A stretch of 64,000 nt of DNA from NCBI GenBank assembly GCA_003707115.1, contig PPNB01000016.1, positions 1 to 64,000 on the forward strand, in the 5' to 3' direction. Below, piece by piece: positions 1-64,000 of this stretch; the first letter of the stretch is position 1; every line of letters starts with the position of its first letter. The notes beneath the pieces were generated by a model. The model did no database searches. It was not told the origin of the DNA and saw only the letters and a program-made list of their open reading frames with translations. The stretch is from Tortispora ganteri. Taxonomy: Eukaryota. The translations under genes and the position numbers were made by a program.

Positions 1-192
1 GGTAGAAATGTGTACAGTCCAGAAGCATTCTTGTGAATATAACCTTGGTTAATAAGCAGATTTGTGGCGTTAGACGCCACACCAAGCCTACGCGGTGAGT
101 ATAACCGCGACAGTCGAGGAATCATGTGGGTTCACTGGGTAAGGTGGGTGGGGGGTAGTCCACCCACAACTCCACCAACCTTGAACAAAGCC

Positions 193-2385
193 ATGTTCAA
201 ACTTACGGGATCAGGTATTCATAGCAAGTACGCAGTTTCTTCGAGACCGTCGTTTACTGCGGGACCATGGACAGTATATGATGCAAAATCAAAAGCTAAA
301 TACGATCCGCCAGCTGTCTCGGTGTTCGTCTTCGACAAGAAGAAACTCAACTTGAAATCTTCACGTGAGAAGCGTATGCTGGACCCGGCAATCGCTCGCC
401 TAAAACATGAAGTTTCTCTAATGACAAAATTGCGTCATCCATCACTACTTGAAATTATTGAACCTCTTGAAGAATCACGCAGTGGTACACTCACTTTTGT
501 CACCGAACGCGTCACCGCAAGTCTCGTTACGTTCACGGACTCTAAGCGCATGGGCCGCTCTAAAAGGTCTAACGCCGATGTAGACGAAGTAGAGATTCAA
601 AAAGGCCTTTTTATGATTGCTAAGGGTCTTGAGTTTCTCCATCAGACAGCAAACCGCGTCCATCTTAATATCCGCCCACAGTCAGTCCTTGTCAATGCAA
701 AGGACGACTGGAAACTTACAGGTCTCGCCTTCTCCATATCTGCAGATAATTTTGCTACAGGCTATCATATCGACCCTTACGACTTCTCATTGCCGCATAG
801 CCTCCAGTTAGATCTCAACTACTGTGCCCCAGAACTTCTCCTCAAGCAACAGGTCGATCCGGCTAATGACATGTTCTCGTTCGGTTGTCTCATCTGCTCC
901 CTCTATATCGGCGTATCCCCCATAGACTCGCGCCAAGATCTTACTGAGTACAGCAATATTGTCAGAAAAAACCCTACTTCACTCCATGTACCCTCGCTAT
1001 CTTCGTTCCCTACTTACCTCGCATCCATTCTACCGCAATTGCTCGCCACAAAACCATCGGAGCGCATAACCGCTACCGAGTTCATTAATTCAAAATATTT
1101 TGACAATATTGTCATATCGACAATCAGGTTTCTCGATTCTTTACCGGCGCGAACAGTCGCCGAAAAGCACGCCTTTTTTTCGGGATTTGCCAACGTCTCA
1201 AACCAGTTTCCCAAACTCGTCCTCCAGCGCAAAATTTTGCCGGCGATTATTCAGGAATACGGTAAAGAAGACAGCCTCGATGAAGCAGTATTTGGATCAA
1301 TTATACTTATTAGCTCCGACATGAGCCAATTATCATTCTCAGAACAGGTGCTGCCTACAATAAAAAAGCTCAAAGACAATCCGGGCTCGCACAAAGCTTT
1401 TCTGACACATATGGACGTGTTGCTGAAACAGCTCACAAAGAAAGATTTTAAAGAATCCGTTTTGCCTCTTCTTGTCCGGTCCATGGACTCGACAGACTTA
1501 CAGGTCCTTGAGAAAGCTATGCTTACTGTCTCTCTTATACTCCCTAGTCTAGACTTTCTTGTCATCAAGAACACGCTGTTTCCTAAAGTATCAGATGTGT
1601 TCACTAAGACAGCAAGTCTCGCTATAAAGATTGCGTCTCTGAATGCTCTAGAGAGCTTACTGGCAGGCGGACTAGACAAACCCACCGTCATCCAAAGTCT
1701 CATCCCGCTCATTCAGAACCTCAAATCCAGAGACCCTGATGTAATTACTGCCACGTTAGGCCTGTTTAAGGGAATGAAGTCCGTGCTAGACTATTCTGCT
1801 CTCGCAACTGACGTCATTCCTATCATGTACAATTTCCTTGTCACCTCGTCACTAGACCACCAGCAGTTCACGCTCTTTGCTAGCGGAATACGTGACATGA
1901 CGGAAACTATTTTAACAGAAAAGTCACGTACTGTTTCTTCGTCGACTCAAAAATCCTTCCCTACTGCTAAAGAGACTGTTTCAACGCATTTAGATCCAAC
2001 AACAAACTCCTTTGAGGAGCTGGTCCTTGGAAAGAAAGACGAGCCCGCTCTTCAGATAGACGAATCTGTATTCGACTGGTCAGACGCTCCAAAAGCGACA
2101 AAAATAGCAGCACCAATTAAACCAATGCAAGCTACTCCGCCGATACAGTTTACATCTGCACAACCGAAACCCGCTAGCCCTGTCAATTTTGGAACTGCGT
2201 TCCCAGCCTTGCAGCCGTCTCGTCCTTCTTCCGCATCTACTCCATCTGTTTCCTCATTTACTAGCCAAATATCTTCAGCACCGCCAACTATTTCAAGTAT
2301 TGACTGGAGTAAAGCTACCACGTCTACTACGAGTCCTACAGGGTCGTCTGGGAATGGATTAGACAAATACGCAAGTCTGCTATAG
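193..2385 (+). CDS. SCY1: SCY1/SCYL2-like pseudokinase with HEAT repeats
   Basis: Kinase-like N-terminus lacking catalytic motifs (VSVFVFDKK, KLRHPSLL, EIQKGL, DWKLTG, LNYCAPE), then helical repeats, a P/S/T-rich tail and a C-terminal LDKYASLL. ATG at 193 chosen; an in-frame ATG also lies at 124. Confidence 0.9.
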   Translation: MFKLTGSGIHSKYAVSSRPSFTAGPWTVYDAKSKAKYDPPAVSVFVFDKKKLNLKSSREKRMLDPAIARLKHEVSLMTKLRHPSLLEIIEPLEESRSGTLTFVTERVTASLVTFTDSKRMGRSKRSNADVDEVEIQKGLFMIAKGLEFLHQTANRVHLNIRPQSVLVNAKDDWKLTGLAFSISADNFATGYHIDPYDFSLPHSLQLDLNYCAPELLLKQQVDPANDMFSFGCLICSLYIGVSPIDSRQDLTEYSNIVRKNPTSLHVPSLSSFPTYLASILPQLLATKPSERITATEFINSKYFDNIVISTIRFLDSLPARTVAEKHAFFSGFANVSNQFPKLVLQRKILPAIIQEYGKEDSLDEAVFGSIILISSDMSQLSFSEQVLPTIKKLKDNPGSHKAFLTHMDVLLKQLTKKDFKESVLPLLVRSMDSTDLQVLEKAMLTVSLILPSLDFLVIKNTLFPKVSDVFTKTASLAIKIASLNALESLLAGGLDKPTVIQSLIPLIQNLKSRDPDVITATLGLFKGMKSVLDYSALATDVIPIMYNFLVTSSLDHQQFTLFASGIRDMTETILTEKSRTVSSSTQKSFPTAKETVSTHLDPTTNSFEELVLGKKDEPALQIDESVFDWSDAPKATKIAAPIKPMQATPPIQFTSAQPKPASPVNFGTAFPALQPSRPSSASTPSVSSFTSQISSAPPTISSIDWSKATTSTTSPTGSSGNGLDKYASLL

Positions 2386-2466
2386 ACTTGACACCCTGTC
2401 TAATGAATGATGTCAGTATGTAAAGTATATAAATGAGCCACGCTATAATTAAACCGCAAACAGCTC

Positions 2467-3768
2467 CTAGGCTTTGAGCGAATTCTGCATTAGATTCTGA
2501 GTTGCTTTGAGAGCTTCGTAGCGTAAATCTGTATCATTGTGAGTCATGAGCTCCATAATACGCGGCTTAATGTTCTCTTTCTGAATAACTTTAAGAACTT
2601 CAGGTACCTGTTCAATAAGAAATCCTATGTCATTGCACGCCACAGCTAAAGTAGTGCTATCATCTGAAGTTTGTATAATTCCGAGCAAACGATGAGTATA
2701 CTTCCAATTTTGCTCTTTAAACTTGTAGGCGTTTGACCGCCAAAACTCAGCGCTTCTATGAGAAGGGCTCCATTTGAGACGGCCGCTGTCAAGTTCTACT
2801 TTGTATTCGTCGAAAGAGGAAAGTTCGCCCTCGGTAGCCTCCAAATGTGCAATCAGCGTCTCCAGGTCGTCCTGCAGCTCAGGGTCTGACCATTTTCTAT
2901 TCATGAGTGAACGCAAAAGCGTTAAGCCATGATGTGACAAGATAACGACTTGGTTCTTTTCAGGGGCTAATGTGATAATATTGACGAGAATTGCAACACA
3001 AACCCGAGCGATCTTCTCCTTGATAGCGGACTTTAAAGTGCGCAGCAGTATAGGAATGATGTCGAATTGTTCATTTAGCTCAGCACTGGCCTTGGGGTAA
3101 AAAGTAAGTATCCAAAAGACCATAAGAGTGTGATATGTAAGTTGTATACTTGATTGTGCCGATAGAAAGCCGATAAGAGGCGGGATTATCGATTTCGATG
3201 CGGCCCAAAGCTGTTCTCTAATCGATTGAGACTGTGCGAGGCTGCCATATATTTGGACCGAGAGATCTTTCAAATTAGCGTCGGTAGACTTAGACTGCGA
3301 GATATTAAAACTGAAAAACTTCTCAACAACGTCTTTCGGCGGAGTCGGGTCGTCTTTCAGGACAGCAGTGGTAGCAAGCGAGCATGTAAGCCAAACATGT
3401 TCATCAGAGTGGTCCAGCAACGGGAGGAGGACAGCATAGAGCGCCAATTTGTCGCTTTTCGAGGAGTATATGGCGTCCGAGAAATCTAATGATAAGTCGA
3501 GTAGGTCGGAGAGAAGTACAAGGGCGTACTGGAGGATATCAGGGCGAGATGTTTTAGTGAGCAGCGCGGCGGTAGCTTTGACGTAGGACAGGGGAGAAGC
3601 AGCGACAGTCGCTTTCTTCTGTTCATCCGAGCATTTTTCTATCTTCTTTATAAGTTCAGCATCTGACTGCGAAACTACATCGGTCCTTATATAACCGTCC
3701 CAAGGCACTGGACGGGCTCTGATATTAGAACAGATTTCATTGAGATAAGGATTGGTAAGAACGGCCAT
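2467..3768 (-). CDS. VMA13: V-ATPase V1 subunit H
   Basis: IRARPVPWDGY, KEKIARV, LSSFDEYKVEL..GRLKWSPSH...FW, LAVACNDIG, RYEALKATQ. First ATG at 3768. Confidence 0.95.
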   Translation of the reverse strand: MAVLTNPYLNEICSNIRARPVPWDGYIRTDVVSQSDAELIKKIEKCSDEQKKATVAASPLSYVKATAALLTKTSRPDILQYALVLLSDLLDLSLDFSDAIYSSKSDKLALYAVLLPLLDHSDEHVWLTCSLATTAVLKDDPTPPKDVVEKFFSFNISQSKSTDANLKDLSVQIYGSLAQSQSIREQLWAASKSIIPPLIGFLSAQSSIQLTYHTLMVFWILTFYPKASAELNEQFDIIPILLRTLKSAIKEKIARVCVAILVNIITLAPEKNQVVILSHHGLTLLRSLMNRKWSDPELQDDLETLIAHLEATEGELSSFDEYKVELDSGRLKWSPSHRSAEFWRSNAYKFKEQNWKYTHRLLGIIQTSDDSTTLAVACNDIGFLIEQVPEVLKVIQKENIKPRIMELMTHNDTDLRYEALKATQNLMQNSLKA

Positions 3769-4111
3769 TTTTCTAGTCAAAACACAGGACCAATTGTACC
3801 AAATAAAGAAAAAATTGATCTATTTATATTTCCCAACAAATTGACGTTTATTAGAAGGAACAGATATGTAATTTCTGCTATGAAACGCTGTAACGGTCAG
3901 GTGGAAAGGCAAGCCAGGGTGTGAATGGATTATATAGATATGAAGGCGTAGCACGGGGAAAAAGAAGCCCTCACAACCCTATTTTACTAAAGCTTAATTT
4001 TTTGGGAGTTTTGTAGAAAGTTTATTTATTCTCATCCAAAAAAAACTTCTACAATTGTGCAGAGATATACGTATTAGAATAGACCGATTAGCAGTAGTGA
4101 ATTAGAAAGCG

Positions 4112-7021
4112 ATGCCGTCTGTTAGATCCGAGGGTAAGAACGCTAAAACAGAGGCTGGTAGCTCATTTCAATCGGTTGATCTGGATACGTTTAAGGAGGA
4201 AATCAAAGCACTCGGCGGTACTGATGAAGATTTCGAAGCGCTCAAAGATATTGTTAGTGACGACGAAATGTATGGCGATAGTAAAGCTGGGACGCTGGAT
4301 AAAGGTGAAGTAGCAGATTTTGTGAAGTCTCTTGGCCTTAGAGATGGTATGGTCGAGGAAGAAGAAGAGGAAGAGGAAGAGGAAGAAGAAGAGGAAGAAG
4401 AAGAGGAAGAGGAAGAGGAAGAGGAAGAGGAAGAGGAAGAGGAAAAGGAAAAGGAACAGGAAGATTCTGATTCTGATTCTGATTCTAATTCTGATTCTGA
4501 TTCTAATTCTGACTCTGAAAACTCTAGAATGAACGGCAAAATATTTCAACCAGCGAGTGATGACACAAAAGATACAGATCAGAGAGACGAAGCTGCCGAG
4601 AAACGATCACATTTTTCGGGGTTAGTGGTGCAACCTCGAATTGACTGGTACAATGGTATCAAGCAGCCGAAAGAAGCAAAAGCGAAATTGAAAGAATATC
4701 AAATTTCTGAATTAAAAAGGAAAGCTGAAGAAATTCTTTCACGAGATTCGGCCGTGTACCGCCGAAAATACGGCGCAATGGGTAGCAATAACAAGTTTCT
4801 ACAGCAAGTTATGACTAGCGGCACGTTGAATGACAGAATCAGTGCATTGACATTGGTTATTCAGGAATCTCCTGTACATGGCCTTGAAGCGTTCAAATCT
4901 ATTATGTCAATAACTAAGAAAAAATCAAGATCGACAGCTATCCAGGGCGTTGCTGCATTAAAAGATCTATTTATCACCAACAACCTACTACCTGACAGGA
5001 AACTTGTATACTTTGAAAACCAACCTCTCTCTACCAATACTGATGAGGAAACATTGGCGCTGTACTTCTTTGAAGATTTTCTAAAATCATACTTCTTTGA
5101 ACTACTACAAATTCTCGAAGGGTGTCTAAGCGACTCTGTCGAGTTCATTCGCTCACAGGCGATTGTCCACACTATAGACTTATTAAAAGCCAAACCTGAG
5201 CAGGAGGCGAATCTGCTGCGATTAGCTGTCAATAAACTAGGCGATCATTCAAAACCTGTCGCTTCAAAGACATCATATATGCTTCTACAGCTTGAACAGG
5301 CACACCCGGCCATGCTGTCTATAATTGTCAAGGCCATTTCTGATCTCGTATTTGCGCCAGGTGCCAATTACCACGCACGATACTACTCTGCTATCACACT
5401 TAATCAGACAGTTATCACCAGCAAGACACAAGATGTCGCCAACCGTCTAGTGACCGTGTACCTCAAACTCTTTGAGCTCATCATTCTACCAGATTCCATT
5501 AAAGAAGACCAACGTGCCAAAGAAAAAGTCGTTAAGAAGAAAGGTCGCTGGAAAGCTAAGAACAATAAAAACAATACCAGCAAGAAAACTGCCGAAGAAA
5601 TGACCGAAGAAGCACAAAGCCGTCTTATTGGTGCGATCTTGACAGGTCTAAACCGTGCGTTCCCGTTCTCTAAGCTTCCCGACACTACATTTGAGTCGAA
5701 CATTGATTCTTTGTACAGGATCGCAAGAAACGGCAATTTTTCTACTACAGTACAGGCGTACGGGTTCATCTTCCTTATATCGAAGTCCAAACAAGTACTC
5801 TCTGATCGTATCTATAGAGCCATGTACGAAACATTGCTCGACCCGCGACTTATTCAGTCTTCAAAACAGAATCAGTTTTTCAATTTGTTGTTCAAGGCTA
5901 TAAAAGCTGACTCTAATGTACCGCGAATTCGTGCGTTTATTAAGAGACTTGTCCAGATAGCCTGCAATATGCTGAATGTCGGTGTAGCTGCGGCAATACT
6001 CTATTTGTTACAAGATCTAAAAATTTCACGACCTGCAATTGTGTCTATGCTCACTGAAGGTGACATCAAGCCAGAATACGAGGAGGAAGTACGCAAAGAC
6101 GCTGACAAGGATGAGGAGCTTGAGGAATCTGCGAAGTCTACTTCTGAGAGTTCACTTTACGACGGTACGAAACGTGATCCTCGGTTTGCAAACGCTGAAA
6201 ACACTGCATTGTGGGAAATATTGCCTTTACTCAACAGTTTCCATCCAACTATCTCTTTATATGCGGAGAATTTCTACGCATTAGAACGCGATTCTGAACG
6301 TGCAGCGCAAGCGGGCAAGCCTGACCTAGAACTGCATAGTTTGGCGCACTTCCTTGACCGATTTGTGTACAAATCAGGTAAGAATAAGATCACTAGTCGT
6401 GGTTACAGTGTTATGCAGCCTTTATCTGGTGGAGTGGACAGTGGACTAATAGTAGGGGTGAAGGAAACAAGGGTAACGCAGAAACCCGTGAACGAGCGGT
6501 TACGAGCAGGTGAAAAGGTTGGTGTGGACGAAACATTTTTTGCGCAGTATTTTGCACAAAATCAGTCGTTGCTATCAAAGAACAAGAAGAAATCTAAAGT
6601 CAAAGGAGATGAATCGGAGGACGAAGTCTGGCGTAAAATTGTCGCTACAGAGAATATGATTGGCGATAATGACAATGATATTGATTTTGACGATATGTCT
6701 GATGATTCTGAGCTTGAGGCGAGTGATATTGACGATGTAGACAGCGATATCGATAGCGACAGTGACGGCGAGATGAAGATTCGCACTATGGATGATCTAA
6801 TGAAAGAGATGAGTGAGGACGAGGACGAGGACGAGGGCGACAGCGACAGTGACAATATGAGCTCTGTTGAAGATGTTGCAGATTTCTCCGAGTTCAAAGA
6901 CGAAGACGAACGAAGTGACGACAGCGAAATCGAAGAAGAACAGTCACACAAACGACGCAAAATTACAGATTTACCGCTGTTCGCAGACGCCGAAGAATAC
7001 GCTAAATATCTATCAGACTAG
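4112..7021 (+). CDS. MAK21: Ribosome biogenesis protein Mak21/Noc1 (CBF/Mak21 family)
   Basis: SGTLNDRISALTL, LLPDRKL, KPEQEANLLRLAVNKLGD, LTGLNRAFPF, YDGTKRDP, HFLDRFVYK, acidic tail ending LPLFADAEEYA. Confidence 0.95.
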   Translation: MPSVRSEGKNAKTEAGSSFQSVDLDTFKEEIKALGGTDEDFEALKDIVSDDEMYGDSKAGTLDKGEVADFVKSLGLRDGMVEEEEEEEEEEEEEEEEEEEEEEEEEEEEEEKEKEQEDSDSDSDSNSDSDSNSDSENSRMNGKIFQPASDDTKDTDQRDEAAEKRSHFSGLVVQPRIDWYNGIKQPKEAKAKLKEYQISELKRKAEEILSRDSAVYRRKYGAMGSNNKFLQQVMTSGTLNDRISALTLVIQESPVHGLEAFKSIMSITKKKSRSTAIQGVAALKDLFITNNLLPDRKLVYFENQPLSTNTDEETLALYFFEDFLKSYFFELLQILEGCLSDSVEFIRSQAIVHTIDLLKAKPEQEANLLRLAVNKLGDHSKPVASKTSYMLLQLEQAHPAMLSIIVKAISDLVFAPGANYHARYYSAITLNQTVITSKTQDVANRLVTVYLKLFELIILPDSIKEDQRAKEKVVKKKGRWKAKNNKNNTSKKTAEEMTEEAQSRLIGAILTGLNRAFPFSKLPDTTFESNIDSLYRIARNGNFSTTVQAYGFIFLISKSKQVLSDRIYRAMYETLLDPRLIQSSKQNQFFNLLFKAIKADSNVPRIRAFIKRLVQIACNMLNVGVAAAILYLLQDLKISRPAIVSMLTEGDIKPEYEEEVRKDADKDEELEESAKSTSESSLYDGTKRDPRFANAENTALWEILPLLNSFHPTISLYAENFYALERDSERAAQAGKPDLELHSLAHFLDRFVYKSGKNKITSRGYSVMQPLSGGVDSGLIVGVKETRVTQKPVNERLRAGEKVGVDETFFAQYFAQNQSLLSKNKKKSKVKGDESEDEVWRKIVATENMIGDNDNDIDFDDMSDDSELEASDIDDVDSDIDSDSDGEMKIRTMDDLMKEMSEDEDEDEGDSDSDNMSSVEDVADFSEFKDEDERSDDSEIEEEQSHKRRKITDLPLFADAEEYAKYLSD
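4355..4519 (+). repeat. Coding microsatellites in MAK21: (GAR)30 poly-Glu followed by GATTCT/AATTCT hexamers (DS/NS repeat)
   Basis: GAG/GAA run at 4355-4444 and gattct-type repeats at about 4463-4519, read directly from the sequence. Confidence 0.95.
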
Positions 7022-7083
7022 TTTAGATGAATATCATAAATTACGAAGTAAGTCCTATAAGCGGGCTTGACATACTTTGGTCA

Positions 7084-7773
7084 TTAAGGGTTCATTGGAG
7101 GCAAAGCGGCAGCCCATTTCGGTTGGATAATGAGTGCGTCTGCCTCGACTAATATTTTGGATGGCTCCTTCTCGGTGCCGAGAGTAGACAGTGTGCCACT
7201 AACGTAGCACTTACGGCCTTCTATTTTGTCGACTTTGGCATTCAGAATAACGTAAGCGTCCGCCGGAGTAGGCGCCTTGTAGTTGAGTGTCAATCTCGCA
7301 GTAACGCCTATATGTTTAGGAAGCGCTTGGAAAGCACAACGAGCTAAACCTTCATCAAGCAGTGTTGCAAGTAACCCACCATGCACAATTCCTGGGTGAC
7401 CACACAAGTCAGGACCCAAATGATAGAAACCGACGAGATCTGAGCCGTTCAAGAACAGCATCGGCGCTACCGATATCTTGCCCGGGCCCAACAATGTCGA
7501 GGCCGTCAACATATGCGGACGCAAAGACTCAGGCACAGAGTGTGCAGGTACGATTGCTCTGTAATCAGAGTCATATTTTAGAGACTGGAACATAGGGTGT
7601 TTGTCAATCTGCTCGGCGATCGGCTTCAACGTCGGAGGCAGGTCTTCTAAGTACGCAGCATGCTCCTCAGGTGCTTTGCGTTGTTGTCTACGTAGACTCG
7701 CAGTAACACCAGAGTAGTAACCTGCAATAGTGGCGACTGTAATAACCACAGGGTACTTAACAAACCGAAACAT
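7084..7773 (-). CDS. HotDog-fold PaaI/THEM4-like thioesterase, probably mitochondrial
   Basis: HLGPDLCGHPGIVHGGLLATLLDEGLARC motif, VTARLTLNYKAPT, and a basic/hydrophobic N-terminus. Confidence 0.88.
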   Translation of the reverse strand: MFRFVKYPVVITVATIAGYYSGVTASLRRQQRKAPEEHAAYLEDLPPTLKPIAEQIDKHPMFQSLKYDSDYRAIVPAHSVPESLRPHMLTASTLLGPGKISVAPMLFLNGSDLVGFYHLGPDLCGHPGIVHGGLLATLLDEGLARCAFQALPKHIGVTARLTLNYKAPTPADAYVILNAKVDKIEGRKCYVSGTLSTLGTEKEPSKILVEADALIIQPKWAAALPPMNP

Positions 7774-7936
7774 CTGCTAGACTAAAAAATCGTTGAATTA
7801 ACGGACGCGTAATACGACTTGAGAAGGAACTATTCTAACCAATCATAGCCCTTAATCTGCGGCCACCTCCCAGCGATTCGGCTATCTAATTTCTTTACCC
7901 ACGATATACCCACCATACCCGCTCGACCGCTTCCAA

Positions 7937-8272
7937 ATGGACAGTACCGATCCTGTATCTGCCATAGAATCGCGTACAGGCTGTATTTGTGCTATTGGTG
8001 TCAATTACAACGATGATATTGCTCTTATTCCCCCTGAAGATGATGCAAGAGCTTCTGCATTGAAGGGACTCCTCGCCACTCAAAGAACCACCGCCAATCT
8101 GGCCCAGAAACTCAAGCTTGGTGAACTCCAGACTGTTATGACTAAAACGGACAGCGAAATGATCGTCGGTAAGTGTTCAAGAGGCGCAGAATCTGTCGCC
8201 ATTGGATCGACTGCTAATGCTTTGTTGGCAGCAGAGCAATTGAAGAAAGTTACAGATCAGGCTGTGCTCTAA
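7937..8272 (+). CDS. Small roadblock-fold protein, LAMTOR3/MP1-like (candidate Ragulator/EGO subunit)
   Basis: 111-aa ATG ORF filling the gap between two genes. The pattern G..AI.V....IALI / AL..LLAT...T.NLAQKLKL...TVM......IV / IGSTANA aligns by eye with LAMTOR3 as I recall it. Confidence 0.6.
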   Translation: MDSTDPVSAIESRTGCICAIGVNYNDDIALIPPEDDARASALKGLLATQRTTANLAQKLKLGELQTVMTKTDSEMIVGKCSRGAESVAIGSTANALLAAEQLKKVTDQAVL

Positions 8273-8379
8273 TTTAACATCTACCTTTTTTTTTTTTGAA
8301 ATCGTTTAAAATGTGTATATTACAATCAGTGTCTTTTTACCGACAATCTAAAATGTATATATTTCAATCGAACAGCAAT

Positions 8380-11028
8380 TTAGTCCAGATTATCTAGCAA
8401 AGCATTCCACTCAGCCGCGCTCAAAACTCGCTCAAAGCCGTACCGGTCAACTTCGGGCCCAAATATCTCCTCGGCACCCTGGTAAGGGGTACCATGGAAT
8501 TCTGAACTTATTGTGACGTTATCTTGCATTGCGCCCTCGGACATATGCATAGACAGATGACTGTTGTTTGCGCCAATTGACTGAGGTTGCTGCGTGTAAG
8601 TAGCAAATCCAATATCGTCCTTGAACTGCTCGAAATCAGGCACGTACAGGCTCCCAGTGAAATCAGAATCCATGTCGGTAGATGACTTGTTCGGGCTTTG
8701 CTCGCTGTTGTCCATATACGGAGATTTAAACATCGACGTGTCGTTGTCCTTCATAATTGAGTCCGCTAAGTGTCTGATCTCATCTGAAGAATACATCCGT
8801 TCTTCAGATTTAGTCTGTGTAGACAACTGTTGAGGCGTGCCAGTTGTGCTGCCCTGACTCGATGGCTGAATAGGTTGTGAAAACGGTATGTTCTGATCTC
8901 TTGATAATCTCGGAGGCAGCGAGAACTTTGACGCTAAATGTTCCAATTCCGCTGTGCCTGAATCACTCTCGCCATTCTGAAACTTAAGCAGTCTCATGCT
9001 AGCAATAGCTAGTAGTCGCTCTAAAAGAATAGCACCTCTTCTAGCTGTAGAAATCCACGGCGAAACGGAGTATAATAGCGATATAATTTCCCTTATTACC
9101 GAAATTTGTCCAAATTCGCTGGAATAACTCTCCGGTCGCTCTAAAATATCAAGGACTAAAAATACACCAACTGCAACTGTTCTAGATTCAACAACCCAAA
9201 TTTTCTCAAATATGAGAGGCTTATCTCGTCGTCGTTGCGCCATAAATGCTTTAATAGATTCCAAACATATTGGTCTAGATGTCTTGATCCATTGGTCTCG
9301 ACTGAGGTAACGAGCAAGTATCATATGCAAGCTTAACCGCTCAGCGGGAAGCTCTAAGCTTATAATGTACTCCTGCAGCGATCTTATCATCACATTCATA
9401 CCTGTGGGGTCCTTTTCATTAGTGCAAAATGTCGGAGGTAAGCTGCGCATTATTTGAACAAGATCCCTGTCAGCCTGCTGAAGTCTGCTGATCATTGTTG
9501 CCTTCGATTTGATCCAGTCACTATCAAAGGAAGTTCTTCGTATCGAAGCAATTTTTATCATGAACAGTATGTAGGTAGTGGACGTAACTACGTCGGGCGG
9601 ATAATCAGGGAATCTGCCTTTGCATTCGAACAGATCGTGGTCGTTGTAATTTCCAGGAGGAGTAGTGCTGAAAGAGTTAATACCGATAGCGGGATACCTT
9701 TGCAAGTTAGACATCCAGTCGCTAACCACAAGTGTATACCACAGCCTTCTTCCTAGTTCACGGTCTAGAAATTTGGCATCAGATAGAGGTTTATCGCCGT
9801 ACTCAGGTGATATTCTATGGAGGTTGAGTTTCTGAGCAATAAACACCGCCGCATTGAGTAGACAGTACATAAGATCGAAACCGCCAAAGTTTTGACATAT
9901 CAGAGTCATAACTGCGATTGCCTGCACGGAATAGATATCGGGCACTTTCATGAACTCTCCTTTAAAAAGGCACACTTGAGCAGCTTGAAAGTAGTTTTCT
10001 GAGAGTTTCTCAGAAATAGATTCTTCTGTGGCACCCAGACCTAAAACCGCCAGTACTTGAGCCTCATCCATGAAGTAGATACCACTAGAGAGTAAAGAAT
10101 AGTACACACTTAGCCATAAATAGGATCGCCGACTCCAATTGATAGTGTCTGATTGAAAATCGTAAGTATCCATAGGGCTCGACAAATAAGAGTCAGCTTC
10201 GCTGGAACGGCGTTCTAAGTAGTCAAAAAGCTCATCGTGCTGCTGCAGAAAAGTAGGAGGATGAACAGCGTTGTGGAACCACAAGAAGCGAACAAGACAA
10301 AATCGGATTATATCTTCTGACTGAGCGCGGGACAGGCGAGGTAAATCTGCTTTTGGCTTTCTGGGTTCTTCTGAAAACAAAGACGAAACACCTCTGAACT
10401 GTACAGGAATAGGTTTCTGAGCACCGGGATCTAAAGTTGGTTCAATATGGAAATCAGTGTAGGAATCTTGATCTATAGAGAAAACCTTTGACAAGGATCT
10501 TTTTGGCCTCGAAGGATTTGAAGAACTGCTACCTGAAGCTATAGAGGGTATATCTTCTGGAGACTGCGACAGAAGGTTGTGATCTTCCTCGACGCTGACA
10601 TCTAGGTTAGATTCATCGGCTGTAAAAGATATAGTCTGCAGCCCCCAGGCGAGACGCTGGACGTCGGTGGCGGTAGAGTGGATGAGATTATTGTCACTAG
10701 AAGTAGAGGCAGAGTCCTGCTCGGCAGGCTGTTGATTGCTAGAGGTTAAGATCTTTCTGAGTTCGGCATTCTCGGTGAGTACTCTTGACAAGAGAAACCT
10801 TGCCATATCTATGTCGTCGATGGACGAGACGGAGATGTTCGAGTAGTCTTCAAGATTCCGAAGCTGGTCTTGAACGCGGACTATTTCGCGGCGACATGTG
10901 ACGGCCTTGCCTCGTTTGATGCACTGTAGGCAAGGAATCTGCTTATCGCACTTGATTTTTCTTTTCCCGCAATTCGAGCATGTCTGAGGGGTGCGCTGCG
11001 ACTTGCGAATCGACTCTATATTCATCAT
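8380..11028 (-). CDS. Zn(II)2Cys6 transcription factor with fungal middle-homology region
   Basis: CSNCGKRKIKCDKQIPCLQCIKRGKAVTC; middle-homology motifs AQKLNLHR and RELGRRLWYTLVVSDW. Confidence 0.93.
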   Translation of the reverse strand: MMNIESIRKSQRTPQTCSNCGKRKIKCDKQIPCLQCIKRGKAVTCRREIVRVQDQLRNLEDYSNISVSSIDDIDMARFLLSRVLTENAELRKILTSSNQQPAEQDSASTSSDNNLIHSTATDVQRLAWGLQTISFTADESNLDVSVEEDHNLLSQSPEDIPSIASGSSSSNPSRPKRSLSKVFSIDQDSYTDFHIEPTLDPGAQKPIPVQFRGVSSLFSEEPRKPKADLPRLSRAQSEDIIRFCLVRFLWFHNAVHPPTFLQQHDELFDYLERRSSEADSYLSSPMDTYDFQSDTINWSRRSYLWLSVYYSLLSSGIYFMDEAQVLAVLGLGATEESISEKLSENYFQAAQVCLFKGEFMKVPDIYSVQAIAVMTLICQNFGGFDLMYCLLNAAVFIAQKLNLHRISPEYGDKPLSDAKFLDRELGRRLWYTLVVSDWMSNLQRYPAIGINSFSTTPPGNYNDHDLFECKGRFPDYPPDVVTSTTYILFMIKIASIRRTSFDSDWIKSKATMISRLQQADRDLVQIMRSLPPTFCTNEKDPTGMNVMIRSLQEYIISLELPAERLSLHMILARYLSRDQWIKTSRPICLESIKAFMAQRRRDKPLIFEKIWVVESRTVAVGVFLVLDILERPESYSSEFGQISVIREIISLLYSVSPWISTARRGAILLERLLAIASMRLLKFQNGESDSGTAELEHLASKFSLPPRLSRDQNIPFSQPIQPSSQGSTTGTPQQLSTQTKSEERMYSSDEIRHLADSIMKDNDTSMFKSPYMDNSEQSPNKSSTDMDSDFTGSLYVPDFEQFKDDIGFATYTQQPQSIGANNSHLSMHMSEGAMQDNVTISSEFHGTPYQGAEEIFGPEVDRYGFERVLSAAEWNALLDNLD

Positions 11029-11795
11029 AATGACAAAAAGAGATAAGCAGAAAAACCCTACGTAAATAGAGATGCAGAATCAACTATCTCGCTGAGGGTG
11101 TAAAAAAAAGCTGCAGAGTAGGCAACTGATAACAGGAAGATTTTGTGATAAAAGGCTGGAGGCTCACACGACCAGCAGGAAAGATTGCCACTGGGTATCC
11201 AAATATTTAATAAGTGATGAATTAAGCTGAAGTAATTCTGCAGTAGTAGACAAGAGCTGTGCCTTCTATACTGACGTATTCGCGGGTAGATATGGAAAAG
11301 AAAATAGTTTTTGGTTAGTTCGGACGATATCCAGTTTGGGAGATAAGATTAGCGTGTGTGTGATAGGGTGTTCGCGGATGCTGTCGTAAGTAACTTGCGC
11401 GTGCTGCAAATCTATATAGTTGCACAAGAAAGACGCATTGCAAGGTTATCACATTTTAAGTGTGAGCACGATCAATAGCGGTGGCTCCTCCAATGAGAGG
11501 GTGATTTGCGCGCAATCTGGCTTATCATGGCTGAATAGTCTTTCCCACCGTTGGGCATACCATACGGCGCGGCGACAGGTCGATTAAGGTTTTAATGTAG
11601 CACACCATAAAGACCAGAACGGGCCCTAATTTTGACCCGTTTAAAGAATGTAACAGAAAACCAAGCTAACGGCTAAACTGCAAGATGTGATGAGTAGCTG
11701 TATGCAACGGTAATACGTGGCCTGGCTAAGTATGTGAAGAGCCACGATATGGTTTAGCACGGTCGAAGAAGATCTACAATAAACCTTAATCTGTT

Positions 11796-12494
11796 TTAGC
11801 TTATCGAGCTGTTGCATTGAGTGCTGTATGTAAGAACAGAGGATGGTGGAGTGTAGACCGATACGTCTGCCGGGTACCAAGGTACAAGAACTGTTGCCCC
11901 AATTTCTCCAAGTTCAGCGTCACATAATGTCTGCGACGTGCAAAATAAAGACATAGTTCGGTTTTGCGTGATCGTGCTCGTGATGGTTGCGTAAATTATC
12001 TCGGGCGCCGGCGTCACTGTGACCTCTACCGTGACCGCCGGCGGTGCAGGTTCAACGACTGTTGCAGTTTGAATATCGACAACGGTGACAGTCTGAATAT
12101 CAACAATTGTTACAGTCTGAATATCGACAACGGTGATGGTCTGAACATCGACTACGGTGACAGTCTCTGTCTCTCGTGTATTTGAACTGTCAGATCCATC
12201 AGACCCATCAGACCCATCTTCGTCATCAGGATCAGTTTCAGGCTCTGGTTCCGGCCGGCGACATATTCTGCCTAGCCTCCGCCTGCACCCGCGACTTCGT
12301 TGGCCTTCCATATTCAGGTTTACTTTGTATCTGTGTTGCCTGTATGCTGTGTCTGCGGGTTGCGGCCTGTTAAGACGACATCTTGCCCCCGCTTTCAGAT
12401 CGACGCCTGAGCAAGGAACTCGCACTCGCCGTGCGCCCGTGCATGCAGTCGGATATGCAATTAATAGACTCAAAGCAATATAGCTTAAATGCAT
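11796..12494 (-). CDS. Orphan putative secreted protein with Arg/Cys-rich N-terminus, acidic linker and 8-aa Thr/Val repeats
   Basis: ATG ORF of 232 aa, signal-peptide-like MHLSYIALSLLIAYPTACTG. The 24-nt repeats vary mainly at third positions of this frame, which supports coding. Confidence 0.7.
   Translation of the reverse strand: MHLSYIALSLLIAYPTACTGARRVRVPCSGVDLKAGARCRLNRPQPADTAYRQHRYKVNLNMEGQRSRGCRRRLGRICRRPEPEPETDPDDEDGSDGSDGSDSSNTRETETVTVVDVQTITVVDIQTVTIVDIQTVTVVDIQTATVVEPAPPAVTVEVTVTPAPEIIYATITSTITQNRTMSLFCTSQTLCDAELGEIGATVLVPWYPADVSVYTPPSSVLTYSTQCNSSIS
12052..12167 (-). repeat. Tandem 24-nt coding repeat, about 5 copies (TVTVVDVQ/TITVVDIQ/TVTIVDIQ/TVTVVDIQ/TATVVE)
   Basis: Recurring + strand unit tgaatatcgacaacggtgacagtc; a 9-nt atcagaccc (DGS) repeat follows at about 12188-12217. 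Confidence 0.9.
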
Positions 12495-13018
12495 TCAGCT
12501 TACCTACTCATACTAACTATGGCTGTATTTAAGGAGATGGGGGGTGGAGGATTTAAACCCTTGCTGTATTTGATCCCTGTCAGTATACCGCCAATCATCA
12601 TTCCACAACATAGATCTTAATCACCTGGCTAATTATATAAGACCCTGAAACGCATGCGGCCACTTATTTCCTTATTTTATCCGATAATCGTCCGTTTTCG
12701 CGGGCCTGGCGGACTCTTTTCATTCGTTTGTACCGATCTAGGTGACAGTCAAAGCGGATCTACTCGGTTGCTATGCCATTTTGCTTTAATCAGCCGCAGT
12801 ACAGTCGCTAGACCCCCCATTCTTGGCCATCCCCTTCACCCTCCTTCGCCCCTTGAGGTAGACCACACAAGCCACCAGGTAGCCTTTAACCATCACCACT
12901 ACCTTAGTTGACACGTATTCTACTAAGCAATCAACCGATATTCACTAAATCATTGCTGCAATAATTCTTTAAAAGGCTCTTACTCCTCTTTTGCCTTGTC
13001 TCTTGCCCAAATACTATA

Positions 13019-13774
13019 ATGTCCACTGAACGTGAAAAGAACACATTCCTGGCGCGCCTCTCTGAACAGGCTGAACGCTACGACGAGATGGTCTCCTACA
13101 TGAAGTCCGTCGTCAACGCTTCCGATTCGGAACTCACTTTCGACGAGAGAAACTTGCTTTCGGTCGCCTATAAGAACGTCATCGGCACGCGTAGAGCCTC
13201 CTGGAGAATCGTTTCCTCAATAGAACAGAAGGAAGAGGCCCGCAGCGCCTCTGAAGCTCATATCGAAAAAATCCAAACCTACAAGGCAAAGATCGAATCC
13301 GAGCTTGAGGACATCTGCAAGGATATCCTGGCGCTCCTGAAAGACGTCCTTATCCCAGGAGCTGAGTCTGGTGAGTCTAAAGTTTTCTACTGGAAGATGA
13401 AAGGCGACTACTACAGATACTTGGCCGAATTCTCTTCTGGTGATAAACGCAAAGAGGCTGCAGACAATTCTCTGGAAGCCTACAAGGCGGCCAACGAAGT
13501 CGCTCAGACAGAACTTTCTCCCACACATCCCATACGCCTAGGACTGGCGCTTAATTTTTCAGTGTTCTATTACGAAATCCTCAACTCGCCGGACCGCGCC
13601 TGCCATCTAGCCAAACAGGCTTTTGATGATGCAATCGCTGAATTGGACTCTCTTTCCGAAGAGTCTTACCGCGATTCGACTCTCATTATGCAGCTGCTAC
13701 GTGATAACCTCACTCTCTGGACTTCTGACCTCGAAGAGTCGTCCGACAAGCCTGCCCCTGAGGCTGAAGAATGA
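13019..13774 (+). CDS. BMH1: 14-3-3 protein (Bmh1/Bmh2 family)
   Basis: [75 protein letters not shown]1 and BMH2 cannot be told apart. Confidence 0.98.
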
Positions 13775-14113
13775 TTGAGTACTTTTGTGCGGCAATTAAC
13801 ATGACAAGACTCGTGTATATTATACAACACATACATTCTTATTGTCATTTTATTTGCCCCACTTGCAATCTCAACGCTGTTGTTTACCTAATCACCACAG
13901 ATCACAAATACACATTGCCTAGAAATGCAGACGAGTTCCTGGTCCGCCATCAACCCGGTTTCTTTTTGCCGTTGTTTGTCACTCCATTTTTATATCGTTT
14001 GTTTTTGTTCTTCTTTGCTACTGCTAAGAATTTTACTGGAAAATGTAAATTATTTTCATATATTCGTGTAATCAGTTCATTTGCGTTATATAGCGTTATA
14101 TATACTGCGTAAA

Positions 14114-14461
14114 TTAATACGGACTAAAATCACCTTTCAACATGCGCTCTCCTATAGGCGTAGGTGGCCTTTTGAAAGGCATCATGATATCGTAATTCAT
14201 TCTTCGTGGGATCGCAGGCTGGTCCTTTAATGGAAGCTCGTTGCTCGTCACAGGCGTAACAGGACCTTCGCTGCTACTGCCAGAGGCCGCGTCTGTAGTT
14301 CGAAGCTCTTCGCACTCAGATATAGCGGTAACTGTGTACCGTCTCTTCCAACCCGAACTGTTTCCCAAGGCCGAAAATACGTCTTCGGCCGGTCTTGCAA
14401 TGGCTGGTGTACTGTAACGCCTCGGTTTGTTATTCATCGCTTCTGTTCGCCACAATGTCAT
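14114..14461 (-). CDS. Small uncharacterised fungal protein with C-terminal RPPTPIGERMLKGDF motif
   Basis: 115-aa ATG ORF, S/T/P-rich. The C-terminus resembles the ER(I/M)LKG(D/H)F end motif I recall from small uncharacterised fungal proteins. Confidence 0.65.
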   Translation of the reverse strand: MTLWRTEAMNNKPRRYSTPAIARPAEDVFSALGNSSGWKRRYTVTAISECEELRTTDAASGSSSEGPVTPVTSNELPLKDQPAIPRRMNYDIMMPFKRPPTPIGERMLKGDFSPY

Positions 14462-14692
14462 GCAAAGACTATCATATTAACATGCTCTTGTTTAAATATT
14501 ACAATATTTAACGTTTCTTTGCTCGTGAGATGCTTCAAAATCGAACCAATCATCATCTTGCTTCCCCGCAAATGGGAACAATATGCCTTGCAACAATCAA
14601 CGATCTGCATGTCAATTAGGGTTCACCACGTGCGTCGCTACAACCGGCGATCTCTACTTGCATTTTCTCGCCCTCTTCGTCCACATAAGCTT

Positions 14693-17544
14693 CTAAGTGT
14701 GCGCAGAAAGTTCAGCAAGCAAGCTCAAGGCACCATTTATGCCTTCTACAGATGCCTTCGCTTGCGATATCCGTCTAGGGAACGTGGCAGTAAACACATA
14801 CTGCTGAGGTATACCTAGTCGATCGGCCCACAAGAACACATTTTCATCGTCCTCTGCGTTGCCCACAACCATCAAAAACCCAGGCAGTTGGTTCCCACGG
14901 TGGCTGAGCTCACGACCAAGTGCAAACTCCGCAGCTCGAGATTTAGTCACATCGAGAGGCTCGACAACTATGATGTGATCGCTCGCGATCGCTTTAACAT
15001 TCTCTCTCTCAAAGAATACATTAATGTGGTTCACACACTCTCCTGTCCATTGCTCAACCTGCACAGGATCTTCAGCGTCCTCTATGTGGAATGCAATTGA
15101 CGCTTTTCGAACAACAAGGTACGAGCCCGGAATTCTCTCAGACATAGCATCTAAATGTTTTTTCACTGTGGGAACCCATGCTAACTTTCGTTCGTCAATT
15201 AGACTGATCCATTCGTTTGACGCAAATGGTCTTATATAGCATCCATTCTCCGCTATTAGGCCAAGGTTCGGTACTTGTCTAAACGTGCGTTCTAGTTCGC
15301 CAGCCATTAATCCCGACATCAAGTATATTACATTGTTAGGATCGCTCGTCAATTCAATTAGTGCAGCAATCACTTTCTGAGGGCTAGCAAAAAAGGAGCT
15401 TTTAGAACTGCCCCAAAATGTTAGTGTCCCCTCATAGTCAAAGAAAAACATTCTGTAGGCTGGTGCTTGCACCAGTTGTAACTGAGATTTCACCGCTTTT
15501 ATATTCAAAGGAGGAACTATATCGGACACGCGGCGGCTGTTCTTCCAAGCCATTGAAATAGCGTCCAGATTCGACTTCGTCCAATCAAATCCCGTATGCG
15601 TAGTAATGTATTGGTATATATTCTTCCAACGTCTTCTTTTTTCGTCTGCAGACATTGAGACTGCCATGTCAAATGCTTCAGCTACCTTCTCAATGTACCA
15701 TGGATTAACAATCAAAGCTTCATCTCGGAATGGGCCCGAAGCTGTTCCTGTGAACTCCGAAAGAATGAGACTACCACAGTTCTCGTTCTGCACAAAAATG
15801 TACTCATGACAGGTTAAATTCATTCCTTCGCGAAGTGATGTGACAACAAACGAATCAGATTCTAACAAGAGAGCCAAGTACTGGTCGTATGCAATATCTT
15901 GATTGAGCAAAACCACAGGTTGATGCGAAGATATGTCAGCATTTGATGAGTTAATGCGATCGATAATTTCCGATATATCAAGTTCTGTCTCGGAATTGGA
16001 CCTATCGGTCATGCAAACCTGAACTAAGACAGTATCGCGTTTGCGTTCTGGATGTTTGAGCAAGAACCGTTCAAAAGCTAAGAATTTTTGTTTTAAGCCT
16101 CGCAAATTATCCATTTTATCACGTGAAGCAATGATTTTCATGCCTTCCCATCTTTGGCGAAACACAGACCGCCATTGTGTGACTTCTGGTTTCGTTAGTT
16201 CCATCGCAAGTCGATGTGGGTTTATGCCTATAGCACAGGATCCGATGTAGGATGCACGACCAAAATAACGAACGACATTGTTTGCGACATCTGCTGCTAG
16301 GATGCGGTTGCAAGTTTGCATGAAGTGTCGAGCGTATTCAGAAGTCTGAAATCCAATATAGTTAGCACCGAGCATGCCTTCTAAGATTGTTCTTCTGGTT
16401 GGCAGACATCTAAAGACTTCGCTAGAGGGAAACGAGACATGGAGGAAGTATCCAATGACTGCATCCGGAAGCGCCTGGCGAACCATGTTAGGCACTAAGA
16501 AAAGGTGGTAGTCATGTATCCATATGATATCGTCAGGTTTGTAAGCGGCTATAACGGCGTCTGCTATTTCTCTGTTAAGAGTGTAGTAGTGGATCCAAGA
16601 ATGGTCTTCATAAGCTTTTGATTTTGGATTATCTGGAATTTGGTAATGCAAGGTAGGCCAAAGAATCTGTTTGCAGTAGTGCGAATAGTGGCCGTCGAAG
16701 GTAGAGTCAGACACTGTGACGGGGTAGTTCTGGTAGTCTTTAATGAGAGTATCTGCGATGGATTTCTTTGTGTGTTCGTCTAGAGAGTCTGTGGGCATTC
16801 CAAGAGTGCCAATCCAGGCAAATGACGGGTAGGTCTGGTCATTTGAGGGGATAGCATTAATAAGTCCGCCATTGCCCTTAGGGTAGCGGAGAATTTGCCA
16901 TGAGGCGTTTGCGTAGAACTCACGCATGTCTGCCTGGTTGCGATGTTGACAAGTGCTTGAGCGCGCACTAGAGGAGTCGTCGATATGGAGATTACGTAAT
17001 GCAGTAGGGTCGGAATGTGGTTTTCTAGGGACAAAACGGAGACTTGTAGTTCCCATTTCACGGGGAACACGGTCTTCAACAATTGATTTGCGAGGTGTAG
17101 GTGAGCTTGCGCGGGATTTTGGTTGTTTGTACGAAGTCCGTACGGAAGGTTGAGCAAAAAGGGCTTCGTTAGGTGAAACAGCATTGATATCTGTGCTGTT
17201 AGACAATGCAAAGGCAAGATTAGACATTGAGCTAGAGAAGTAAGAGCCTCTTGAGTCTTCAAGAACACGAGAATCAGCAACAGCTGCAGGAGAGTTTGAA
17301 CCGGATCTAGCTCTTGAAGCAGCTGAGGAAGCAGCAGCAGTTAGTGATTGAAGTAACGAAGAGCGACGTGAACCGGCGCCTACACGCATAGGTGGTGCAA
17401 TGGGGGCATCGAACTCATCGAATGCATCTTCATCTGCATCAAACACTACAGTGTTAGGAAGGTTTCTTCTCTGTTAGTAAATCTATAAATTTTTTAATAA
17501 ATTGACCAATAAAATACTTACAATGCGACAATTAAGACCGTCAT
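14693..17544 (-). CDS. TPS3: Trehalose-6-phosphate synthase complex regulatory subunit (Tps3/Tsl1 type); two exons, 17544-17522 and 17465-14693
   Basis: GT20 domain (ILWPTLHYQIPDNPKSKAYEDHSW, WIHDYHL, SLREGMNL) plus degenerate HAD domain (FFDYEGTL instead of DxDGTL). A 56-nt intron GTAAGT...TACTAAC...AAG (17521-17466) restores the N-terminus MTVLIVALNLPNTVVF, in register with Tps3 MTIIVASLFLPYTPQF. Confidence 0.9.
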
Positions 17545-17758
17545 TATTGCAATAGAATGTTGGTTTATTAAGAAAGTAATCAATTTAAGATGACAATGGT
17601 AGAAGGCTAAACCTCATTGGTGGACACTAGTTTCTCCTTTCTTCTTCTACCTCCTCCCACCTGGAAGTGGGCCCCCCACCTAACTATGCATGCATGCAAC
17701 AACCGATCGGCGCATATGTACTACAAAATGTTTACTAATTGCTTTAATTACTTGCTCA

Positions 17759-18610
17759 ATGAGCTCATTAAAACATAATATTGCATGTAAGATCCTTTTA
17801 GTTGCAACAATTATAAATGCACTCATGTGGTGGTCAGGTCTTACTGTCCTGCTCGTCCATTGGCTCATTTCTGGTCACGAACAGTTCTTTTCTGCTGATA
17901 TTCTCAATTCACATCTTCTCGTCTTCCATATTGTTCCTTTCATATCTGATCTTGGATCTAAAGGACTCGGACATACACTATTTGTCATAAGCTGCGCTTT
18001 ACATGCTGTATTATTCACAATAATCGCCTCCATCTCTAGTATCCTTCGCTGCGCTGTCGCAGCATCTTCTGATCGTCGTCTATACATTTCTAGTTTACTA
18101 CTTTCCGTGTCTGCACTCTTTTCACAGACTTTCTTGCTTTTACTTGCCGTCAAGGATTCCAAATCTTACCCGCAACTGCACTCTGTGGCTCTCGGTCTCT
18201 TCCTGCTCGGTGGTCTCTTCTTCGTAGCTTTCGATCTCATATCCATGGTCATCTTCTATACAGGCCACGAGTTCCCGCTCACTTACACTATGTCCGTAGT
18301 ATCGGAAAAGACCAAAGGTACCACTTCAGCTTTTTATTGCCCACATACTGCCCCTTCTAGTCTTCTGAAATCAACTATTTTTTATAAGGTCCTCTGGATC
18401 CTCCTCGCTCTCTCTCTTATCGTCATCTTCGGAATAATGGTCTGGCTCTCCTACAACATACCCGCAGCATATATAGAATGGGCTCTTGCACTTTGGTACC
18501 CGTTATACGACATCCTGTTAGTCTGGGATATATTCAGAGTTGTCAATTACATTATCCGCACAGGTATTGACCTGCACTACAAACGTCCGCAAACGGATCC
18601 TTTAGTCTAG
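17759..18610 (+). CDS. Sfk1-like membrane protein (Frag1/DRAM/Sfk1 family)
   Basis: About six hydrophobic segments; VPFISDLGS, YPQLH and AAYIEW motifs. ATG at 17759 preferred; in-frame ATG at 17690. Confidence 0.75.
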   Translation: MSSLKHNIACKILLVATIINALMWWSGLTVLLVHWLISGHEQFFSADILNSHLLVFHIVPFISDLGSKGLGHTLFVISCALHAVLFTIIASISSILRCAVAASSDRRLYISSLLLSVSALFSQTFLLLLAVKDSKSYPQLHSVALGLFLLGGLFFVAFDLISMVIFYTGHEFPLTYTMSVVSEKTKGTTSAFYCPHTAPSSLLKSTIFYKVLWILLALSLIVIFGIMVWLSYNIPAAYIEWALALWYPLYDILLVWDIFRVVNYIIRTGIDLHYKRPQTDPLV

Positions 18611-18881
18611 TAACAGCAAATGTAGTATTCTACGTATCCTCAGGACTGCGATATCCAACTATACAAAATACATCAAATCATGCAAATAAAAGAACAACAG
18701 GTGGCCGGGAAGAAAGGAAAAGAAAGGAAAAAAAAAGAAAGAAAATAAATAAAAGAACAAACAAACAATGAAACAAACAGACAAGCTTGTAAATCAGTAA
18801 TCACAATTACTGAAAGAATTTGTAGAATAATCCTCAAATAATCATATCAGACACTTCTCGTCGTATTGTTATAAATCCTTA

Positions 18882-21374
18882 TTATGCTGCAATATGTTCC
18901 TGAAAAACACCACGATGTTCCTCGGTAGCTTCTTCAGTCTGTTCAGGCGCAACAGAACTCGCAGGCTCAGCTGTCTCACTGGTTACATCACTCGTAGCAA
19001 CACTACTGCCTTCTTCACTAGTGCTGTCGTACGATGCGTCGTCAGAATCAGTTTCTTCGTCAGAGTCAACACTCGAGTCACTCACTTCTGAGGAATCCTC
19101 GTAACTGTCATCGTCCGAATCGGAACTTGAAAGTTCCTCATCCATATTAGAAGATATCAAAGTGGAAGCATGCCCTTCATTCGCCTCAATGTTCTCTGAT
19201 GCTTGTGCTTCAACAGATGTAACAGCAGAAGCTTCCACAGGAGCTTCCACAGGAGCTGCCACAGGAGCTAGTGGTTTATCTTTGCGTTCTCCCTTGATCA
19301 AAGATGACGCACGTCTGCGTAAGTTCTTCAGCCATCCCTTCTTTTTAGTAGGAGACGCAGGCTCTTCAACAACTGCAGATTCGTCTTCACCTGCATTTTC
19401 AGCAATTTCGGTTGATGTATCTTTCTCCGCACCAATCTCAGCAAATTCAGGAGCTGTGGCTGAATCGTGGGCAACTTCAGATGAAGGACTAGTTTCTGCC
19501 TCAGCAGTATCATTGGTCTCGGAAACGCCATTGGCTTCGATAGCAGTTTCTGCTTGAGTAGTAGCCTCTATCTTGTCCGTCTCGGGAGCTTCAGCGGAAC
19601 CTTCTGTAGCTTTAGAGCCTTCACCAGGTATAACGGTCTTTATAGTTTCCAGACTGGTTTCTGCAACTTCACCAATCCCTTTGGTAACAGAACTGACAGC
19701 TCCTGCAGCTACTGCGGCTACACCGGTTACGCCCGCAACGGTAGCAACGCCTAATGACGCTAGGGCTCCACCATGGGATTCTTTCGTCTCCAAAGCATCT
19801 TGCGATTTTTGACTAGTCTTTTCTTTCAAAGCAGCTTCACGTTGAGCAAGAGAAGCTTTACGAGCTTCTTCCTTTTCTGCAGCCTTGATAGCTTTTTCCC
19901 TGGCCTTCAATTCCTTTTCAGCTTCTTGCTTTTGTCGTCTTTCTTCATTACGAGCACGACGCGCGGCTTCAGATTCTTCCTTCTGTTTAGCTTTCGCTGC
20001 AGCTTCTTCAGCACGACGTTGCGCACGTTCTTCGTTACGCGCTTTCCGTGCAGCCTCCGCTTCAGCCTTTTCTTCAGCTTTCTTGGCATCTAATTCAGCT
20101 TTCTCTTTGGCTCTCTGCTCCTTGAGTTCAGCTCGCTCTTTGGCCTTAGCTTCCGCAGCCGCTTTCTTTTCCTCTTCTCGCTGGCGAGCTTCTTCTGCCT
20201 GTTGGGCCTTGATTTCTTCTTGACGTGCACGTTCAACTGCAGCTGCTTCAGTGATTTCATCAAGCACAGGTTGCACGTTTTTCTGAGCAATAGCTTCAAT
20301 TTCAGATTGGGTCATGAATAAACCACCACCGATATCAATTTTGCCATGCTTCTCCAAACGCTCTTTAGAGCCTTTTTCAGCAATACTTAAAGCTATATCA
20401 TTTAGCTTCTTGTCATGATATATGTTGCGGTAGACCATCTCTTTTTCCATTGAGATCAACGTTCTGTCCACATTTGCTTTGGCAACAGTCATAACGCTCT
20501 GATACTGCTTAGCAAGCTGAACAACGGGATCTGGATTTTGGTGGACGACCTCAGCTCCGCGACCAGTAGCCGAGAAGACCACCTCAGGCGGAGGGTTCTT
20601 TGTTCCTAATGAAGTTTCGGTCTGATATAAGGTAGATAAACGTTGAGCAGCGCGCTTTCTAGCAGCGGATTCAAGTGAGCCAAGATTGTGAAGATCAATT
20701 CCAGAGATCTCGCGGTCGATCTGATATGCATCGAAAGGTGGTGGCGACTCTACTGCTCTCAGGGCTGCAGCGCTGGCAGACTCACTGAGTTTGCGAGGAA
20801 GAGGACGATCAAATTCGGCAAATTCGTTAGACACTATAGCAGCAGCTTTATTGGCATTAGAATTTGGGCGAGAAGTGGGTGCTGGTTTCTTCGGGGAAGC
20901 GGCGTGCTTGGTGCTGTATGAGGCAGCAGTACCTGCTGTAGCAGAAGGCTTAGGCTTATAAGCCTCAGGAGACTTAATTGAACCAGCTCTTGTAGCAGCG
21001 GTATTTGCGTCCGGGATGGCAGAAGGTTTCCAAAGGTTAGGGCTTAGTTTGGCATTGGAAGCTAAAGTAGCGGCAGCACCTGAGGCGGCTTCATCTACAC
21101 CAATTTTGCCCTTGCTGGGGAGGTTTTGGTTTCCAGCCCTCATTGCGCGAACATATTGGGCGGTAGCCGATAGTTTCTTAGGTGGCTGCGTGTCTGCGGA
21201 CATTCTTGCGGGGTCTGTAGCGGTAGCTGCGGCACGGTTTGTGAATCGATCCTTTGCGGTCAATTCAGCGTTAGGTAGATGATTAGCGTTAGGAGCGGAA
21301 TCGAACGATGCTTCTTTTAACCAGTTTTCAGTTGCAGAACGACGATCTATAGCGGTATTGTGGACAATGGGCAT
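18882..21374 (-). CDS. EIS1: Eisosome protein Eis1-like
   Basis: GKIDIGGGLFMTQSEIEAIAQKNVQPVLDEI signature, Ala-rich N-terminus, E/K/A coiled coil and acidic tail. Confidence 0.8.
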   Translation of the reverse strand: MPIVHNTAIDRRSATENWLKEASFDSAPNANHLPNAELTAKDRFTNRAAATATDPARMSADTQPPKKLSATAQYVRAMRAGNQNLPSKGKIGVDEAASGAAATLASNAKLSPNLWKPSAIPDANTAATRAGSIKSPEAYKPKPSATAGTAASYSTKHAASPKKPAPTSRPNSNANKAAAIVSNEFAEFDRPLPRKLSESASAAALRAVESPPPFDAYQIDREISGIDLHNLGSLESAARKRAAQRLSTLYQTETSLGTKNPPPEVVFSATGRGAEVVHQNPDPVVQLAKQYQSVMTVAKANVDRTLISMEKEMVYRNIYHDKKLNDIALSIAEKGSKERLEKHGKIDIGGGLFMTQSEIEAIAQKNVQPVLDEITEAAAVERARQEEIKAQQAEEARQREEEKKAAAEAKAKERAELKEQRAKEKAELDAKKAEEKAEAEAARKARNEERAQRRAEEAAAKAKQKEESEAARRARNEERRQKQEAEKELKAREKAIKAAEKEEARKASLAQREAALKEKTSQKSQDALETKESHGGALASLGVATVAGVTGVAAVAAGAVSSVTKGIGEVAETSLETIKTVIPGEGSKATEGSAEAPETDKIEATTQAETAIEANGVSETNDTAEAETSPSSEVAHDSATAPEFAEIGAEKDTSTEIAENAGEDESAVVEEPASPTKKKGWLKNLRRRASSLIKGERKDKPLAPVAAPVEAPVEASAVTSVEAQASENIEANEGHASTLISSNMDEELSSSDSDDDSYEDSSEVSDSSVDSDEETDSDDASYDSTSEEGSSVATSDVTSETAEPASSVAPEQTEEATEEHRGVFQEHIAA

Positions 21375-22300
21375 AAGATCACTGGTGTAGAGATTTGGAT
21401 AGCTAGAAGTGAGAAGAATAAGGGCTGAAACGGTGAGGGAAATATGCGAAACAGGAGGGCGTAGATTGGGTTATGCTAAGCGATTGCGAGATTGCTGAAA
21501 GGAAAAATACTGGCAAAAGGTCTTGATCCGGATCTTGTTGTTTAAGAACTCAGTCAGATAAGAGCGCAAAGGGGTTCTTAGGGGTTCTTTTTTTTTGCTC
21601 AAAAGGCCTCTCGTTAGTAAGGAAGCGAGATAGCCGGGATGGTCAGTAAAAAGGATCGTAGAAACAGGTAAAAGGAGAATAGTTGTAATTGATCAATATG
21701 GAGGATACACTAAATAACGGCGAATTAGTGATCTATTCTAGAGAAAAAGCAGGGAATTGGCGAAAATTGACTGCTTTTTGTCGTAATTGGACCGAAATAC
21801 AGACAGGGTCGTAACCGTATTAGGCTATATATCTAACGCATAAGGCAGTTTGTTTGCGTAAAGGTTAGGGTTAATACTTAAAAGAGTAATATTGGCTGGC
21901 TGCGATTTCTGAGTAACTGAAGCTGTACTGCAGATAACAGTAATTTAATGGATTATTTAAGTAAGAAAGCAATTAAGCGTATGTAAAATAAGATAGAATA
22001 TATTCTAAATCTACATGAGAAGACGTAGAATGTGGTTTGTTGGGCATCTATAATCAAAAAGTAGCTGCAGCTTATGCATAAAAATAAACTTTGTCACGTG
22101 ATGAATCTTTGTTTTTGATATTGATGCAGAATGGGCTGACGAACTATGGGCCGTGCTACATATTGGCTAAAGAGCACAATTAGTGCGCTATAATGATTAT
22201 ATGCAGCAGCTACATAAAATATCAGACTTAATTGGGATGATTTAAAAAGTAGAATATGGTTATGGAGGTGGTGCGATGAGTGTCAGAGTGACGTCATCCT

Positions 22301-23008
22301 TTAGGGCAGAAAGAGAATACCGCTAGGGACTTTGGATTTGTATGCAGTATAGTCTTCACCGAAGAACTTTATTAGGATGGACTCTTCATGACGTATTCTT
22401 GCGGTGAAGAAACGCTGTAGCACTATGCAAAAGACAATAGGCGTGATGACATTGCCGAGCCAGATCTGGGTGCCAACAGCCCACACAAAGAAAGCTGTGT
22501 AGCTCGGGTGTCGCACGTAAGAGTAGATGCCATCGGTTACCAGCACATGATCATCAGTTTTCTTGTCTACTATTTTGTGCGAAAAGCTGTTAGCAGCATA
22601 AGCCATTGCCTTAGTACGCATATACTGGCCTATAAATACAGCTGCAAGACCTACAAACTGGTATGCATACAGGACAGTCACGTTTACACCGTACGGATGA
22701 GTCCGGTGGAAATAGCACTCAATGAGCCCCGACAGGTGAGCTATCCAGTATTGGAACCCGTTATTCAGTAAGAAAGAAGACATTTCAAGCCGTGTAGGGT
22801 TAAAAATCGCTGTCACAAAATATTCAGCTTCATGAAAGAAGCACAAGAACGACATATACAAAAAGAGAGGTTCAAGCCGATCAAAGAACAGAATCGCGCC
22901 TGCGAGAACGCCGCCACCCAATACAGATGCAACCCATACTTGGGTAACACTTAGTGGCTGTTTTGCAGCAGTCTCAGATAACTGAAACTCTTTTAATCGT
23001 TCAGTCAT
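22301..23008 (-). CDS. STE14: Protein-S-isoprenylcysteine O-methyltransferase
   Basis: FFHEAEY, SFLLNNG, SFSHKI, HVLVTDGIYSYVRHPSY, RIRHEE..LIKFFG..Y..Y...VPSGI. First ATG at 23008. Confidence 0.95.
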   Translation of the reverse strand: MTERLKEFQLSETAAKQPLSVTQVWVASVLGGGVLAGAILFFDRLEPLFLYMSFLCFFHEAEYFVTAIFNPTRLEMSSFLLNNGFQYWIAHLSGLIECYFHRTHPYGVNVTVLYAYQFVGLAAVFIGQYMRTKAMAYAANSFSHKIVDKKTDDHVLVTDGIYSYVRHPSYTAFFVWAVGTQIWLGNVITPIVFCIVLQRFFTARIRHEESILIKFFGEDYTAYKSKVPSGILFLP

Positions 23009-23206
23009 GTAATGTCTAGTGGTAGGTTTTTGATGGTCGTTTTGGATTTTCAAGTGTGGGGTACCGCAAGCCGCACAATGACACCCTAACAATGACCCCC
23101 GCTATTCACAAAGAGATGACGCCGAACTTTTAATTTAAACATAATGTATGTGAAATATGTACCAGAGATAAACACTAAATTTGTTCGAAGTCAAACTAGT
23201 ACAATA

Positions 23207-24418
23207 CTAAGGCCAGCTTGATTTGATTTCCACGGCAACATCATGCATCTGTAGCTGATCGAATAGTTGCGGTCCTAGAGTGGCCGGTGTAACGATTCCA
23301 AGCGGAGCTGTTCCTAATCTCCGCTGTTTAAGCAGTTCAATAGCGGCTAAACTTATGCATGTAGCCGATGTCACGTACATAGGATCTTTTGCGACATTAA
23401 TTTTTAAGTATACAGGACGTCCATCTGGTTTGTTGGCGACGATCGCGATTGTGGCATGTGCAGACTCGGTAGTTTCCTTGGACGGTACAGTACCTGGAGG
23501 TCGAATAGCAGTCACTATTCTGCGAAACCACGCGTATCGCATCATACCAAGCGTAAGTTTTAGCGCGAAAGACCAAAAGATGGCTGCTACTTTGTTTCTG
23601 CTCTTGTCGTATTCGGCGTATGTGAAGTCAGGCCCATATATGCGATTTAATAGCGTGTAGGACCGCAGAACTGTGCAAGAATTAATTAATTGCGGGATAC
23701 CAGGAACCAAATACATGCCACCTAGACGTGGTTCTTTAGTGGGTTTCTCAACGTAATCCCACAACTTTGTAGTCACTGTTGTGTCGCCGTTTTGTTCGCT
23801 CGAAAACGAACTAGGTCCACCAGGCGCAGAATAGCTACCGTATACCTCATAATTTAATGTCAAAGAGTTTACAGTACCTCCACTAGGGGCTCCCAGCATT
23901 TCCAGGGCAATTGATCGCGCATCGGTCAACGGACCTACTTTATTAACTAGCCAGCGAATCGCCGTGTCCTGTAGAAACGAAGCCGTTCCGCACGCGTTAA
24001 TTAAAGTCGCACCTCTCATTTTTGCGCGCTCGTGGAGATCGCGGATCAATCTTGCAATATGTGGGGCATCGCCACAGAGATCGACATAACCAATACCGGC
24101 CTCAGCGCTCGCTGACTGTAACCAGTAACCCGTTGTCGGGAAAGGTCCGGCCATACCTACAACAACTTCAGTATCAATGACGATTCTGTTAATATCTTCA
24201 TGATTCGTTAAGTCTGCCTCAAAAATATCTGGTAGTTTCGCGTGTATAGTTGCCAGGTCAGTTACTGCAGCATCCAGTTGCGCCTGCATTCTCGCTTTCG
24301 ATCGGCCGCATATTGCCCAATTGATGTCTTCGCTTAAATTCTGCAAAAAGAATAGCAAAACGTACCGTCCAGTAGTTCCAGTAATTCCCGTGACAGTAAT
24401 AGCATATTTCTTCTCCAT
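23207..24418 (-). CDS. Saccharopine dehydrogenase-like NAD(P)-dependent oxidoreductase (SCCPDH family)
   Basis: Rossmann GITGTTG, WAICGRS, AGPF, YVDLCGD, SGGT, DPMY..S, GIVTPA. ATG at 24418. Confidence 0.85.
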   Translation of the reverse strand: MEKKYAITVTGITGTTGRYVLLFFLQNLSEDINWAICGRSKARMQAQLDAAVTDLATIHAKLPDIFEADLTNHEDINRIVIDTEVVVGMAGPFPTTGYWLQSASAEAGIGYVDLCGDAPHIARLIRDLHERAKMRGATLINACGTASFLQDTAIRWLVNKVGPLTDARSIALEMLGAPSGGTVNSLTLNYEVYGSYSAPGGPSSFSSEQNGDTTVTTKLWDYVEKPTKEPRLGGMYLVPGIPQLINSCTVLRSYTLLNRIYGPDFTYAEYDKSRNKVAAIFWSFALKLTLGMMRYAWFRRIVTAIRPPGTVPSKETTESAHATIAIVANKPDGRPVYLKINVAKDPMYVTSATCISLAAIELLKQRRLGTAPLGIVTPATLGPQLFDQLQMHDVAVEIKSSWP

Positions 24419-24702
24419 TGCTCGATTTCGTAGATTAAAGCTTGTGATACCTGCAGGGGAATGAGTAGCGGTCCCACATTTACAGAACAATTGTAACTGG
24501 TGTACCAAATTCCCTTAGCAACCATACCACTTACCACCAAGAAAAAAAAGAAGTAAAAACCTCTAAACCCATAAAGAGGCGACAAAGAAATTCTTCTGCC
24601 AACTTTACAGCTTGAAGACTTTTGTGTAAATAGCGCTGCGTTCTGAATCGAATAGAAACTCACGTTTAGAACTGAAAATAAACCGATAGAAGTTTGCGGA
24701 AT

Positions 24703-26259
24703 ATGTCCGATAGCGAGACCGAAGATTTCCTGGCTGGACCACCACCTAAGACCGACAAGTTCGGCAATACGCAAGAAGAAAGCGATGAGAGTGGCGAAAG
24801 TGATATTGAACTTGAAACTACAGGCAAGAAGTCCGTTACATTTGCCGAAATAGATACGCAGAATGAGATTAACGAGGAAGAACGTCGTCGTCAAGAGTTT
24901 GAAGAAGGCGGTGGATTGCCTGCGCAACCAGACGATATCGATGTATCCACATTGACGCCATTAAGCCCCGAAATTATCCAAAGACAGGCCACTATTAATA
25001 TTGGTACTATCGGGCACGTAGCACACGGTAAGAGTACTGTAGTCAAGGCTATATCCGGAGTGCAGACCGTCAGATTCAAAAACGAACTGGAGCGTAACAT
25101 TACTATCAAGCTTGGTTATGCAAATGCTAAAATATACATGTGCGACGACCCTGATTGTCCGCCTCAATACAAGTACAAGTCCTTCAGATCAGACAAGGAA
25201 ATCAACCCGAAATGCCCGACTGGAAAGGGTCGCTACAATCTCCTTAGACATGTATCATTCGTGGACTGTCCCGGTCACGATGTGCTTATGAGCACGATGT
25301 TGTCCGGTGCCGCAGTTATGGATGCTGCACTTTTACTTATTGCAGGAAACGAGCCGTGCCCGCAGCCGCAGACAAGTGAACATTTAGCTGCCATTGAAAT
25401 TATGAAGCTCAAGCACATCATTATCCTGCAAAACAAAGTGGATCTCATGAAGCAGGATACCGCTTTCCAACATTATCAAAGCATTCTGAAGTTCATTAGA
25501 GGCACTGCTGCTGACGGTTCTGCCATTATCCCTATTTCTGCACAATTGCAATACAACATTGAGGCTGTTAATGAACATATAGTTAAGGATATTCCCGTTC
25601 CTGTACGCGACTTCACCGCGACTCCCAGACTGATTATTATTCGATCTTTCGATGTCAACAAGCCAGGTGCAGAGATCAACGATCTGAAAGGTGGTGTTGC
25701 TGGAGGCAGTATCCTTACTGGTGTTCTTAGACTTGGCGATGAAGTTGAGATTCGCCCTGGTATTGTCACCAAGGATTCCGAAGGCAAAATTGTGTGCCAG
25801 CCTATTTTTAGCCGCATTATTTCTTTGTTTGCCGAGCACAATGACTTGAAGTTTGCTGTACCTGGTGGCCTAATTGGTGTTGGAACAAAGATCGACCCTA
25901 CGCTGTGCCGTGCCGATCGACTGGTCGGGCACGTTCTCGGAGCGAAGGGCCGATTGCCCGAGATATACACTGAACTTGAGATCAACTATTTCTTACTGAG
26001 ACGTCTTTTGGGTGTCAAATCCGAAGACAATAAGGGAGCTAAAGTACAGAAACTGGCAAAGAACGAGATTCTTATGGTTAATATTGGCTCAACGGCTACA
26101 GGTGCGCGCGTGTTGTCGGTCAAAGCCGATTTGGCGAAGCTGCAACTGACATCGCCTGCATGTACTGAGGTTGGCGAGAAGATTGCTCTGTCAAGACGTA
26201 TTGAAAAGCACTGGCGTCTTATTGGCTGGGCTACAATTACAAAAGGTGTTACCTTATGA
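24703..26259 (+). CDS. GCD11: Translation initiation factor eIF2 gamma
   Basis: [64 protein letters not shown] at 24703. Confidence 0.98.
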
Positions 26260-26918
26260 TGGTAGTTATGATACTCCGTTTACGATTTCCGCACATAGAT
26301 TCAAATCACGTAGATGCTAACTGTCAGCACATATTAGTCCGGTTAAGAAGAAAAGAAACTGATACGCTTGAAAAAGTAGCTGTTGAGGTTTGAAAACATA
26401 GAGAAGACATCTTGCGGTTGAGAAAGGGTCTGGGCCACTACAGAGACAGTATTTGAGCGATAACTCCTCAACACGTGACGTCAGACGCGTTTAAATCGCG
26501 TTGAGAGATCTAGTGGTAATTAAATATAGGAAATCAGTGAAATTCGATATATCTGAGCAGCGTAGCGACCTACAATGATTTTTCGGTACAAGCGATATTA
26601 CGTCCAAATAGTCAAATAAAGTTTTCATTAAAATCATAAATGGGGTTCTCCGAATATAGCTGTAAGATTGTTTATGTAATTAAGACAGAAGTTTAGCACT
26701 TAATGCATCTCTAATAATGTTTAGGGAAAGTACTATATTTGAGGGATTTTTTCAAATATTTCCGAAAGTGGTTTGTAAAGCACACCGGCCGAGGTACGGA
26801 TTTGAAAGGCACTAAGGGTTTATAAACGTTAATGTATATAAGGTTTGAGTGTTTTAGCAAAAGGTCTAGAACCTACGAAATTGGAAAGAACCATAATGTT
26901 TAGCCTGATCTAGAACCT

Positions 26919-27858
26919 AGGGGAATGGGTCCATATTGTCAGGCTGATCTGGGTTTCCTCAGCTAGCAACATTGACGCCTGCCGCGGCATATTTCCAGAT
27001 CGCAATGGGGATTACAATAACAACAAACTAGTGTAGGAACTGATCTATACAAGTGGCAATTGAAGTACGAGGATGCTCGCGTACAAATCGATGGAAGGAA
27101 GATCTCGGTAACATCTGATTTATGTATCAATACAATGATATCATTAATCTGAGAAAGTCATTGTCTGTTTACATAGGTCTGTTTACATAGGTCTTCAGCC
27201 CCCTTGTTACCGTCTTCAGTGGACTATCCCTGTTAACCTAGACCCTGCGATGCCGCTAGCTCGATGAAGAGAGCTGCCAAGAAGCAATAGTATATGCAAG
27301 GGGCTGTCGAAAAAGGTGGGCACTAGACGCGATCGATATTCCAGGGGTCCAGGCAAGTGTCAAAAATGTGTTTCGAAATGCCCGATTTGCTCATTCTGAA
27401 ACATCATTGCAGTCGATTTGATCGGATCAGTTGAATCTCGGTACTTACAATGAGCTCATTGTTTTCTCTGTACGAAGCACATTTAGCCGATAAATCCGAG
27501 CACAGTCAGCCACGGATTTCGTCACGAAATTTAGGCAAGCGGCTCTCTTATCGTAAGTAAATACAAGTATAAGCTAAATCGATCTTTTACCAAATCCGCT
27601 TTTAGAACGCTCTTAATTGGTCCGCTTCTTCTGTAATTAGAATAGCGTTATTCCACTCTTAGATAATATACGATTCGCTATTGGTTGACCCTTTGACATA
27701 ATGCTCTAATATTAGTCTATGTTCTAAAAAGGGATGGATAACTCTATTTACATTCGATTGATTTTAGGCGATTTTCTATTTTTTTCTTTATTTTCTTCAT
27801 TTTAAGTTTCAGTATAAATGAATCGTTAGTATCCTCATACACTATATAAAGCCCCCCT
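26919..27858 (+). promoter_or_regulatory. Stress/cell-wall promoter of the small cell-wall gene: five STREs, an Rlm1/MEF2 box and a TATA box
   Basis: AGGGG/CCCCT at 26919, 27200, 27299, 27343 and 27854; CTAATATTAG (CTAW4TAG) at 27706-27715; TATATAAA at 27843-27850. Confidence 0.55.
27163..27194. repeat. Perfect 14-bp tandem duplication GTCTGTTTACATAG x2.3, containing two forkhead-type TGTTTAC cores
   Basis: Read directly from the sequence. Confidence 0.9.
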
Positions 27859-27938
27859 GCTTTCTCTTCTTTTCTTCTTCTTTTTTCTTCAACTAACACT
27901 AAGTCTTTGATTTCGTTCGTTGTTAATAATTTATAATC

Positions 27939-28609
27939 ATGCAATTCAAGTCTGTCGTTGCTCTCACTCTTGCCTCCGCTGTTGCTGCTCAAAACGCAAC
28001 GTAAGTATACCTTCTATTTTAGTAGGGGCCATTTCGCCTGAATACAGGATTGGCCGCTATTGTTGTTCGTGATTCGCACAGTACACACCCGCCAGTAATC
28101 GAATTCTCTATTAGAGATCATTTCTTATAGCTATTTTGAAATTCTTTTGTTTTTTTGTTTTTTCATTTATTATGAGCCAAATATCCGATACTACCGGTTA
28201 TCCAGATTCATTGAACGATTCCTTTGGGATTTGCTCTTTTCTCAATAGAGTTTCGCTTCAAACCTAGTCTCTTCTTGGATATATCTATTCTATCAGATTT
28301 CTTATCGAATACATAGGAAATGCTCATAAAAAAACAAAAAGCGAAGAACAGTGATAAACGTAATCGAAAACTCAACTACATTAATTCGGGTTGTTCTGGC
28401 GAATCGCGATCATAACTTATAGTCAAGTTCTATGGAAACTAACTGATTTTAGCAACGGAACCAACTATACCTCTTCTTGCGATGTCTGCAACCATACCAG
28501 CTCTCATAGCGTCTACCCTACCCCCACCGCCACCTCTGGTGCTAACAAGGCTATGGGTGCAGGTGTCCTCGGTGCCGTTGTTGCTGGAGGCATTGCTCTT
28601 CTTCTCTAA
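27939..28609 (+). CDS. 72-aa secreted/GPI-type cell-wall protein, DDR2/HOR7/NCW1-like; exons 27939-28000 and 28453-28609
   Basis: GTAAGT donor at 28001, AACTAAC branch point at about 28437-28443, TAG acceptor ending at 28452. Spliced product is MQFKSVVALTLASAVAAQNATNGTNYTSSCDVCNHTSSHSVYPTPTATSGANKAMGAGVLGAVVAGGIALLL: signal peptide, four N-glycosylation sequons, hydrophobic tail, strong codon bias. Confidence 0.9.
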
Positions 28610-29136
28610 ATGTGTTTCTTTCTTGGTATTTACTATAATATATCATAGAGAAAAGGATTCAAAGTTATGCATTGAGAACTACGCTTTTTAGTTTGTTTTT
28701 ACCTTACTGTATATAAACTCCATTGTTGAGTTTCTGCAGACCTCTGTTACTAATTTTCGGTTTCCATTATATACATTTTTCGATAAATAGTCGCTGCATA
28801 GCTGTCTTGCATAACTTGTCTGTACTCTATAGTTGACTGATTCGTTCTTTTCTTTAACTATTTATTCTAATAGGTTTTCCTTTCATTTTTTCTGGTCACG
28901 TAATGCCGTACTTTCTATTAAATTAAAATATTAATATATTGCGATCTGCTATGGAGTTTTCCGGTGTTTCAATTTCCAACTGCGTGTTGTTATGACAACA
29001 CCCCGAACCTGTCCGTCCTTCCGCTACTCATGTCGACGCTGCATCCTCCTCTTCTTTCTCCCCCTTCGCCCCAGGCAGCTAACTTTGCATTAATTGCTCG
29101 GTTTGTTAACTGAACGCGTCTATATTCTTGTATAAA

Positions 29137-32100
29137 ATGGCCTCTGATTTCCCAATTACCTTTCAAGAGAACTTGCAGCTTACCGACCTCGGAATCCCTC
29201 AAGATGCAATCACTTTCAACTCTTGCACTCTCGAGTCTGACCGATACATTTGCGTTCGAGACAAGAATGACCAAGGCGCCGCTCAGGTCGTAATAATCGA
29301 TCTCCACAATAACAATTCAGTTGTTCGCCGCAATATATCCGCTGACTCCGCAATTATGCATCCGTCAGACCCTATTATTGCTCTTCGCGCCCAAGGTAAG
29401 ACCTTGCAGGTGTTTAACCTCGATACTAAGCAGAAACTTGGCTCCTACACTATGCCCGAGGACGTCGTATTTTGGAAATGGATTGATACAAAATCACTCG
29501 CACTCATTACACAATCTTCAATCTTCCATTGGGATGTCGTCTCAGGTGCCTCTGCTCCTGCCAAATTCACCGATAGGCACCCTAGCTTGGCGGATTCTCA
29601 AATTATCAACTATAGAGTCAACGTCGCTGGAACTTGGTCAGTACTCGTCGGAATTGCCTCAGAGCAAGGTCGAATTGTTGGCCACATGCAACTCTATTCA
29701 AAAGCACGTGGAATTTCTCAAGCTATAGAGGGCCATGCAGCATCCTTCGCTGAATTCCGTATAGACGGTGCTTCATCCGATTCTCATCTCTTCACGTTCG
29801 CAGTCAGAAATGCTACCTCTACTAAGCTTCATATCATCGAAGTTGACCACGAAGAAGGAAACCCTGTTTACCCTAAGAAGCAAGTAGATATTTTTTTCCC
29901 TCCTGAAGCTTCTGGTGACTTCCCGGTTGGCCTCCAGGTATCTAAGCGTTATGGCATTATTTATGTTACCACTAAATATGGTTTTGTTCATCTCTACGAT
30001 ATTGATACCGCTGTGTGCATTTACATGAATCGTATCTCGTCAGATACGATATTCACGACTACTGACTACAGTGCTACTTCCGGAATATTAGGAATTAACA
30101 GGAAAGGCCAGGTGTTGTCCTTCTCTGTCAACGAGGAAACTATCATTCCTTATATTCTCAACAACTTGTCAAACACATCTCTGGCGGTTGCTTTAGCCTC
30201 TAGAGCTGGCCTCCCTGGTGCTGATGACTTATATGTTCAGCAATTCCAGTCCTTGCTCTCTTCTGGAAACTACACCGAAGCCGCAAAAGTGGCTGCAACT
30301 TCGCCTCGTGGAATTTTGAGAACAACTAAGACTATTGAACAGTTGAAGCATCTTGGCGCCCTTCCTGGACAGCCATCTCCCATTATTCAATATTTTAGTT
30401 TTTTGTTGGACAGAGGATCTTTGAACACTTCCGAGAGTTTAGAACTTGCTAAACCTGTTTTGCAGCAGAACAGAAAAGAGCTCTTAGAAAAATGGATCAC
30501 AGAAGATAAGCTTGAAGCATCAGAAGAGCTTGGTGATGTTATCAGACCTTTTGATGTTGCATTGGCGTTAAACGTTTACCTTCGTGCAGGAGCTCATGCT
30601 CGCGTTGTCGCCGCACTTGCTGAGCTGGGACAAGTTGAGAAGATCTTGCCTTACTGTCAAAAAGTTGGATACACTCCTGATTTTGTTGTTCTTTTGAACA
30701 ATCTTGTTCGTATCAATCCCGATAAGGGCGCAGAATTTGCTACTCAAATAGCCCAGCAAGATTCCATTCCTATCGATATTGGCAGAATAGTTGATATTTT
30801 CATGTCGCAAAATATGGTGCCTCAAGCAACAGCTTTTCTCTTAGATGCTCTCAAGGAAAATAAGCCAGAACAGGGAGACTTGCAGACCCGACTTTTAGAG
30901 ATCAATTTGCTCAATGCTCCTCAAGTTGCTGATGCTATCCTTGGCAATAATATGTTCTCTTACTACGACAAGCATGCTATTGCTCAATTGTGTGAAAAAG
31001 CAGGACTGATGCAACGCGCGCTGGAACATTATGAAGACATATCGGATATCAAGAGGGTAGTTGTGCAAACCCAGTCTTTGAATCCTGAATGGCTGATTAA
31101 TTACTTTGGCCGTCTCGATGTTGATCAAGCGTTGACTTGTCTACGAGAAATGTTAAGCTCTAATATTCGCCAGAATCTTCAGGTAGTCATTCAAATCGCT
31201 ACCAAATATTCAGAGCTCCTCGGGTCATTAGCACTGATTTCTCTGTTTGAAGAATTCAAAACTTCTGAAGGCTTGTTTTATTATTTACAGAGCATTATTA
31301 ACTTTTCAGAAGATGCTGATGTTATCTTCAAGTACATTCAAACTGCATCTGAAATTGGGCAGTTTAAGGAAGTAGAAAGAATTGTTCGCGAGAATCACTA
31401 CTACAATCCAGAGAAGGTCAAGAATTATTTAAAGGAAGCCAAACTTCCTGACCAATTGCCATTAATCATACTTTGTGACAAGTACGATTTTGTTCATGAT
31501 TTAGTGCTCTACCTATACAAGAATCAGCAATTCAAGTTTATTGAAGTTTATGTGCAGCGAGTTAATCCTTCTAAGACTCCCGCTGTGGTCGGAGCCTTGT
31601 TGGATGTTGATTGTGATGAGTCCATTATCAAAGCTCTTCTTGATTCTGTACTTGGCCAAGTACCTATTGAGGCACTTGTGTCTGAAGTTGAGTCTCGCAA
31701 CCGCCTTAAATTGTTGTTGCCTTTCTTGGAGAAGACACTCGAATCTGGATCTCAGGAAACAGCTTTATACAATGCCTTAGCTAAGATCTACATTGACAGC
31801 AATAACAATCCAGAAAAGTTCCTCAAGGAGAATATGAACTACGATACTCTAACCGTGGGCAAGTACTGCGAGAAACGTGATCCCTACTTAGCTTTTATTG
31901 CTTATCAAAAAGGCCAGAATGATTTAGAGCTTGTCCACCTAACGAATGAAAACTCTATGTTCAAACACCAGGCTCGCTATTTATTGGCGCGTGCTGAACC
32001 TGAACTCTGGTCTGCGGTACTGACGGAGGATAGCATTTATCGTCAACAATTATTGGAACAAGTTATCTCTACGGCAGTTCCAGAGTCATCGAACCCAGAG

Positions 32101-34152
32101 GATGTCTCTATTGTGGTTAAGGCTCTAATGGCTGCAGACTTGCCTGTTGAGCTTATAGAATTGCTGGAAAAGATTATTCTCGAACCGTCTCCTTTCAATG
32201 ACAACGAGAATCTGCAAAATTTGCTCATTTTGACTGCTATCAAAGCGGACAAGTCTAAGGTCATGAACTTGATTCAAAAGCTGAATGAGTATGATGCTTA
32301 TGATATTGCTCAAATTGCTATTGATAATGAACTATATGAGGAGGCATTTGAAATATATAAAAAGCAGAAGGATTACGTGAAGGCTGTGACCGTTCTTGTT
32401 GACAATATCCTTTCTTTGGACCGAGCTAGCGATTTTGCTGAATCAGTTGACGAACCCGGAGTTTGGAGTCGCTTGGCCAAGGCTCAACTTGAAGGGCTTC
32501 GTATTAATGATGCCATTGAAAGTTATATTAGAGCCAATGATCCTTCTGACTATCATGATGTGATTGAAATTGCTTCTCATGCTGGTAAAGATGAAGAGCT
32601 TATTAAATTTCTCATTATGGCGCGTAAAACTTTGCGTGAGCCGGAAGTTGATGGTGCTCTGATTCTTGCCTATGCACATACCGATAATTTACCTCAGATC
32701 GAGAACATCTTGGAAGGAGCGAACACCGCTGATGTTGATGCAGTTGGTGACAAACTATTTCAAGAAGAACACTATGCTGCAGCGAAACTGCTGTATAACA
32801 GCATCTCAAACTGGGCCAAACTTGCTTCTACCAATGTATATCTGGGAAATTACTCAGAAGCTGTTGACTGTGCTCGTAAGGCTAGCAATATAAAGGTCTG
32901 GAAAGAGGTTAACTCGGTTTGTGTGGATAAGAAAGAATTCCGCTTGGCGCAAATATGTGGTCTACATTTGATTGTTGATGCCGAAGAGTTGCAAACCCTT
33001 TTGAAACAATATGAATCGTTAGGCTATTTCGATGAATCTATTAGCTTACTTGAGCAAGGACTTGGCCTTGAGCGTGCCCATATGGGTATGTTTACAGAAT
33101 TAGCCATCTTGTATGCCAAGTATCAACCAGAAAGATTGATGGAACACTTGAAACTTTTCTGGTCTCGGATTAATATTCCTAAAGTTCTGCGTGCTTGTGA
33201 ACAAGCTCATTTATGGCCTGAACTGGTATTTTTGTATTGCCATTATGATGAATGGGATAATGCCAGCTTGGTAACAATGGAACGCGCTGCTGATGCGTTT
33301 GAGCATAACTCTTTCAAGGAGATGATTGTGAAGGTAGCTAATCTGGAGATATACTACAAAGCTATTAATTTTTACCTGGAACAGCACCCTACTCTTTTGA
33401 TTGATCTCCTCACGGTCCTTACTCCACGTATTGATGGATCTAGAGTGGTAAAGATGTTTGAACGTTCCGATAACATTCCTCTCATCAAACCATTCTTAGT
33501 ATCAATTCTGGAGCAAAACAACCGTGTGGTTAATGATGCTTACTGCAATTTGTTGATTGAAGAGAAAGATTACAAAAGCCTCAGAGTTACTGTGGATAGT
33601 TACGATAATATTGATACATTGGCTCTTGCTAAAAAACTGGAGAAGCACGATCTTATATTCTTCAGACAGATTGCTGCCCATCTTTATAAGAAGGCCAAGA
33701 AATGGAACCAGTCGATTAGTTTGAGCAAAGAGGATAAACTCTTTAAGGATGCTATTGACACTGCTGCTGCTAGTGGCAATTCAGATGTCATAGACGAGCT
33801 TTTGCAATACTTTGTGGATACAGGTAATCACGAATGCTATGCAGCTATTCTGTACACTTGCTACGATTACATTAAACCTGATCTTATTCAAGAGCTTAAT
33901 TGGCGTCATGGTTTGCAGGATTTTACCATGCCTTACTTGATCAATCTCACCAAGGAGACTAGCGACAGGCTGTCATCGTTAGAGAAGGAAAACGAAGCGC
34001 TGAAGAGTAAAATCAAAGGCGGAGCTTCTGTTGATGAAGACGGACCTATCATTGGACCTGGATCACATTTGCTTCTTACCCAAGGCACTGGTGTGGGATA
34101 TGCTAATGGAATGGCTTCTCAAGGAACAGGAGTTCCCTGGCCTAGTTCTTAA
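29137..34152 (+). CDS. CHC1: Clathrin heavy chain
   Basis: TLESDRYICVR, SADSAIMHP, SQAIEGHAASF, GLERAHMGMFTELAILY, HLKLFWSRINIPK; about 1670 aa. ATG at 29137. Confidence 0.99.
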   Translation: MASDFPITFQENLQLTDLGIPQDAITFNSCTLESDRYICVRDKNDQGAAQVVIIDLHNNNSVVRRNISADSAIMHPSDPIIALRAQGKTLQVFNLDTKQKLGSYTMPEDVVFWKWIDTKSLALITQSSIFHWDVVSGASAPAKFTDRHPSLADSQIINYRVNVAGTWSVLVGIASEQGRIVGHMQLYSKARGISQAIEGHAASFAEFRIDGASSDSHLFTFAVRNATSTKLHIIEVDHEEGNPVYPKKQVDIFFPPEASGDFPVGLQVSKRYGIIYVTTKYGFVHLYDIDTAVCIYMNRISSDTIFTTTDYSATSGILGINRKGQVLSFSVNEETIIPYILNNLSNTSLAVALASRAGLPGADDLYVQQFQSLLSSGNYTEAAKVAATSPRGILRTTKTIEQLKHLGALPGQPSPIIQYFSFLLDRGSLNTSESLELAKPVLQQNRKELLEKWITEDKLEASEELGDVIRPFDVALALNVYLRAGAHARVVAALAELGQVEKILPYCQKVGYTPDFVVLLNNLVRINPDKGAEFATQIAQQDSIPIDIGRIVDIFMSQNMVPQATAFLLDALKENKPEQGDLQTRLLEINLLNAPQVADAILGNNMFSYYDKHAIAQLCEKAGLMQRALEHYEDISDIKRVVVQTQSLNPEWLINYFGRLDVDQALTCLREMLSSNIRQNLQVVIQIATKYSELLGSLALISLFEEFKTSEGLFYYLQSIINFSEDADVIFKYIQTASEIGQFKEVERIVRENHYYNPEKVKNYLKEAKLPDQLPLIILCDKYDFVHDLVLYLYKNQQFKFIEVYVQRVNPSKTPAVVGALLDVDCDESIIKALLDSVLGQVPIEALVSEVESRNRLKLLLPFLEKTLESGSQETALYNALAKIYIDSNNNPEKFLKENMNYDTLTVGKYCEKRDPYLAFIAYQKGQNDLELVHLTNENSMFKHQARYLLARAEPELWSAVLTEDSIYRQQLLEQVISTAVPESSNPEDVSIVVKALMAADLPVELIELLEKIILEPSPFNDNENLQNLLILTAIKADKSKVMNLIQKLNEYDAYDIAQIAIDNELYEEAFEIYKKQKDYVKAVTVLVDNILSLDRASDFAESVDEPGVWSRLAKAQLEGLRINDAIESYIRANDPSDYHDVIEIASHAGKDEELIKFLIMARKTLREPEVDGALILAYAHTDNLPQIENILEGANTADVDAVGDKLFQEEHYAAAKLLYNSISNWAKLASTNVYLGNYSEAVDCARKASNIKVWKEVNSVCVDKKEFRLAQICGLHLIVDAEELQTLLKQYESLGYFDESISLLEQGLGLERAHMGMFTELAILYAKYQPERLMEHLKLFWSRINIPKVLRACEQAHLWPELVFLYCHYDEWDNASLVTMERAADAFEHNSFKEMIVKVANLEIYYKAINFYLEQHPTLLIDLLTVLTPRIDGSRVVKMFERSDNIPLIKPFLVSILEQNNRVVNDAYCNLLIEEKDYKSLRVTVDSYDNIDTLALAKKLEKHDLIFFRQIAAHLYKKAKKWNQSISLSKEDKLFKDAIDTAAASGNSDVIDELLQYFVDTGNHECYAAILYTCYDYIKPDLIQELNWRHGLQDFTMPYLINLTKETSDRLSSLEKENEALKSKIKGGASVDEDGPIIGPGSHLLLTQGTGVGYANGMASQGTGVPWPSS

Positions 34153-34361
34153 TGTGTAATTGCTTGTATTTGAATTAGTTATATATTATTATTCTTTTAT
34201 TTCCAGCATAAACCAATTAGAGACGTTTTTGATAACAGGCTGTTACTGATAAAGTAATATTTAACCATTAGATTCATTAAATATGTGCGCAAATGAGTTC
34301 GCTTTAGAGGTTATGATATAGCAAGAATGAGGACTAATGCAAATTTCTCTGACAATGCATT

Positions 34362-36317
34362 TCACGTTTCAGTTGTATTTAGTCTGTCCAAAACGAAGTC
34401 CACCATATTAACATCAATATCTGCATAATGCACAAGCCAAGCGTGTTCTAAAAGTTGCGAGTAAGAGGGTCGTAAGTTACTGTTTTTCTTTAAACAGAGA
34501 GCACAGAAATCCACCGCCTCTTTTGAGAATCGGTCTGCAGGAAGTTCAGGAGAATCGTCGCGGACGATTGCAGTCAGTTGAGCAAATATGCTGCTGGTAA
34601 CTTCAGGGAGATATGGATACTTACCAATAGCAGCTTCCAGCAGAGTTAATCCCAAAGACCAAACATCTGCTTGGACATTGTAAGAAGAAATGCAGGAAGA
34701 ACCATCGGCATTGTTACCTGTAAAAATTCGCTCAGGAGCCATATAGGGCTGACATCCGATGTTCGTTCTGGCTAGAGAGGCTACCAGTTTCTTTGACACG
34801 CCAAAATCACATAACTTGATTTCTCCTGTGGTAGACAAGAGAATATTAGTAGGCTTTATATCTCTATGCATGACATTATGTTCCTTTTTGAGATATCTCA
34901 AACCTTTCACAACTGCTAATGCTATTTTAGCTAGATAGGGTTCATCAATACCGTTGTGGTAGAGGCTTGCTAGTGATCCTGCGTCCATGTACTCCATGCA
35001 GATATAAACACCACCTTCAATGAAAAATGCACCAAAAAATTGTACGATATTAGGTGAATGACACCTGTTCAAAATTTCCAACTCATTGACAATAGCCTCC
35101 AGTCTATTTTTATCCAACTCAAGTCTTATTTCTTTCAAGGCCATATTAACTTTTGTTGGTTTGTGTAGCACTTTAAAGACAGTTCCGTAGTTTCCAGAAC
35201 CCAGAACTTCTCGTTCTTCAAAATCCTCTGCCGATATCCTGAAGGATGATCCACCGGAAAAATCGACGCCGGCAGAATGAACAACGGCATGGCCGTCAAA
35301 ATTGAGGTGGCCTTTTTGGAGATCAAAGTATTGTGCAAACTCAGCAAAATGGTTCTCGACTTTCATTCGGGGATGTTGTTTAGGTCTTTTATCAACAGAC
35401 GAGGCTTCTGCAGGACTAGCAAGATTTGTCGATGTTGTTGAATTGAGACTGGCGTTCAACGTACGCCGAGCGAGCGCAGCTGAACTTTCAGTGGTGATAC
35501 TAGGTTGAAAGACCGAATGCGAAGTAAGATTTTGCAATTCACTAGCGTCGGCCTTTGGAGTGCTGTTATCGTCAATAGGCGATACATCATCAGAATTGAG
35601 ACCACTTTGTAAATGTGGGGTGAGCGATTCTGTACCTGAGCTCTGCGGGGAGGATAAAACAAAAGAGTCAGGCGTGCCGATAGAATGAGAACTTTGACCA
35701 TCCGCTGACAAGTCTAGTTGACTAGACAGGGAGCACTGCGATGTATATCGCATGTTAAGTTGGGATGTTGACGGCTGGTCATCATCATGGTTGTCGAACA
35801 CAGACATCGGTCCAAGGTTGAGGCCACGCCTAGAAGCAAGGGATGGTTTCCGCTGATCGAAGCTTGTAGTACTGGTAGAAGGTGCAGCTACACAAGGCGA
35901 CCGCGATTTACTTCTAGAGGTGAGCTTTTCCAGAAAATCTTTATTACCCAAACTTCGGCCGCGTGGGCGTGGGAAGGGAGGGAGTTGTTTTGCAGATGCC
36001 GCCTGGCGTTTTTGCTGAAATGCCTGAACCTTTGCTTGAACGTCTGGCGATATAGTGATGCCGTTCATGATTCTGGAAAGATCATCATCTTTTAGGTACT
36101 GATCATCGTTATTTGACGACTGGGAGAGCCATGAAACGTTGGCTTGTTCAGAATGACGAGATGCAGGAGATCGAGGTAGTTGGTAGACAGAATCGGAACC
36201 GGAAGTCGTGGATGAACTGGGAGACTGTACTGACGATTGAAAGCCAAAAGATGGGGGTGATTCTTTCCGACGAGTAAGAGGATGAGAGAGCCCTGTAGTG
36301 TCAGTACGATCTGACAT
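34362..36317 (-). CDS. PBS2: HOG-pathway MAP kinase kinase Pbs2/Wis1
   Basis: LGSGNYGTV, MALKEIRLELD, HRDIKPTN, DFGVSKKLVASLARTNIGCQPYMAPERI; N-terminal KQLPPFP (candidate Sho1-SH3 ligand) and SLASRRGLNL. ATG at 36317. Confidence 0.93.
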   Translation of the reverse strand: MSDRTDTTGLSHPLTRRKESPPSFGFQSSVQSPSSSTTSGSDSVYQLPRSPASRHSEQANVSWLSQSSNNDDQYLKDDDLSRIMNGITISPDVQAKVQAFQQKRQAASAKQLPPFPRPRGRSLGNKDFLEKLTSRSKSRSPCVAAPSTSTTSFDQRKPSLASRRGLNLGPMSVFDNHDDDQPSTSQLNMRYTSQCSLSSQLDLSADGQSSHSIGTPDSFVLSSPQSSGTESLTPHLQSGLNSDDVSPIDDNSTPKADASELQNLTSHSVFQPSITTESSAALARRTLNASLNSTTSTNLASPAEASSVDKRPKQHPRMKVENHFAEFAQYFDLQKGHLNFDGHAVVHSAGVDFSGGSSFRISAEDFEEREVLGSGNYGTVFKVLHKPTKVNMALKEIRLELDKNRLEAIVNELEILNRCHSPNIVQFFGAFFIEGGVYICMEYMDAGSLASLYHNGIDEPYLAKIALAVVKGLRYLKKEHNVMHRDIKPTNILLSTTGEIKLCDFGVSKKLVASLARTNIGCQPYMAPERIFTGNNADGSSCISSYNVQADVWSLGLTLLEAAIGKYPYLPEVTSSIFAQLTAIVRDDSPELPADRFSKEAVDFCALCLKKNSNLRPSYSQLLEHAWLVHYADIDVNMVDFVLDRLNTTET

Positions 36318-36459
36318 CTTGGACTGCAGGTTAGCAGAAATCACTGCGTGCGTATAAACCGCAAAGTAGAATACAAAGAGAAGAGATTTTGAGAGGCGAT
36401 AGAGACTCAGAAATTGCCGATAAGAAAGCGATTATGAGGAGATTGTTAGGATGATAGGG

Positions 36460-36519
36460 AGAAGGAGCGAAAAGTCTAAGAAGGAGCGAAGTCTTAGAAA
36501 GAGCGAGGTCTTTGAAGGA
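36460..36519. repeat. Three degenerate 17-19-nt direct repeats (AGAAGGAGCGAAGTCTT-like) upstream of PBS2
   Basis: Units start at 36460, 36479 and 36496. Confidence 0.75.
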
Positions 36520-37018
36520 ATGGGGAAATAATTAATTTAGAGGAATCAGGAGAGGTCGGAAAGTGGGGTGGGGTGGGGGGAAGGGGAGGTTTTCTGGGCG
36601 GTGGTAGTAAAGGGGGGTGGTAGTAGAAGGGAAAGTAATTGGTGACAGAAAGTAAAAAATAGGCGGTGGATGGGATAAAGGAGAGAGAGAGGGTGATATC
36701 TGTTCAATAATAATTCGATATATCTCGCCTTTATTTTCTTATAGGTCAATATCTGAGGTGATTGTCCTTATCAAAAATAGAGACAAAAGTACGAGTTAAT
36801 TGGACAATTAATTGGAGCTCGAATGAACGCTTGATTTGCCTAATATGATCGGAGGCAGCCGGGGGGAAGGGTTGTCTCCAAAAAGAGTAGTCAGTTTCCC
36901 TAATTAAGATTAGGTTAGGGGAAAGGGGTTGGAACTTTTAATACGAGAGTTAATATCACGGTTCAATAAAAAAACACACTGAAATATTGTATATATTATA
37001 TTCATTACCTTTAACTTC

Positions 37019-39553
37019 CTAAAAGAGGGGAATTTCGATATGAAAGAATGGTGTGTCTGACGATACTACTGGACCAACAAATTGGGCACTTTCTATGTCA
37101 TAGTCCTGTCCTTCAATTTCGATTGGTTCATTCTCACCGTTAGCAGCCACATTTGATGTTCCCTTTACCTTTCCGACTATCAAGTCAAACAATGAGCCGA
37201 GCGGCGATACTGGAATTGGTTTCGGTTCACTAATCGCTCTGTGCCAATCTTTAGGTATAGCTTGTACTTTTCCAATCATCTGCGTAATGTGTCGCGGAAC
37301 GCCTCGACCGAATCCAGCGGCGATTAGCGATCTCCTTATCCATGGCGATACAATGCCCGCAAAATGCATCTCAATTTCTGTGCCACTGTACCTATCCAGT
37401 TGGTTCTGAGTATCGATAAGAGACTGAACACCAGTTGAATCGATTGTCGCCACTCCTGAGAAGTCTAGGATCAATGCTCGCAATTGAGGCCTTGTATCCT
37501 TACTCTCCTCAGCAGGCACAGTCTTTCTCGGCCCATGATCGTTCCAAGGCCTATCACCAAGTGTCTTGTAAAGAGTCTTTGTTCCAGGACGGAACTTCTT
37601 TCTCACTTCATCCATGATAATGTCGTTGAGACGAGATGCATTGGGATAAGTAAGTCCTTCGTTTAGACGGTATATTAGAATGCCTTCTGGTGGCTCTTCC
37701 ACATTGATATCGGGATTCAACATTTTATGAGACAATGGAACATATGTAGTTCTCTCCTGAACAACATACGCTTGGTTCTCCTTCTGGTCTTCCCACGTTG
37801 ATCCATAGTCTTGCTTGACCTCCACATTCTCGACAGCATTATCTTCAGACGCGGCGGTGGAACCAGAGTTGACGGAATCAGCACTATCCGAGTAATCTGA
37901 TGCCTTTTCAACTATATTTTCTGCGGCGTTGCGAGGGGAATATCTCACTTCTGTAAGCTTGACTGTGCCGAGGAACTCGCCGGATGGCTTTGCCACTCGG
38001 AATAGCAAAACTGCTGCACTGCACGCAATTGCAAAGTAGATACCAGTCTCAATAGTGGTAAAGACGGTAAGGAAGACACAAACGACGAAAATTATTGCAT
38101 CTGTTGGAGATACTCTGTAAAAATGCAATAATTGTTGTGGTGGAGCAATAAGGTCAGCCACAGCATGGATGATAATCGCAGACAATGCAGCCTTCGGAAT
38201 CCAATAGAAGACAGTGGTCAAAGCATAAAGACCTAGAAGAACGACAAGACCAGTGAATATACCGGCTAGAGGTGTGCGCACTCCGCACTTGGACTTGAGA
38301 GCCGAACGAGAGAACGAACCAGTTGCGGGATATGCATTGAAGAACACACCTATAAGATTGGTAACTCCAATGGCTATCAGCTCTTGGTCAGGAACAATTT
38401 TGTAGTTGTTAATACGGCCAAAAGACTTTGCAATGGCAATGTGCTCCAAAAGCAAAACGATAGTACTGACCGGCAGGTCTGGTACAATTGCATCAATGAG
38501 GCTTTTGCTAATTTTTGGTACACCTACTTCTTGCAAGCCATAGGGAACGTCCAAGATGAGTGACAGAGGGTACTTCGGAGTAGTACCAGTATTCTTGGAG
38601 TCCCAATACTCATGTCGGCAGGTTAGGTAGGCGAATAAAGTGGCGAAAACGATAACAATTGCTATACGCATCACCGAGAGGTAGAAGAAAAGCCTGCCAT
38701 ACTTCTTTGAATGACGTTCACCATATGAGGCAATATATTTGAGTAGATAAAGCGCAAACAGCGACACAAGACCCCAAGCGGCATTCAAGTTTGAGTGTCC
38801 AAGGTTCTTGATCGTGTCAATGACAACACGATACGCGCTTGCTCGCGTGTTGAATAACTTGTTTATGCCGAAGAGCTGCGGCACTTGTCCTGTGAGAATT
38901 GTGAAAGCCGAACCAGACATGAAACCGGCAACAGCCGGAAGCGAAATGAACTCCACAATGAAACCAATTCGGATAAATCCAATACCGGCAGTTATTGCTC
39001 CACAAAGCAGTGCAAGCGCTGTCGCAATCTGTGGACCTGTGAATTCTCCAGGATACTCGTTCTCCACGCGGGTGATAACTCGACTGACCTGCAAAGACAT
39101 CACTGCTACTGGCCCGATTGTGACATCCTTCGATGTAGCAAAAAAGCAGTATATCATGACACCAACAAAAGAAGAATACAATCCATACTCAGCTGGTAGC
39201 AGAGCGATTTGTGCGTAACTCATGGCTTGAGGCACAACCACACAACCGACTGATATACCTGCAATCAGGTCTCCAATGAGCCACTGTGTGTTGTACCTGT
39301 ATATCCACTGGAAAATCGGAAACAACAAGGAGACATAGTTTCCGATGCGCCGCAGAGGGTGATTAAAATGTTCGTATACATAATCATCAGCTCCTACCAC
39401 TGGCGCCACAAAGTCCCTGTATTCAGTTTCATCGCCGTACAACGTGTTGAAATTAACGGCAGTCGTCGGATCTGCTCTGTACTGATTCCGGTCCCATCGA
39501 AATGCTTGCCGCGTTGCATCCCATTTGGCTTGTAGCTTTTGCTTTACAGTCAT
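37019..39553 (-). CDS. SUL2: Sulfate permease (SulP/SLC26 with STAS domain)
   Basis: GDLIAGISVGCVVVPQAMSYA, YGLYSSFVG, ATSKDVTIGPVAVMS, ATGSFSRSALKSKCGVRTP, ILDFSGVATIDSTGVQ. SUL1 and SUL2 cannot be told apart. Confidence 0.93.
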   Translation of the reverse strand: MTVKQKLQAKWDATRQAFRWDRNQYRADPTTAVNFNTLYGDETEYRDFVAPVVGADDYVYEHFNHPLRRIGNYVSLLFPIFQWIYRYNTQWLIGDLIAGISVGCVVVPQAMSYAQIALLPAEYGLYSSFVGVMIYCFFATSKDVTIGPVAVMSLQVSRVITRVENEYPGEFTGPQIATALALLCGAITAGIGFIRIGFIVEFISLPAVAGFMSGSAFTILTGQVPQLFGINKLFNTRASAYRVVIDTIKNLGHSNLNAAWGLVSLFALYLLKYIASYGERHSKKYGRLFFYLSVMRIAIVIVFATLFAYLTCRHEYWDSKNTGTTPKYPLSLILDVPYGLQEVGVPKISKSLIDAIVPDLPVSTIVLLLEHIAIAKSFGRINNYKIVPDQELIAIGVTNLIGVFFNAYPATGSFSRSALKSKCGVRTPLAGIFTGLVVLLGLYALTTVFYWIPKAALSAIIIHAVADLIAPPQQLLHFYRVSPTDAIIFVVCVFLTVFTTIETGIYFAIACSAAVLLFRVAKPSGEFLGTVKLTEVRYSPRNAAENIVEKASDYSDSADSVNSGSTAASEDNAVENVEVKQDYGSTWEDQKENQAYVVQERTTYVPLSHKMLNPDINVEEPPEGILIYRLNEGLTYPNASRLNDIIMDEVRKKFRPGTKTLYKTLGDRPWNDHGPRKTVPAEESKDTRPQLRALILDFSGVATIDSTGVQSLIDTQNQLDRYSGTEIEMHFAGIVSPWIRRSLIAAGFGRGVPRHITQMIGKVQAIPKDWHRAISEPKPIPVSPLGSLFDLIVGKVKGTSNVAANGENEPIEIEGQDYDIESAQFVGPVVSSDTPFFHIEIPLF

Positions 39554-39741
39554 GGCGCTCTGAATAAGTTGTTACTGATGCAGAAGTGGAGGCAAATATG
39601 CGGAATACCTTTTTATATGTACTGTTGAGCACGAAAGAGGGGATGAAGTCAGAAGTAGCGGTTGAGTTGCCATAAAACGCATTTTTTGCGATTTTATCAT
39701 ATGTGCCGATCTTTCTTTCCATAAACGCAATCGAAGCGATA

Positions 39742-39750
39742 GTCACGTGA
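39742..39750. promoter_or_regulatory. Cbf1-type E-box (GTCACGTGA) about 190 bp upstream of the sulfate permease
   Basis: Exact RTCACGTG match. Cbf1 boxes are characteristic of yeast sulfur-assimilation promoters. Confidence 0.6.
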
Positions 39751-40044
39751 TTATGTATCAATGATTGCGAATACTCGGCATAACCTTATTAAAGGACTAA
39801 TGAGTAGTTATGATTGGTGAAAGGGCTTATTCTAGTAAGAGACGGACCTGGAGTGCGGCTATTAAAGTTATAGTTTGATAATTCTTGTAAGGTTGTGAGC
39901 TGTTGTGAGCTGTTGGATGAAGCATATCTCAGCGGTTATAGCTATTGCGTAGATCGTTATTTCTTATTATATAATTTGAATTTATTGCGATTGTGTACAA
40001 AGAGAGACGACATATTGCAAAAAAAAAGAGAAAAAGCTTTAGGG

Positions 40045-41682
40045 TTACTTAGCCCAATCTAAAACCATCATAGAGAGCGCAACCGATCCCACAGAAAAGG
40101 GGAGTGTCAGAACGACATAACCCCAGAAAAGAATAGCTGTCATTTCGCGCTCAAATATACCATTAAGCTGACAAATCTGTGACAACTGAATGGCCGGAGG
40201 CGAAGTAGTAAGTAAAAACAGCACAACAATGAAAATAGGGTCGTCGAGTATCGAAATGACGAAGTTGTGAGTAAGAAATGCCAATGCAGGAAACAGAACA
40301 GTGGCCGGAATGACCATTCTGCAAAACAAGCTAAGAAATACAACTTTTGAATGGTTGGCTTCATCGCTCGGGTCTGTATCGGCAATGTGCGTGGGGCCAG
40401 CGCTGGGTGCGAGGTTACCGCCTAATACCACCAGTATCAACGGCACGGCGACGCCTCCAACCTGCTTGACTGCAGAACCAGCTGTTGCATACAGGAAATG
40501 TGGAGGAGAAAATAGCTGATGCTGCAGTTGAGGGATGGCAGCAACCACTATAGCAAGGAGCATACTCCAGAGTGGCCGATTCATGAAACTCAAGACATAT
40601 CTGCCCGATATCGAAACCGGGCGCCAAAGAGGGTTTATTGCACTGGTTACTCGATCACGGAACGTTCTAAGGTTCACAAATGATGAAGATCCTACCTGTC
40701 TAGCGCGGAACATCCAATCATCGCCAATTTCGATATCTACATGATCGTGGGAACGTGAACCTGAATGTGAACGGGCAGTGCTATGAGACTTGTGCGTTGA
40801 AGAATCACCATTTTCATCGTTATCCATTCCATCATCAGAATCGCGTAATTTAGTCATAGATCTCAGTCCATTTGTGTTGAACTCAACTGTAGGCGTTGAT
40901 GCGCCGGAGTTAGACCTAGTTGTAGCCTGACTGAGTGAGCCTTCAACGTTAGGTCTGTGGTCGCACAAAGATTCATAATTAGTATGCGGAACAGCGATTG
41001 TCAATGGCGATCTTTCAGCAGGAACAGCTAGCAAATTAGAGGAACCAGAAGAAGCAACTGTATAGCTTCTAGATTGAATAGCTGTGGAATTTCTCGCTAG
41101 CGATCGAGATGAAGCTATTCGTTCAATCTCTTCTGGAGTGGGTTTCGAGAGCAGGGTATTGTAACCCCATGACCAGCGAAGAATTTGTCCAAGCTGTTGA
41201 AATAGCACAAGATAGAGAATACCACGGGAAGCAATATTATCAGCGGAATCGTCGGGTATTATGTCCCATTGAAGGTGATCTGCCATCGAATAGGCAAGCG
41301 ATACGGTGAGAGACACGGGTAATGAGTTAGAATTGCCAAAAACGGACATGGCAGTGACAAAATTGGCTTCGCGCTCATTTAACCGGAAAATGCGAGAAGC
41401 TATTCTTGCTCCAGCCCAAGATACCGCGGTCGTAAAGACAAATATAATAGGCACCAAGCCTAAATCTGCCATGGCGCCTATAGTCAGGCTAGATCCGAGT
41501 TTGGAAAAGACCAAGCATGGCGTGAATATCTCAACATTTAAAGCAGATATTTGCTTTTGAAGTTCGGCATTAAGAAGACCAGCTTTGGTGGCGAAAAGGC
41601 CCAGCGTTGATACAATAACGACTTGAAGGACAGCCTGAAAGGCGAGAAATGATAACGAAGCATAGCTGACGCTATCAGACAT
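40045..41682 (-). CDS. Auxin-efflux-carrier/PILS-like membrane transporter (YBR287W-like)
   Basis: LNVEIFTPCLVFSKL, FGNSNSLPVSL, SRGILYL..FQQLGQILRWSWGY, VAVPLILVVLG.NL, SPPAIQLSQICQ; two TM bundles around a central loop. Confidence 0.9.
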   Translation of the reverse strand: MSDSVSYASLSFLAFQAVLQVVIVSTLGLFATKAGLLNAELQKQISALNVEIFTPCLVFSKLGSSLTIGAMADLGLVPIIFVFTTAVSWAGARIASRIFRLNEREANFVTAMSVFGNSNSLPVSLTVSLAYSMADHLQWDIIPDDSADNIASRGILYLVLFQQLGQILRWSWGYNTLLSKPTPEEIERIASSRSLARNSTAIQSRSYTVASSGSSNLLAVPAERSPLTIAVPHTNYESLCDHRPNVEGSLSQATTRSNSGASTPTVEFNTNGLRSMTKLRDSDDGMDNDENGDSSTHKSHSTARSHSGSRSHDHVDIEIGDDWMFRARQVGSSSFVNLRTFRDRVTSAINPLWRPVSISGRYVLSFMNRPLWSMLLAIVVAAIPQLQHQLFSPPHFLYATAGSAVKQVGGVAVPLILVVLGGNLAPSAGPTHIADTDPSDEANHSKVVFLSLFCRMVIPATVLFPALAFLTHNFVISILDDPIFIVVLFLLTTSPPAIQLSQICQLNGIFEREMTAILFWGYVVLTLPFSVGSVALSMMVLDWAK

Positions 41683-42132
41683 GAATAAGGGTATAAGGTA
41701 GCACTAAGAGAAGAAAAAAACAAGGAAAATCAAAGAAAAACTGCAAATAAAAAATTCTCAGTCAATGATTAGAATAAAATTTTCCACCTATTAACAATTA
41801 TTACAGCGTGTTCAATACCGTGTCGGTCGGTGACAGTAAAGTACGAGAACGCCCTATCTTGGCCAATGAGTGGGAGTTCGGGGGCCAGAGACCCTTGGTA
41901 GGCCATCTACTTGAACAAATCTTATTGGCTGCGATGAATAATAATCGGGTAGTGGAATGGAAGTGGGTTCAGTAATCGGGGTTGAACGAAGAAACGGCAT
42001 AAAAAAAAAGTTAGTCTGTGTATGTCTATTGCTGATGTAGCTGCATGTGTTTAGTAGCGGCTACCGTTAGGTCATAATGTGGTATCGGGTGAAGCAAAGA
42101 CCGCTTCAAATCGGGTTGTATTTGGGTCGTAG

Positions 42133-42378
42133 CTATTTCCAGAACCATTTAGACATGGTCGAAGTAGATAGTTCTGAATTTTTGCTTGCGTTACTGAACT
42201 TTGTAGCTTTTAAATCGTAGGCTTTACGTTGTAGATCGTCAATGGTTGCGTTCAAATTCTTCTCAGTTTCGTCAGTCAGCAGCTTTAACCGCAACCAATG
42301 CACAGACATATACACAAATGATCCCATTAGGAATATCTTTCCCACAGGATAAACAGCTTCGCGATAAATGTTGCCCAT
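42133..42378 (-). CDS. Small single-pass protein, possibly Ina17-like (mitochondrial ATP synthase assembly)
   Basis: 81 aa: YREAVYPVGKIFLMGSFVYMSVHWLRLKL (TM), short coiled coil, KWFWK end. No obvious presequence, so the 5' end may be incomplete. Confidence 0.5.
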   Translation of the reverse strand: MGNIYREAVYPVGKIFLMGSFVYMSVHWLRLKLLTDETEKNLNATIDDLQRKAYDLKATKFSNASKNSELSTSTMSKWFWK

Positions 42379-42668
42379 ATTTCCAGGCTGTTGGGGAGAG
42401 GTTTAATAAGAGATGTATGTGTAGAGGTCAAGTGTGGTGGAGCTAAAACAATACTAGTCAAGCGACGACGGTGCTTCTAACGAACGGAATCCGGAGAATG
42501 AATTCCTTTTCAACTACAACTATATTTATAAGTAAATTTGATACTTAAATAATTATATACAGTTATGACAATAAGAGCCAACAATTAGAAACAAGTTTAA
42601 ATAATTTATTAATTGAATAATTAGATTATACATACTTATTAATTCATTCAGCTACACTAATATAGAAA

Positions 42669-42739
42669 GCGTTGATGGTTTAGTGGTAAAATTCGTCGTT
42701 GCCATCGACGAGCCCCCGGTTCGATTCCGGGTCAACGCA
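42669..42739 (+). tRNA. tRNA-Gly(GCC), intronless
   Basis: Acceptor GCGTTGA/TCAACGC, D-arm TGGTTTAGTGGTAAAAT, anticodon arm CGTCG-TTGCCAT-CGACG, T-arm CCCGG-TTCGATT-CCGGG, followed by T tracts (Pol III terminator). Confidence 0.97.
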
Positions 42740-42793
42740 AGTTTTATATTTTTTTTACAGGTAGGTTCTTCTATTCTTTTTACATTCGACTAA

Positions 42794-43855
42794 ATGGAAC
42801 TAAATCTAGCCAATTGCCTGCCCGAAAATTACAAGTTTTCTCTTTTTGAATCACGGACTAAGGAAGTTCCTAGGAAACTTACACTTGCTAAAGATGCCGC
42901 TAAAGGAACAGGGTCCTCGCGGCTCTATTTATTAGAACATAAAGATATATTAGTGTTTGGTCTTGAGATCGAAATATATAATGAGCCAGACTTGGTGACG
43001 ATCTTTATATCGAAAGCTGATACCACTGGATACTATTATGAGCAGGAACCTAAACCACCTACTTTGTCTATAAGAGGGATCGCGCAGAGGATTTTAGCCG
43101 AAATCATCAAAGAGTTTCCCGACCGCAGGTTGAGATTGTGTATATTTACGCGCCCAGAGAAACAGTATCTATTTGGCTTGTCTTCGAAATGTACATACAA
43201 GCATATACTCACTGGACTGCAGTTGCTGAAATGGTGGATTAATGTAGCAGAGAATGTTGCACAAGAAGTCTATGAGCATAGCGAGTTAAAGAAGTACGCG
43301 TTAAGTCCTGGTATGGACGATGCAGACTTAAAGCGGCTGCTCGATCATGTATCTGGGTGGCAGATTGGTACAGTATTTTGCCCAGAAGAAGACCAGAATA
43401 CTGTGAAAGCTGTTGATGTAATACCACAGTTTTCTGACGATCCAAAGACTAGATTCATCAACGCTATTGAAACAGATCACAGGAAAGACGAAGTAACAGT
43501 TAAAATGTTCTTAGAGGAAATCCAAGGACGACAAGAGTTTCGACTAGCTCAAACTGTTGGTATTATCGGTATTGTTGGAGTGACTAAACCAACTGCAAAT
43601 ACTACTAAATGGGATCATGAGCTGATTGATACACATTCCTATGATAGGCTACATGAACAGCTGCTTAATGGCGACTACAGTAATATAACGTCAGCAAAAA
43701 ATGCCACAGCCGATATTGTGAAGTCTATGACTTATAGAGCTGATATCATTGGATCTTTGAAGCAATTGGTAACTGAGAAAGAAAAAAATTCAGTTAAAAG
43801 GGTAAATACCCTATCTGCTGGATTAGTTAGAAAAAAGCCAAAAACAACTAGCTAA
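42794..43855 (+). CDS. RTT109: Histone H3K56 acetyltransferase Rtt109
   Basis: VFGLEIEIY, IFISKADTTGY, QYLF..S....KHILTG.QLLKWW, IPQFSDDPKTRFI, RQEFRL, VNTLSAGLVRKK. Confidence 0.92.
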   Translation: MELNLANCLPENYKFSLFESRTKEVPRKLTLAKDAAKGTGSSRLYLLEHKDILVFGLEIEIYNEPDLVTIFISKADTTGYYYEQEPKPPTLSIRGIAQRILAEIIKEFPDRRLRLCIFTRPEKQYLFGLSSKCTYKHILTGLQLLKWWINVAENVAQEVYEHSELKKYALSPGMDDADLKRLLDHVSGWQIGTVFCPEEDQNTVKAVDVIPQFSDDPKTRFINAIETDHRKDEVTVKMFLEEIQGRQEFRLAQTVGIIGIVGVTKPTANTTKWDHELIDTHSYDRLHEQLLNGDYSNITSAKNATADIVKSMTYRADIIGSLKQLVTEKEKNSVKRVNTLSAGLVRKKPKTTS

Positions 43856-43864
43856 AGCGAACAT

Positions 43865-44839
43865 CTAGACATTGCTAAATGCGAGAAGTATATCGTTGAT
43901 ACTCATTTCTCGTTTTGCATTGAGAAACAAGTTCCGTTGCAATTGTGTGCACCACTCTTTGCTTTGCCAATGGTTATGCCATTCAGAGTTGCAATGGTCT
44001 ACTAGCGTCGACAATACATTAATGGCTCTTTTTCGATCTCCATCTGTGCAGGAAATGATCTCACTAGTCTTTGAATGGTCGAGCTTGGAACCCACCCACT
44101 CAATTCTGTTATAGTATTGTTGCGGGACACATCGCAAGTATACGCGGAGAATGTCGAGGCCATGTGGGTCAGCATCTACGGCAATCTGAACTTTGACACG
44201 CGGCATTTTCTCAATCACATGCAACAACGTATACATCAAAGTTATTGTTGCTTTATCGGGATATCCTTTTCCACAGAGTATCACCCTGTTATTTTGGTGG
44301 TACCCGGATTCGACCAGAGAATGCATGATCGCCTCTTTCTCAACAATTAGGATCGAGTCTAGATCCGCCATCAATTTTGCTTCAACTGGCTTTCCTGGTA
44401 AGACAGTGATCTCTGAGCAGTCCACTTCGCATTCAGGGTTTACGCATTTTAAACGAAGGGGGCCTATCACAAGTCCTTTGCTTCCAGGTACGATACCGGT
44501 CAAACTCGAATCGATCTTCAGTGCCTCACCGAGTTTCTTAAGCGAGAGATCTACTGCATATTGTGACCGGAAAAGCTCGACATTTTGATAGTAAACATTT
44601 CGTCTAGTTACTGTTACGCCGTTTTCGAGACATTCAATTGCCGTGTTTAGTAGAAATAACAGCATTGTGAATTGACGACATTCCGACTCGGTCTTCCCAG
44701 GGAACGAATAGTCTCCTATTTTAAGTTCCCGACTATTCTTTAATGAGGAAATAAGGTACGCCTTTTGTCCGAGAAGTCGTTTCAGAATGCTGCGTTTGCT
44801 TTGACCTCGCGCAGGAGTGCTACGAAGTTGACTTGACAT
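43865..44839 (-). CDS. SPO11: Meiotic double-strand-break transesterase Spo11
   Basis: Catalytic-Tyr region TRRNVYYQ..LF.SQ..VD, SKGLVIG, Toprim motifs ILIVEKEA, GKGYPD and DADPHGLDI, C-terminal KREM. ATG at 44839. Confidence 0.92.
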   Translation of the reverse strand: MSSQLRSTPARGQSKRSILKRLLGQKAYLISSLKNSRELKIGDYSFPGKTESECRQFTMLLFLLNTAIECLENGVTVTRRNVYYQNVELFRSQYAVDLSLKKLGEALKIDSSLTGIVPGSKGLVIGPLRLKCVNPECEVDCSEITVLPGKPVEAKLMADLDSILIVEKEAIMHSLVESGYHQNNRVILCGKGYPDKATITLMYTLLHVIEKMPRVKVQIAVDADPHGLDILRVYLRCVPQQYYNRIEWVGSKLDHSKTSEIISCTDGDRKRAINVLSTLVDHCNSEWHNHWQSKEWCTQLQRNLFLNAKREMSINDILLAFSNV

Positions 44840-45424
44840 GATTGTGAACGACACGTCAATTTTTCCGCGTTCACTGTAGTAACCAGTTCTCCTGAATCTC
44901 TATGTACCTCAACAATTTGAATGACAATTTTTTTAAAAGCAATATACATTTTTGTTAAACGCAAAAATCTAACTCGAATATATTTATTGTACGTAATGGC
45001 TTCTTTATCGTCTATTCCGTCAGCTGAAAGTGCATTTTAAGGTTAACCTATCGCAAAGCGAAAGGCCGTTGTAGGAACAATGACCTTTGTTATTTCCAGC
45101 ATTATATTAAGGTTACCGGTGTAACTGTAAATAAATATACCTTATAGGATTATTTAAGACGATAAATAGTATTATGTATAATGGTAAGACATTACATAAC
45201 ATAGCTTTAATAAACAGAAAAGAGAAAACAAAAAATGAAAATAAAAATAGTTGCAAGCACAAGTTCGTCTAGACAATGACAGACAGGGAACCTCGCCAAA
45301 TTTGTTGGTGCAGCAACTCGTTATTATACATGTATGAAAGGAATTATAGAGCCCCAGTAAAAATATTAGCGCCAAAAAACTACAGGAGATATCTGAAAGT
45401 TTTGCAAGAATGAAAGAGGAAGTT

Positions 45425-47284
45425 TCAGTAAGAGTGTCTGGGGTTAGGTTGTTTGACTTCCCTGTCAACTATGATTCCAGTTCGATTAAAGTCCGGTATA
45501 GGATCTTCTATAGCAATAACAGGAAATCCAGTAGAAAAGAACCCATTTATCAAAGTGTTCCTAGATATTGAAAAGCGCGCAAACAACAGCTGTTGAATGA
45601 GCTTTTCATACTCCGAAGCTTCAGCGTTCGAAATGTACTTGAGCTTGAGCCAGAGCCCCAACTCAATTTGATTCGCCATTATAGCAAAAGCTGCGACTTC
45701 TAAAGGTTGTGTAATATGTGTAATCTGAGTAGGACAATGAACAGTTGAAAAACCATTGTGCGCTAGCAATTCTACCAGCTCTAACGAATGGTACTCAGAA
45801 AAGTCATTAAGTATAATGACAGGACGTTCAGAAGCCACAGTGCGTCGTCTTTCAACCACCGGAATAAGTATATTTTTAACATATTCAAGGAGAAGGTCGG
45901 CTCGATCGAACTGCTCTATAGACCCTCGAAATGCATATACACCACTATACTTTATTGTCATCTCTTTCAAGGCAGGTAGCTGAGATTTGTCTGAAACTGT
46001 GATCCCAATCATACCAGGAAGTAGCGTTCCATCTGCACTAGCACATTCAAATATAGTAAATGCATTCAGTATAGGATAAACGTTAGAGTAGGATTTGGGA
46101 ATCACAGAGGGCCTGTAAGTGTCTAGGTAGTATGGTAACGAGAACTCAGAGAGGCTGAATATCAACTCCGGGGATGTTTCTATGTCTTGCAGAACATTCC
46201 TAACTTGGTCTTCATGCTTTCGCATATGTGTCTTTGTACCTGCTCGTTTTCGTCTTCTGTCGCCGGGGGGAAACAGTTCTAGTCCAAGAGTCGAGGAGTT
46301 ACGGCTGATAAAGGACTTGAACCAATAGCGCGATATATCTTCTTTTGCCTTCTGAGGAGACATCATCCTAGAGTTGCTTTCTGAAGCTTCTTTGGCCACC
46401 TGGTTAGAATTGGTGATATTTTCAGGTTGAGCCTTAGGGTTCATCAAAAGCGTGCCCGTATCAGCTTGGACTTCTTTAATAGAGTCGGTATTATTTTGAT
46501 CAACAAGAGCAGGTATAGATAAAGACTTGGAAGCAGAGGTCGCCGTGCTATTTATTTCAGTCGAACCATTGCCTGATTCTGTGTTGAGGTTTGACGTTTC
46601 AATTGCGGATGAGGTATTGGCCGGATCAGGTGTATCTGCAGGTTTATTGTCGGATGATAAACTGAATGTGGATTGGTTTTTTGTAGAGCTTGACGTATCA
46701 GTTTGACAAGTCTGAGCTATCATTACGCTATGGTCACTGGTAGCTGACGATTCAGTCTTAGAAACTTGGGAATCTTGTGATTCTCTTTGATCTCGGGCCT
46801 CATGAAGAGACCTTGCTAGCTCTTTGACTTCCATGATCTTCAGGGGGTACCCGTCATAGAACCCACGCTCAATTGCTTCTGCAACTTGACATTCCTCATC
46901 ATACGATAAATATCTGCCACGACGTGACGACTTCAATTTAGCTAAATCGAAATCATTGTCAGAGGTAGTAGTTTTAGCTTGTTCGGTCAAATCAGCAGGA
47001 ATATCAATCGAGTCTTCGCTGAGCGTACCGCCGCGAGATTTGAGTCGTTTTATTACCATTCTGTAGCTCAACTGGAATTCTTTAGCGAGAAGTTTTCTGC
47101 CGCTCCTATTCTTTTTACCGGGTGAGTTTTCGTATTTAATTATCTCATCAACACAAAGGTCATACAAGCGATTGATGATTTCTCTTCGCATTCTGTATGT
47201 ACCTGTCTGCCGTAAAGCATCGTGCATACTATCTATCTGCTTGCGTACATCTGCAGGAATAGGAGGCATTTCAGGGCGATCCAT
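45425..47284 (-). CDS. Pogo/Fot1 (Tc5/CENP-B type) transposase-derived protein with degenerate DDD triad, probably domesticated
   Basis: psq-like HTH (SGRKLLAKEFQLSYRMVIKRLK); CENP-B HTH (LSYDEECQVAEAI...GYPLKIMEVKELARSL ... ISRYWFKSFISRN); DDE_1-like blocks TIFECASADGTLLP, RPVIILND...H and HCPTQITHITQPLEV. Uninterrupted 619-codon ORF; no TIRs seen. Confidence 0.8.
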   Translation of the reverse strand: MDRPEMPPIPADVRKQIDSMHDALRQTGTYRMRREIINRLYDLCVDEIIKYENSPGKKNRSGRKLLAKEFQLSYRMVIKRLKSRGGTLSEDSIDIPADLTEQAKTTTSDNDFDLAKLKSSRRGRYLSYDEECQVAEAIERGFYDGYPLKIMEVKELARSLHEARDQRESQDSQVSKTESSATSDHSVMIAQTCQTDTSSSTKNQSTFSLSSDNKPADTPDPANTSSAIETSNLNTESGNGSTEINSTATSASKSLSIPALVDQNNTDSIKEVQADTGTLLMNPKAQPENITNSNQVAKEASESNSRMMSPQKAKEDISRYWFKSFISRNSSTLGLELFPPGDRRRKRAGTKTHMRKHEDQVRNVLQDIETSPELIFSLSEFSLPYYLDTYRPSVIPKSYSNVYPILNAFTIFECASADGTLLPGMIGITVSDKSQLPALKEMTIKYSGVYAFRGSIEQFDRADLLLEYVKNILIPVVERRRTVASERPVIILNDFSEYHSLELVELLAHNGFSTVHCPTQITHITQPLEVAAFAIMANQIELGLWLKLKYISNAEASEYEKLIQQLLFARFSISRNTLINGFFSTGFPVIAIEDPIPDFNRTGIIVDREVKQPNPRHSY

Positions 47285-48353
47285 AGTTTAATTGTGGTAA
47301 AGAATAAACAAGTAGTGTTGGTATTGTTGCGGTAACTAGATTTGTTGCATGGTAGTTAGGGGGGAGGCATGCCAAAAGGAAGAGATTTTCCAACCAGTGT
47401 CCGTTGCTAAGGAGCTAATGTTTTTTAACGGGATATTATGTTAAATCAAGACATTCTCCAGTTATCGGTTGTCCAGATTCTTACCGTCTGCGATTCAATA
47501 TGCTAAAATAATACTACCTTAATAAATAGTTAAAAGTAACATATTTGTGTATTTGATTGATGAGGGCAATATATTTTACAAAGGATAGAACTTACGCTCA
47601 TCCCGTATCTGAAAGTTTAATATTTTTGACAGTAGGCAACCCAAGTTCAGCCAGCCGCACTTAAAAGCTTTTCTAAGAGCACACGCATTCTCTAGCTATA
47701 CATTTTCTGCCTATGGCTGACCAATAAAACATTCTTTAGTTATTTGCTTTTCACTATAAACATGAAATTGAATGGTTTAATTTACCTAAGAACTATTGTC
47801 GTTTCATTGACGAACATGTAGAGCTCCGATAGCGTGAGATATGATCGCGATATGTGACATGTTGTGACATGTATGATAGATTCAGATAATCACAAAAGGA
47901 AACATTTATATGTCTATTTGGTCATATATTGGTATGAAACTACCAGTATAATGCATGAGATTAATTAAATGGCGATTTCGCACCAAGAAGGAGCAATATT
48001 GACTCGTGAAGTTACTGATGGTGATTGGACGTGAACAACCTAAAACAATATAGGGTTTGAGGCTAGAATATCTCGTAACTTGAGGGAACATGTCTTATAT
48101 GATCATATAAAACAAAGGGCAAATATTTTTAGTATTATAATATCGATGGTATAATGAATGTGTAAAGCTGTAACCTATGCAAGGATGGGCCGGCTTGTTG
48201 TTTTGTCATGTATTGAACCGAAATAGTCACTGATCGTCGATCGTAATAACCATACAAACTCCAATAAGAGATTGATTATTAGATGCAATTTATTTATGAT
48301 GATTCAATGTTGTAAAATAAACCAAGTCTCATTGAGGCTAATTGAATCATACT

Positions 48354-48378
48354 TATATATATATATATATATATATAT
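48354..48378. repeat. (TA)12 microsatellite
   Basis: Read directly from the sequence. Confidence 0.9.
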
Positions 48379-49174
48379 TTATACAATACAGATCATACAT
48401 GTGCTTTGACATGTGAAACTGTAGGCTGATGTGAGAAAGCAAAATAAAGGCAAAATCATTTTAAAGACAATATATTACAATATTAAAGGTAAGAAGCCGT
48501 TAATCTGATAACCATAAGCCGCCATGTCCTTGTATGTTATAATTGTGAACTTGCCTCTGCGAGATGTAAGATATAGGTATATAGGTTGAAATACTATACG
48601 GCTACTTTTATAAAGTCGTTCAAACCATTCAAATAAGGCGTACTGTAGAAATATTAATATTGTCTATGCGATCGAGTAGAATTGCAATATCGCAAATGAA
48701 ATAGATGTTCGACATTGGCTAGAACATTTAGTCGACTAGTACGACCGTAGATACGATGTCGCCCTCGATTAGAAAAGATTCAAACATTATTAGTTTCGAA
48801 TTTAACACATCTATATCTTTCAATTGTTGCTGCAGCAACCGTTTTTGTACTATTTTATTTAGATTGAAGATCTAGGACCCTGCCGATACTTCGGACACAT
48901 AAGGTTAGGCTACTAAATCTTCTTTTAGCTGCAAATGTACAACACGTCTTTAGTTAGCACTGTTATTCGGCTAACTATTTTTCGTTTAATATTAAGGCCA
49001 CGGGAATTTTTTGATATTCTATCGTACGTTTCATAGAACTGGTCTGTTGCGATAGGGCTATTATTTTTTCTTTTCTATTTTTTTTTTATTTTTCAGATAG
49101 TTATTTGGCAATAACTCTATTTTGTTCTGATATTCATCGATCTGATTCGTTTATCTAGCTGAAATTGTTGAACC

Positions 49175-51223
49175 ATGAAACCATTGCACTCGATATTCCG
49201 AACGATGTCGCCGATTCTGGTCCTCCTCGCTTTATTCATAATATTTGAATCCGTTATGCTACTAAAATCATCAGAAGTCTCTGCGTGGATAGACGACTCG
49301 GCTTCTAGAGTCCGCCCAGCAGCGACCACCACAACTGCACGTAGCAAACCGCATTTCGGCCATGATCAGAAAGAAGGTGACCGCCCACAGGCAACAAATT
49401 ATTTAGAACCAGAAGATCCGCTGAAAGGACCGTTACCTAAGGATAAGAAAATCCTCCGAAAACTTTACGACCTAGCTATTGAAAAGGAACTCTTAACAGT
49501 AGGAGAAATAGGTCAGTTTGACGCGCAAGACCCCATACAGCAGCTTGTGGTCAGAGGAATGCTAATTTATCACAAACTTTCTCGTGTCGAACAGCCTACA
49601 TTGAATGAACTGACAACATGGTACATTAAACAGCACGGCCGAGTGCCCCCGCCTAATTTCGATAAGTGGTACGAATACGCTAAGGAAAGGAATGTAGTTG
49701 ACTACAGGTCGTTTGAACAAATATACAATGACCTAAAGCCTTTCTGGGGTTTATCGCCAAGTACAATAAGAGCTTCTATTCAAAACCTGCAAAATGCTCC
49801 TGAATTTGAGCTTATTGAAATCAGAGACGGCAAGGCAGTTTGGCCGGGCGATCATGATATATCGTACTTAAAACGCGCTAACATTTTTCGACAAGCTGTC
49901 GACACATACGGTGGTAATGTCCCTGATCTGGATATACTGCTAAATAGTATGGATGAGCCAAAAATTCTTTGTCCCTATAGGGATATTGCATTGTACAGAA
50001 AGCTGGAAGAACAAACGCGATATGTTCACCCTGCACCGAAGAACGAGTTCACAACAACTATTAAACCGGCTACAGATCCTCTATACGGTCCTAATATCCC
50101 CTTTAAATGGATCGAACATAATCGTCGACCAGCCTATGACTTACTACATGGCTCATGTCCAGCAGATTCGCTCATTGCGTGCCCGGAAACCACGGAAGAG
50201 ATACGAAAGATGTCTGAGAAGCTGTATTTGACAGAGAGGGGAAAATTCATATTTAACATGAGCGCTGCTCGGGACTCTTGCACTATTGGACCTGTTGCTC
50301 GCTATAACCACGGTTTCTTTGCAGCTGCTATTTCTAATAGAGTACTGCCAGATCTGGCCCCGGTATTCTCTGAGAGCAAACTGAACGTGTACAGCGATAT
50401 TTTAAGTGCTCCGCATATGCATTTTATCGATGACTCTAATTTCCTCTTTGACCCTGCCACTGAGCAAAGCTTTGAAAGCAAGAGCGATGTCGCAGTATGG
50501 AGAGGGTATACTTCGGAAGGTGATGCTCGGCCAGATACCTGGAACTATCTGCAAAGGCATAAGTTAGTTAATCTGTTCAATGCTTCAAAGGTAGAAGAAA
50601 CCGGGATGGACAAGTACCACTTCATGTGCGACAAGGAAGAGAGAAGAAACAATGGCGTTGAGAATGAGCCTGGCATGTGTGTTGTCGACCCTACCAGCTA
50701 TCTGGAGGAGTATGGCGATATGGCATTTGTTGGTCAGTTTGGTTGCGATGGCGAAGAAATGTGTGATCTTGAACGGCAACACTACGCTATAGTCGATAGA
50801 TTGCCATTTAATGAGATAATGCAACACAAGTATCTCTTTGACGTTGATGGCGTCACGTTCTCCGGAAGATTTACGGCATTTTTGAACTCAAATTCGTTGC
50901 CGTTCAAGTCTTCAGTTTTTAATGTTTGGTACCAGAACAGACTGGTTCCGTGGGCTCATTACATACCGATAGACGTCACTATGGATGAGGCGTTTGCCGC
51001 CTATGTATATTTTAATGGGTTTAAGGAACACGCACCTTCAAGAGTTGCTCTTGCTGCAAAACTGGGCAAGATAGGCCAGGAATGGACGCGACGAGTGTTG
51101 CGTAAGGAAGACATGGAGGTATACAATTACTTACTGTTGCTGGAGTACGGCCGGGTACTGGACGATAACCGAGATCAAATTGGATACCTCCCACCGGGAT
51201 TTGATGTTTCTCAAGTGGTGTAA
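49175..51223 (+). CDS. GT90 glycosyltransferase, CAP10/Cxt1-like (copy 1)
   Basis: Type II N-terminal TM; HGRVPPPNFDKWY, IYNDLKPFWG, PDLDILLNSMDEP, WRGYTSEG, KYLFDVDGVTFSGRF, LVPWAHYIP, LRKEDMEVY.YLLLLEYGRVLDDNR. Confidence 0.93.
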   Translation: MKPLHSIFRTMSPILVLLALFIIFESVMLLKSSEVSAWIDDSASRVRPAATTTTARSKPHFGHDQKEGDRPQATNYLEPEDPLKGPLPKDKKILRKLYDLAIEKELLTVGEIGQFDAQDPIQQLVVRGMLIYHKLSRVEQPTLNELTTWYIKQHGRVPPPNFDKWYEYAKERNVVDYRSFEQIYNDLKPFWGLSPSTIRASIQNLQNAPEFELIEIRDGKAVWPGDHDISYLKRANIFRQAVDTYGGNVPDLDILLNSMDEPKILCPYRDIALYRKLEEQTRYVHPAPKNEFTTTIKPATDPLYGPNIPFKWIEHNRRPAYDLLHGSCPADSLIACPETTEEIRKMSEKLYLTERGKFIFNMSAARDSCTIGPVARYNHGFFAAAISNRVLPDLAPVFSESKLNVYSDILSAPHMHFIDDSNFLFDPATEQSFESKSDVAVWRGYTSEGDARPDTWNYLQRHKLVNLFNASKVEETGMDKYHFMCDKEERRNNGVENEPGMCVVDPTSYLEEYGDMAFVGQFGCDGEEMCDLERQHYAIVDRLPFNEIMQHKYLFDVDGVTFSGRFTAFLNSNSLPFKSSVFNVWYQNRLVPWAHYIPIDVTMDEAFAAYVYFNGFKEHAPSRVALAAKLGKIGQEWTRRVLRKEDMEVYNYLLLLEYGRVLDDNRDQIGYLPPGFDVSQVV

Positions 51224-51514
51224 GGGGTTTAATAGAGTCACGAAAATGATATAATTTGAGAACTGTTTAGTTGTGGAGCAACTACAGCCTTGACTTGTTC
51301 CGTTGCGATGCGTGCTGTATTGTGCGCGTGACTCACCACATGCATGTGGTCATTTACAACCACATTAACTGTAGCAAATCGGTGTCTCGAAACAGTAACA
51401 ACAACATATATACTCAGTCATTTGTTGTGATCATTGAAGTGTATATTTATTATAGAGCAGTTACGAGTGGAAGCGGATATAGCGGCTATCGCGGTTTGAA
51501 ATCACACGTGACGA

Positions 51515-51532
51515 ATATATATATATATATAT
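51515..51532. repeat. (AT)9 microsatellite upstream of the GNAT gene
   Basis: Read directly from the sequence. Confidence 0.85.
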
Positions 51533-51609
51533 GTACACTTGGGAATGGCATTCTAAAAAGCTACATTTGTTCGATTTGACTACCGACTGTTTTTTCTGTT
51601 TTAACGGCA

Positions 51610-52422
51610 ATGTCAAAGGACCTTGAAATTCGTAGAATCAGTCTTTTCGACTACTATAAAGTAGGAAAAATAATGAGCAGCGCATTTAGCGCGCCGTTGT
51701 CAGGATCCTATTCTTCAGGTGAAGACTGCTATAAGAATGGCGATATGATCTACGAAAAGCTACCACTTCCTGATCTTAATGCTTACGAACAGAAGTTACT
51801 AGACGCGTTAATTGAGTTTAACAGTTTAAAGAAGAACCTGTATAACCGTTTGAACAAAAATATACTGCAGTTCGGCGCTTACGACTTAAAGACCAAAGAG
51901 CTGCTCGGTATTGCAGTATGGGAGTTTCCGGGGTACCGCCGATCTCTGTTTCAGATGCTTCGCAATGTCTTTGAAACTACTTATGTGTACTCGTACTTGG
52001 CTATCAAGGCTGCTAAACTTAAGTTTCTTCTGCTTTTCTTTCCGCGCGTACGTCAGGCGCTCAAACTGAAGATGGAACGATTTGACTCGTTTTGGTCAAA
52101 AATGTCGAACAACCATCTGCGCGAACTTAAGAACCTTGGTTATCCTGATGATCTTACAAAGATTTACTTCCTGTGGACACTGGCTGTTTCCCCAGCGGCC
52201 CAGAGGCGCGGTATCGGCAAGAAACTGCTCGAGCACACACTCCCTGAGGTCGACGAAGGCGATTACGTTTCGGCGCTCGATGCAAGTGAGTTTGGTGCGC
52301 CGCTTTACGTGAAGTACGGCTACATTGAAGGTCCGTTTACGCCGGTAGATGTGAAGGGGAAGATCGGCACTACATTTATGTATCGTCCAGCGAAGTCAGA
52401 AAGAGAGAAAGATATGAAGTAG
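51610..52422 (+). CDS. GNAT-family N-acetyltransferase
   Basis: Motif A YFLWTLAVSPAAQRRGIGKKLL, motif B LDASEFGAPLYVKYGY, and LLGIAVW. Confidence 0.9.
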   Translation: MSKDLEIRRISLFDYYKVGKIMSSAFSAPLSGSYSSGEDCYKNGDMIYEKLPLPDLNAYEQKLLDALIEFNSLKKNLYNRLNKNILQFGAYDLKTKELLGIAVWEFPGYRRSLFQMLRNVFETTYVYSYLAIKAAKLKFLLLFFPRVRQALKLKMERFDSFWSKMSNNHLRELKNLGYPDDLTKIYFLWTLAVSPAAQRRGIGKKLLEHTLPEVDEGDYVSALDASEFGAPLYVKYGYIEGPFTPVDVKGKIGTTFMYRPAKSEREKDMK

Positions 52423-52459
52423 GTACACATGATGGCAAAACAATAGATAGAAAACTAGA

Positions 52460-53434
52460 CTAAAAGATTGCCAGAGCATTAGGAGGGGACGATACACCAT
52501 TTGCTTCGTTAAGCGGAGCAGATGCGAGGAAGAAAGTCCATCTATTGTTTTTCTTGCATAATTTGGACAGACCTTCGAGATCGAACATCTCGCCGATCGG
52601 TAAACCCCAACCAGCTAAGCAGCATTCATGCAAAAACCAATCCGGGTTCTGCGGGGGAAACACTTCCCAGGAGATAGCGTCGCTAGCTACAGCACTGATT
52701 TGATTGTCCCATAACCAGCGGGCGACGGCTTCACTCTGTTCTACACCTGCATGTTGAGGAGCGGTGTTGGCGGCATAGGCCTTTTTCTGTTCGACGGTAA
52801 ATTTGTTGTCCCATTCATCGGTCATGCCCATACGTACGAACAAAATATCTCCTGGATGAAACTCAATGTTGCATTCTTTAGCGATTTGCAGTAAATCTGT
52901 CAATTTGGCCTGGTATGTAGAGAAACAGGAGTACTCGATACCATTTTTCTGCGCCCAGGAGTAGTAATCCAGAAGCACACCACGTCCTGCAATGCCTTCT
53001 AGAGCCCAATGCCCAATTCCAATTCTGTGGTTATTCGGATCCTTTATTTCGCTTTCATTAGTTCCGCCGTACCAGAAGACTCCCTTTTCACCCTTCGGAT
53101 CCTTCTGGCTAAAGTGACGGAACCCGTCCCATTGTGAGCTCTGTTGTGGGTTCATATGGTACGCATCATCAAACACACCAGGAATCGGAAATCCGACAAG
53201 TTCGTGCTTGTAAGGCAATCGGCCAAAACCTACGTATTCTAGTTTATTTAGATCCCAGTTCAATCCTACACGCTCGCCGGTTTGTATCTCGTCTTTCGCC
53301 TTGCGGACAACTTCCGGGGTGAGCAGGTTGAGTCTGCCAAGAGCTTCTTCGCGCGATCCAGGTGGACCCCAGATCCATTGGCGCTTAGGGTTATCGAGTT
53401 TATCAAACGGCACAAATTCAGGTAGACCACCCAT
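52460..53434 (-). CDS. Putative cyclase / kynurenine formamidase-like metal-dependent hydrolase (fungal subtype)
   Basis: LGRLNLLTPE, NPQQSSQWDGFRHF, GIAGRGVLLDY, GDILFVRMG, AVASD..SWE, LHE..LAGWGLPIGEMFDLE.L, GVSSPPNALAIF. Confidence 0.9.
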   Translation of the reverse strand: MGGLPEFVPFDKLDNPKRQWIWGPPGSREEALGRLNLLTPEVVRKAKDEIQTGERVGLNWDLNKLEYVGFGRLPYKHELVGFPIPGVFDDAYHMNPQQSSQWDGFRHFSQKDPKGEKGVFWYGGTNESEIKDPNNHRIGIGHWALEGIAGRGVLLDYYSWAQKNGIEYSCFSTYQAKLTDLLQIAKECNIEFHPGDILFVRMGMTDEWDNKFTVEQKKAYAANTAPQHAGVEQSEAVARWLWDNQISAVASDAISWEVFPPQNPDWFLHECCLAGWGLPIGEMFDLEGLSKLCKKNNRWTFFLASAPLNEANGVSSPPNALAIF

Positions 53435-53494
53435 TCTCGTAATCAGATAGCTAATAGGTTATTTGCAAGTGAAATCTTCCGCGCTTTTATTTGT

Positions 53495-53718
53495 GTGGAG
53501 CTATTGCGATATTCGGAGTACACTGTCAAAGTTTCCGCATGGCAACCAATAACCATTTGTGGGGGTGGGGCAAAGAGTCATTTAAAGTTATTATTATTAC
53601 AAATTTGTGGGTTCTCCACATTTTGCTCCGGACCGGGCATACAATCTAACGCCTTTAAGGGATGCATGCGTAAGCTAAAAATTATGTGCATATTATTATA
53701 ACCGAATAAATTGCGGGG
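53495..53718. promoter_or_regulatory. Cluster of Mig1/CreA-type SYGGRG boxes upstream of the cyclase gene
   Basis: Matches at 53495, 53559, 53565, 53614 (reverse) and 53713, most with an AT-rich 5' flank. Confidence 0.55.
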
Positions 53719-53930
53719 GTCCATTTGCCAAGACTCATGATGCTTTGTCGGGGTTCCTAGCAGCGGACTCGTGAAGAGATAAGTTGCGATCTGGTTTATG
53801 TTTGAAAGTGCAGCATTTTAGCTTAATCTAGGCCCAGATAACACTGATCTCGATTTCTACAGTAATTACATTGAGTCTAAAAACAACTCATTTATACACG
53901 TACAAGCTTATCCATAAATACTTCATATAA

Positions 53931-55571
53931 TTATTCCTTGTGAGTAGCATTGACATCTTCGACGTTCTCCTGATTGGCCTTTTCGTCTTCCGGAAGATGC
54001 ATAACATCAATGCTCTTAATGAATTCGTCAAGCTGTTGACGCTGTTCGAAAGGCACATCGTTGATGTGGACAGCGACATCGTCACCAAACTGAGCATTGA
54101 TCTCCTCAAGTGACAACTTGGCGGTCTCGGGGAAGTAGAAGTAGATGACAGGAATGAAGAACGCTGACCAGATGATAATGACAAGGTAGTATTTCCAGCC
54201 GACATTGGCAAATCCAATAGGTGCAGTCTGTAGTAGAATTAAGGCAGAAGCAAACTGTCCAAAAAGAGAGAAACCCATTCCTATTGCTCGAATTTCAGTA
54301 GGGAAAATTTCAGAAACGTAGGTGTACATAGTAGTATCACAGAACATACCTTGCATCAAGAGGTACAAAAACAGGAAAAGAATAGCAAATCCGTTACCAA
54401 CCTTGTTATCAGTAGAAGAGTATTCTGCTACCAACGCAGCTTCAACAGATACAGTAACAACAATACCAGCGAAACCAGTCATGTACATCTTGCGGCGGCT
54501 GTTGACTTTGTCGTGTAGCCAGGCACCAATAGGATTCCATATAGCGGCTGAAGTAAGCCATACAGCGGCAAGAAGAAGAGGCATACCACCAGTTTGGCCT
54601 AAGTTAGTGTATAAGATGACCTGATAGTTGTTGACGACAAGAGGACCGCCGAACTCAGCACCCCATTGCGTCAAGAAACCGACAATCATACGTTTTCTGT
54701 AACTTGGTCGCTTGAGAACAGCTTTATAAATACCACCACCAGACTGTTGAAGTTTCGCTCTGTCAAGGAGGATTTGTTCGCGGATCTGATAAAATTCTTC
54801 TTTAATAAGGAGGTTATCCGGGTCATGCTCGGGGTCTCTGCGAAGTTTTAAGAGAGAGCTCCAACCTTCTTCGATCTTGTCCTGAGATACGCACCAACGG
54901 GGAGATTCAGGGATAAACTGACCACCAATCAAAAGCAAAAGCGAAGGGAAGCACTGAATGGCAAGGGGGAAACGCCAGGCGAAGCTCATGTTGACATCAG
55001 TGGCATAATAGCAGCCATATGAGACCCAGGCAGAAACCATATAACCAAAGACGAGGAAAATAGCATGATGACCGACGATCCAGCCGCGAGCAGCAGGCCG
55101 AGCCATCTCAGACATGTACATAGGGACGACTGTGACTAGAGTGCCAATACCCATACCGCAAATCCATCGACCGGCCTGGAACATAGCAAGGGTTGCACCA
55201 CCTGTTTGTAAGGCAGCCCCAAACATAGTAGTGAAAGCACCTATTTGAATATTTCTCTTGCGCCCAAAGTAGTCACCCATAATCATCATCCATATACAAC
55301 CAACCGCACCACCGGCGGAGAAAAGGCCGTTAGCAGTGGCAATAGTATTAGTGGTTTTACCTTCATATCCAGGCTCACCATTTTGAGGGAGATCGAACTG
55401 GATGTACCATCCAGGCTGACCGATAGTGGAACTGATTACAGAGGCACAATAACCATAACAGAATGAGCCGAGAGCGACAAATACATTGACCAACTTCATA
55501 TATCTATTGGATTTCATATTTGCCGGAATGTTTGCGACTTCGACATCGCGATCTTGTGTATCGGTAGACAT
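53931..55571 (-). CDS. MFS sugar-porter family transporter
   Basis: GDYFGRKR, GRWICGMGIG...VPMYMSEMA....RG, WRFP, PESPRW, YVSEIFPTEIRAIG, FPETAKLSLEEI; about 12 TM segments. Confidence 0.95.
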   Translation of the reverse strand: MSTDTQDRDVEVANIPANMKSNRYMKLVNVFVALGSFCYGYCASVISSTIGQPGWYIQFDLPQNGEPGYEGKTTNTIATANGLFSAGGAVGCIWMMIMGDYFGRKRNIQIGAFTTMFGAALQTGGATLAMFQAGRWICGMGIGTLVTVVPMYMSEMARPAARGWIVGHHAIFLVFGYMVSAWVSYGCYYATDVNMSFAWRFPLAIQCFPSLLLLIGGQFIPESPRWCVSQDKIEEGWSSLLKLRRDPEHDPDNLLIKEEFYQIREQILLDRAKLQQSGGGIYKAVLKRPSYRKRMIVGFLTQWGAEFGGPLVVNNYQVILYTNLGQTGGMPLLLAAVWLTSAAIWNPIGAWLHDKVNSRRKMYMTGFAGIVVTVSVEAALVAEYSSTDNKVGNGFAILFLFLYLLMQGMFCDTTMYTYVSEIFPTEIRAIGMGFSLFGQFASALILLQTAPIGFANVGWKYYLVIIIWSAFFIPVIYFYFPETAKLSLEEINAQFGDDVAVHINDVPFEQRQQLDEFIKSIDVMHLPEDEKANQENVEDVNATHKE

Positions 55572-55657
55572 TTCGAGTCAAGAATTAAATCGTATAAATG
55601 GAAAGTAGAGCGAAGAGCGAGCGAGATACCCGGTTATATTTATATAGGTAGTTCTAT

Positions 55658-57233
55658 GTGGAGAAAGCACTCAGTTGGTAAAGTACCGAATGGTTTTAAC
55701 AAACTAATTAAGTTCTCCCCAGAATTTTTTTCTCTATTTTCAAGTATATGGTAAACTTTCTGACTCTGCAAACTCTAATAGTGGAATGAATCGACCAATT
55801 AAACTAGTTTTCTGATATATACCCCGCAATCCACTTTAGGCATCAAGATGTCAAAAGGGACTTGGAAAAATCCCACAAAGTTGTTCGACCAGCACGGAAA
55901 AAGCAGTGTTGATAGTGTCGAAAAAGCGGAGCTAGATGTGCATTAGATACGTTCGATTTGACATGAGTTACTTTCTCGGGACGTGTGATAACGATTTGAC
56001 ACCATTGTTCTACGCACAAAGTCCAATGTTTTGGTGATATCACAAGACAATCAGAGTTCCGCGTTTGTTCCTTGTAACGCTTTATTGGCGCAGGAGTGAC
56101 AGGGCTAGTTGTATGGGCCCGCAGGTACGCCCACTTAAGAATTGGTTTAGTCAGAATAGCTTACCGGTAATCATCGACTTTAAGCTTTCTGCTGAAACAT
56201 ACCCGCAATCGAAATTGTGGGGATTCGAAAACCGACATTCAGGCTACCCCTCAGCTATACACGCTGGCTTTATCTCCTATTACGCAATATGATTATTTTA
56301 TTGGCTTGCAGCGAGCTCTCCTGCCAGAAATGAAGCGTACGTTTGGTGCGATATGACATCCCCGAGGCATGATCTGGAAGTACCCTATGAATCAGAGTTA
56401 AGGTTACGGAGTGGGAAATTCCGATACCGCAAAAAAAATAAAGGTCATAAGAAGCATACCGCTTCGTAGTCATATATGTTTGATAACCGGTGGTCTTGTA
56501 CTTGCATGAGGTGTCAGAGGACGTCGAGACTTCTTAAACCAACATCGATATCGATTTGTTTTGCGTATCGACTAATGCGATATATTTCGATATCAACTTG
56601 GCTAGATGGTTTCTGACAGCGATTTCCATATAAAGTAAGTGGGGAGGGGGCTGCTAAGAGCGAGAATTAACGTCAACTGGAGACTCTACAGTTTAAACTG
56701 AATCTTAAATTGGCCAACTAAAGTTAGAGTGATCGGGCACTGGCATTGCCCACTTGCCACTCCGATATAGGGATTTGGAATGACAGGCACGGTGAGATCT
56801 GTTTGATCGGCTAGTTGAATAAGCTGCTATTAGTGTAATGCGGGGAACAATGTAATGCGGATCAAGCAGCTGGAAAGGTATGCCGAAAGATGTATGACGG
56901 TCTTGATGACCTTCCGCCGGCCCCCCCACTTTTACGGAAACGATTGTATTTCTTTCCGAGGGCTTTTCGATCGAAGAGCGCTGTTTTATGTAGCAGCTAT
57001 TATCGCAGATGTAATCTCCTTGCGCTTTCAGCTTAACTGGTGGGTGAGCGCTTCATATTAGGTGGTAATCTTGATTAGAACTGACTCTGGAGTCCCTGGA
57101 ATATGTCGTTCTACTTATACTTGCAGAAGTGGCCGATGCTGCGCTCAGGGAATATGACTATTAAGGAATATTTGCTATAAATCATTGTGTAAAGTTCGGT
57201 TACTAGCGATCTAACCGGGTACTGCACCTCCAC
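55658..57233. promoter_or_regulatory. Dense Mig1/CreA-type SYGGRG boxes upstream of the MFS transporter
   Basis: Matches on either strand at 55658, 55717, 55822, 55926, 56217, 56639, 56677, 56840, 56924, 57087 and 57228. Confidence 0.5.
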
Positions 57234-58473
57234 TGAGCACCATCTCGGGCACGTTACCGCAAAAGCAGTTTAGTTTGATCGATTCAATAAGACTGAAGAC
57301 AACACTGTAACCGGTAAAAATGTTGACAATAGCGCTGTGCTATGGTATATGTGTAGTCATTGATGCTAATCTAGCTGTAACCGTTTTAATAGTAGACCAA
57401 TGAACACATGTTAAGTGTACGGATGGAGAGTAGATATAATACAGACATTATGGGATACACACAGATGTACTTGTATTAGCGGGTTGATATGCTGATACAG
57501 ATTCTACTGCATGCAAATAGACACGTAATGATGAGGATGCAATGCATGTTTGTTATTATCGTGATCACAAGTATACAAAACTATTGATCGACTATCTCGT
57601 AACTGTATTCGACACAACCTTAATTCGCCGTAAAGCTTGAAGTACCATACAGGAAGAATGTTTCGATTGCATGATCTGTATGGTCTGTATGGTGCGCTAA
57701 GTATGTATGGTCTATGTGTTGGCCAATCGGGCCGCCATGGAATGACACAGAGTGTATTGTACATGACAGTAAATGCCGTTACTTCTATTTAGTGAAAATG
57801 AAGCATCCGTAGTACATAGTTATCACCCTTTATCCGGTCAATTAAACGCACAAGTGCAAAAGTAATTGTACAAGGGTGATCGGTTAAGGTGAAAGCTAAT
57901 TGTAATATAACTTTAATTGTGCTAGGATTTCACTCATTGCGACAATCTGTCGAAAAGTAAGTTTGAAGGTCTATTTTGGGGAGATGCATTCAGGGGGTCT
58001 ATTTTTGGTACATATACATTCTATTTGTAAAGTATGATCGTGCTATTTACACTTTATCACTGGTGTGAATAGCACTGCTTCCAGCACTATTCAGTAAATT
58101 TTTAAGATGAAGCAAAGTGGCCCATATCGAATGCAGACATGCAACCTCTTCAAAACCGCAAGAATGAAACCATTAGAATCGATATGTTAAGGTTCGAATA
58201 TTTAGTTTATTGTTACCTAGGCTCTGTTTAGTGCGGGCCGCTAACCAATGATGGCGAGCTTATCATATTTCGAAGTATATCTACTACTATGCGGATTTTA
58301 ACCCTGAATTGTTACAACTAAATACATAAAAGCACTCCTTGTTAAAAGACCACGTTTATTGTGATCAGTATATGAATACCGCTCGATATTTAAACTGTCA
58401 CATAGAAAGAAAAAGTAAAATCTTATAAAATTATATTGCAGCAACACAGAATCCAACAGATATTTACTTGCTA

Positions 58474-60288
58474 ATGATTCCGACGCGTGTTCGCAAACTT
58501 TTCACTCTTTTCGCTGTGGCCTTGCTAGTTGGCATCTTATGGTTACATTTTGGATACCCTACGAGCTTCAAATACCCTACGGAAGCATTTACTGTGTCAA
58601 AGGCAAAGCGACCTGGATTTTCGAATTTAGAAAAACTAGACTTATCGCAACTAGACGCAGTCAGATCAGTCGATGATCCGATCGCAAATCTTTTTCTTGA
58701 CGCGCTACTCAACAAGAGACCACTGTATAGAAGGTACACTCTCGAAGAATATGTTGACAAATACATTAAAGATCACGGTCGTGCGCCACCTCCTGGTTTT
58801 GATAAATGGTATGAATTCAGTATCAGCAGAGGCTGCGTAGATCTCGATCATTTCGATGCTATTTACGAGGACCTCGAGCCATTTTGGAACGTCAAACCTG
58901 CAGAGATACGAGCTGCATCAAAAGCACTGGAAAGTTTGCTGCATTTAGAAACAATAAAAATAACTAATGGTGTTTCAAGTTCTGTTTCTCCTCACAGTCG
59001 CGTGGTTGACGTCAGAAGAATGATGGCCGCATTCACGGAATATCTACCCGATATGGAACTAGTAGTTAACCTCAATGATGAGCCAAGGGTGTTTGTTCCC
59101 TATCAAGATATACAAGAAATTCAAAGAGCAAATGCAGCTTCTGAGAAATCAGGTTATCGCCCTCCTCTTTACAGCAACTACACTCACAGTATTGTCGCAT
59201 CAGAGTCTGAAGACACCATGGATATTCCTATGGAAATTCTCACTGGCAAAGAACTGTTCAGTCATGCTTCTGATTGTTGTGCGCCAGAATCCCCACTACG
59301 ACTATGGCAGAGTGGTCACTACAATGTCTCTGATATAGAATTTATGTACAAATCACTTGGGCTTGTCACGAACTATTCCCTGACCTCTGACCTGTGCACC
59401 GTGGCACCGCTGATTAACGACAAGCACGGTTTTTTAGTTGCACCTGTTGGTTTGCGTAAAATCCAAAAGCTAGTCCCTGTTTTCTCTATGACGAAAACAA
59501 GTATCAACTACGACATCCGCATACCAGGTGACAAATACCACACCGATGCAGGCTGGTATGGTTATGTTGGCACAAATGACCCTGAATGGGAAGAAAAGAA
59601 AGACATAGCAATATGGAGAGGTGTGCCTTCAGGTGGTGAACAAAGAATTGACAGCTACATGAAAGTGCAACGAAATAGGCTTATTCATTTGTTAAACGCC
59701 TCCTTCACCGATGAGCCCTTGGCTACTATATTTTGTGATAATCAAGATCCATATGCAACTACTAAATTTAAAGATTGTCAAGTTAATTTGAGAGAATACT
59801 TGAAGACTCATGCCGATGCTGGTTTTAGTGCCCTGGAGTGCTATGATTGCGAACATCTCGCCGACATTTATGACGTGGTGCCCAAAATATCTAACGCAGA
59901 CCAATTCCAATACAAATACGTCATAGATGTGGATGGTCATTCGTTTTCGGCGAGATTTAAGGCATTTCTTCAAAGCAAAAGCCTTCCATTAAAAGCGTCT
60001 ATTTTTAGAGAGTGGCACGACTCTCGCTTAATACCTTGGCTGCATTTTATACCTATGGATAACGCATTAGACGACACTCTCAAACTACTGACATACTTTA
60101 CAGGAGTTGAAGGAGTAATAGAACCTCACCAGGATGTTGCTAAACATATATCACTAGAAGGCAGAATGCATGCAGATTTGGTACTACGGAATGAAGACGT
60201 TGAAAGCTATATGTTCTTACTGTTTCTGGAGTATGCACGGCTGCTTGATGATAACAGAGACCAGATCGGGTTCACAATTGATAAATAA
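58474..60288 (+). CDS. GT90 glycosyltransferase, CAP10/Cxt1-like (copy 2)
   Basis: N-terminal TM; HGRAPPPGFDKWY, IYEDLEPFW, LPDMELVVNLNDEPRV, WRGVPSGG, KYVIDVDGHSFSARF, EWHDSRLIPWLHF, LEYARLLDDNR. ATG at 58474. Confidence 0.93.
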   Translation: MIPTRVRKLFTLFAVALLVGILWLHFGYPTSFKYPTEAFTVSKAKRPGFSNLEKLDLSQLDAVRSVDDPIANLFLDALLNKRPLYRRYTLEEYVDKYIKDHGRAPPPGFDKWYEFSISRGCVDLDHFDAIYEDLEPFWNVKPAEIRAASKALESLLHLETIKITNGVSSSVSPHSRVVDVRRMMAAFTEYLPDMELVVNLNDEPRVFVPYQDIQEIQRANAASEKSGYRPPLYSNYTHSIVASESEDTMDIPMEILTGKELFSHASDCCAPESPLRLWQSGHYNVSDIEFMYKSLGLVTNYSLTSDLCTVAPLINDKHGFLVAPVGLRKIQKLVPVFSMTKTSINYDIRIPGDKYHTDAGWYGYVGTNDPEWEEKKDIAIWRGVPSGGEQRIDSYMKVQRNRLIHLLNASFTDEPLATIFCDNQDPYATTKFKDCQVNLREYLKTHADAGFSALECYDCEHLADIYDVVPKISNADQFQYKYVIDVDGHSFSARFKAFLQSKSLPLKASIFREWHDSRLIPWLHFIPMDNALDDTLKLLTYFTGVEGVIEPHQDVAKHISLEGRMHADLVLRNEDVESYMFLLFLEYARLLDDNRDQIGFTIDK

Positions 60289-60405
60289 TGGCACTTTTTA
60301 TTTATTCATCTTTATTACTTAATTATGCTATAAAATGTTTACTTTTGAGGCTACATCTCTATTATTTCATTAGACCATCATATAGTCTTGCAGAAAATGC
60401 AAACG

Positions 60406-62391
60406 CTATGGCCTGAATCCTTCAGGATAAAATCCAAGAGAGTCGCGTTCATCGTCGAGAAGTCTCGCGTATTCGAGCAAAAGCAAAAATTTGTATGCAA
60501 GCATATCATCCTTTCGCATCACTTTGGCACTCCACTCTTTACCTGCATTTGCAATTCTAGCTGCAAGTTTTAGTCTTGGAGAGGTATAGTTATCAAATCC
60601 AGTGAAGTATACAAATGCTGAAAATGCTTCGTCAAAAGTAATATCAAGAGGAATGAAAGTTCCCCACGGTATTAAACGGGAATCATGCCATTCATGGAAA
60701 ATCGTAGACTTAAACGGCAACGAAGAGCACTGCAAAAACGCTAAAAATCGGCCAGAAAAGGTTGTACCATCAACATCAAATAAGTATTTGTGTCGCAGTA
60801 CGTCTTTGAAAGACATTTTCTCTTTTGGCGAGTAAGACAACTGTTCTATATCGCAATTCTCCGCAGAGCACAGATACATGCTCGTAAATGCCATGTCGCT
60901 GTATTTTTCTAAAAACGATGAAGGATCTTTATAACACATCCCATCGACACCAGGAACTCCAAGAGACTGAGCGACTGCAGAAGAACACATAAAGTTGTAT
61001 TTGGATTCACCATTGAAGGAAATTTTCGAGGAGTTGAACAGGTTTACCAACCTGTGACGTTGAAAATAGTCCCAGACATCGGGTCGATTAGTACCTTCAG
61101 TAGTAAGCCCTCTCCAAGGAGCCTTGTCTTCTTTCATCATAAAGTCCATATCCGCAGATTCGTCGTAGTCAAAGGTTTCGTCACCTGAAAAATGCATGTT
61201 AGGAGGGTAAAGAATATCATTATTAACGTTGAGCTTACTTTCAGTAAAAATAGGCACAAGGTCTCGCGTTATAATGTTATGTTCAGGTGCAGCAAGGTAT
61301 CCATGGTTGTATCGTGCATAAGGTCCAATATTGCATACGTCCATGGAGTAGTTGAAGTCGCGCACAAAACCGCCTTTTGGCGTCAGGTACATTTTTGCAG
61401 CCTTTTGTCGTATTTCAGTTACCGGGCTAGGATCAAATACAAGAGAATCAGGTGGACATGCTGAGTCTATGAGATCATAGCCGGGGTGATACGAATAATC
61501 AATCCAATGGAAAGGTATATTAGCGCGGTATTTGTCGTCAGGCGTATCATCATTCGTTGACGTGAAGGTGTGTTTCGGATTTTGAACCACTTTGCGAGTG
61601 GACTCTTCTTTAGCGTTGTACCTATTTATATCAACAAACGAAGCAATTACACGCGGTTCGTCTAGTATATTGACGGCAATGTCCATGTCGGGGAGGTACT
61701 CGACGAATGAGTCTAAAGTACGCTGAAACATGTTCATTCTCCAACCAGGATCCTCACCTTCAGTAGTAACAGCGGTTGCCGATCCATCACGGACTTTTAT
61801 AATTCCCATTCCAGGTTCGCCTTGAAGTCGCCTTACAGCTGCCCTTAGTGTTTCAGGGGGTACGCCCCAAAATGGGCGCAGATCGTCATAGATGCGGTCA
61901 AAATCTGTCAGGTCCCAAACGCTGCAGTTTATGGCATATTGATACCATATATCAAAATGCGGTGGAGGCGCTCGGTGATGCTTTTCAATATATATTTGCG
62001 TCAGTTTGGCTAGACTAGGGCGATTAGGAGTTAACCGATTATGGTAATCCAGAAGACCGCGAACGATCAAGGTTTGAACAGGATCGTCAGCAGAAAAGGC
62101 ACCGATCTCTTCTTGCTGGACAATACCCGTTTTAAGCGCTAGATCGTACAGATTACGTGACTCTTTATCGTCAAATCCGTCCGATGGCGCATAAAATAGC
62201 TCTGTTTTTGAGTTGACTGCACGATTACATCTGTCAGAGTAGAACCAGCATGTGTCGAAGAAGTTAAACAGTTTCAGAGTGATAAACACCAAAATTACCA
62301 ACACTGGCAGTGATCGCAGCTTGCGATTTGTGCAAATCATCTTAAACAAATTTTTATTGTCCGTCAATTGCCATGATCGAAGCCAGTTCAT
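60406..62391 (-). CDS. GT90 glycosyltransferase, CAP10/Cxt1-like (copy 3)
   Basis: N-terminal TM; HHRAPPPHFDIWY, IYDDLRPFWG, LPDMDIAVNILDEPRV, WRGLTTEG, KYLFDVDGTTFSGRF, EWHDSRLIPW, LEYARLLDDER. Alternative start at 62340. Confidence 0.93.
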   Translation of the reverse strand: MNWLRSWQLTDNKNLFKMICTNRKLRSLPVLVILVFITLKLFNFFDTCWFYSDRCNRAVNSKTELFYAPSDGFDDKESRNLYDLALKTGIVQQEEIGAFSADDPVQTLIVRGLLDYHNRLTPNRPSLAKLTQIYIEKHHRAPPPHFDIWYQYAINCSVWDLTDFDRIYDDLRPFWGVPPETLRAAVRRLQGEPGMGIIKVRDGSATAVTTEGEDPGWRMNMFQRTLDSFVEYLPDMDIAVNILDEPRVIASFVDINRYNAKEESTRKVVQNPKHTFTSTNDDTPDDKYRANIPFHWIDYSYHPGYDLIDSACPPDSLVFDPSPVTEIRQKAAKMYLTPKGGFVRDFNYSMDVCNIGPYARYNHGYLAAPEHNIITRDLVPIFTESKLNVNNDILYPPNMHFSGDETFDYDESADMDFMMKEDKAPWRGLTTEGTNRPDVWDYFQRHRLVNLFNSSKISFNGESKYNFMCSSAVAQSLGVPGVDGMCYKDPSSFLEKYSDMAFTSMYLCSAENCDIEQLSYSPKEKMSFKDVLRHKYLFDVDGTTFSGRFLAFLQCSSLPFKSTIFHEWHDSRLIPWGTFIPLDITFDEAFSAFVYFTGFDNYTSPRLKLAARIANAGKEWSAKVMRKDDMLAYKFLLLLEYARLLDDERDSLGFYPEGFRP

Positions 62392-63424
62392 CGCAAAGGA
62401 TCTTGCAGATTCCTAGAATGAAATAAAGAACTAGGCGTTTCAACCAACCGCGTAAAAAGAAATCTACTCAATACTACGTTTTAGTTGTTATAGTAACGGT
62501 TCCTGATTTAAGTACTTATTACAGTTTCTTGTGATAACAAAAGCTCGCAATGCTGCACATCCCACCCTGTTTGCAACAACCGCTAGATAAACCGCAATGT
62601 TTAATGCTTCTATATAGATACTCATAGCCCATAATATTGTTGTAGGGACGGCGATTTGAGCGCTAGAAACTATGAGACTCGGCCGAATATGCATATATCG
62701 CTTGGGAGTTGAAAAATAACTTTTTAAAGGACCAAATTGCGGGTGAGTGCCAATAGGCTACAGATAGGGAAAGGATCCCCGATTGTGTTTTGCATATCGA
62801 ATTACGAGATATTCACATTTGGCCTCACCACATTGCCATTCATTGAATATATATGAATGATTCATTTACGCTATTACAATAGATTGTTTTTTAGTTATTT
62901 TAAAGTCCTCATTATGACTTTTTGAACACATTGTGGTAGTGTTCGCAGTCACACGATAAGCTTTCCAAACAACGAGTTATCGCATTAGGATTGTCAAAGA
63001 TTAGAAATAAACCAATTAAAACCCGTTTTGCGACCTGTAAGTTGTATTTATCCCAAATCGGTAAAGTTTCCTTTTTACCACCCGTCGGCGCTCACTTTTT
63101 CCCTTCAGTTGCAGATACGGGCATCTCCGTTAGACTTGCAATATAAACTTCAGTTGAAAAGTTCCCTCTCCGACTAAGAGCGAATTTTCTCTTCTATTTA
63201 CTATCTATTACTTGCCGCTTCGCCTGCTTGAGGGAAATACTTGGCACTTTTCTAAAGTTGAATCTCAGATTTTTTTTTTCCTTCATTAACTAGATTTTCG
63301 CCTATCTTAAGCTTGCATTCGCAGTATCTTGTTACTTTCTTTTCATGATATCAGCTATCGTATCTATCTAACTTGCTCGATCTATACCGCTTATATTGCT
63401 GCTTTATTTATCTGACACTATTCG

Positions 63425-64000
63425 ATGCCTCATCATACAGAAGTACCCACTACTAAAAGAGCTATTCAGATTGCTTGCGCCGTCATATACTGCGTCCTCG
63501 CTGGTGGTATCGTCTTCGGCTTTGCCGCTTTGAAACCTGTACTTATAGCCGAAGGAGTTTATCACTCCGAATGTACTCCACAAGAAATTGAGGACCAGGT
63601 CCCTGTTTGTGCCGAGCAGGAAATTCGCCTTAACATCATCTTCACCTGCGCAGCAGTTCTCACCAATGTCGGCGCTCTTTTCGTCGGCAGAATCCTTGAT
63701 ACATATGGCCCGAGAGCTTCTGGTATTATTGGCGCTTTTCTTCTAGCCATAGGCTCTTTATTCATGGCTTTTGCTTTCCAAATAACAATCATTGATGCCT
63801 ACCTCGTTGGCTACCTATGCCTCGCTCTCGGTGGCCCATTTGTCTATATCTCCTCTTTCCAGCTATCTAACTCTTTCCCGCACATGTCAGGCACTGTGTT
63901 AGCAATGATTACCGGTGCCTTTGACGCTTCATCCGCCGTATTCTTTGTCTATAGACTCATTTACGAAGGCACTAATGGCTCCTTCTATCCAACAAAATTC
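63425..64000 (+). CDS. FMP42: Fmp42-like MFS transporter (SLC43/LAT3 family), truncated by the window end
   Basis: Not in the ORF track because it has no stop in the window. Manual translation: MPHHTEVPTTKRAIQIACAVIYCVLAGGIVFGFAALKPVLIAEGVY...QEIRLNIIF...LFVGRILDTYGPR...LALGGPFVYISSFQLSNSFP...ITGAFDASS. Confidence 0.9.
   Translation, partial: MPHHTEVPTTKRAIQIACAVIYCVLAGGIVFGFAALKPVLIAEGVYHSECTPQEIEDQVPVCAEQEIRLNIIFTCAAVLTNVGALFVGRILDTYGPRASGIIGAFLLAIGSLFMAFAFQITIIDAYLVGYLCLALGGPFVYISSFQLSNSFPHMSGTVLAMITGAFDASSAVFFVYRLIYEGTNGSFYPTKF

Follow-up and report, generated by a model that had tools for sequence, protein, structure and literature searches.

An open reading frame at positions 45425..47284 (-) of a 64,000-nucleotide stretch of Tortispora ganteri DNA, referred to here as the 64-kb window, probably encodes a domesticated, non-catalytic, pogo-derived DNA-binding host protein, a reading to which we give a probability of roughly 0.75. 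The frame runs for 619 codons and a stop codon without any internal stop, as a preliminary description of this DNA had stated, and its origin is best explained by a pogo-superfamily transposase (DDE_1, DD35D-type) that budding yeasts of the Tortispora lineage domesticated. A DNA-binding role in the cell is the most likely one because the protein descends from a transposase, has lost the residues needed for cutting and has stayed intact in two species. This is a further case of a kind of event familiar from other organisms, and the distribution of the protein known so far is restricted to Tortispora. The suggestion that the gene is wholly new had to be given up, since its counterpart in T. caseinolytica is already deposited as a hypothetical protein, under a UniRef name beginning 'DDE-1 doma...'. 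Literature searches found no mention of the locus tag, nothing on the ORF among work on Tortispora transposases (the supplements of PMC10799480, a screen for fungal host-transposon fusions, might list the T. caseinolytica gene) and no paper on domesticated pogo elements together with Pdc2 in yeast.

The features of the locus are given below, with residue numbers referring to the 619-residue protein.

45425..47284 (-), whole ORF: open frame; 619-aa counterpart in T. caseinolytica, 85% identical; two contig sets from a second strain show no indel in the ORF.
47021..47254 (-), first helical module, predicted to bind DNA, residues 11-88: pLDDT mostly 75-92; 96.6% interspecies identity over residues 1-88.
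Within residues 11-88 (-), predicted psq-like helix-turn-helix (HTH), helices 61-69 and 74-83: AlphaFold model; Atlas score 0.92.
46745..46921 (-), predicted helices 1 and 2 of the second HTH (Tc5/CENP-B type), residues 122-180: start reads GR.LS..EE; pLDDT 79-93.
46352..46735 (-), disordered, S/T/N-rich and net acidic insertion in the second HTH, residues 184-311: pLDDT below 50; 55% identity.
46262..46351 (-), third helix (SRYWFKSFISRN) and strand completing the second HTH, residues 312-341: alignable in every relative with the W..F..R helix.
45515..46261 (-), predicted RNase H-like domain of transposase catalytic type (diverged DDE_1), residues 342-590: DDE_1 relatives, an HMM score of 134.8 bits, Foldseek and VIA-align.
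46244..46258 (-), basic cluster RRRKR, residues 343-347: identical in both Tortispora species.
46148..46150 (-), codon S379, column of the first catalytic Asp: N.DE in the family, S.SE here; D in 25/25 relatives.
45806..45808 (-), codon N493, column of the second catalytic Asp, with D494 next to it: D in 25/25 relatives; placed by gap-free alignment and spacing.
45698..45700 (-), codon E529, column of the third catalytic Asp: QPLD in the family, QPLE here; D in 25/25 relatives.
45428..45514 (-), disordered C-terminal tail, residues 591-619: pLDDT 35-41; 82.8% interspecies identity.

The kinship of the C-terminal half to DDE_1 transposases is real, and it is weak at the level of Pfam. In the profile check proposed in the preliminary description, DDE_1 (PF03184) matched residues 462-548 at 16.7 bits and E 0.0057, below its cut-off of 22, so that no domain in the protein lies above threshold, and no HTH family was matched at E<=1; nor did the T. 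caseinolytica counterpart have any Pfam match at E<=0.01. When 1.84 billion representative proteins were searched with a HMMER profile, 16 came back at E<=0.001, namely the T. caseinolytica protein and 15 distant ones (E 2.2e-7 to 8.9e-4), and every one of these 15 carries DDE_1 above threshold, at 44-85 bits against the cut-off of 22. Scored against an HMM of 16 distant relatives from which the query had been left out, the ORF reached 134.8 bits over residues 289-588, a figure that is inflated because the relatives in that HMM had been chosen for matching the query. With the language-model features of Atlas, all 30 matches to residues 306-619 fell in sets that carry DDE_1, the best scoring 0.96. 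We take the DDE_1 kinship to be established because of the domain in all 15 distant matches, the score against the relatives' HMM and the match in predicted fold described below. The distant relatives include animal-type proteins, one of them from a starfish. Word-index homology searches with two alignments yielded 2 and 16 proteins, none of help in naming a pogo family. Close relatives were also sought in metagenomes, where not one of 593 matched pattern stretches was confirmed, and phmmer of the ORF protein alone against the PDB gave only a chance match to NarL (E 1.2).

An AlphaFold model was built from a 27-sequence alignment, the two Tortispora sequences alone having given a mean pLDDT of 34.9, and its pLDDT is high over residues 11-88, 122-180 and 312-590, with values of mostly 80-96 in the core domain. 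Foldseek searches with this predicted model retrieved Sleeping Beauty (5cr4, E 1.9e-4) and also Metnase/SETMAR and Mos1, and VIA-align placed Metnase (3k9j, Z 14.4), Mos1 (4mdb, Z 14.2) and Sleeping Beauty (Z 12.5) above retroviral integrases, which rank lower at Z 9-11. No structure matched residues ~342-590 better than these three, which share only 8-14% sequence identity with the core; SETMAR is itself a domesticated mariner transposase, and the catalytic carboxylates are present in the active Mos1 and Sleeping Beauty enzymes. The core is accordingly modelled as an RNase H-like catalytic domain with the fold seen in IS630/Tc1/mariner/pogo enzymes. The basic cluster RRRKR at residues 343-347 could possibly serve as a nuclear localisation signal.

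Within the core, the triad columns read S379, N493 and E529 in both Tortispora proteins, compared with D/D/D in all 25 relatives. The motifs on which the preliminary description relied are all present (IFSLSEF at 375-381, TIFECASADG at 410-419, IILNDFSEYH at 490-499 and QPLEV at 526-530), and its view that the catalytic positions are altered holds for all three columns; only its placing of the second aspartate at D494 needs correction, the column being N493. This assignment rests on gap-free alignments and on the conserved spacing to E529, since the second catalytic position is separated from the third by 35 residues in the query, as in 24 of the 25 relatives, and excerpts of PMC7386202 give this 35-residue separation as the rule for the pogo family. 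Were D494 taken for the second catalytic residue, a gap would be needed and the spacing broken, and this reading was rejected. Both species share the same triad replacements, and the inactivation would therefore predate their split. In DDE enzymes in general, loss of the first aspartate abolishes activity.

The loss of catalysis is probable rather than certain, because E380 and D494 adjoin the lost aspartates. The same acidic neighbours, along with the conservative D-to-E change at the third position, are what speaks for a still-active transposase with an unconventional site, for example E380, D494 and E529. However, E380 does not vary among the 27 aligned sequences, including those that look active, and is therefore no stand-in for the first aspartate; neither TIRs in the flanks nor a second copy were seen in the searches described below, and a long stem with tiny tips on the tree is the pattern of a fixed host gene. 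An active enzyme is, on these grounds, scarcely credible.

The order of domains was said earlier to be that of pogo/Fot1 transposases, and this stands for the DDE_1 core through its relatives, the HMM and the fold, and is less firm for the two HTH modules. For the N-terminal 183 residues Atlas gave a score of 0.92 against clusters of HTH_psq/CENP-B-type DNA-binding proteins, with 177 shared features, although such scores are reached by 4-10% of shuffled proteins; the cluster 'CENP-B-like protein 2' and the HTH_ABP1_N cluster each scored 0.89, where 0.9 is the level for more than a lead. In the alignments, residues 122-180 face the beginning of the relatives' Tc5-type HTH, and residues 122-165 are 97.7% identical between the Tortispora species. 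A weak HTH match was obtained with hhalign for residues 118-159 only (E 0.014, probability 3%), the family profile weakly matched the CENP-B DNA-binding domain 1hlv (E 0.028), and the Pfam families CENP-B_N (PF04218) and HTH_ABP1_N (PF18107) gave no match to the ORF at E<=1. After trimming of disorder, model residues ~127-400 resembled winged-helix DNA-binding proteins with Z 6-7 and rmsd 1.9-2.9 A over ~60-70 residues, matches which may reflect only a common helical arrangement.

The predicted second HTH has an unusual construction, the motifs on either side of its insertion having 179 residues between them compared with 27-42 in the 20 relatives with a complete second HTH, and the S/T-rich linker of ~140 residues is a lineage-specific insertion inside this module. 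The disordered insertion contains conserved islands (PADTP, ATSASK and LSIPALVD), together with an SPQK site at 309-312 and a TP site at 218.

The surroundings of the ORF have none of the marks of a mobile element that were looked for. No TIRs above chance were found when the flanks were compared with shuffled flanks, in agreement with the preliminary description: the best bounding pair, 45088-45113 with 47516-47541 (26 nt, 19/26 or 73% complementary, flanked by TT and TA), was rejected because its score of 12 falls short of 13.3, the mean over the best pairs in shuffled flanks, while the top-scoring flanking inverted pair was merely an A-rich tract opposite a T-rich tract. Within the 64-kb window tblastn matched the ORF itself and nothing else, and in two whole contig sets searched at >=80% likeness one contig each lay on the ORF, contigs being able to hide copies, with all other contig matches amounting to 24-27 nt only; the expectation that dispersed near-identical copies would not be seen was thus borne out. 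In T. caseinolytica there is one annotated relative, and more diverged copies may have escaped these searches. The codon frequencies of the ORF correlate at 0.855 with those of the other 25 ORFs of the window, the highest value of the 26, and its neighbours are Rtt109-type, Spo11-type and other housekeeping genes, the Rtt109- and Spo11-type genes on one side of the ORF and a GT90 gene on the other. The lack of TIRs, the single copy in the two contig sets and the host-like codon usage add to the case for a host gene.

Conservation between the two species is unevenly distributed along the protein. The two 619-aa sequences align without a gap, and their identity stands at 95.8% for residues 1-165, drops to 55.0% for 166-305 and is 93.7% for 306-590; from this contrast the amino-acid rate of the domains is 0.07-0.11 of that of the linker, a ratio measured on the protein of one other species and with the linker as only a proxy for neutrality. 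On the tree the Tortispora pair sits on a stem of 2.63 changes per site, with tips of 0.033 and 0.017 compared with a median tip of 1.01. Within T. ganteri, comparison with another strain, for which two contig sets have the same sequence flanking the ORF, gave seven substitutions in the ORF (four synonymous and three non-synonymous) and no indel; all three amino-acid changes fall in the linker, and all three single-base indels of the compared 4.2 kb lie outside the ORF. In a simulation with substitutions only, at 0.1 substitutions per site per lineage, a neutral frame stayed open in 0.13% of runs. Taken at the sequence level, these comparisons support purifying selection on the domains, apparently as parts of a host gene, and they uphold the earlier picture of an intact pogo-type derivative with a lost triad, replaced in both species, whose domains (94-96%) are constrained and whose linker (55%) is not to the same degree.

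An immobile transposon relic without host function, open by chance or through recent inactivation, would be in keeping with the very weak Pfam signal and with a record of two species only. It is nevertheless a very improbable reading, as the linker has fallen to 55% while the folded parts have kept their identity and no indel separates the 619-aa proteins, the rare neutral survival of the frame would be needed in two lineages, the triad replacements are common to both species and hence older than their split, and the codon usage is fully host-like.

Among transposons, the ORF resembles Fot/pogo elements in its apparent domain order, in the blocks W..F..R, PELI.N.DE, C.sADG..LP and QPLD., and in the 35-residue spacing; it differs from them in having S/N/E rather than D/D/D, in the absence of TIRs and target duplications, and in being an apparently single-copy gene, conserved between species, on a very long branch. 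We leave the ORF unassigned between Fot and the other pogo families because 24 of the 25 relatives, which are of mixed type, share the spacing. The preliminary description had taken TIFECASADG..LP as a sign of a Fot1 origin apart from Pdc2, an argument that does not survive comparison: the block is common to all 25 relatives, animal-type ones included, G419 is invariant across the 27-row alignment, and the block is therefore uninformative on Fot1 versus Pdc2.

Pdc2p of S. cerevisiae and Rag3p of K. lactis are, like the ORF product, budding-yeast proteins of pogo descent with N-terminal HTH modules (predicted in the ORF product) and a degenerate core, according to excerpts of PMC2134285, and the ORF product is set apart from them by the ~140-residue disordered insertion in its second HTH. 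It could be asked whether the ORF is simply the Tortispora orthologue of Pdc2/Rag3, a regulator of thiamine and pyruvate decarboxylase genes that has diverged past recognition, with no independent domestication. Tortispora is a budding yeast, the same excerpts describe Pdc2p and Rag3p as yeast transcription factors related to pogo, with transposase motifs that have degenerated (PMC2134285), and the long stem of 2.63 means a large loss of sequence signal, behind which orthology could be hidden. We nonetheless consider orthology improbable, as no Pdc2-like protein occurs among the 16 matches at E<=0.001 and those other than the T. caseinolytica protein are 206-617 aa long (E>=2.2e-7), with an ordinary-looking DDE_1 domain and intact D/D/D; by their lengths and triads, therefore, none of them looks like a member of the Pdc2 family. 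At 619 aa the ORF product is also shorter than Pdc2 of S. cerevisiae, which has about 925 residues.

Returning to the reading as a domesticated, non-catalytic host protein, a mechanism can be proposed in which the protein would no longer cut DNA, would enter the nucleus by means of the basic cluster RRRKR (343-347), and would bind specific DNA sequences through its bipartite HTH region, much as a pogo transposase recognises the ends of its own element. The inactive and conserved RNase H-like domain might then act as a structural or interaction platform, and the acidic S/T-rich disordered insertion, with its islands and S/T-P sites, might form a regulatory segment or one for activation or recruitment. 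Pdc2p/Rag3p are our favoured functional model, and the cellular role we tentatively prefer, with confidence somewhat short of even, is transcriptional regulation at specific DNA sequences in the manner of Pdc2/Rag3.

The other well-described comparison is with Abp1/Cbh1/Cbh2 and CENP-B, which like the ORF, where the HTH is predicted, are pogo domestications with a bipartite HTH and a DDE_1-type core whose catalytic residues are changed (excerpts of PMC4231638 and PMC2134285); in CENP-B and Abp1 it is the D,D35E residues that are altered (PMC2134285, same excerpts). In a role of this kind a dead domesticated pogo transposase would bind repeat, centromeric or replication-related DNA and, instead of regulating genes, would organise chromatin, silence retroelements or protect replication forks. 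The apparently shared architecture of bipartite HTH and inactive DDE_1-type domain invites the comparison, as do the chromatin roles of these independent domestications (excerpts of PMC4231638 and PMC10799480), the weak profile match to 1hlv and the Atlas score for 'CENP-B-like protein 2'; the Rtt109- and Spo11-type neighbours also act on chromatin and DNA, adjacency being weak evidence. Against it, the ORF lacks the Pfam CENP-B_N and HTH_ABP1_N signatures, its top Atlas clusters are of the HTH_psq type, and the 64-kb window offers no repeats or retroelements to bind. The ORF also shows no evident C-terminal dimerisation domain such as that of CENP-B, its tail (591-619) being disordered. A long acidic S/T-rich disordered segment is, moreover, more typical of activators. 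The T. caseinolytica genome is small, at 9.2 Mb (excerpts of PMC5499181), and on balance a CENP-B/Abp1-like role seems rather unlikely.

A bolder version, which we regard as a long shot, is that an independent domestication, apart from the Pdc2, fission-yeast and CENP-B events, gave this early-branching yeast its own CENP-B-like chromatin protein on centromeric, replication or retroelement DNA, with the split second HTH switched by phosphorylation. If this were true, the division of the second HTH by a 140-residue disordered segment would let phosphorylation switch DNA binding, and the conserved SPQK site, immediately ahead of the recognition helix, would be an example of such a switch site.

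Budding yeasts have few DNA transposons. The examples of transposases that they have adopted, as named in excerpts of the literature, are Pdc2/Rag3, Kat1 and alpha3. The domesticated DNA-binding protein that we favour here would be a second pogo-derived host protein of budding yeasts and another instance of pogo transposases turning, as they repeatedly have, into DNA-binding proteins. It would moreover offer a clean natural example of what survives the loss of catalysis, the two HTH modules and the entire RNase H-like fold being strongly constrained, and the long disordered insertion within an HTH would be an unusual structural solution. Its practical weight is limited, the organism being obscure and the class of event well known.

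Two minor observations concern the DNA around the ORF. The idea that the 1.9-kb spacer upstream of the ORF harbours an RNA gene or another element was considered and dropped, a tRNA-Gly at 42669-42739 being the only Rfam match in the whole 64-kb window. In sequence runs from two other organisms, the low-complexity tract at 45206-45251 was the sole match.

The open reading frame (ORF) at 45425-47284, on the minus strand, runs for 619 codons without interruption, as the preliminary description had it, and the motifs quoted there are all present in the translation (IFSLSEF at residues 375-381, TIFECASADG at 410-419, IILNDFSEYH at 490-499 and QPLEV at 526-530). It lies in yeast-like, gene-dense DNA with a G+C content of about 37-48%, and its codon frequencies correlate with those of the other 25 ORFs of the window at 0.855, the highest value among the window ORFs. 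The neighbouring genes are as follows.

Genes around the ORF
42794-43855, Rtt109-type histone acetyltransferase gene, just past the Spo11-type gene as seen from the ORF
43865-44839, minus strand, Spo11-type gene, flanking the ORF on one side
49175-51223, GT90 glycosyltransferase gene, flanking the ORF on the other side

None of the remaining genes in the 64-kb window was found to be transposon-like; they are ordinary housekeeping ones, such as those for clathrin heavy chain, eIF2-gamma, a 14-3-3 protein and V-ATPase subunit H. The AT-rich spacer upstream of the ORF (47285-49174; G+C about 0.37-0.40) is, at 1.9 kb, long for a window so gene-dense; a (TA)n tract occupies 48349-48386, and neither an ATG-initiated ORF of more than 61 aa nor an Rfam match was found in it. 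The sole RNA family found in the window is a tRNA-Gly(GCC) gene (42669-42739, plus strand), 54 bp upstream of the Rtt109-type gene.

Two very large protein collections contain a single close relative of the ORF protein, CANCADRAFT_32703 of Tortispora caseinolytica NRRL Y-17796, deposited as hypothetical, which is also 619 aa long and 85% identical in a gap-free alignment. Against Pfam, the DDE_1 model scores 16.7 bits (E 0.0057), below its cut-off of 22, and no helix-turn-helix (HTH) family is found at E<=1. Searched with a HMMER profile built from both Tortispora proteins, a set of 1.84 billion representative proteins yielded 16 at E<=0.001. One is the T. caseinolytica protein; the other 15 are distant (E 2.2e-7 to 8.9e-4), align across about residues 283-587 and all carry DDE_1 at 44-85 bits. 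When an HMM is made from 16 relatives alone, every conserved block is recovered and the ORF reaches 134.8 bits (residues 289-588), a score inflated because those relatives were selected by matching the query. The language-model features of residues 306-619 fall in DDE_1-bearing clusters only (best 0.96). As judged from these sequence comparisons, homology to DDE_1 proteins is secure despite the near-miss in Pfam.

An AlphaFold model from the two Tortispora sequences alone reached a pLDDT of only 34.9, and an alignment of 27 sequences, comprising both and 25 relatives, was needed. With it, residues 11-88, 122-180 and 312-590 form confident domains, and residues 89-121, 184-311 and 591-619 are disordered. 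Foldseek matches the C-terminal domain model to Sleeping Beauty, Metnase/SETMAR and Mos1, from E 1.9e-4, and VIA-align gives Z scores of 14.4 for Metnase, 14.2 for Mos1 and 12.5 for Sleeping Beauty, with retroviral integrases ranking behind at Z 9-11. The ORF protein has the ancestry and the fold of a transposase.

The catalytic positions, which the preliminary description took to be altered, are indeed replaced: all three columns hold Asp in 25/25 relatives, and S379, N493 and E529 in both Tortispora proteins. The earlier hand alignment had set D494 at the second Asp; gap-free MAFFT and HMM alignments, together with the 35-residue spacing, put N493 there and D494 one residue past the column. 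This distance from the second to the third position is kept in the ORF protein and in 24 of the 25 relatives, and is the same as in the DD35D rule given by Gao et al. for Passer and Fot/Fot-like elements in the available part of their paper (PMC7386202). All 27 aligned sequences share E380, the neighbour of the lost first Asp; it is therefore a family feature and does not substitute for that Asp. These replacements argue strongly that the protein has lost catalysis.

As in the preliminary description, no terminal inverted repeats (TIRs) were found. Of the inverted pairs able to bound an element, the best is complementary at 19 of 26 positions, lacks matching TA flanks and falls below the average of the best scores from shuffled flanks. 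The top-scoring pair, 45206-45251 with 49063-49090, sets an A-rich against a T-rich tract and was rejected as low-complexity; the A-rich tract also draws contigs of unrelated organisms. No second copy of the ORF is found in the window by tblastn, and among the contigs of X1 and X2, two public DNA runs of one organism, no other contig covers it at >=80% likeness and only 24-27-nt matches occur, a result that falls short of proof because contigs can hide copies. In triad, TIRs and copy number the ORF departs from a transposon, and in homology, fold and 35-residue spacing its protein belongs with the pogo superfamily; it is derived from that superfamily and is no transposon.

In the alignment, a psq-like HTH lies near residues 55-85 and a Tc5/CENP-B-type HTH begins at the motif GR.LS..EE (residues 123-139), with SRYWFKSFISRN as its recognition helix (about residues 318-329). 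First helix and recognition helix are 179 residues apart, as against 27-42 in the 20 relatives with a complete module, and the Tortispora proteins therefore hold an insertion of ~140-150 residues inside the second HTH. This lineage-specific insertion is disordered in the AlphaFold model, consists of Ser and Thr to 34% and is net acidic (18 acidic vs 8 basic residues over 166-305); the islands PADTP, ATSASK and LSIPALVD are identical between the two species, and an SPQK site lies at residues 309-312. Profile matches of the HTH region are weak (hhalign E 0.014, residues 118-159 only; family profile against the CENP-B DNA-binding domain, E 0.028), and language-model features of the N-terminal region fall in HTH_psq and CENP-B N-terminal clusters at 0.92, with weak statistical support. 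Once its disordered part is removed, the model resembles winged-helix DNA-binding proteins (Z 6-7), a likeness that may come only from a common helical arrangement.

Purifying selection, also proposed earlier, is borne out at the protein level, in a comparison of two species that contains no gaps.

Identity to the T. caseinolytica protein by region
Residues 1-165, N-terminal modules, 95.8%
Residues 166-305, inserted linker, 55.0%
Residues 306-590, core, 93.7%
Residues 591-619, tail, 82.8%

If the linker is taken to represent weakly constrained sequence, amino-acid changes accumulate in the domains at 0.07-0.11 of its rate. In simulations, which include substitutions only, 3.6% of neutral frames remain open at 0.05 substitutions/site per lineage, falling to 0.13% at 0.1; a real neutral copy must also survive in both lineages and escape indels. 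In the maximum-likelihood tree of the core, the stem of the Tortispora pair measures 2.63 changes/site and its tips 0.033 and 0.017 (median tip 1.01), a shape that reads as a long phase of change followed by tight conservation. The locus recurs in the X1 and X2 contigs, where it is about 99.6% identical, with 15 (X1) or 14 (X2) substitution sites and three single-base indels over 4.2 kb (44840-49058), so the window derives from another strain or haplotype than those runs. All three indels lie outside the ORF, which has seven substitutions, four synonymous and three protein-changing, the latter all in the linker (codons 187, 241 and 289); small as the numbers are, they agree in direction with the pattern between species. 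The proteins of two species and this handful of polymorphisms point to constraint on the HTH region and core.

Domestication of pogo transposases is already a well-known, recurrent event. According to the available text of PMC2134285, Pdc2p and Rag3p are transcription factors related to pogo, and CENP-B and Abp1 have altered D,D35E motifs. Less ordinary here are two features: the triad is completely replaced with the whole fold kept, and an HTH is interrupted by a long disordered insertion. A possible orthology with Pdc2 meets only an indirect counter-argument in the HMMER search, whose 16 proteins at E<=0.001 include none of Pdc2 size. The putative Fot1-like origin read earlier from TIFECASADG..LP does not follow from that motif, the C.sADG..LP block and the 35-residue spacing being common to relatives of mixed type; in the core tree the protein clusters with the relatives from the first search, outside the animal-type clade. 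No literature on the gene was found, by locus tag or otherwise, and the available texts that mention both Tortispora and transposase do not discuss this gene; a fungal host-transposon fusion screen (PMC10799480) might list it.

As a probably domesticated host protein, it would no longer cut DNA, and its bipartite HTH would bind specific DNA, as the ancestral transposase bound its own element ends. The basic cluster RRRKR (343-347) may be the signal for its entry into the nucleus, and the inactive core could be retained as a structural or interaction platform. The insertion, acidic and rich in Ser and Thr, might serve regulation or recruitment; it contains the conserved islands and the S/T-P sites. 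For the cellular role we tentatively favour, at a probability of roughly 0.4, transcriptional regulation of the sort carried out by Pdc2/Rag3. A CENP-B/Abp1-like function on chromatin, where roles are described for Abp1/Cbh1/Cbh2 in the accessible portions of PMC4231638 and PMC10799480, ranks second and seems rather unlikely.

Elsewhere in the window, three GT90-family paralogues lie within 13 kb (49175-51223, 58474-60288 and 60406-62391), two of them adjacent and convergent. Two stretches of about 2.9 kb each (26260-29136 and 55572-58473) have no ORF of >=150 aa, only short stop-to-stop frames; a published relative is described as intron-rich in the available text of PMC5499181, so they may contain split genes. 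The 882-aa Zn2Cys6 protein encoded at 8380-11028 (minus strand) matches the model of Cep3, the centromere CBF3 subunit B, at 31.8 bits (cut-off 22.5) as well as Fungal_trans, and is probably an ordinary zinc-cluster factor.
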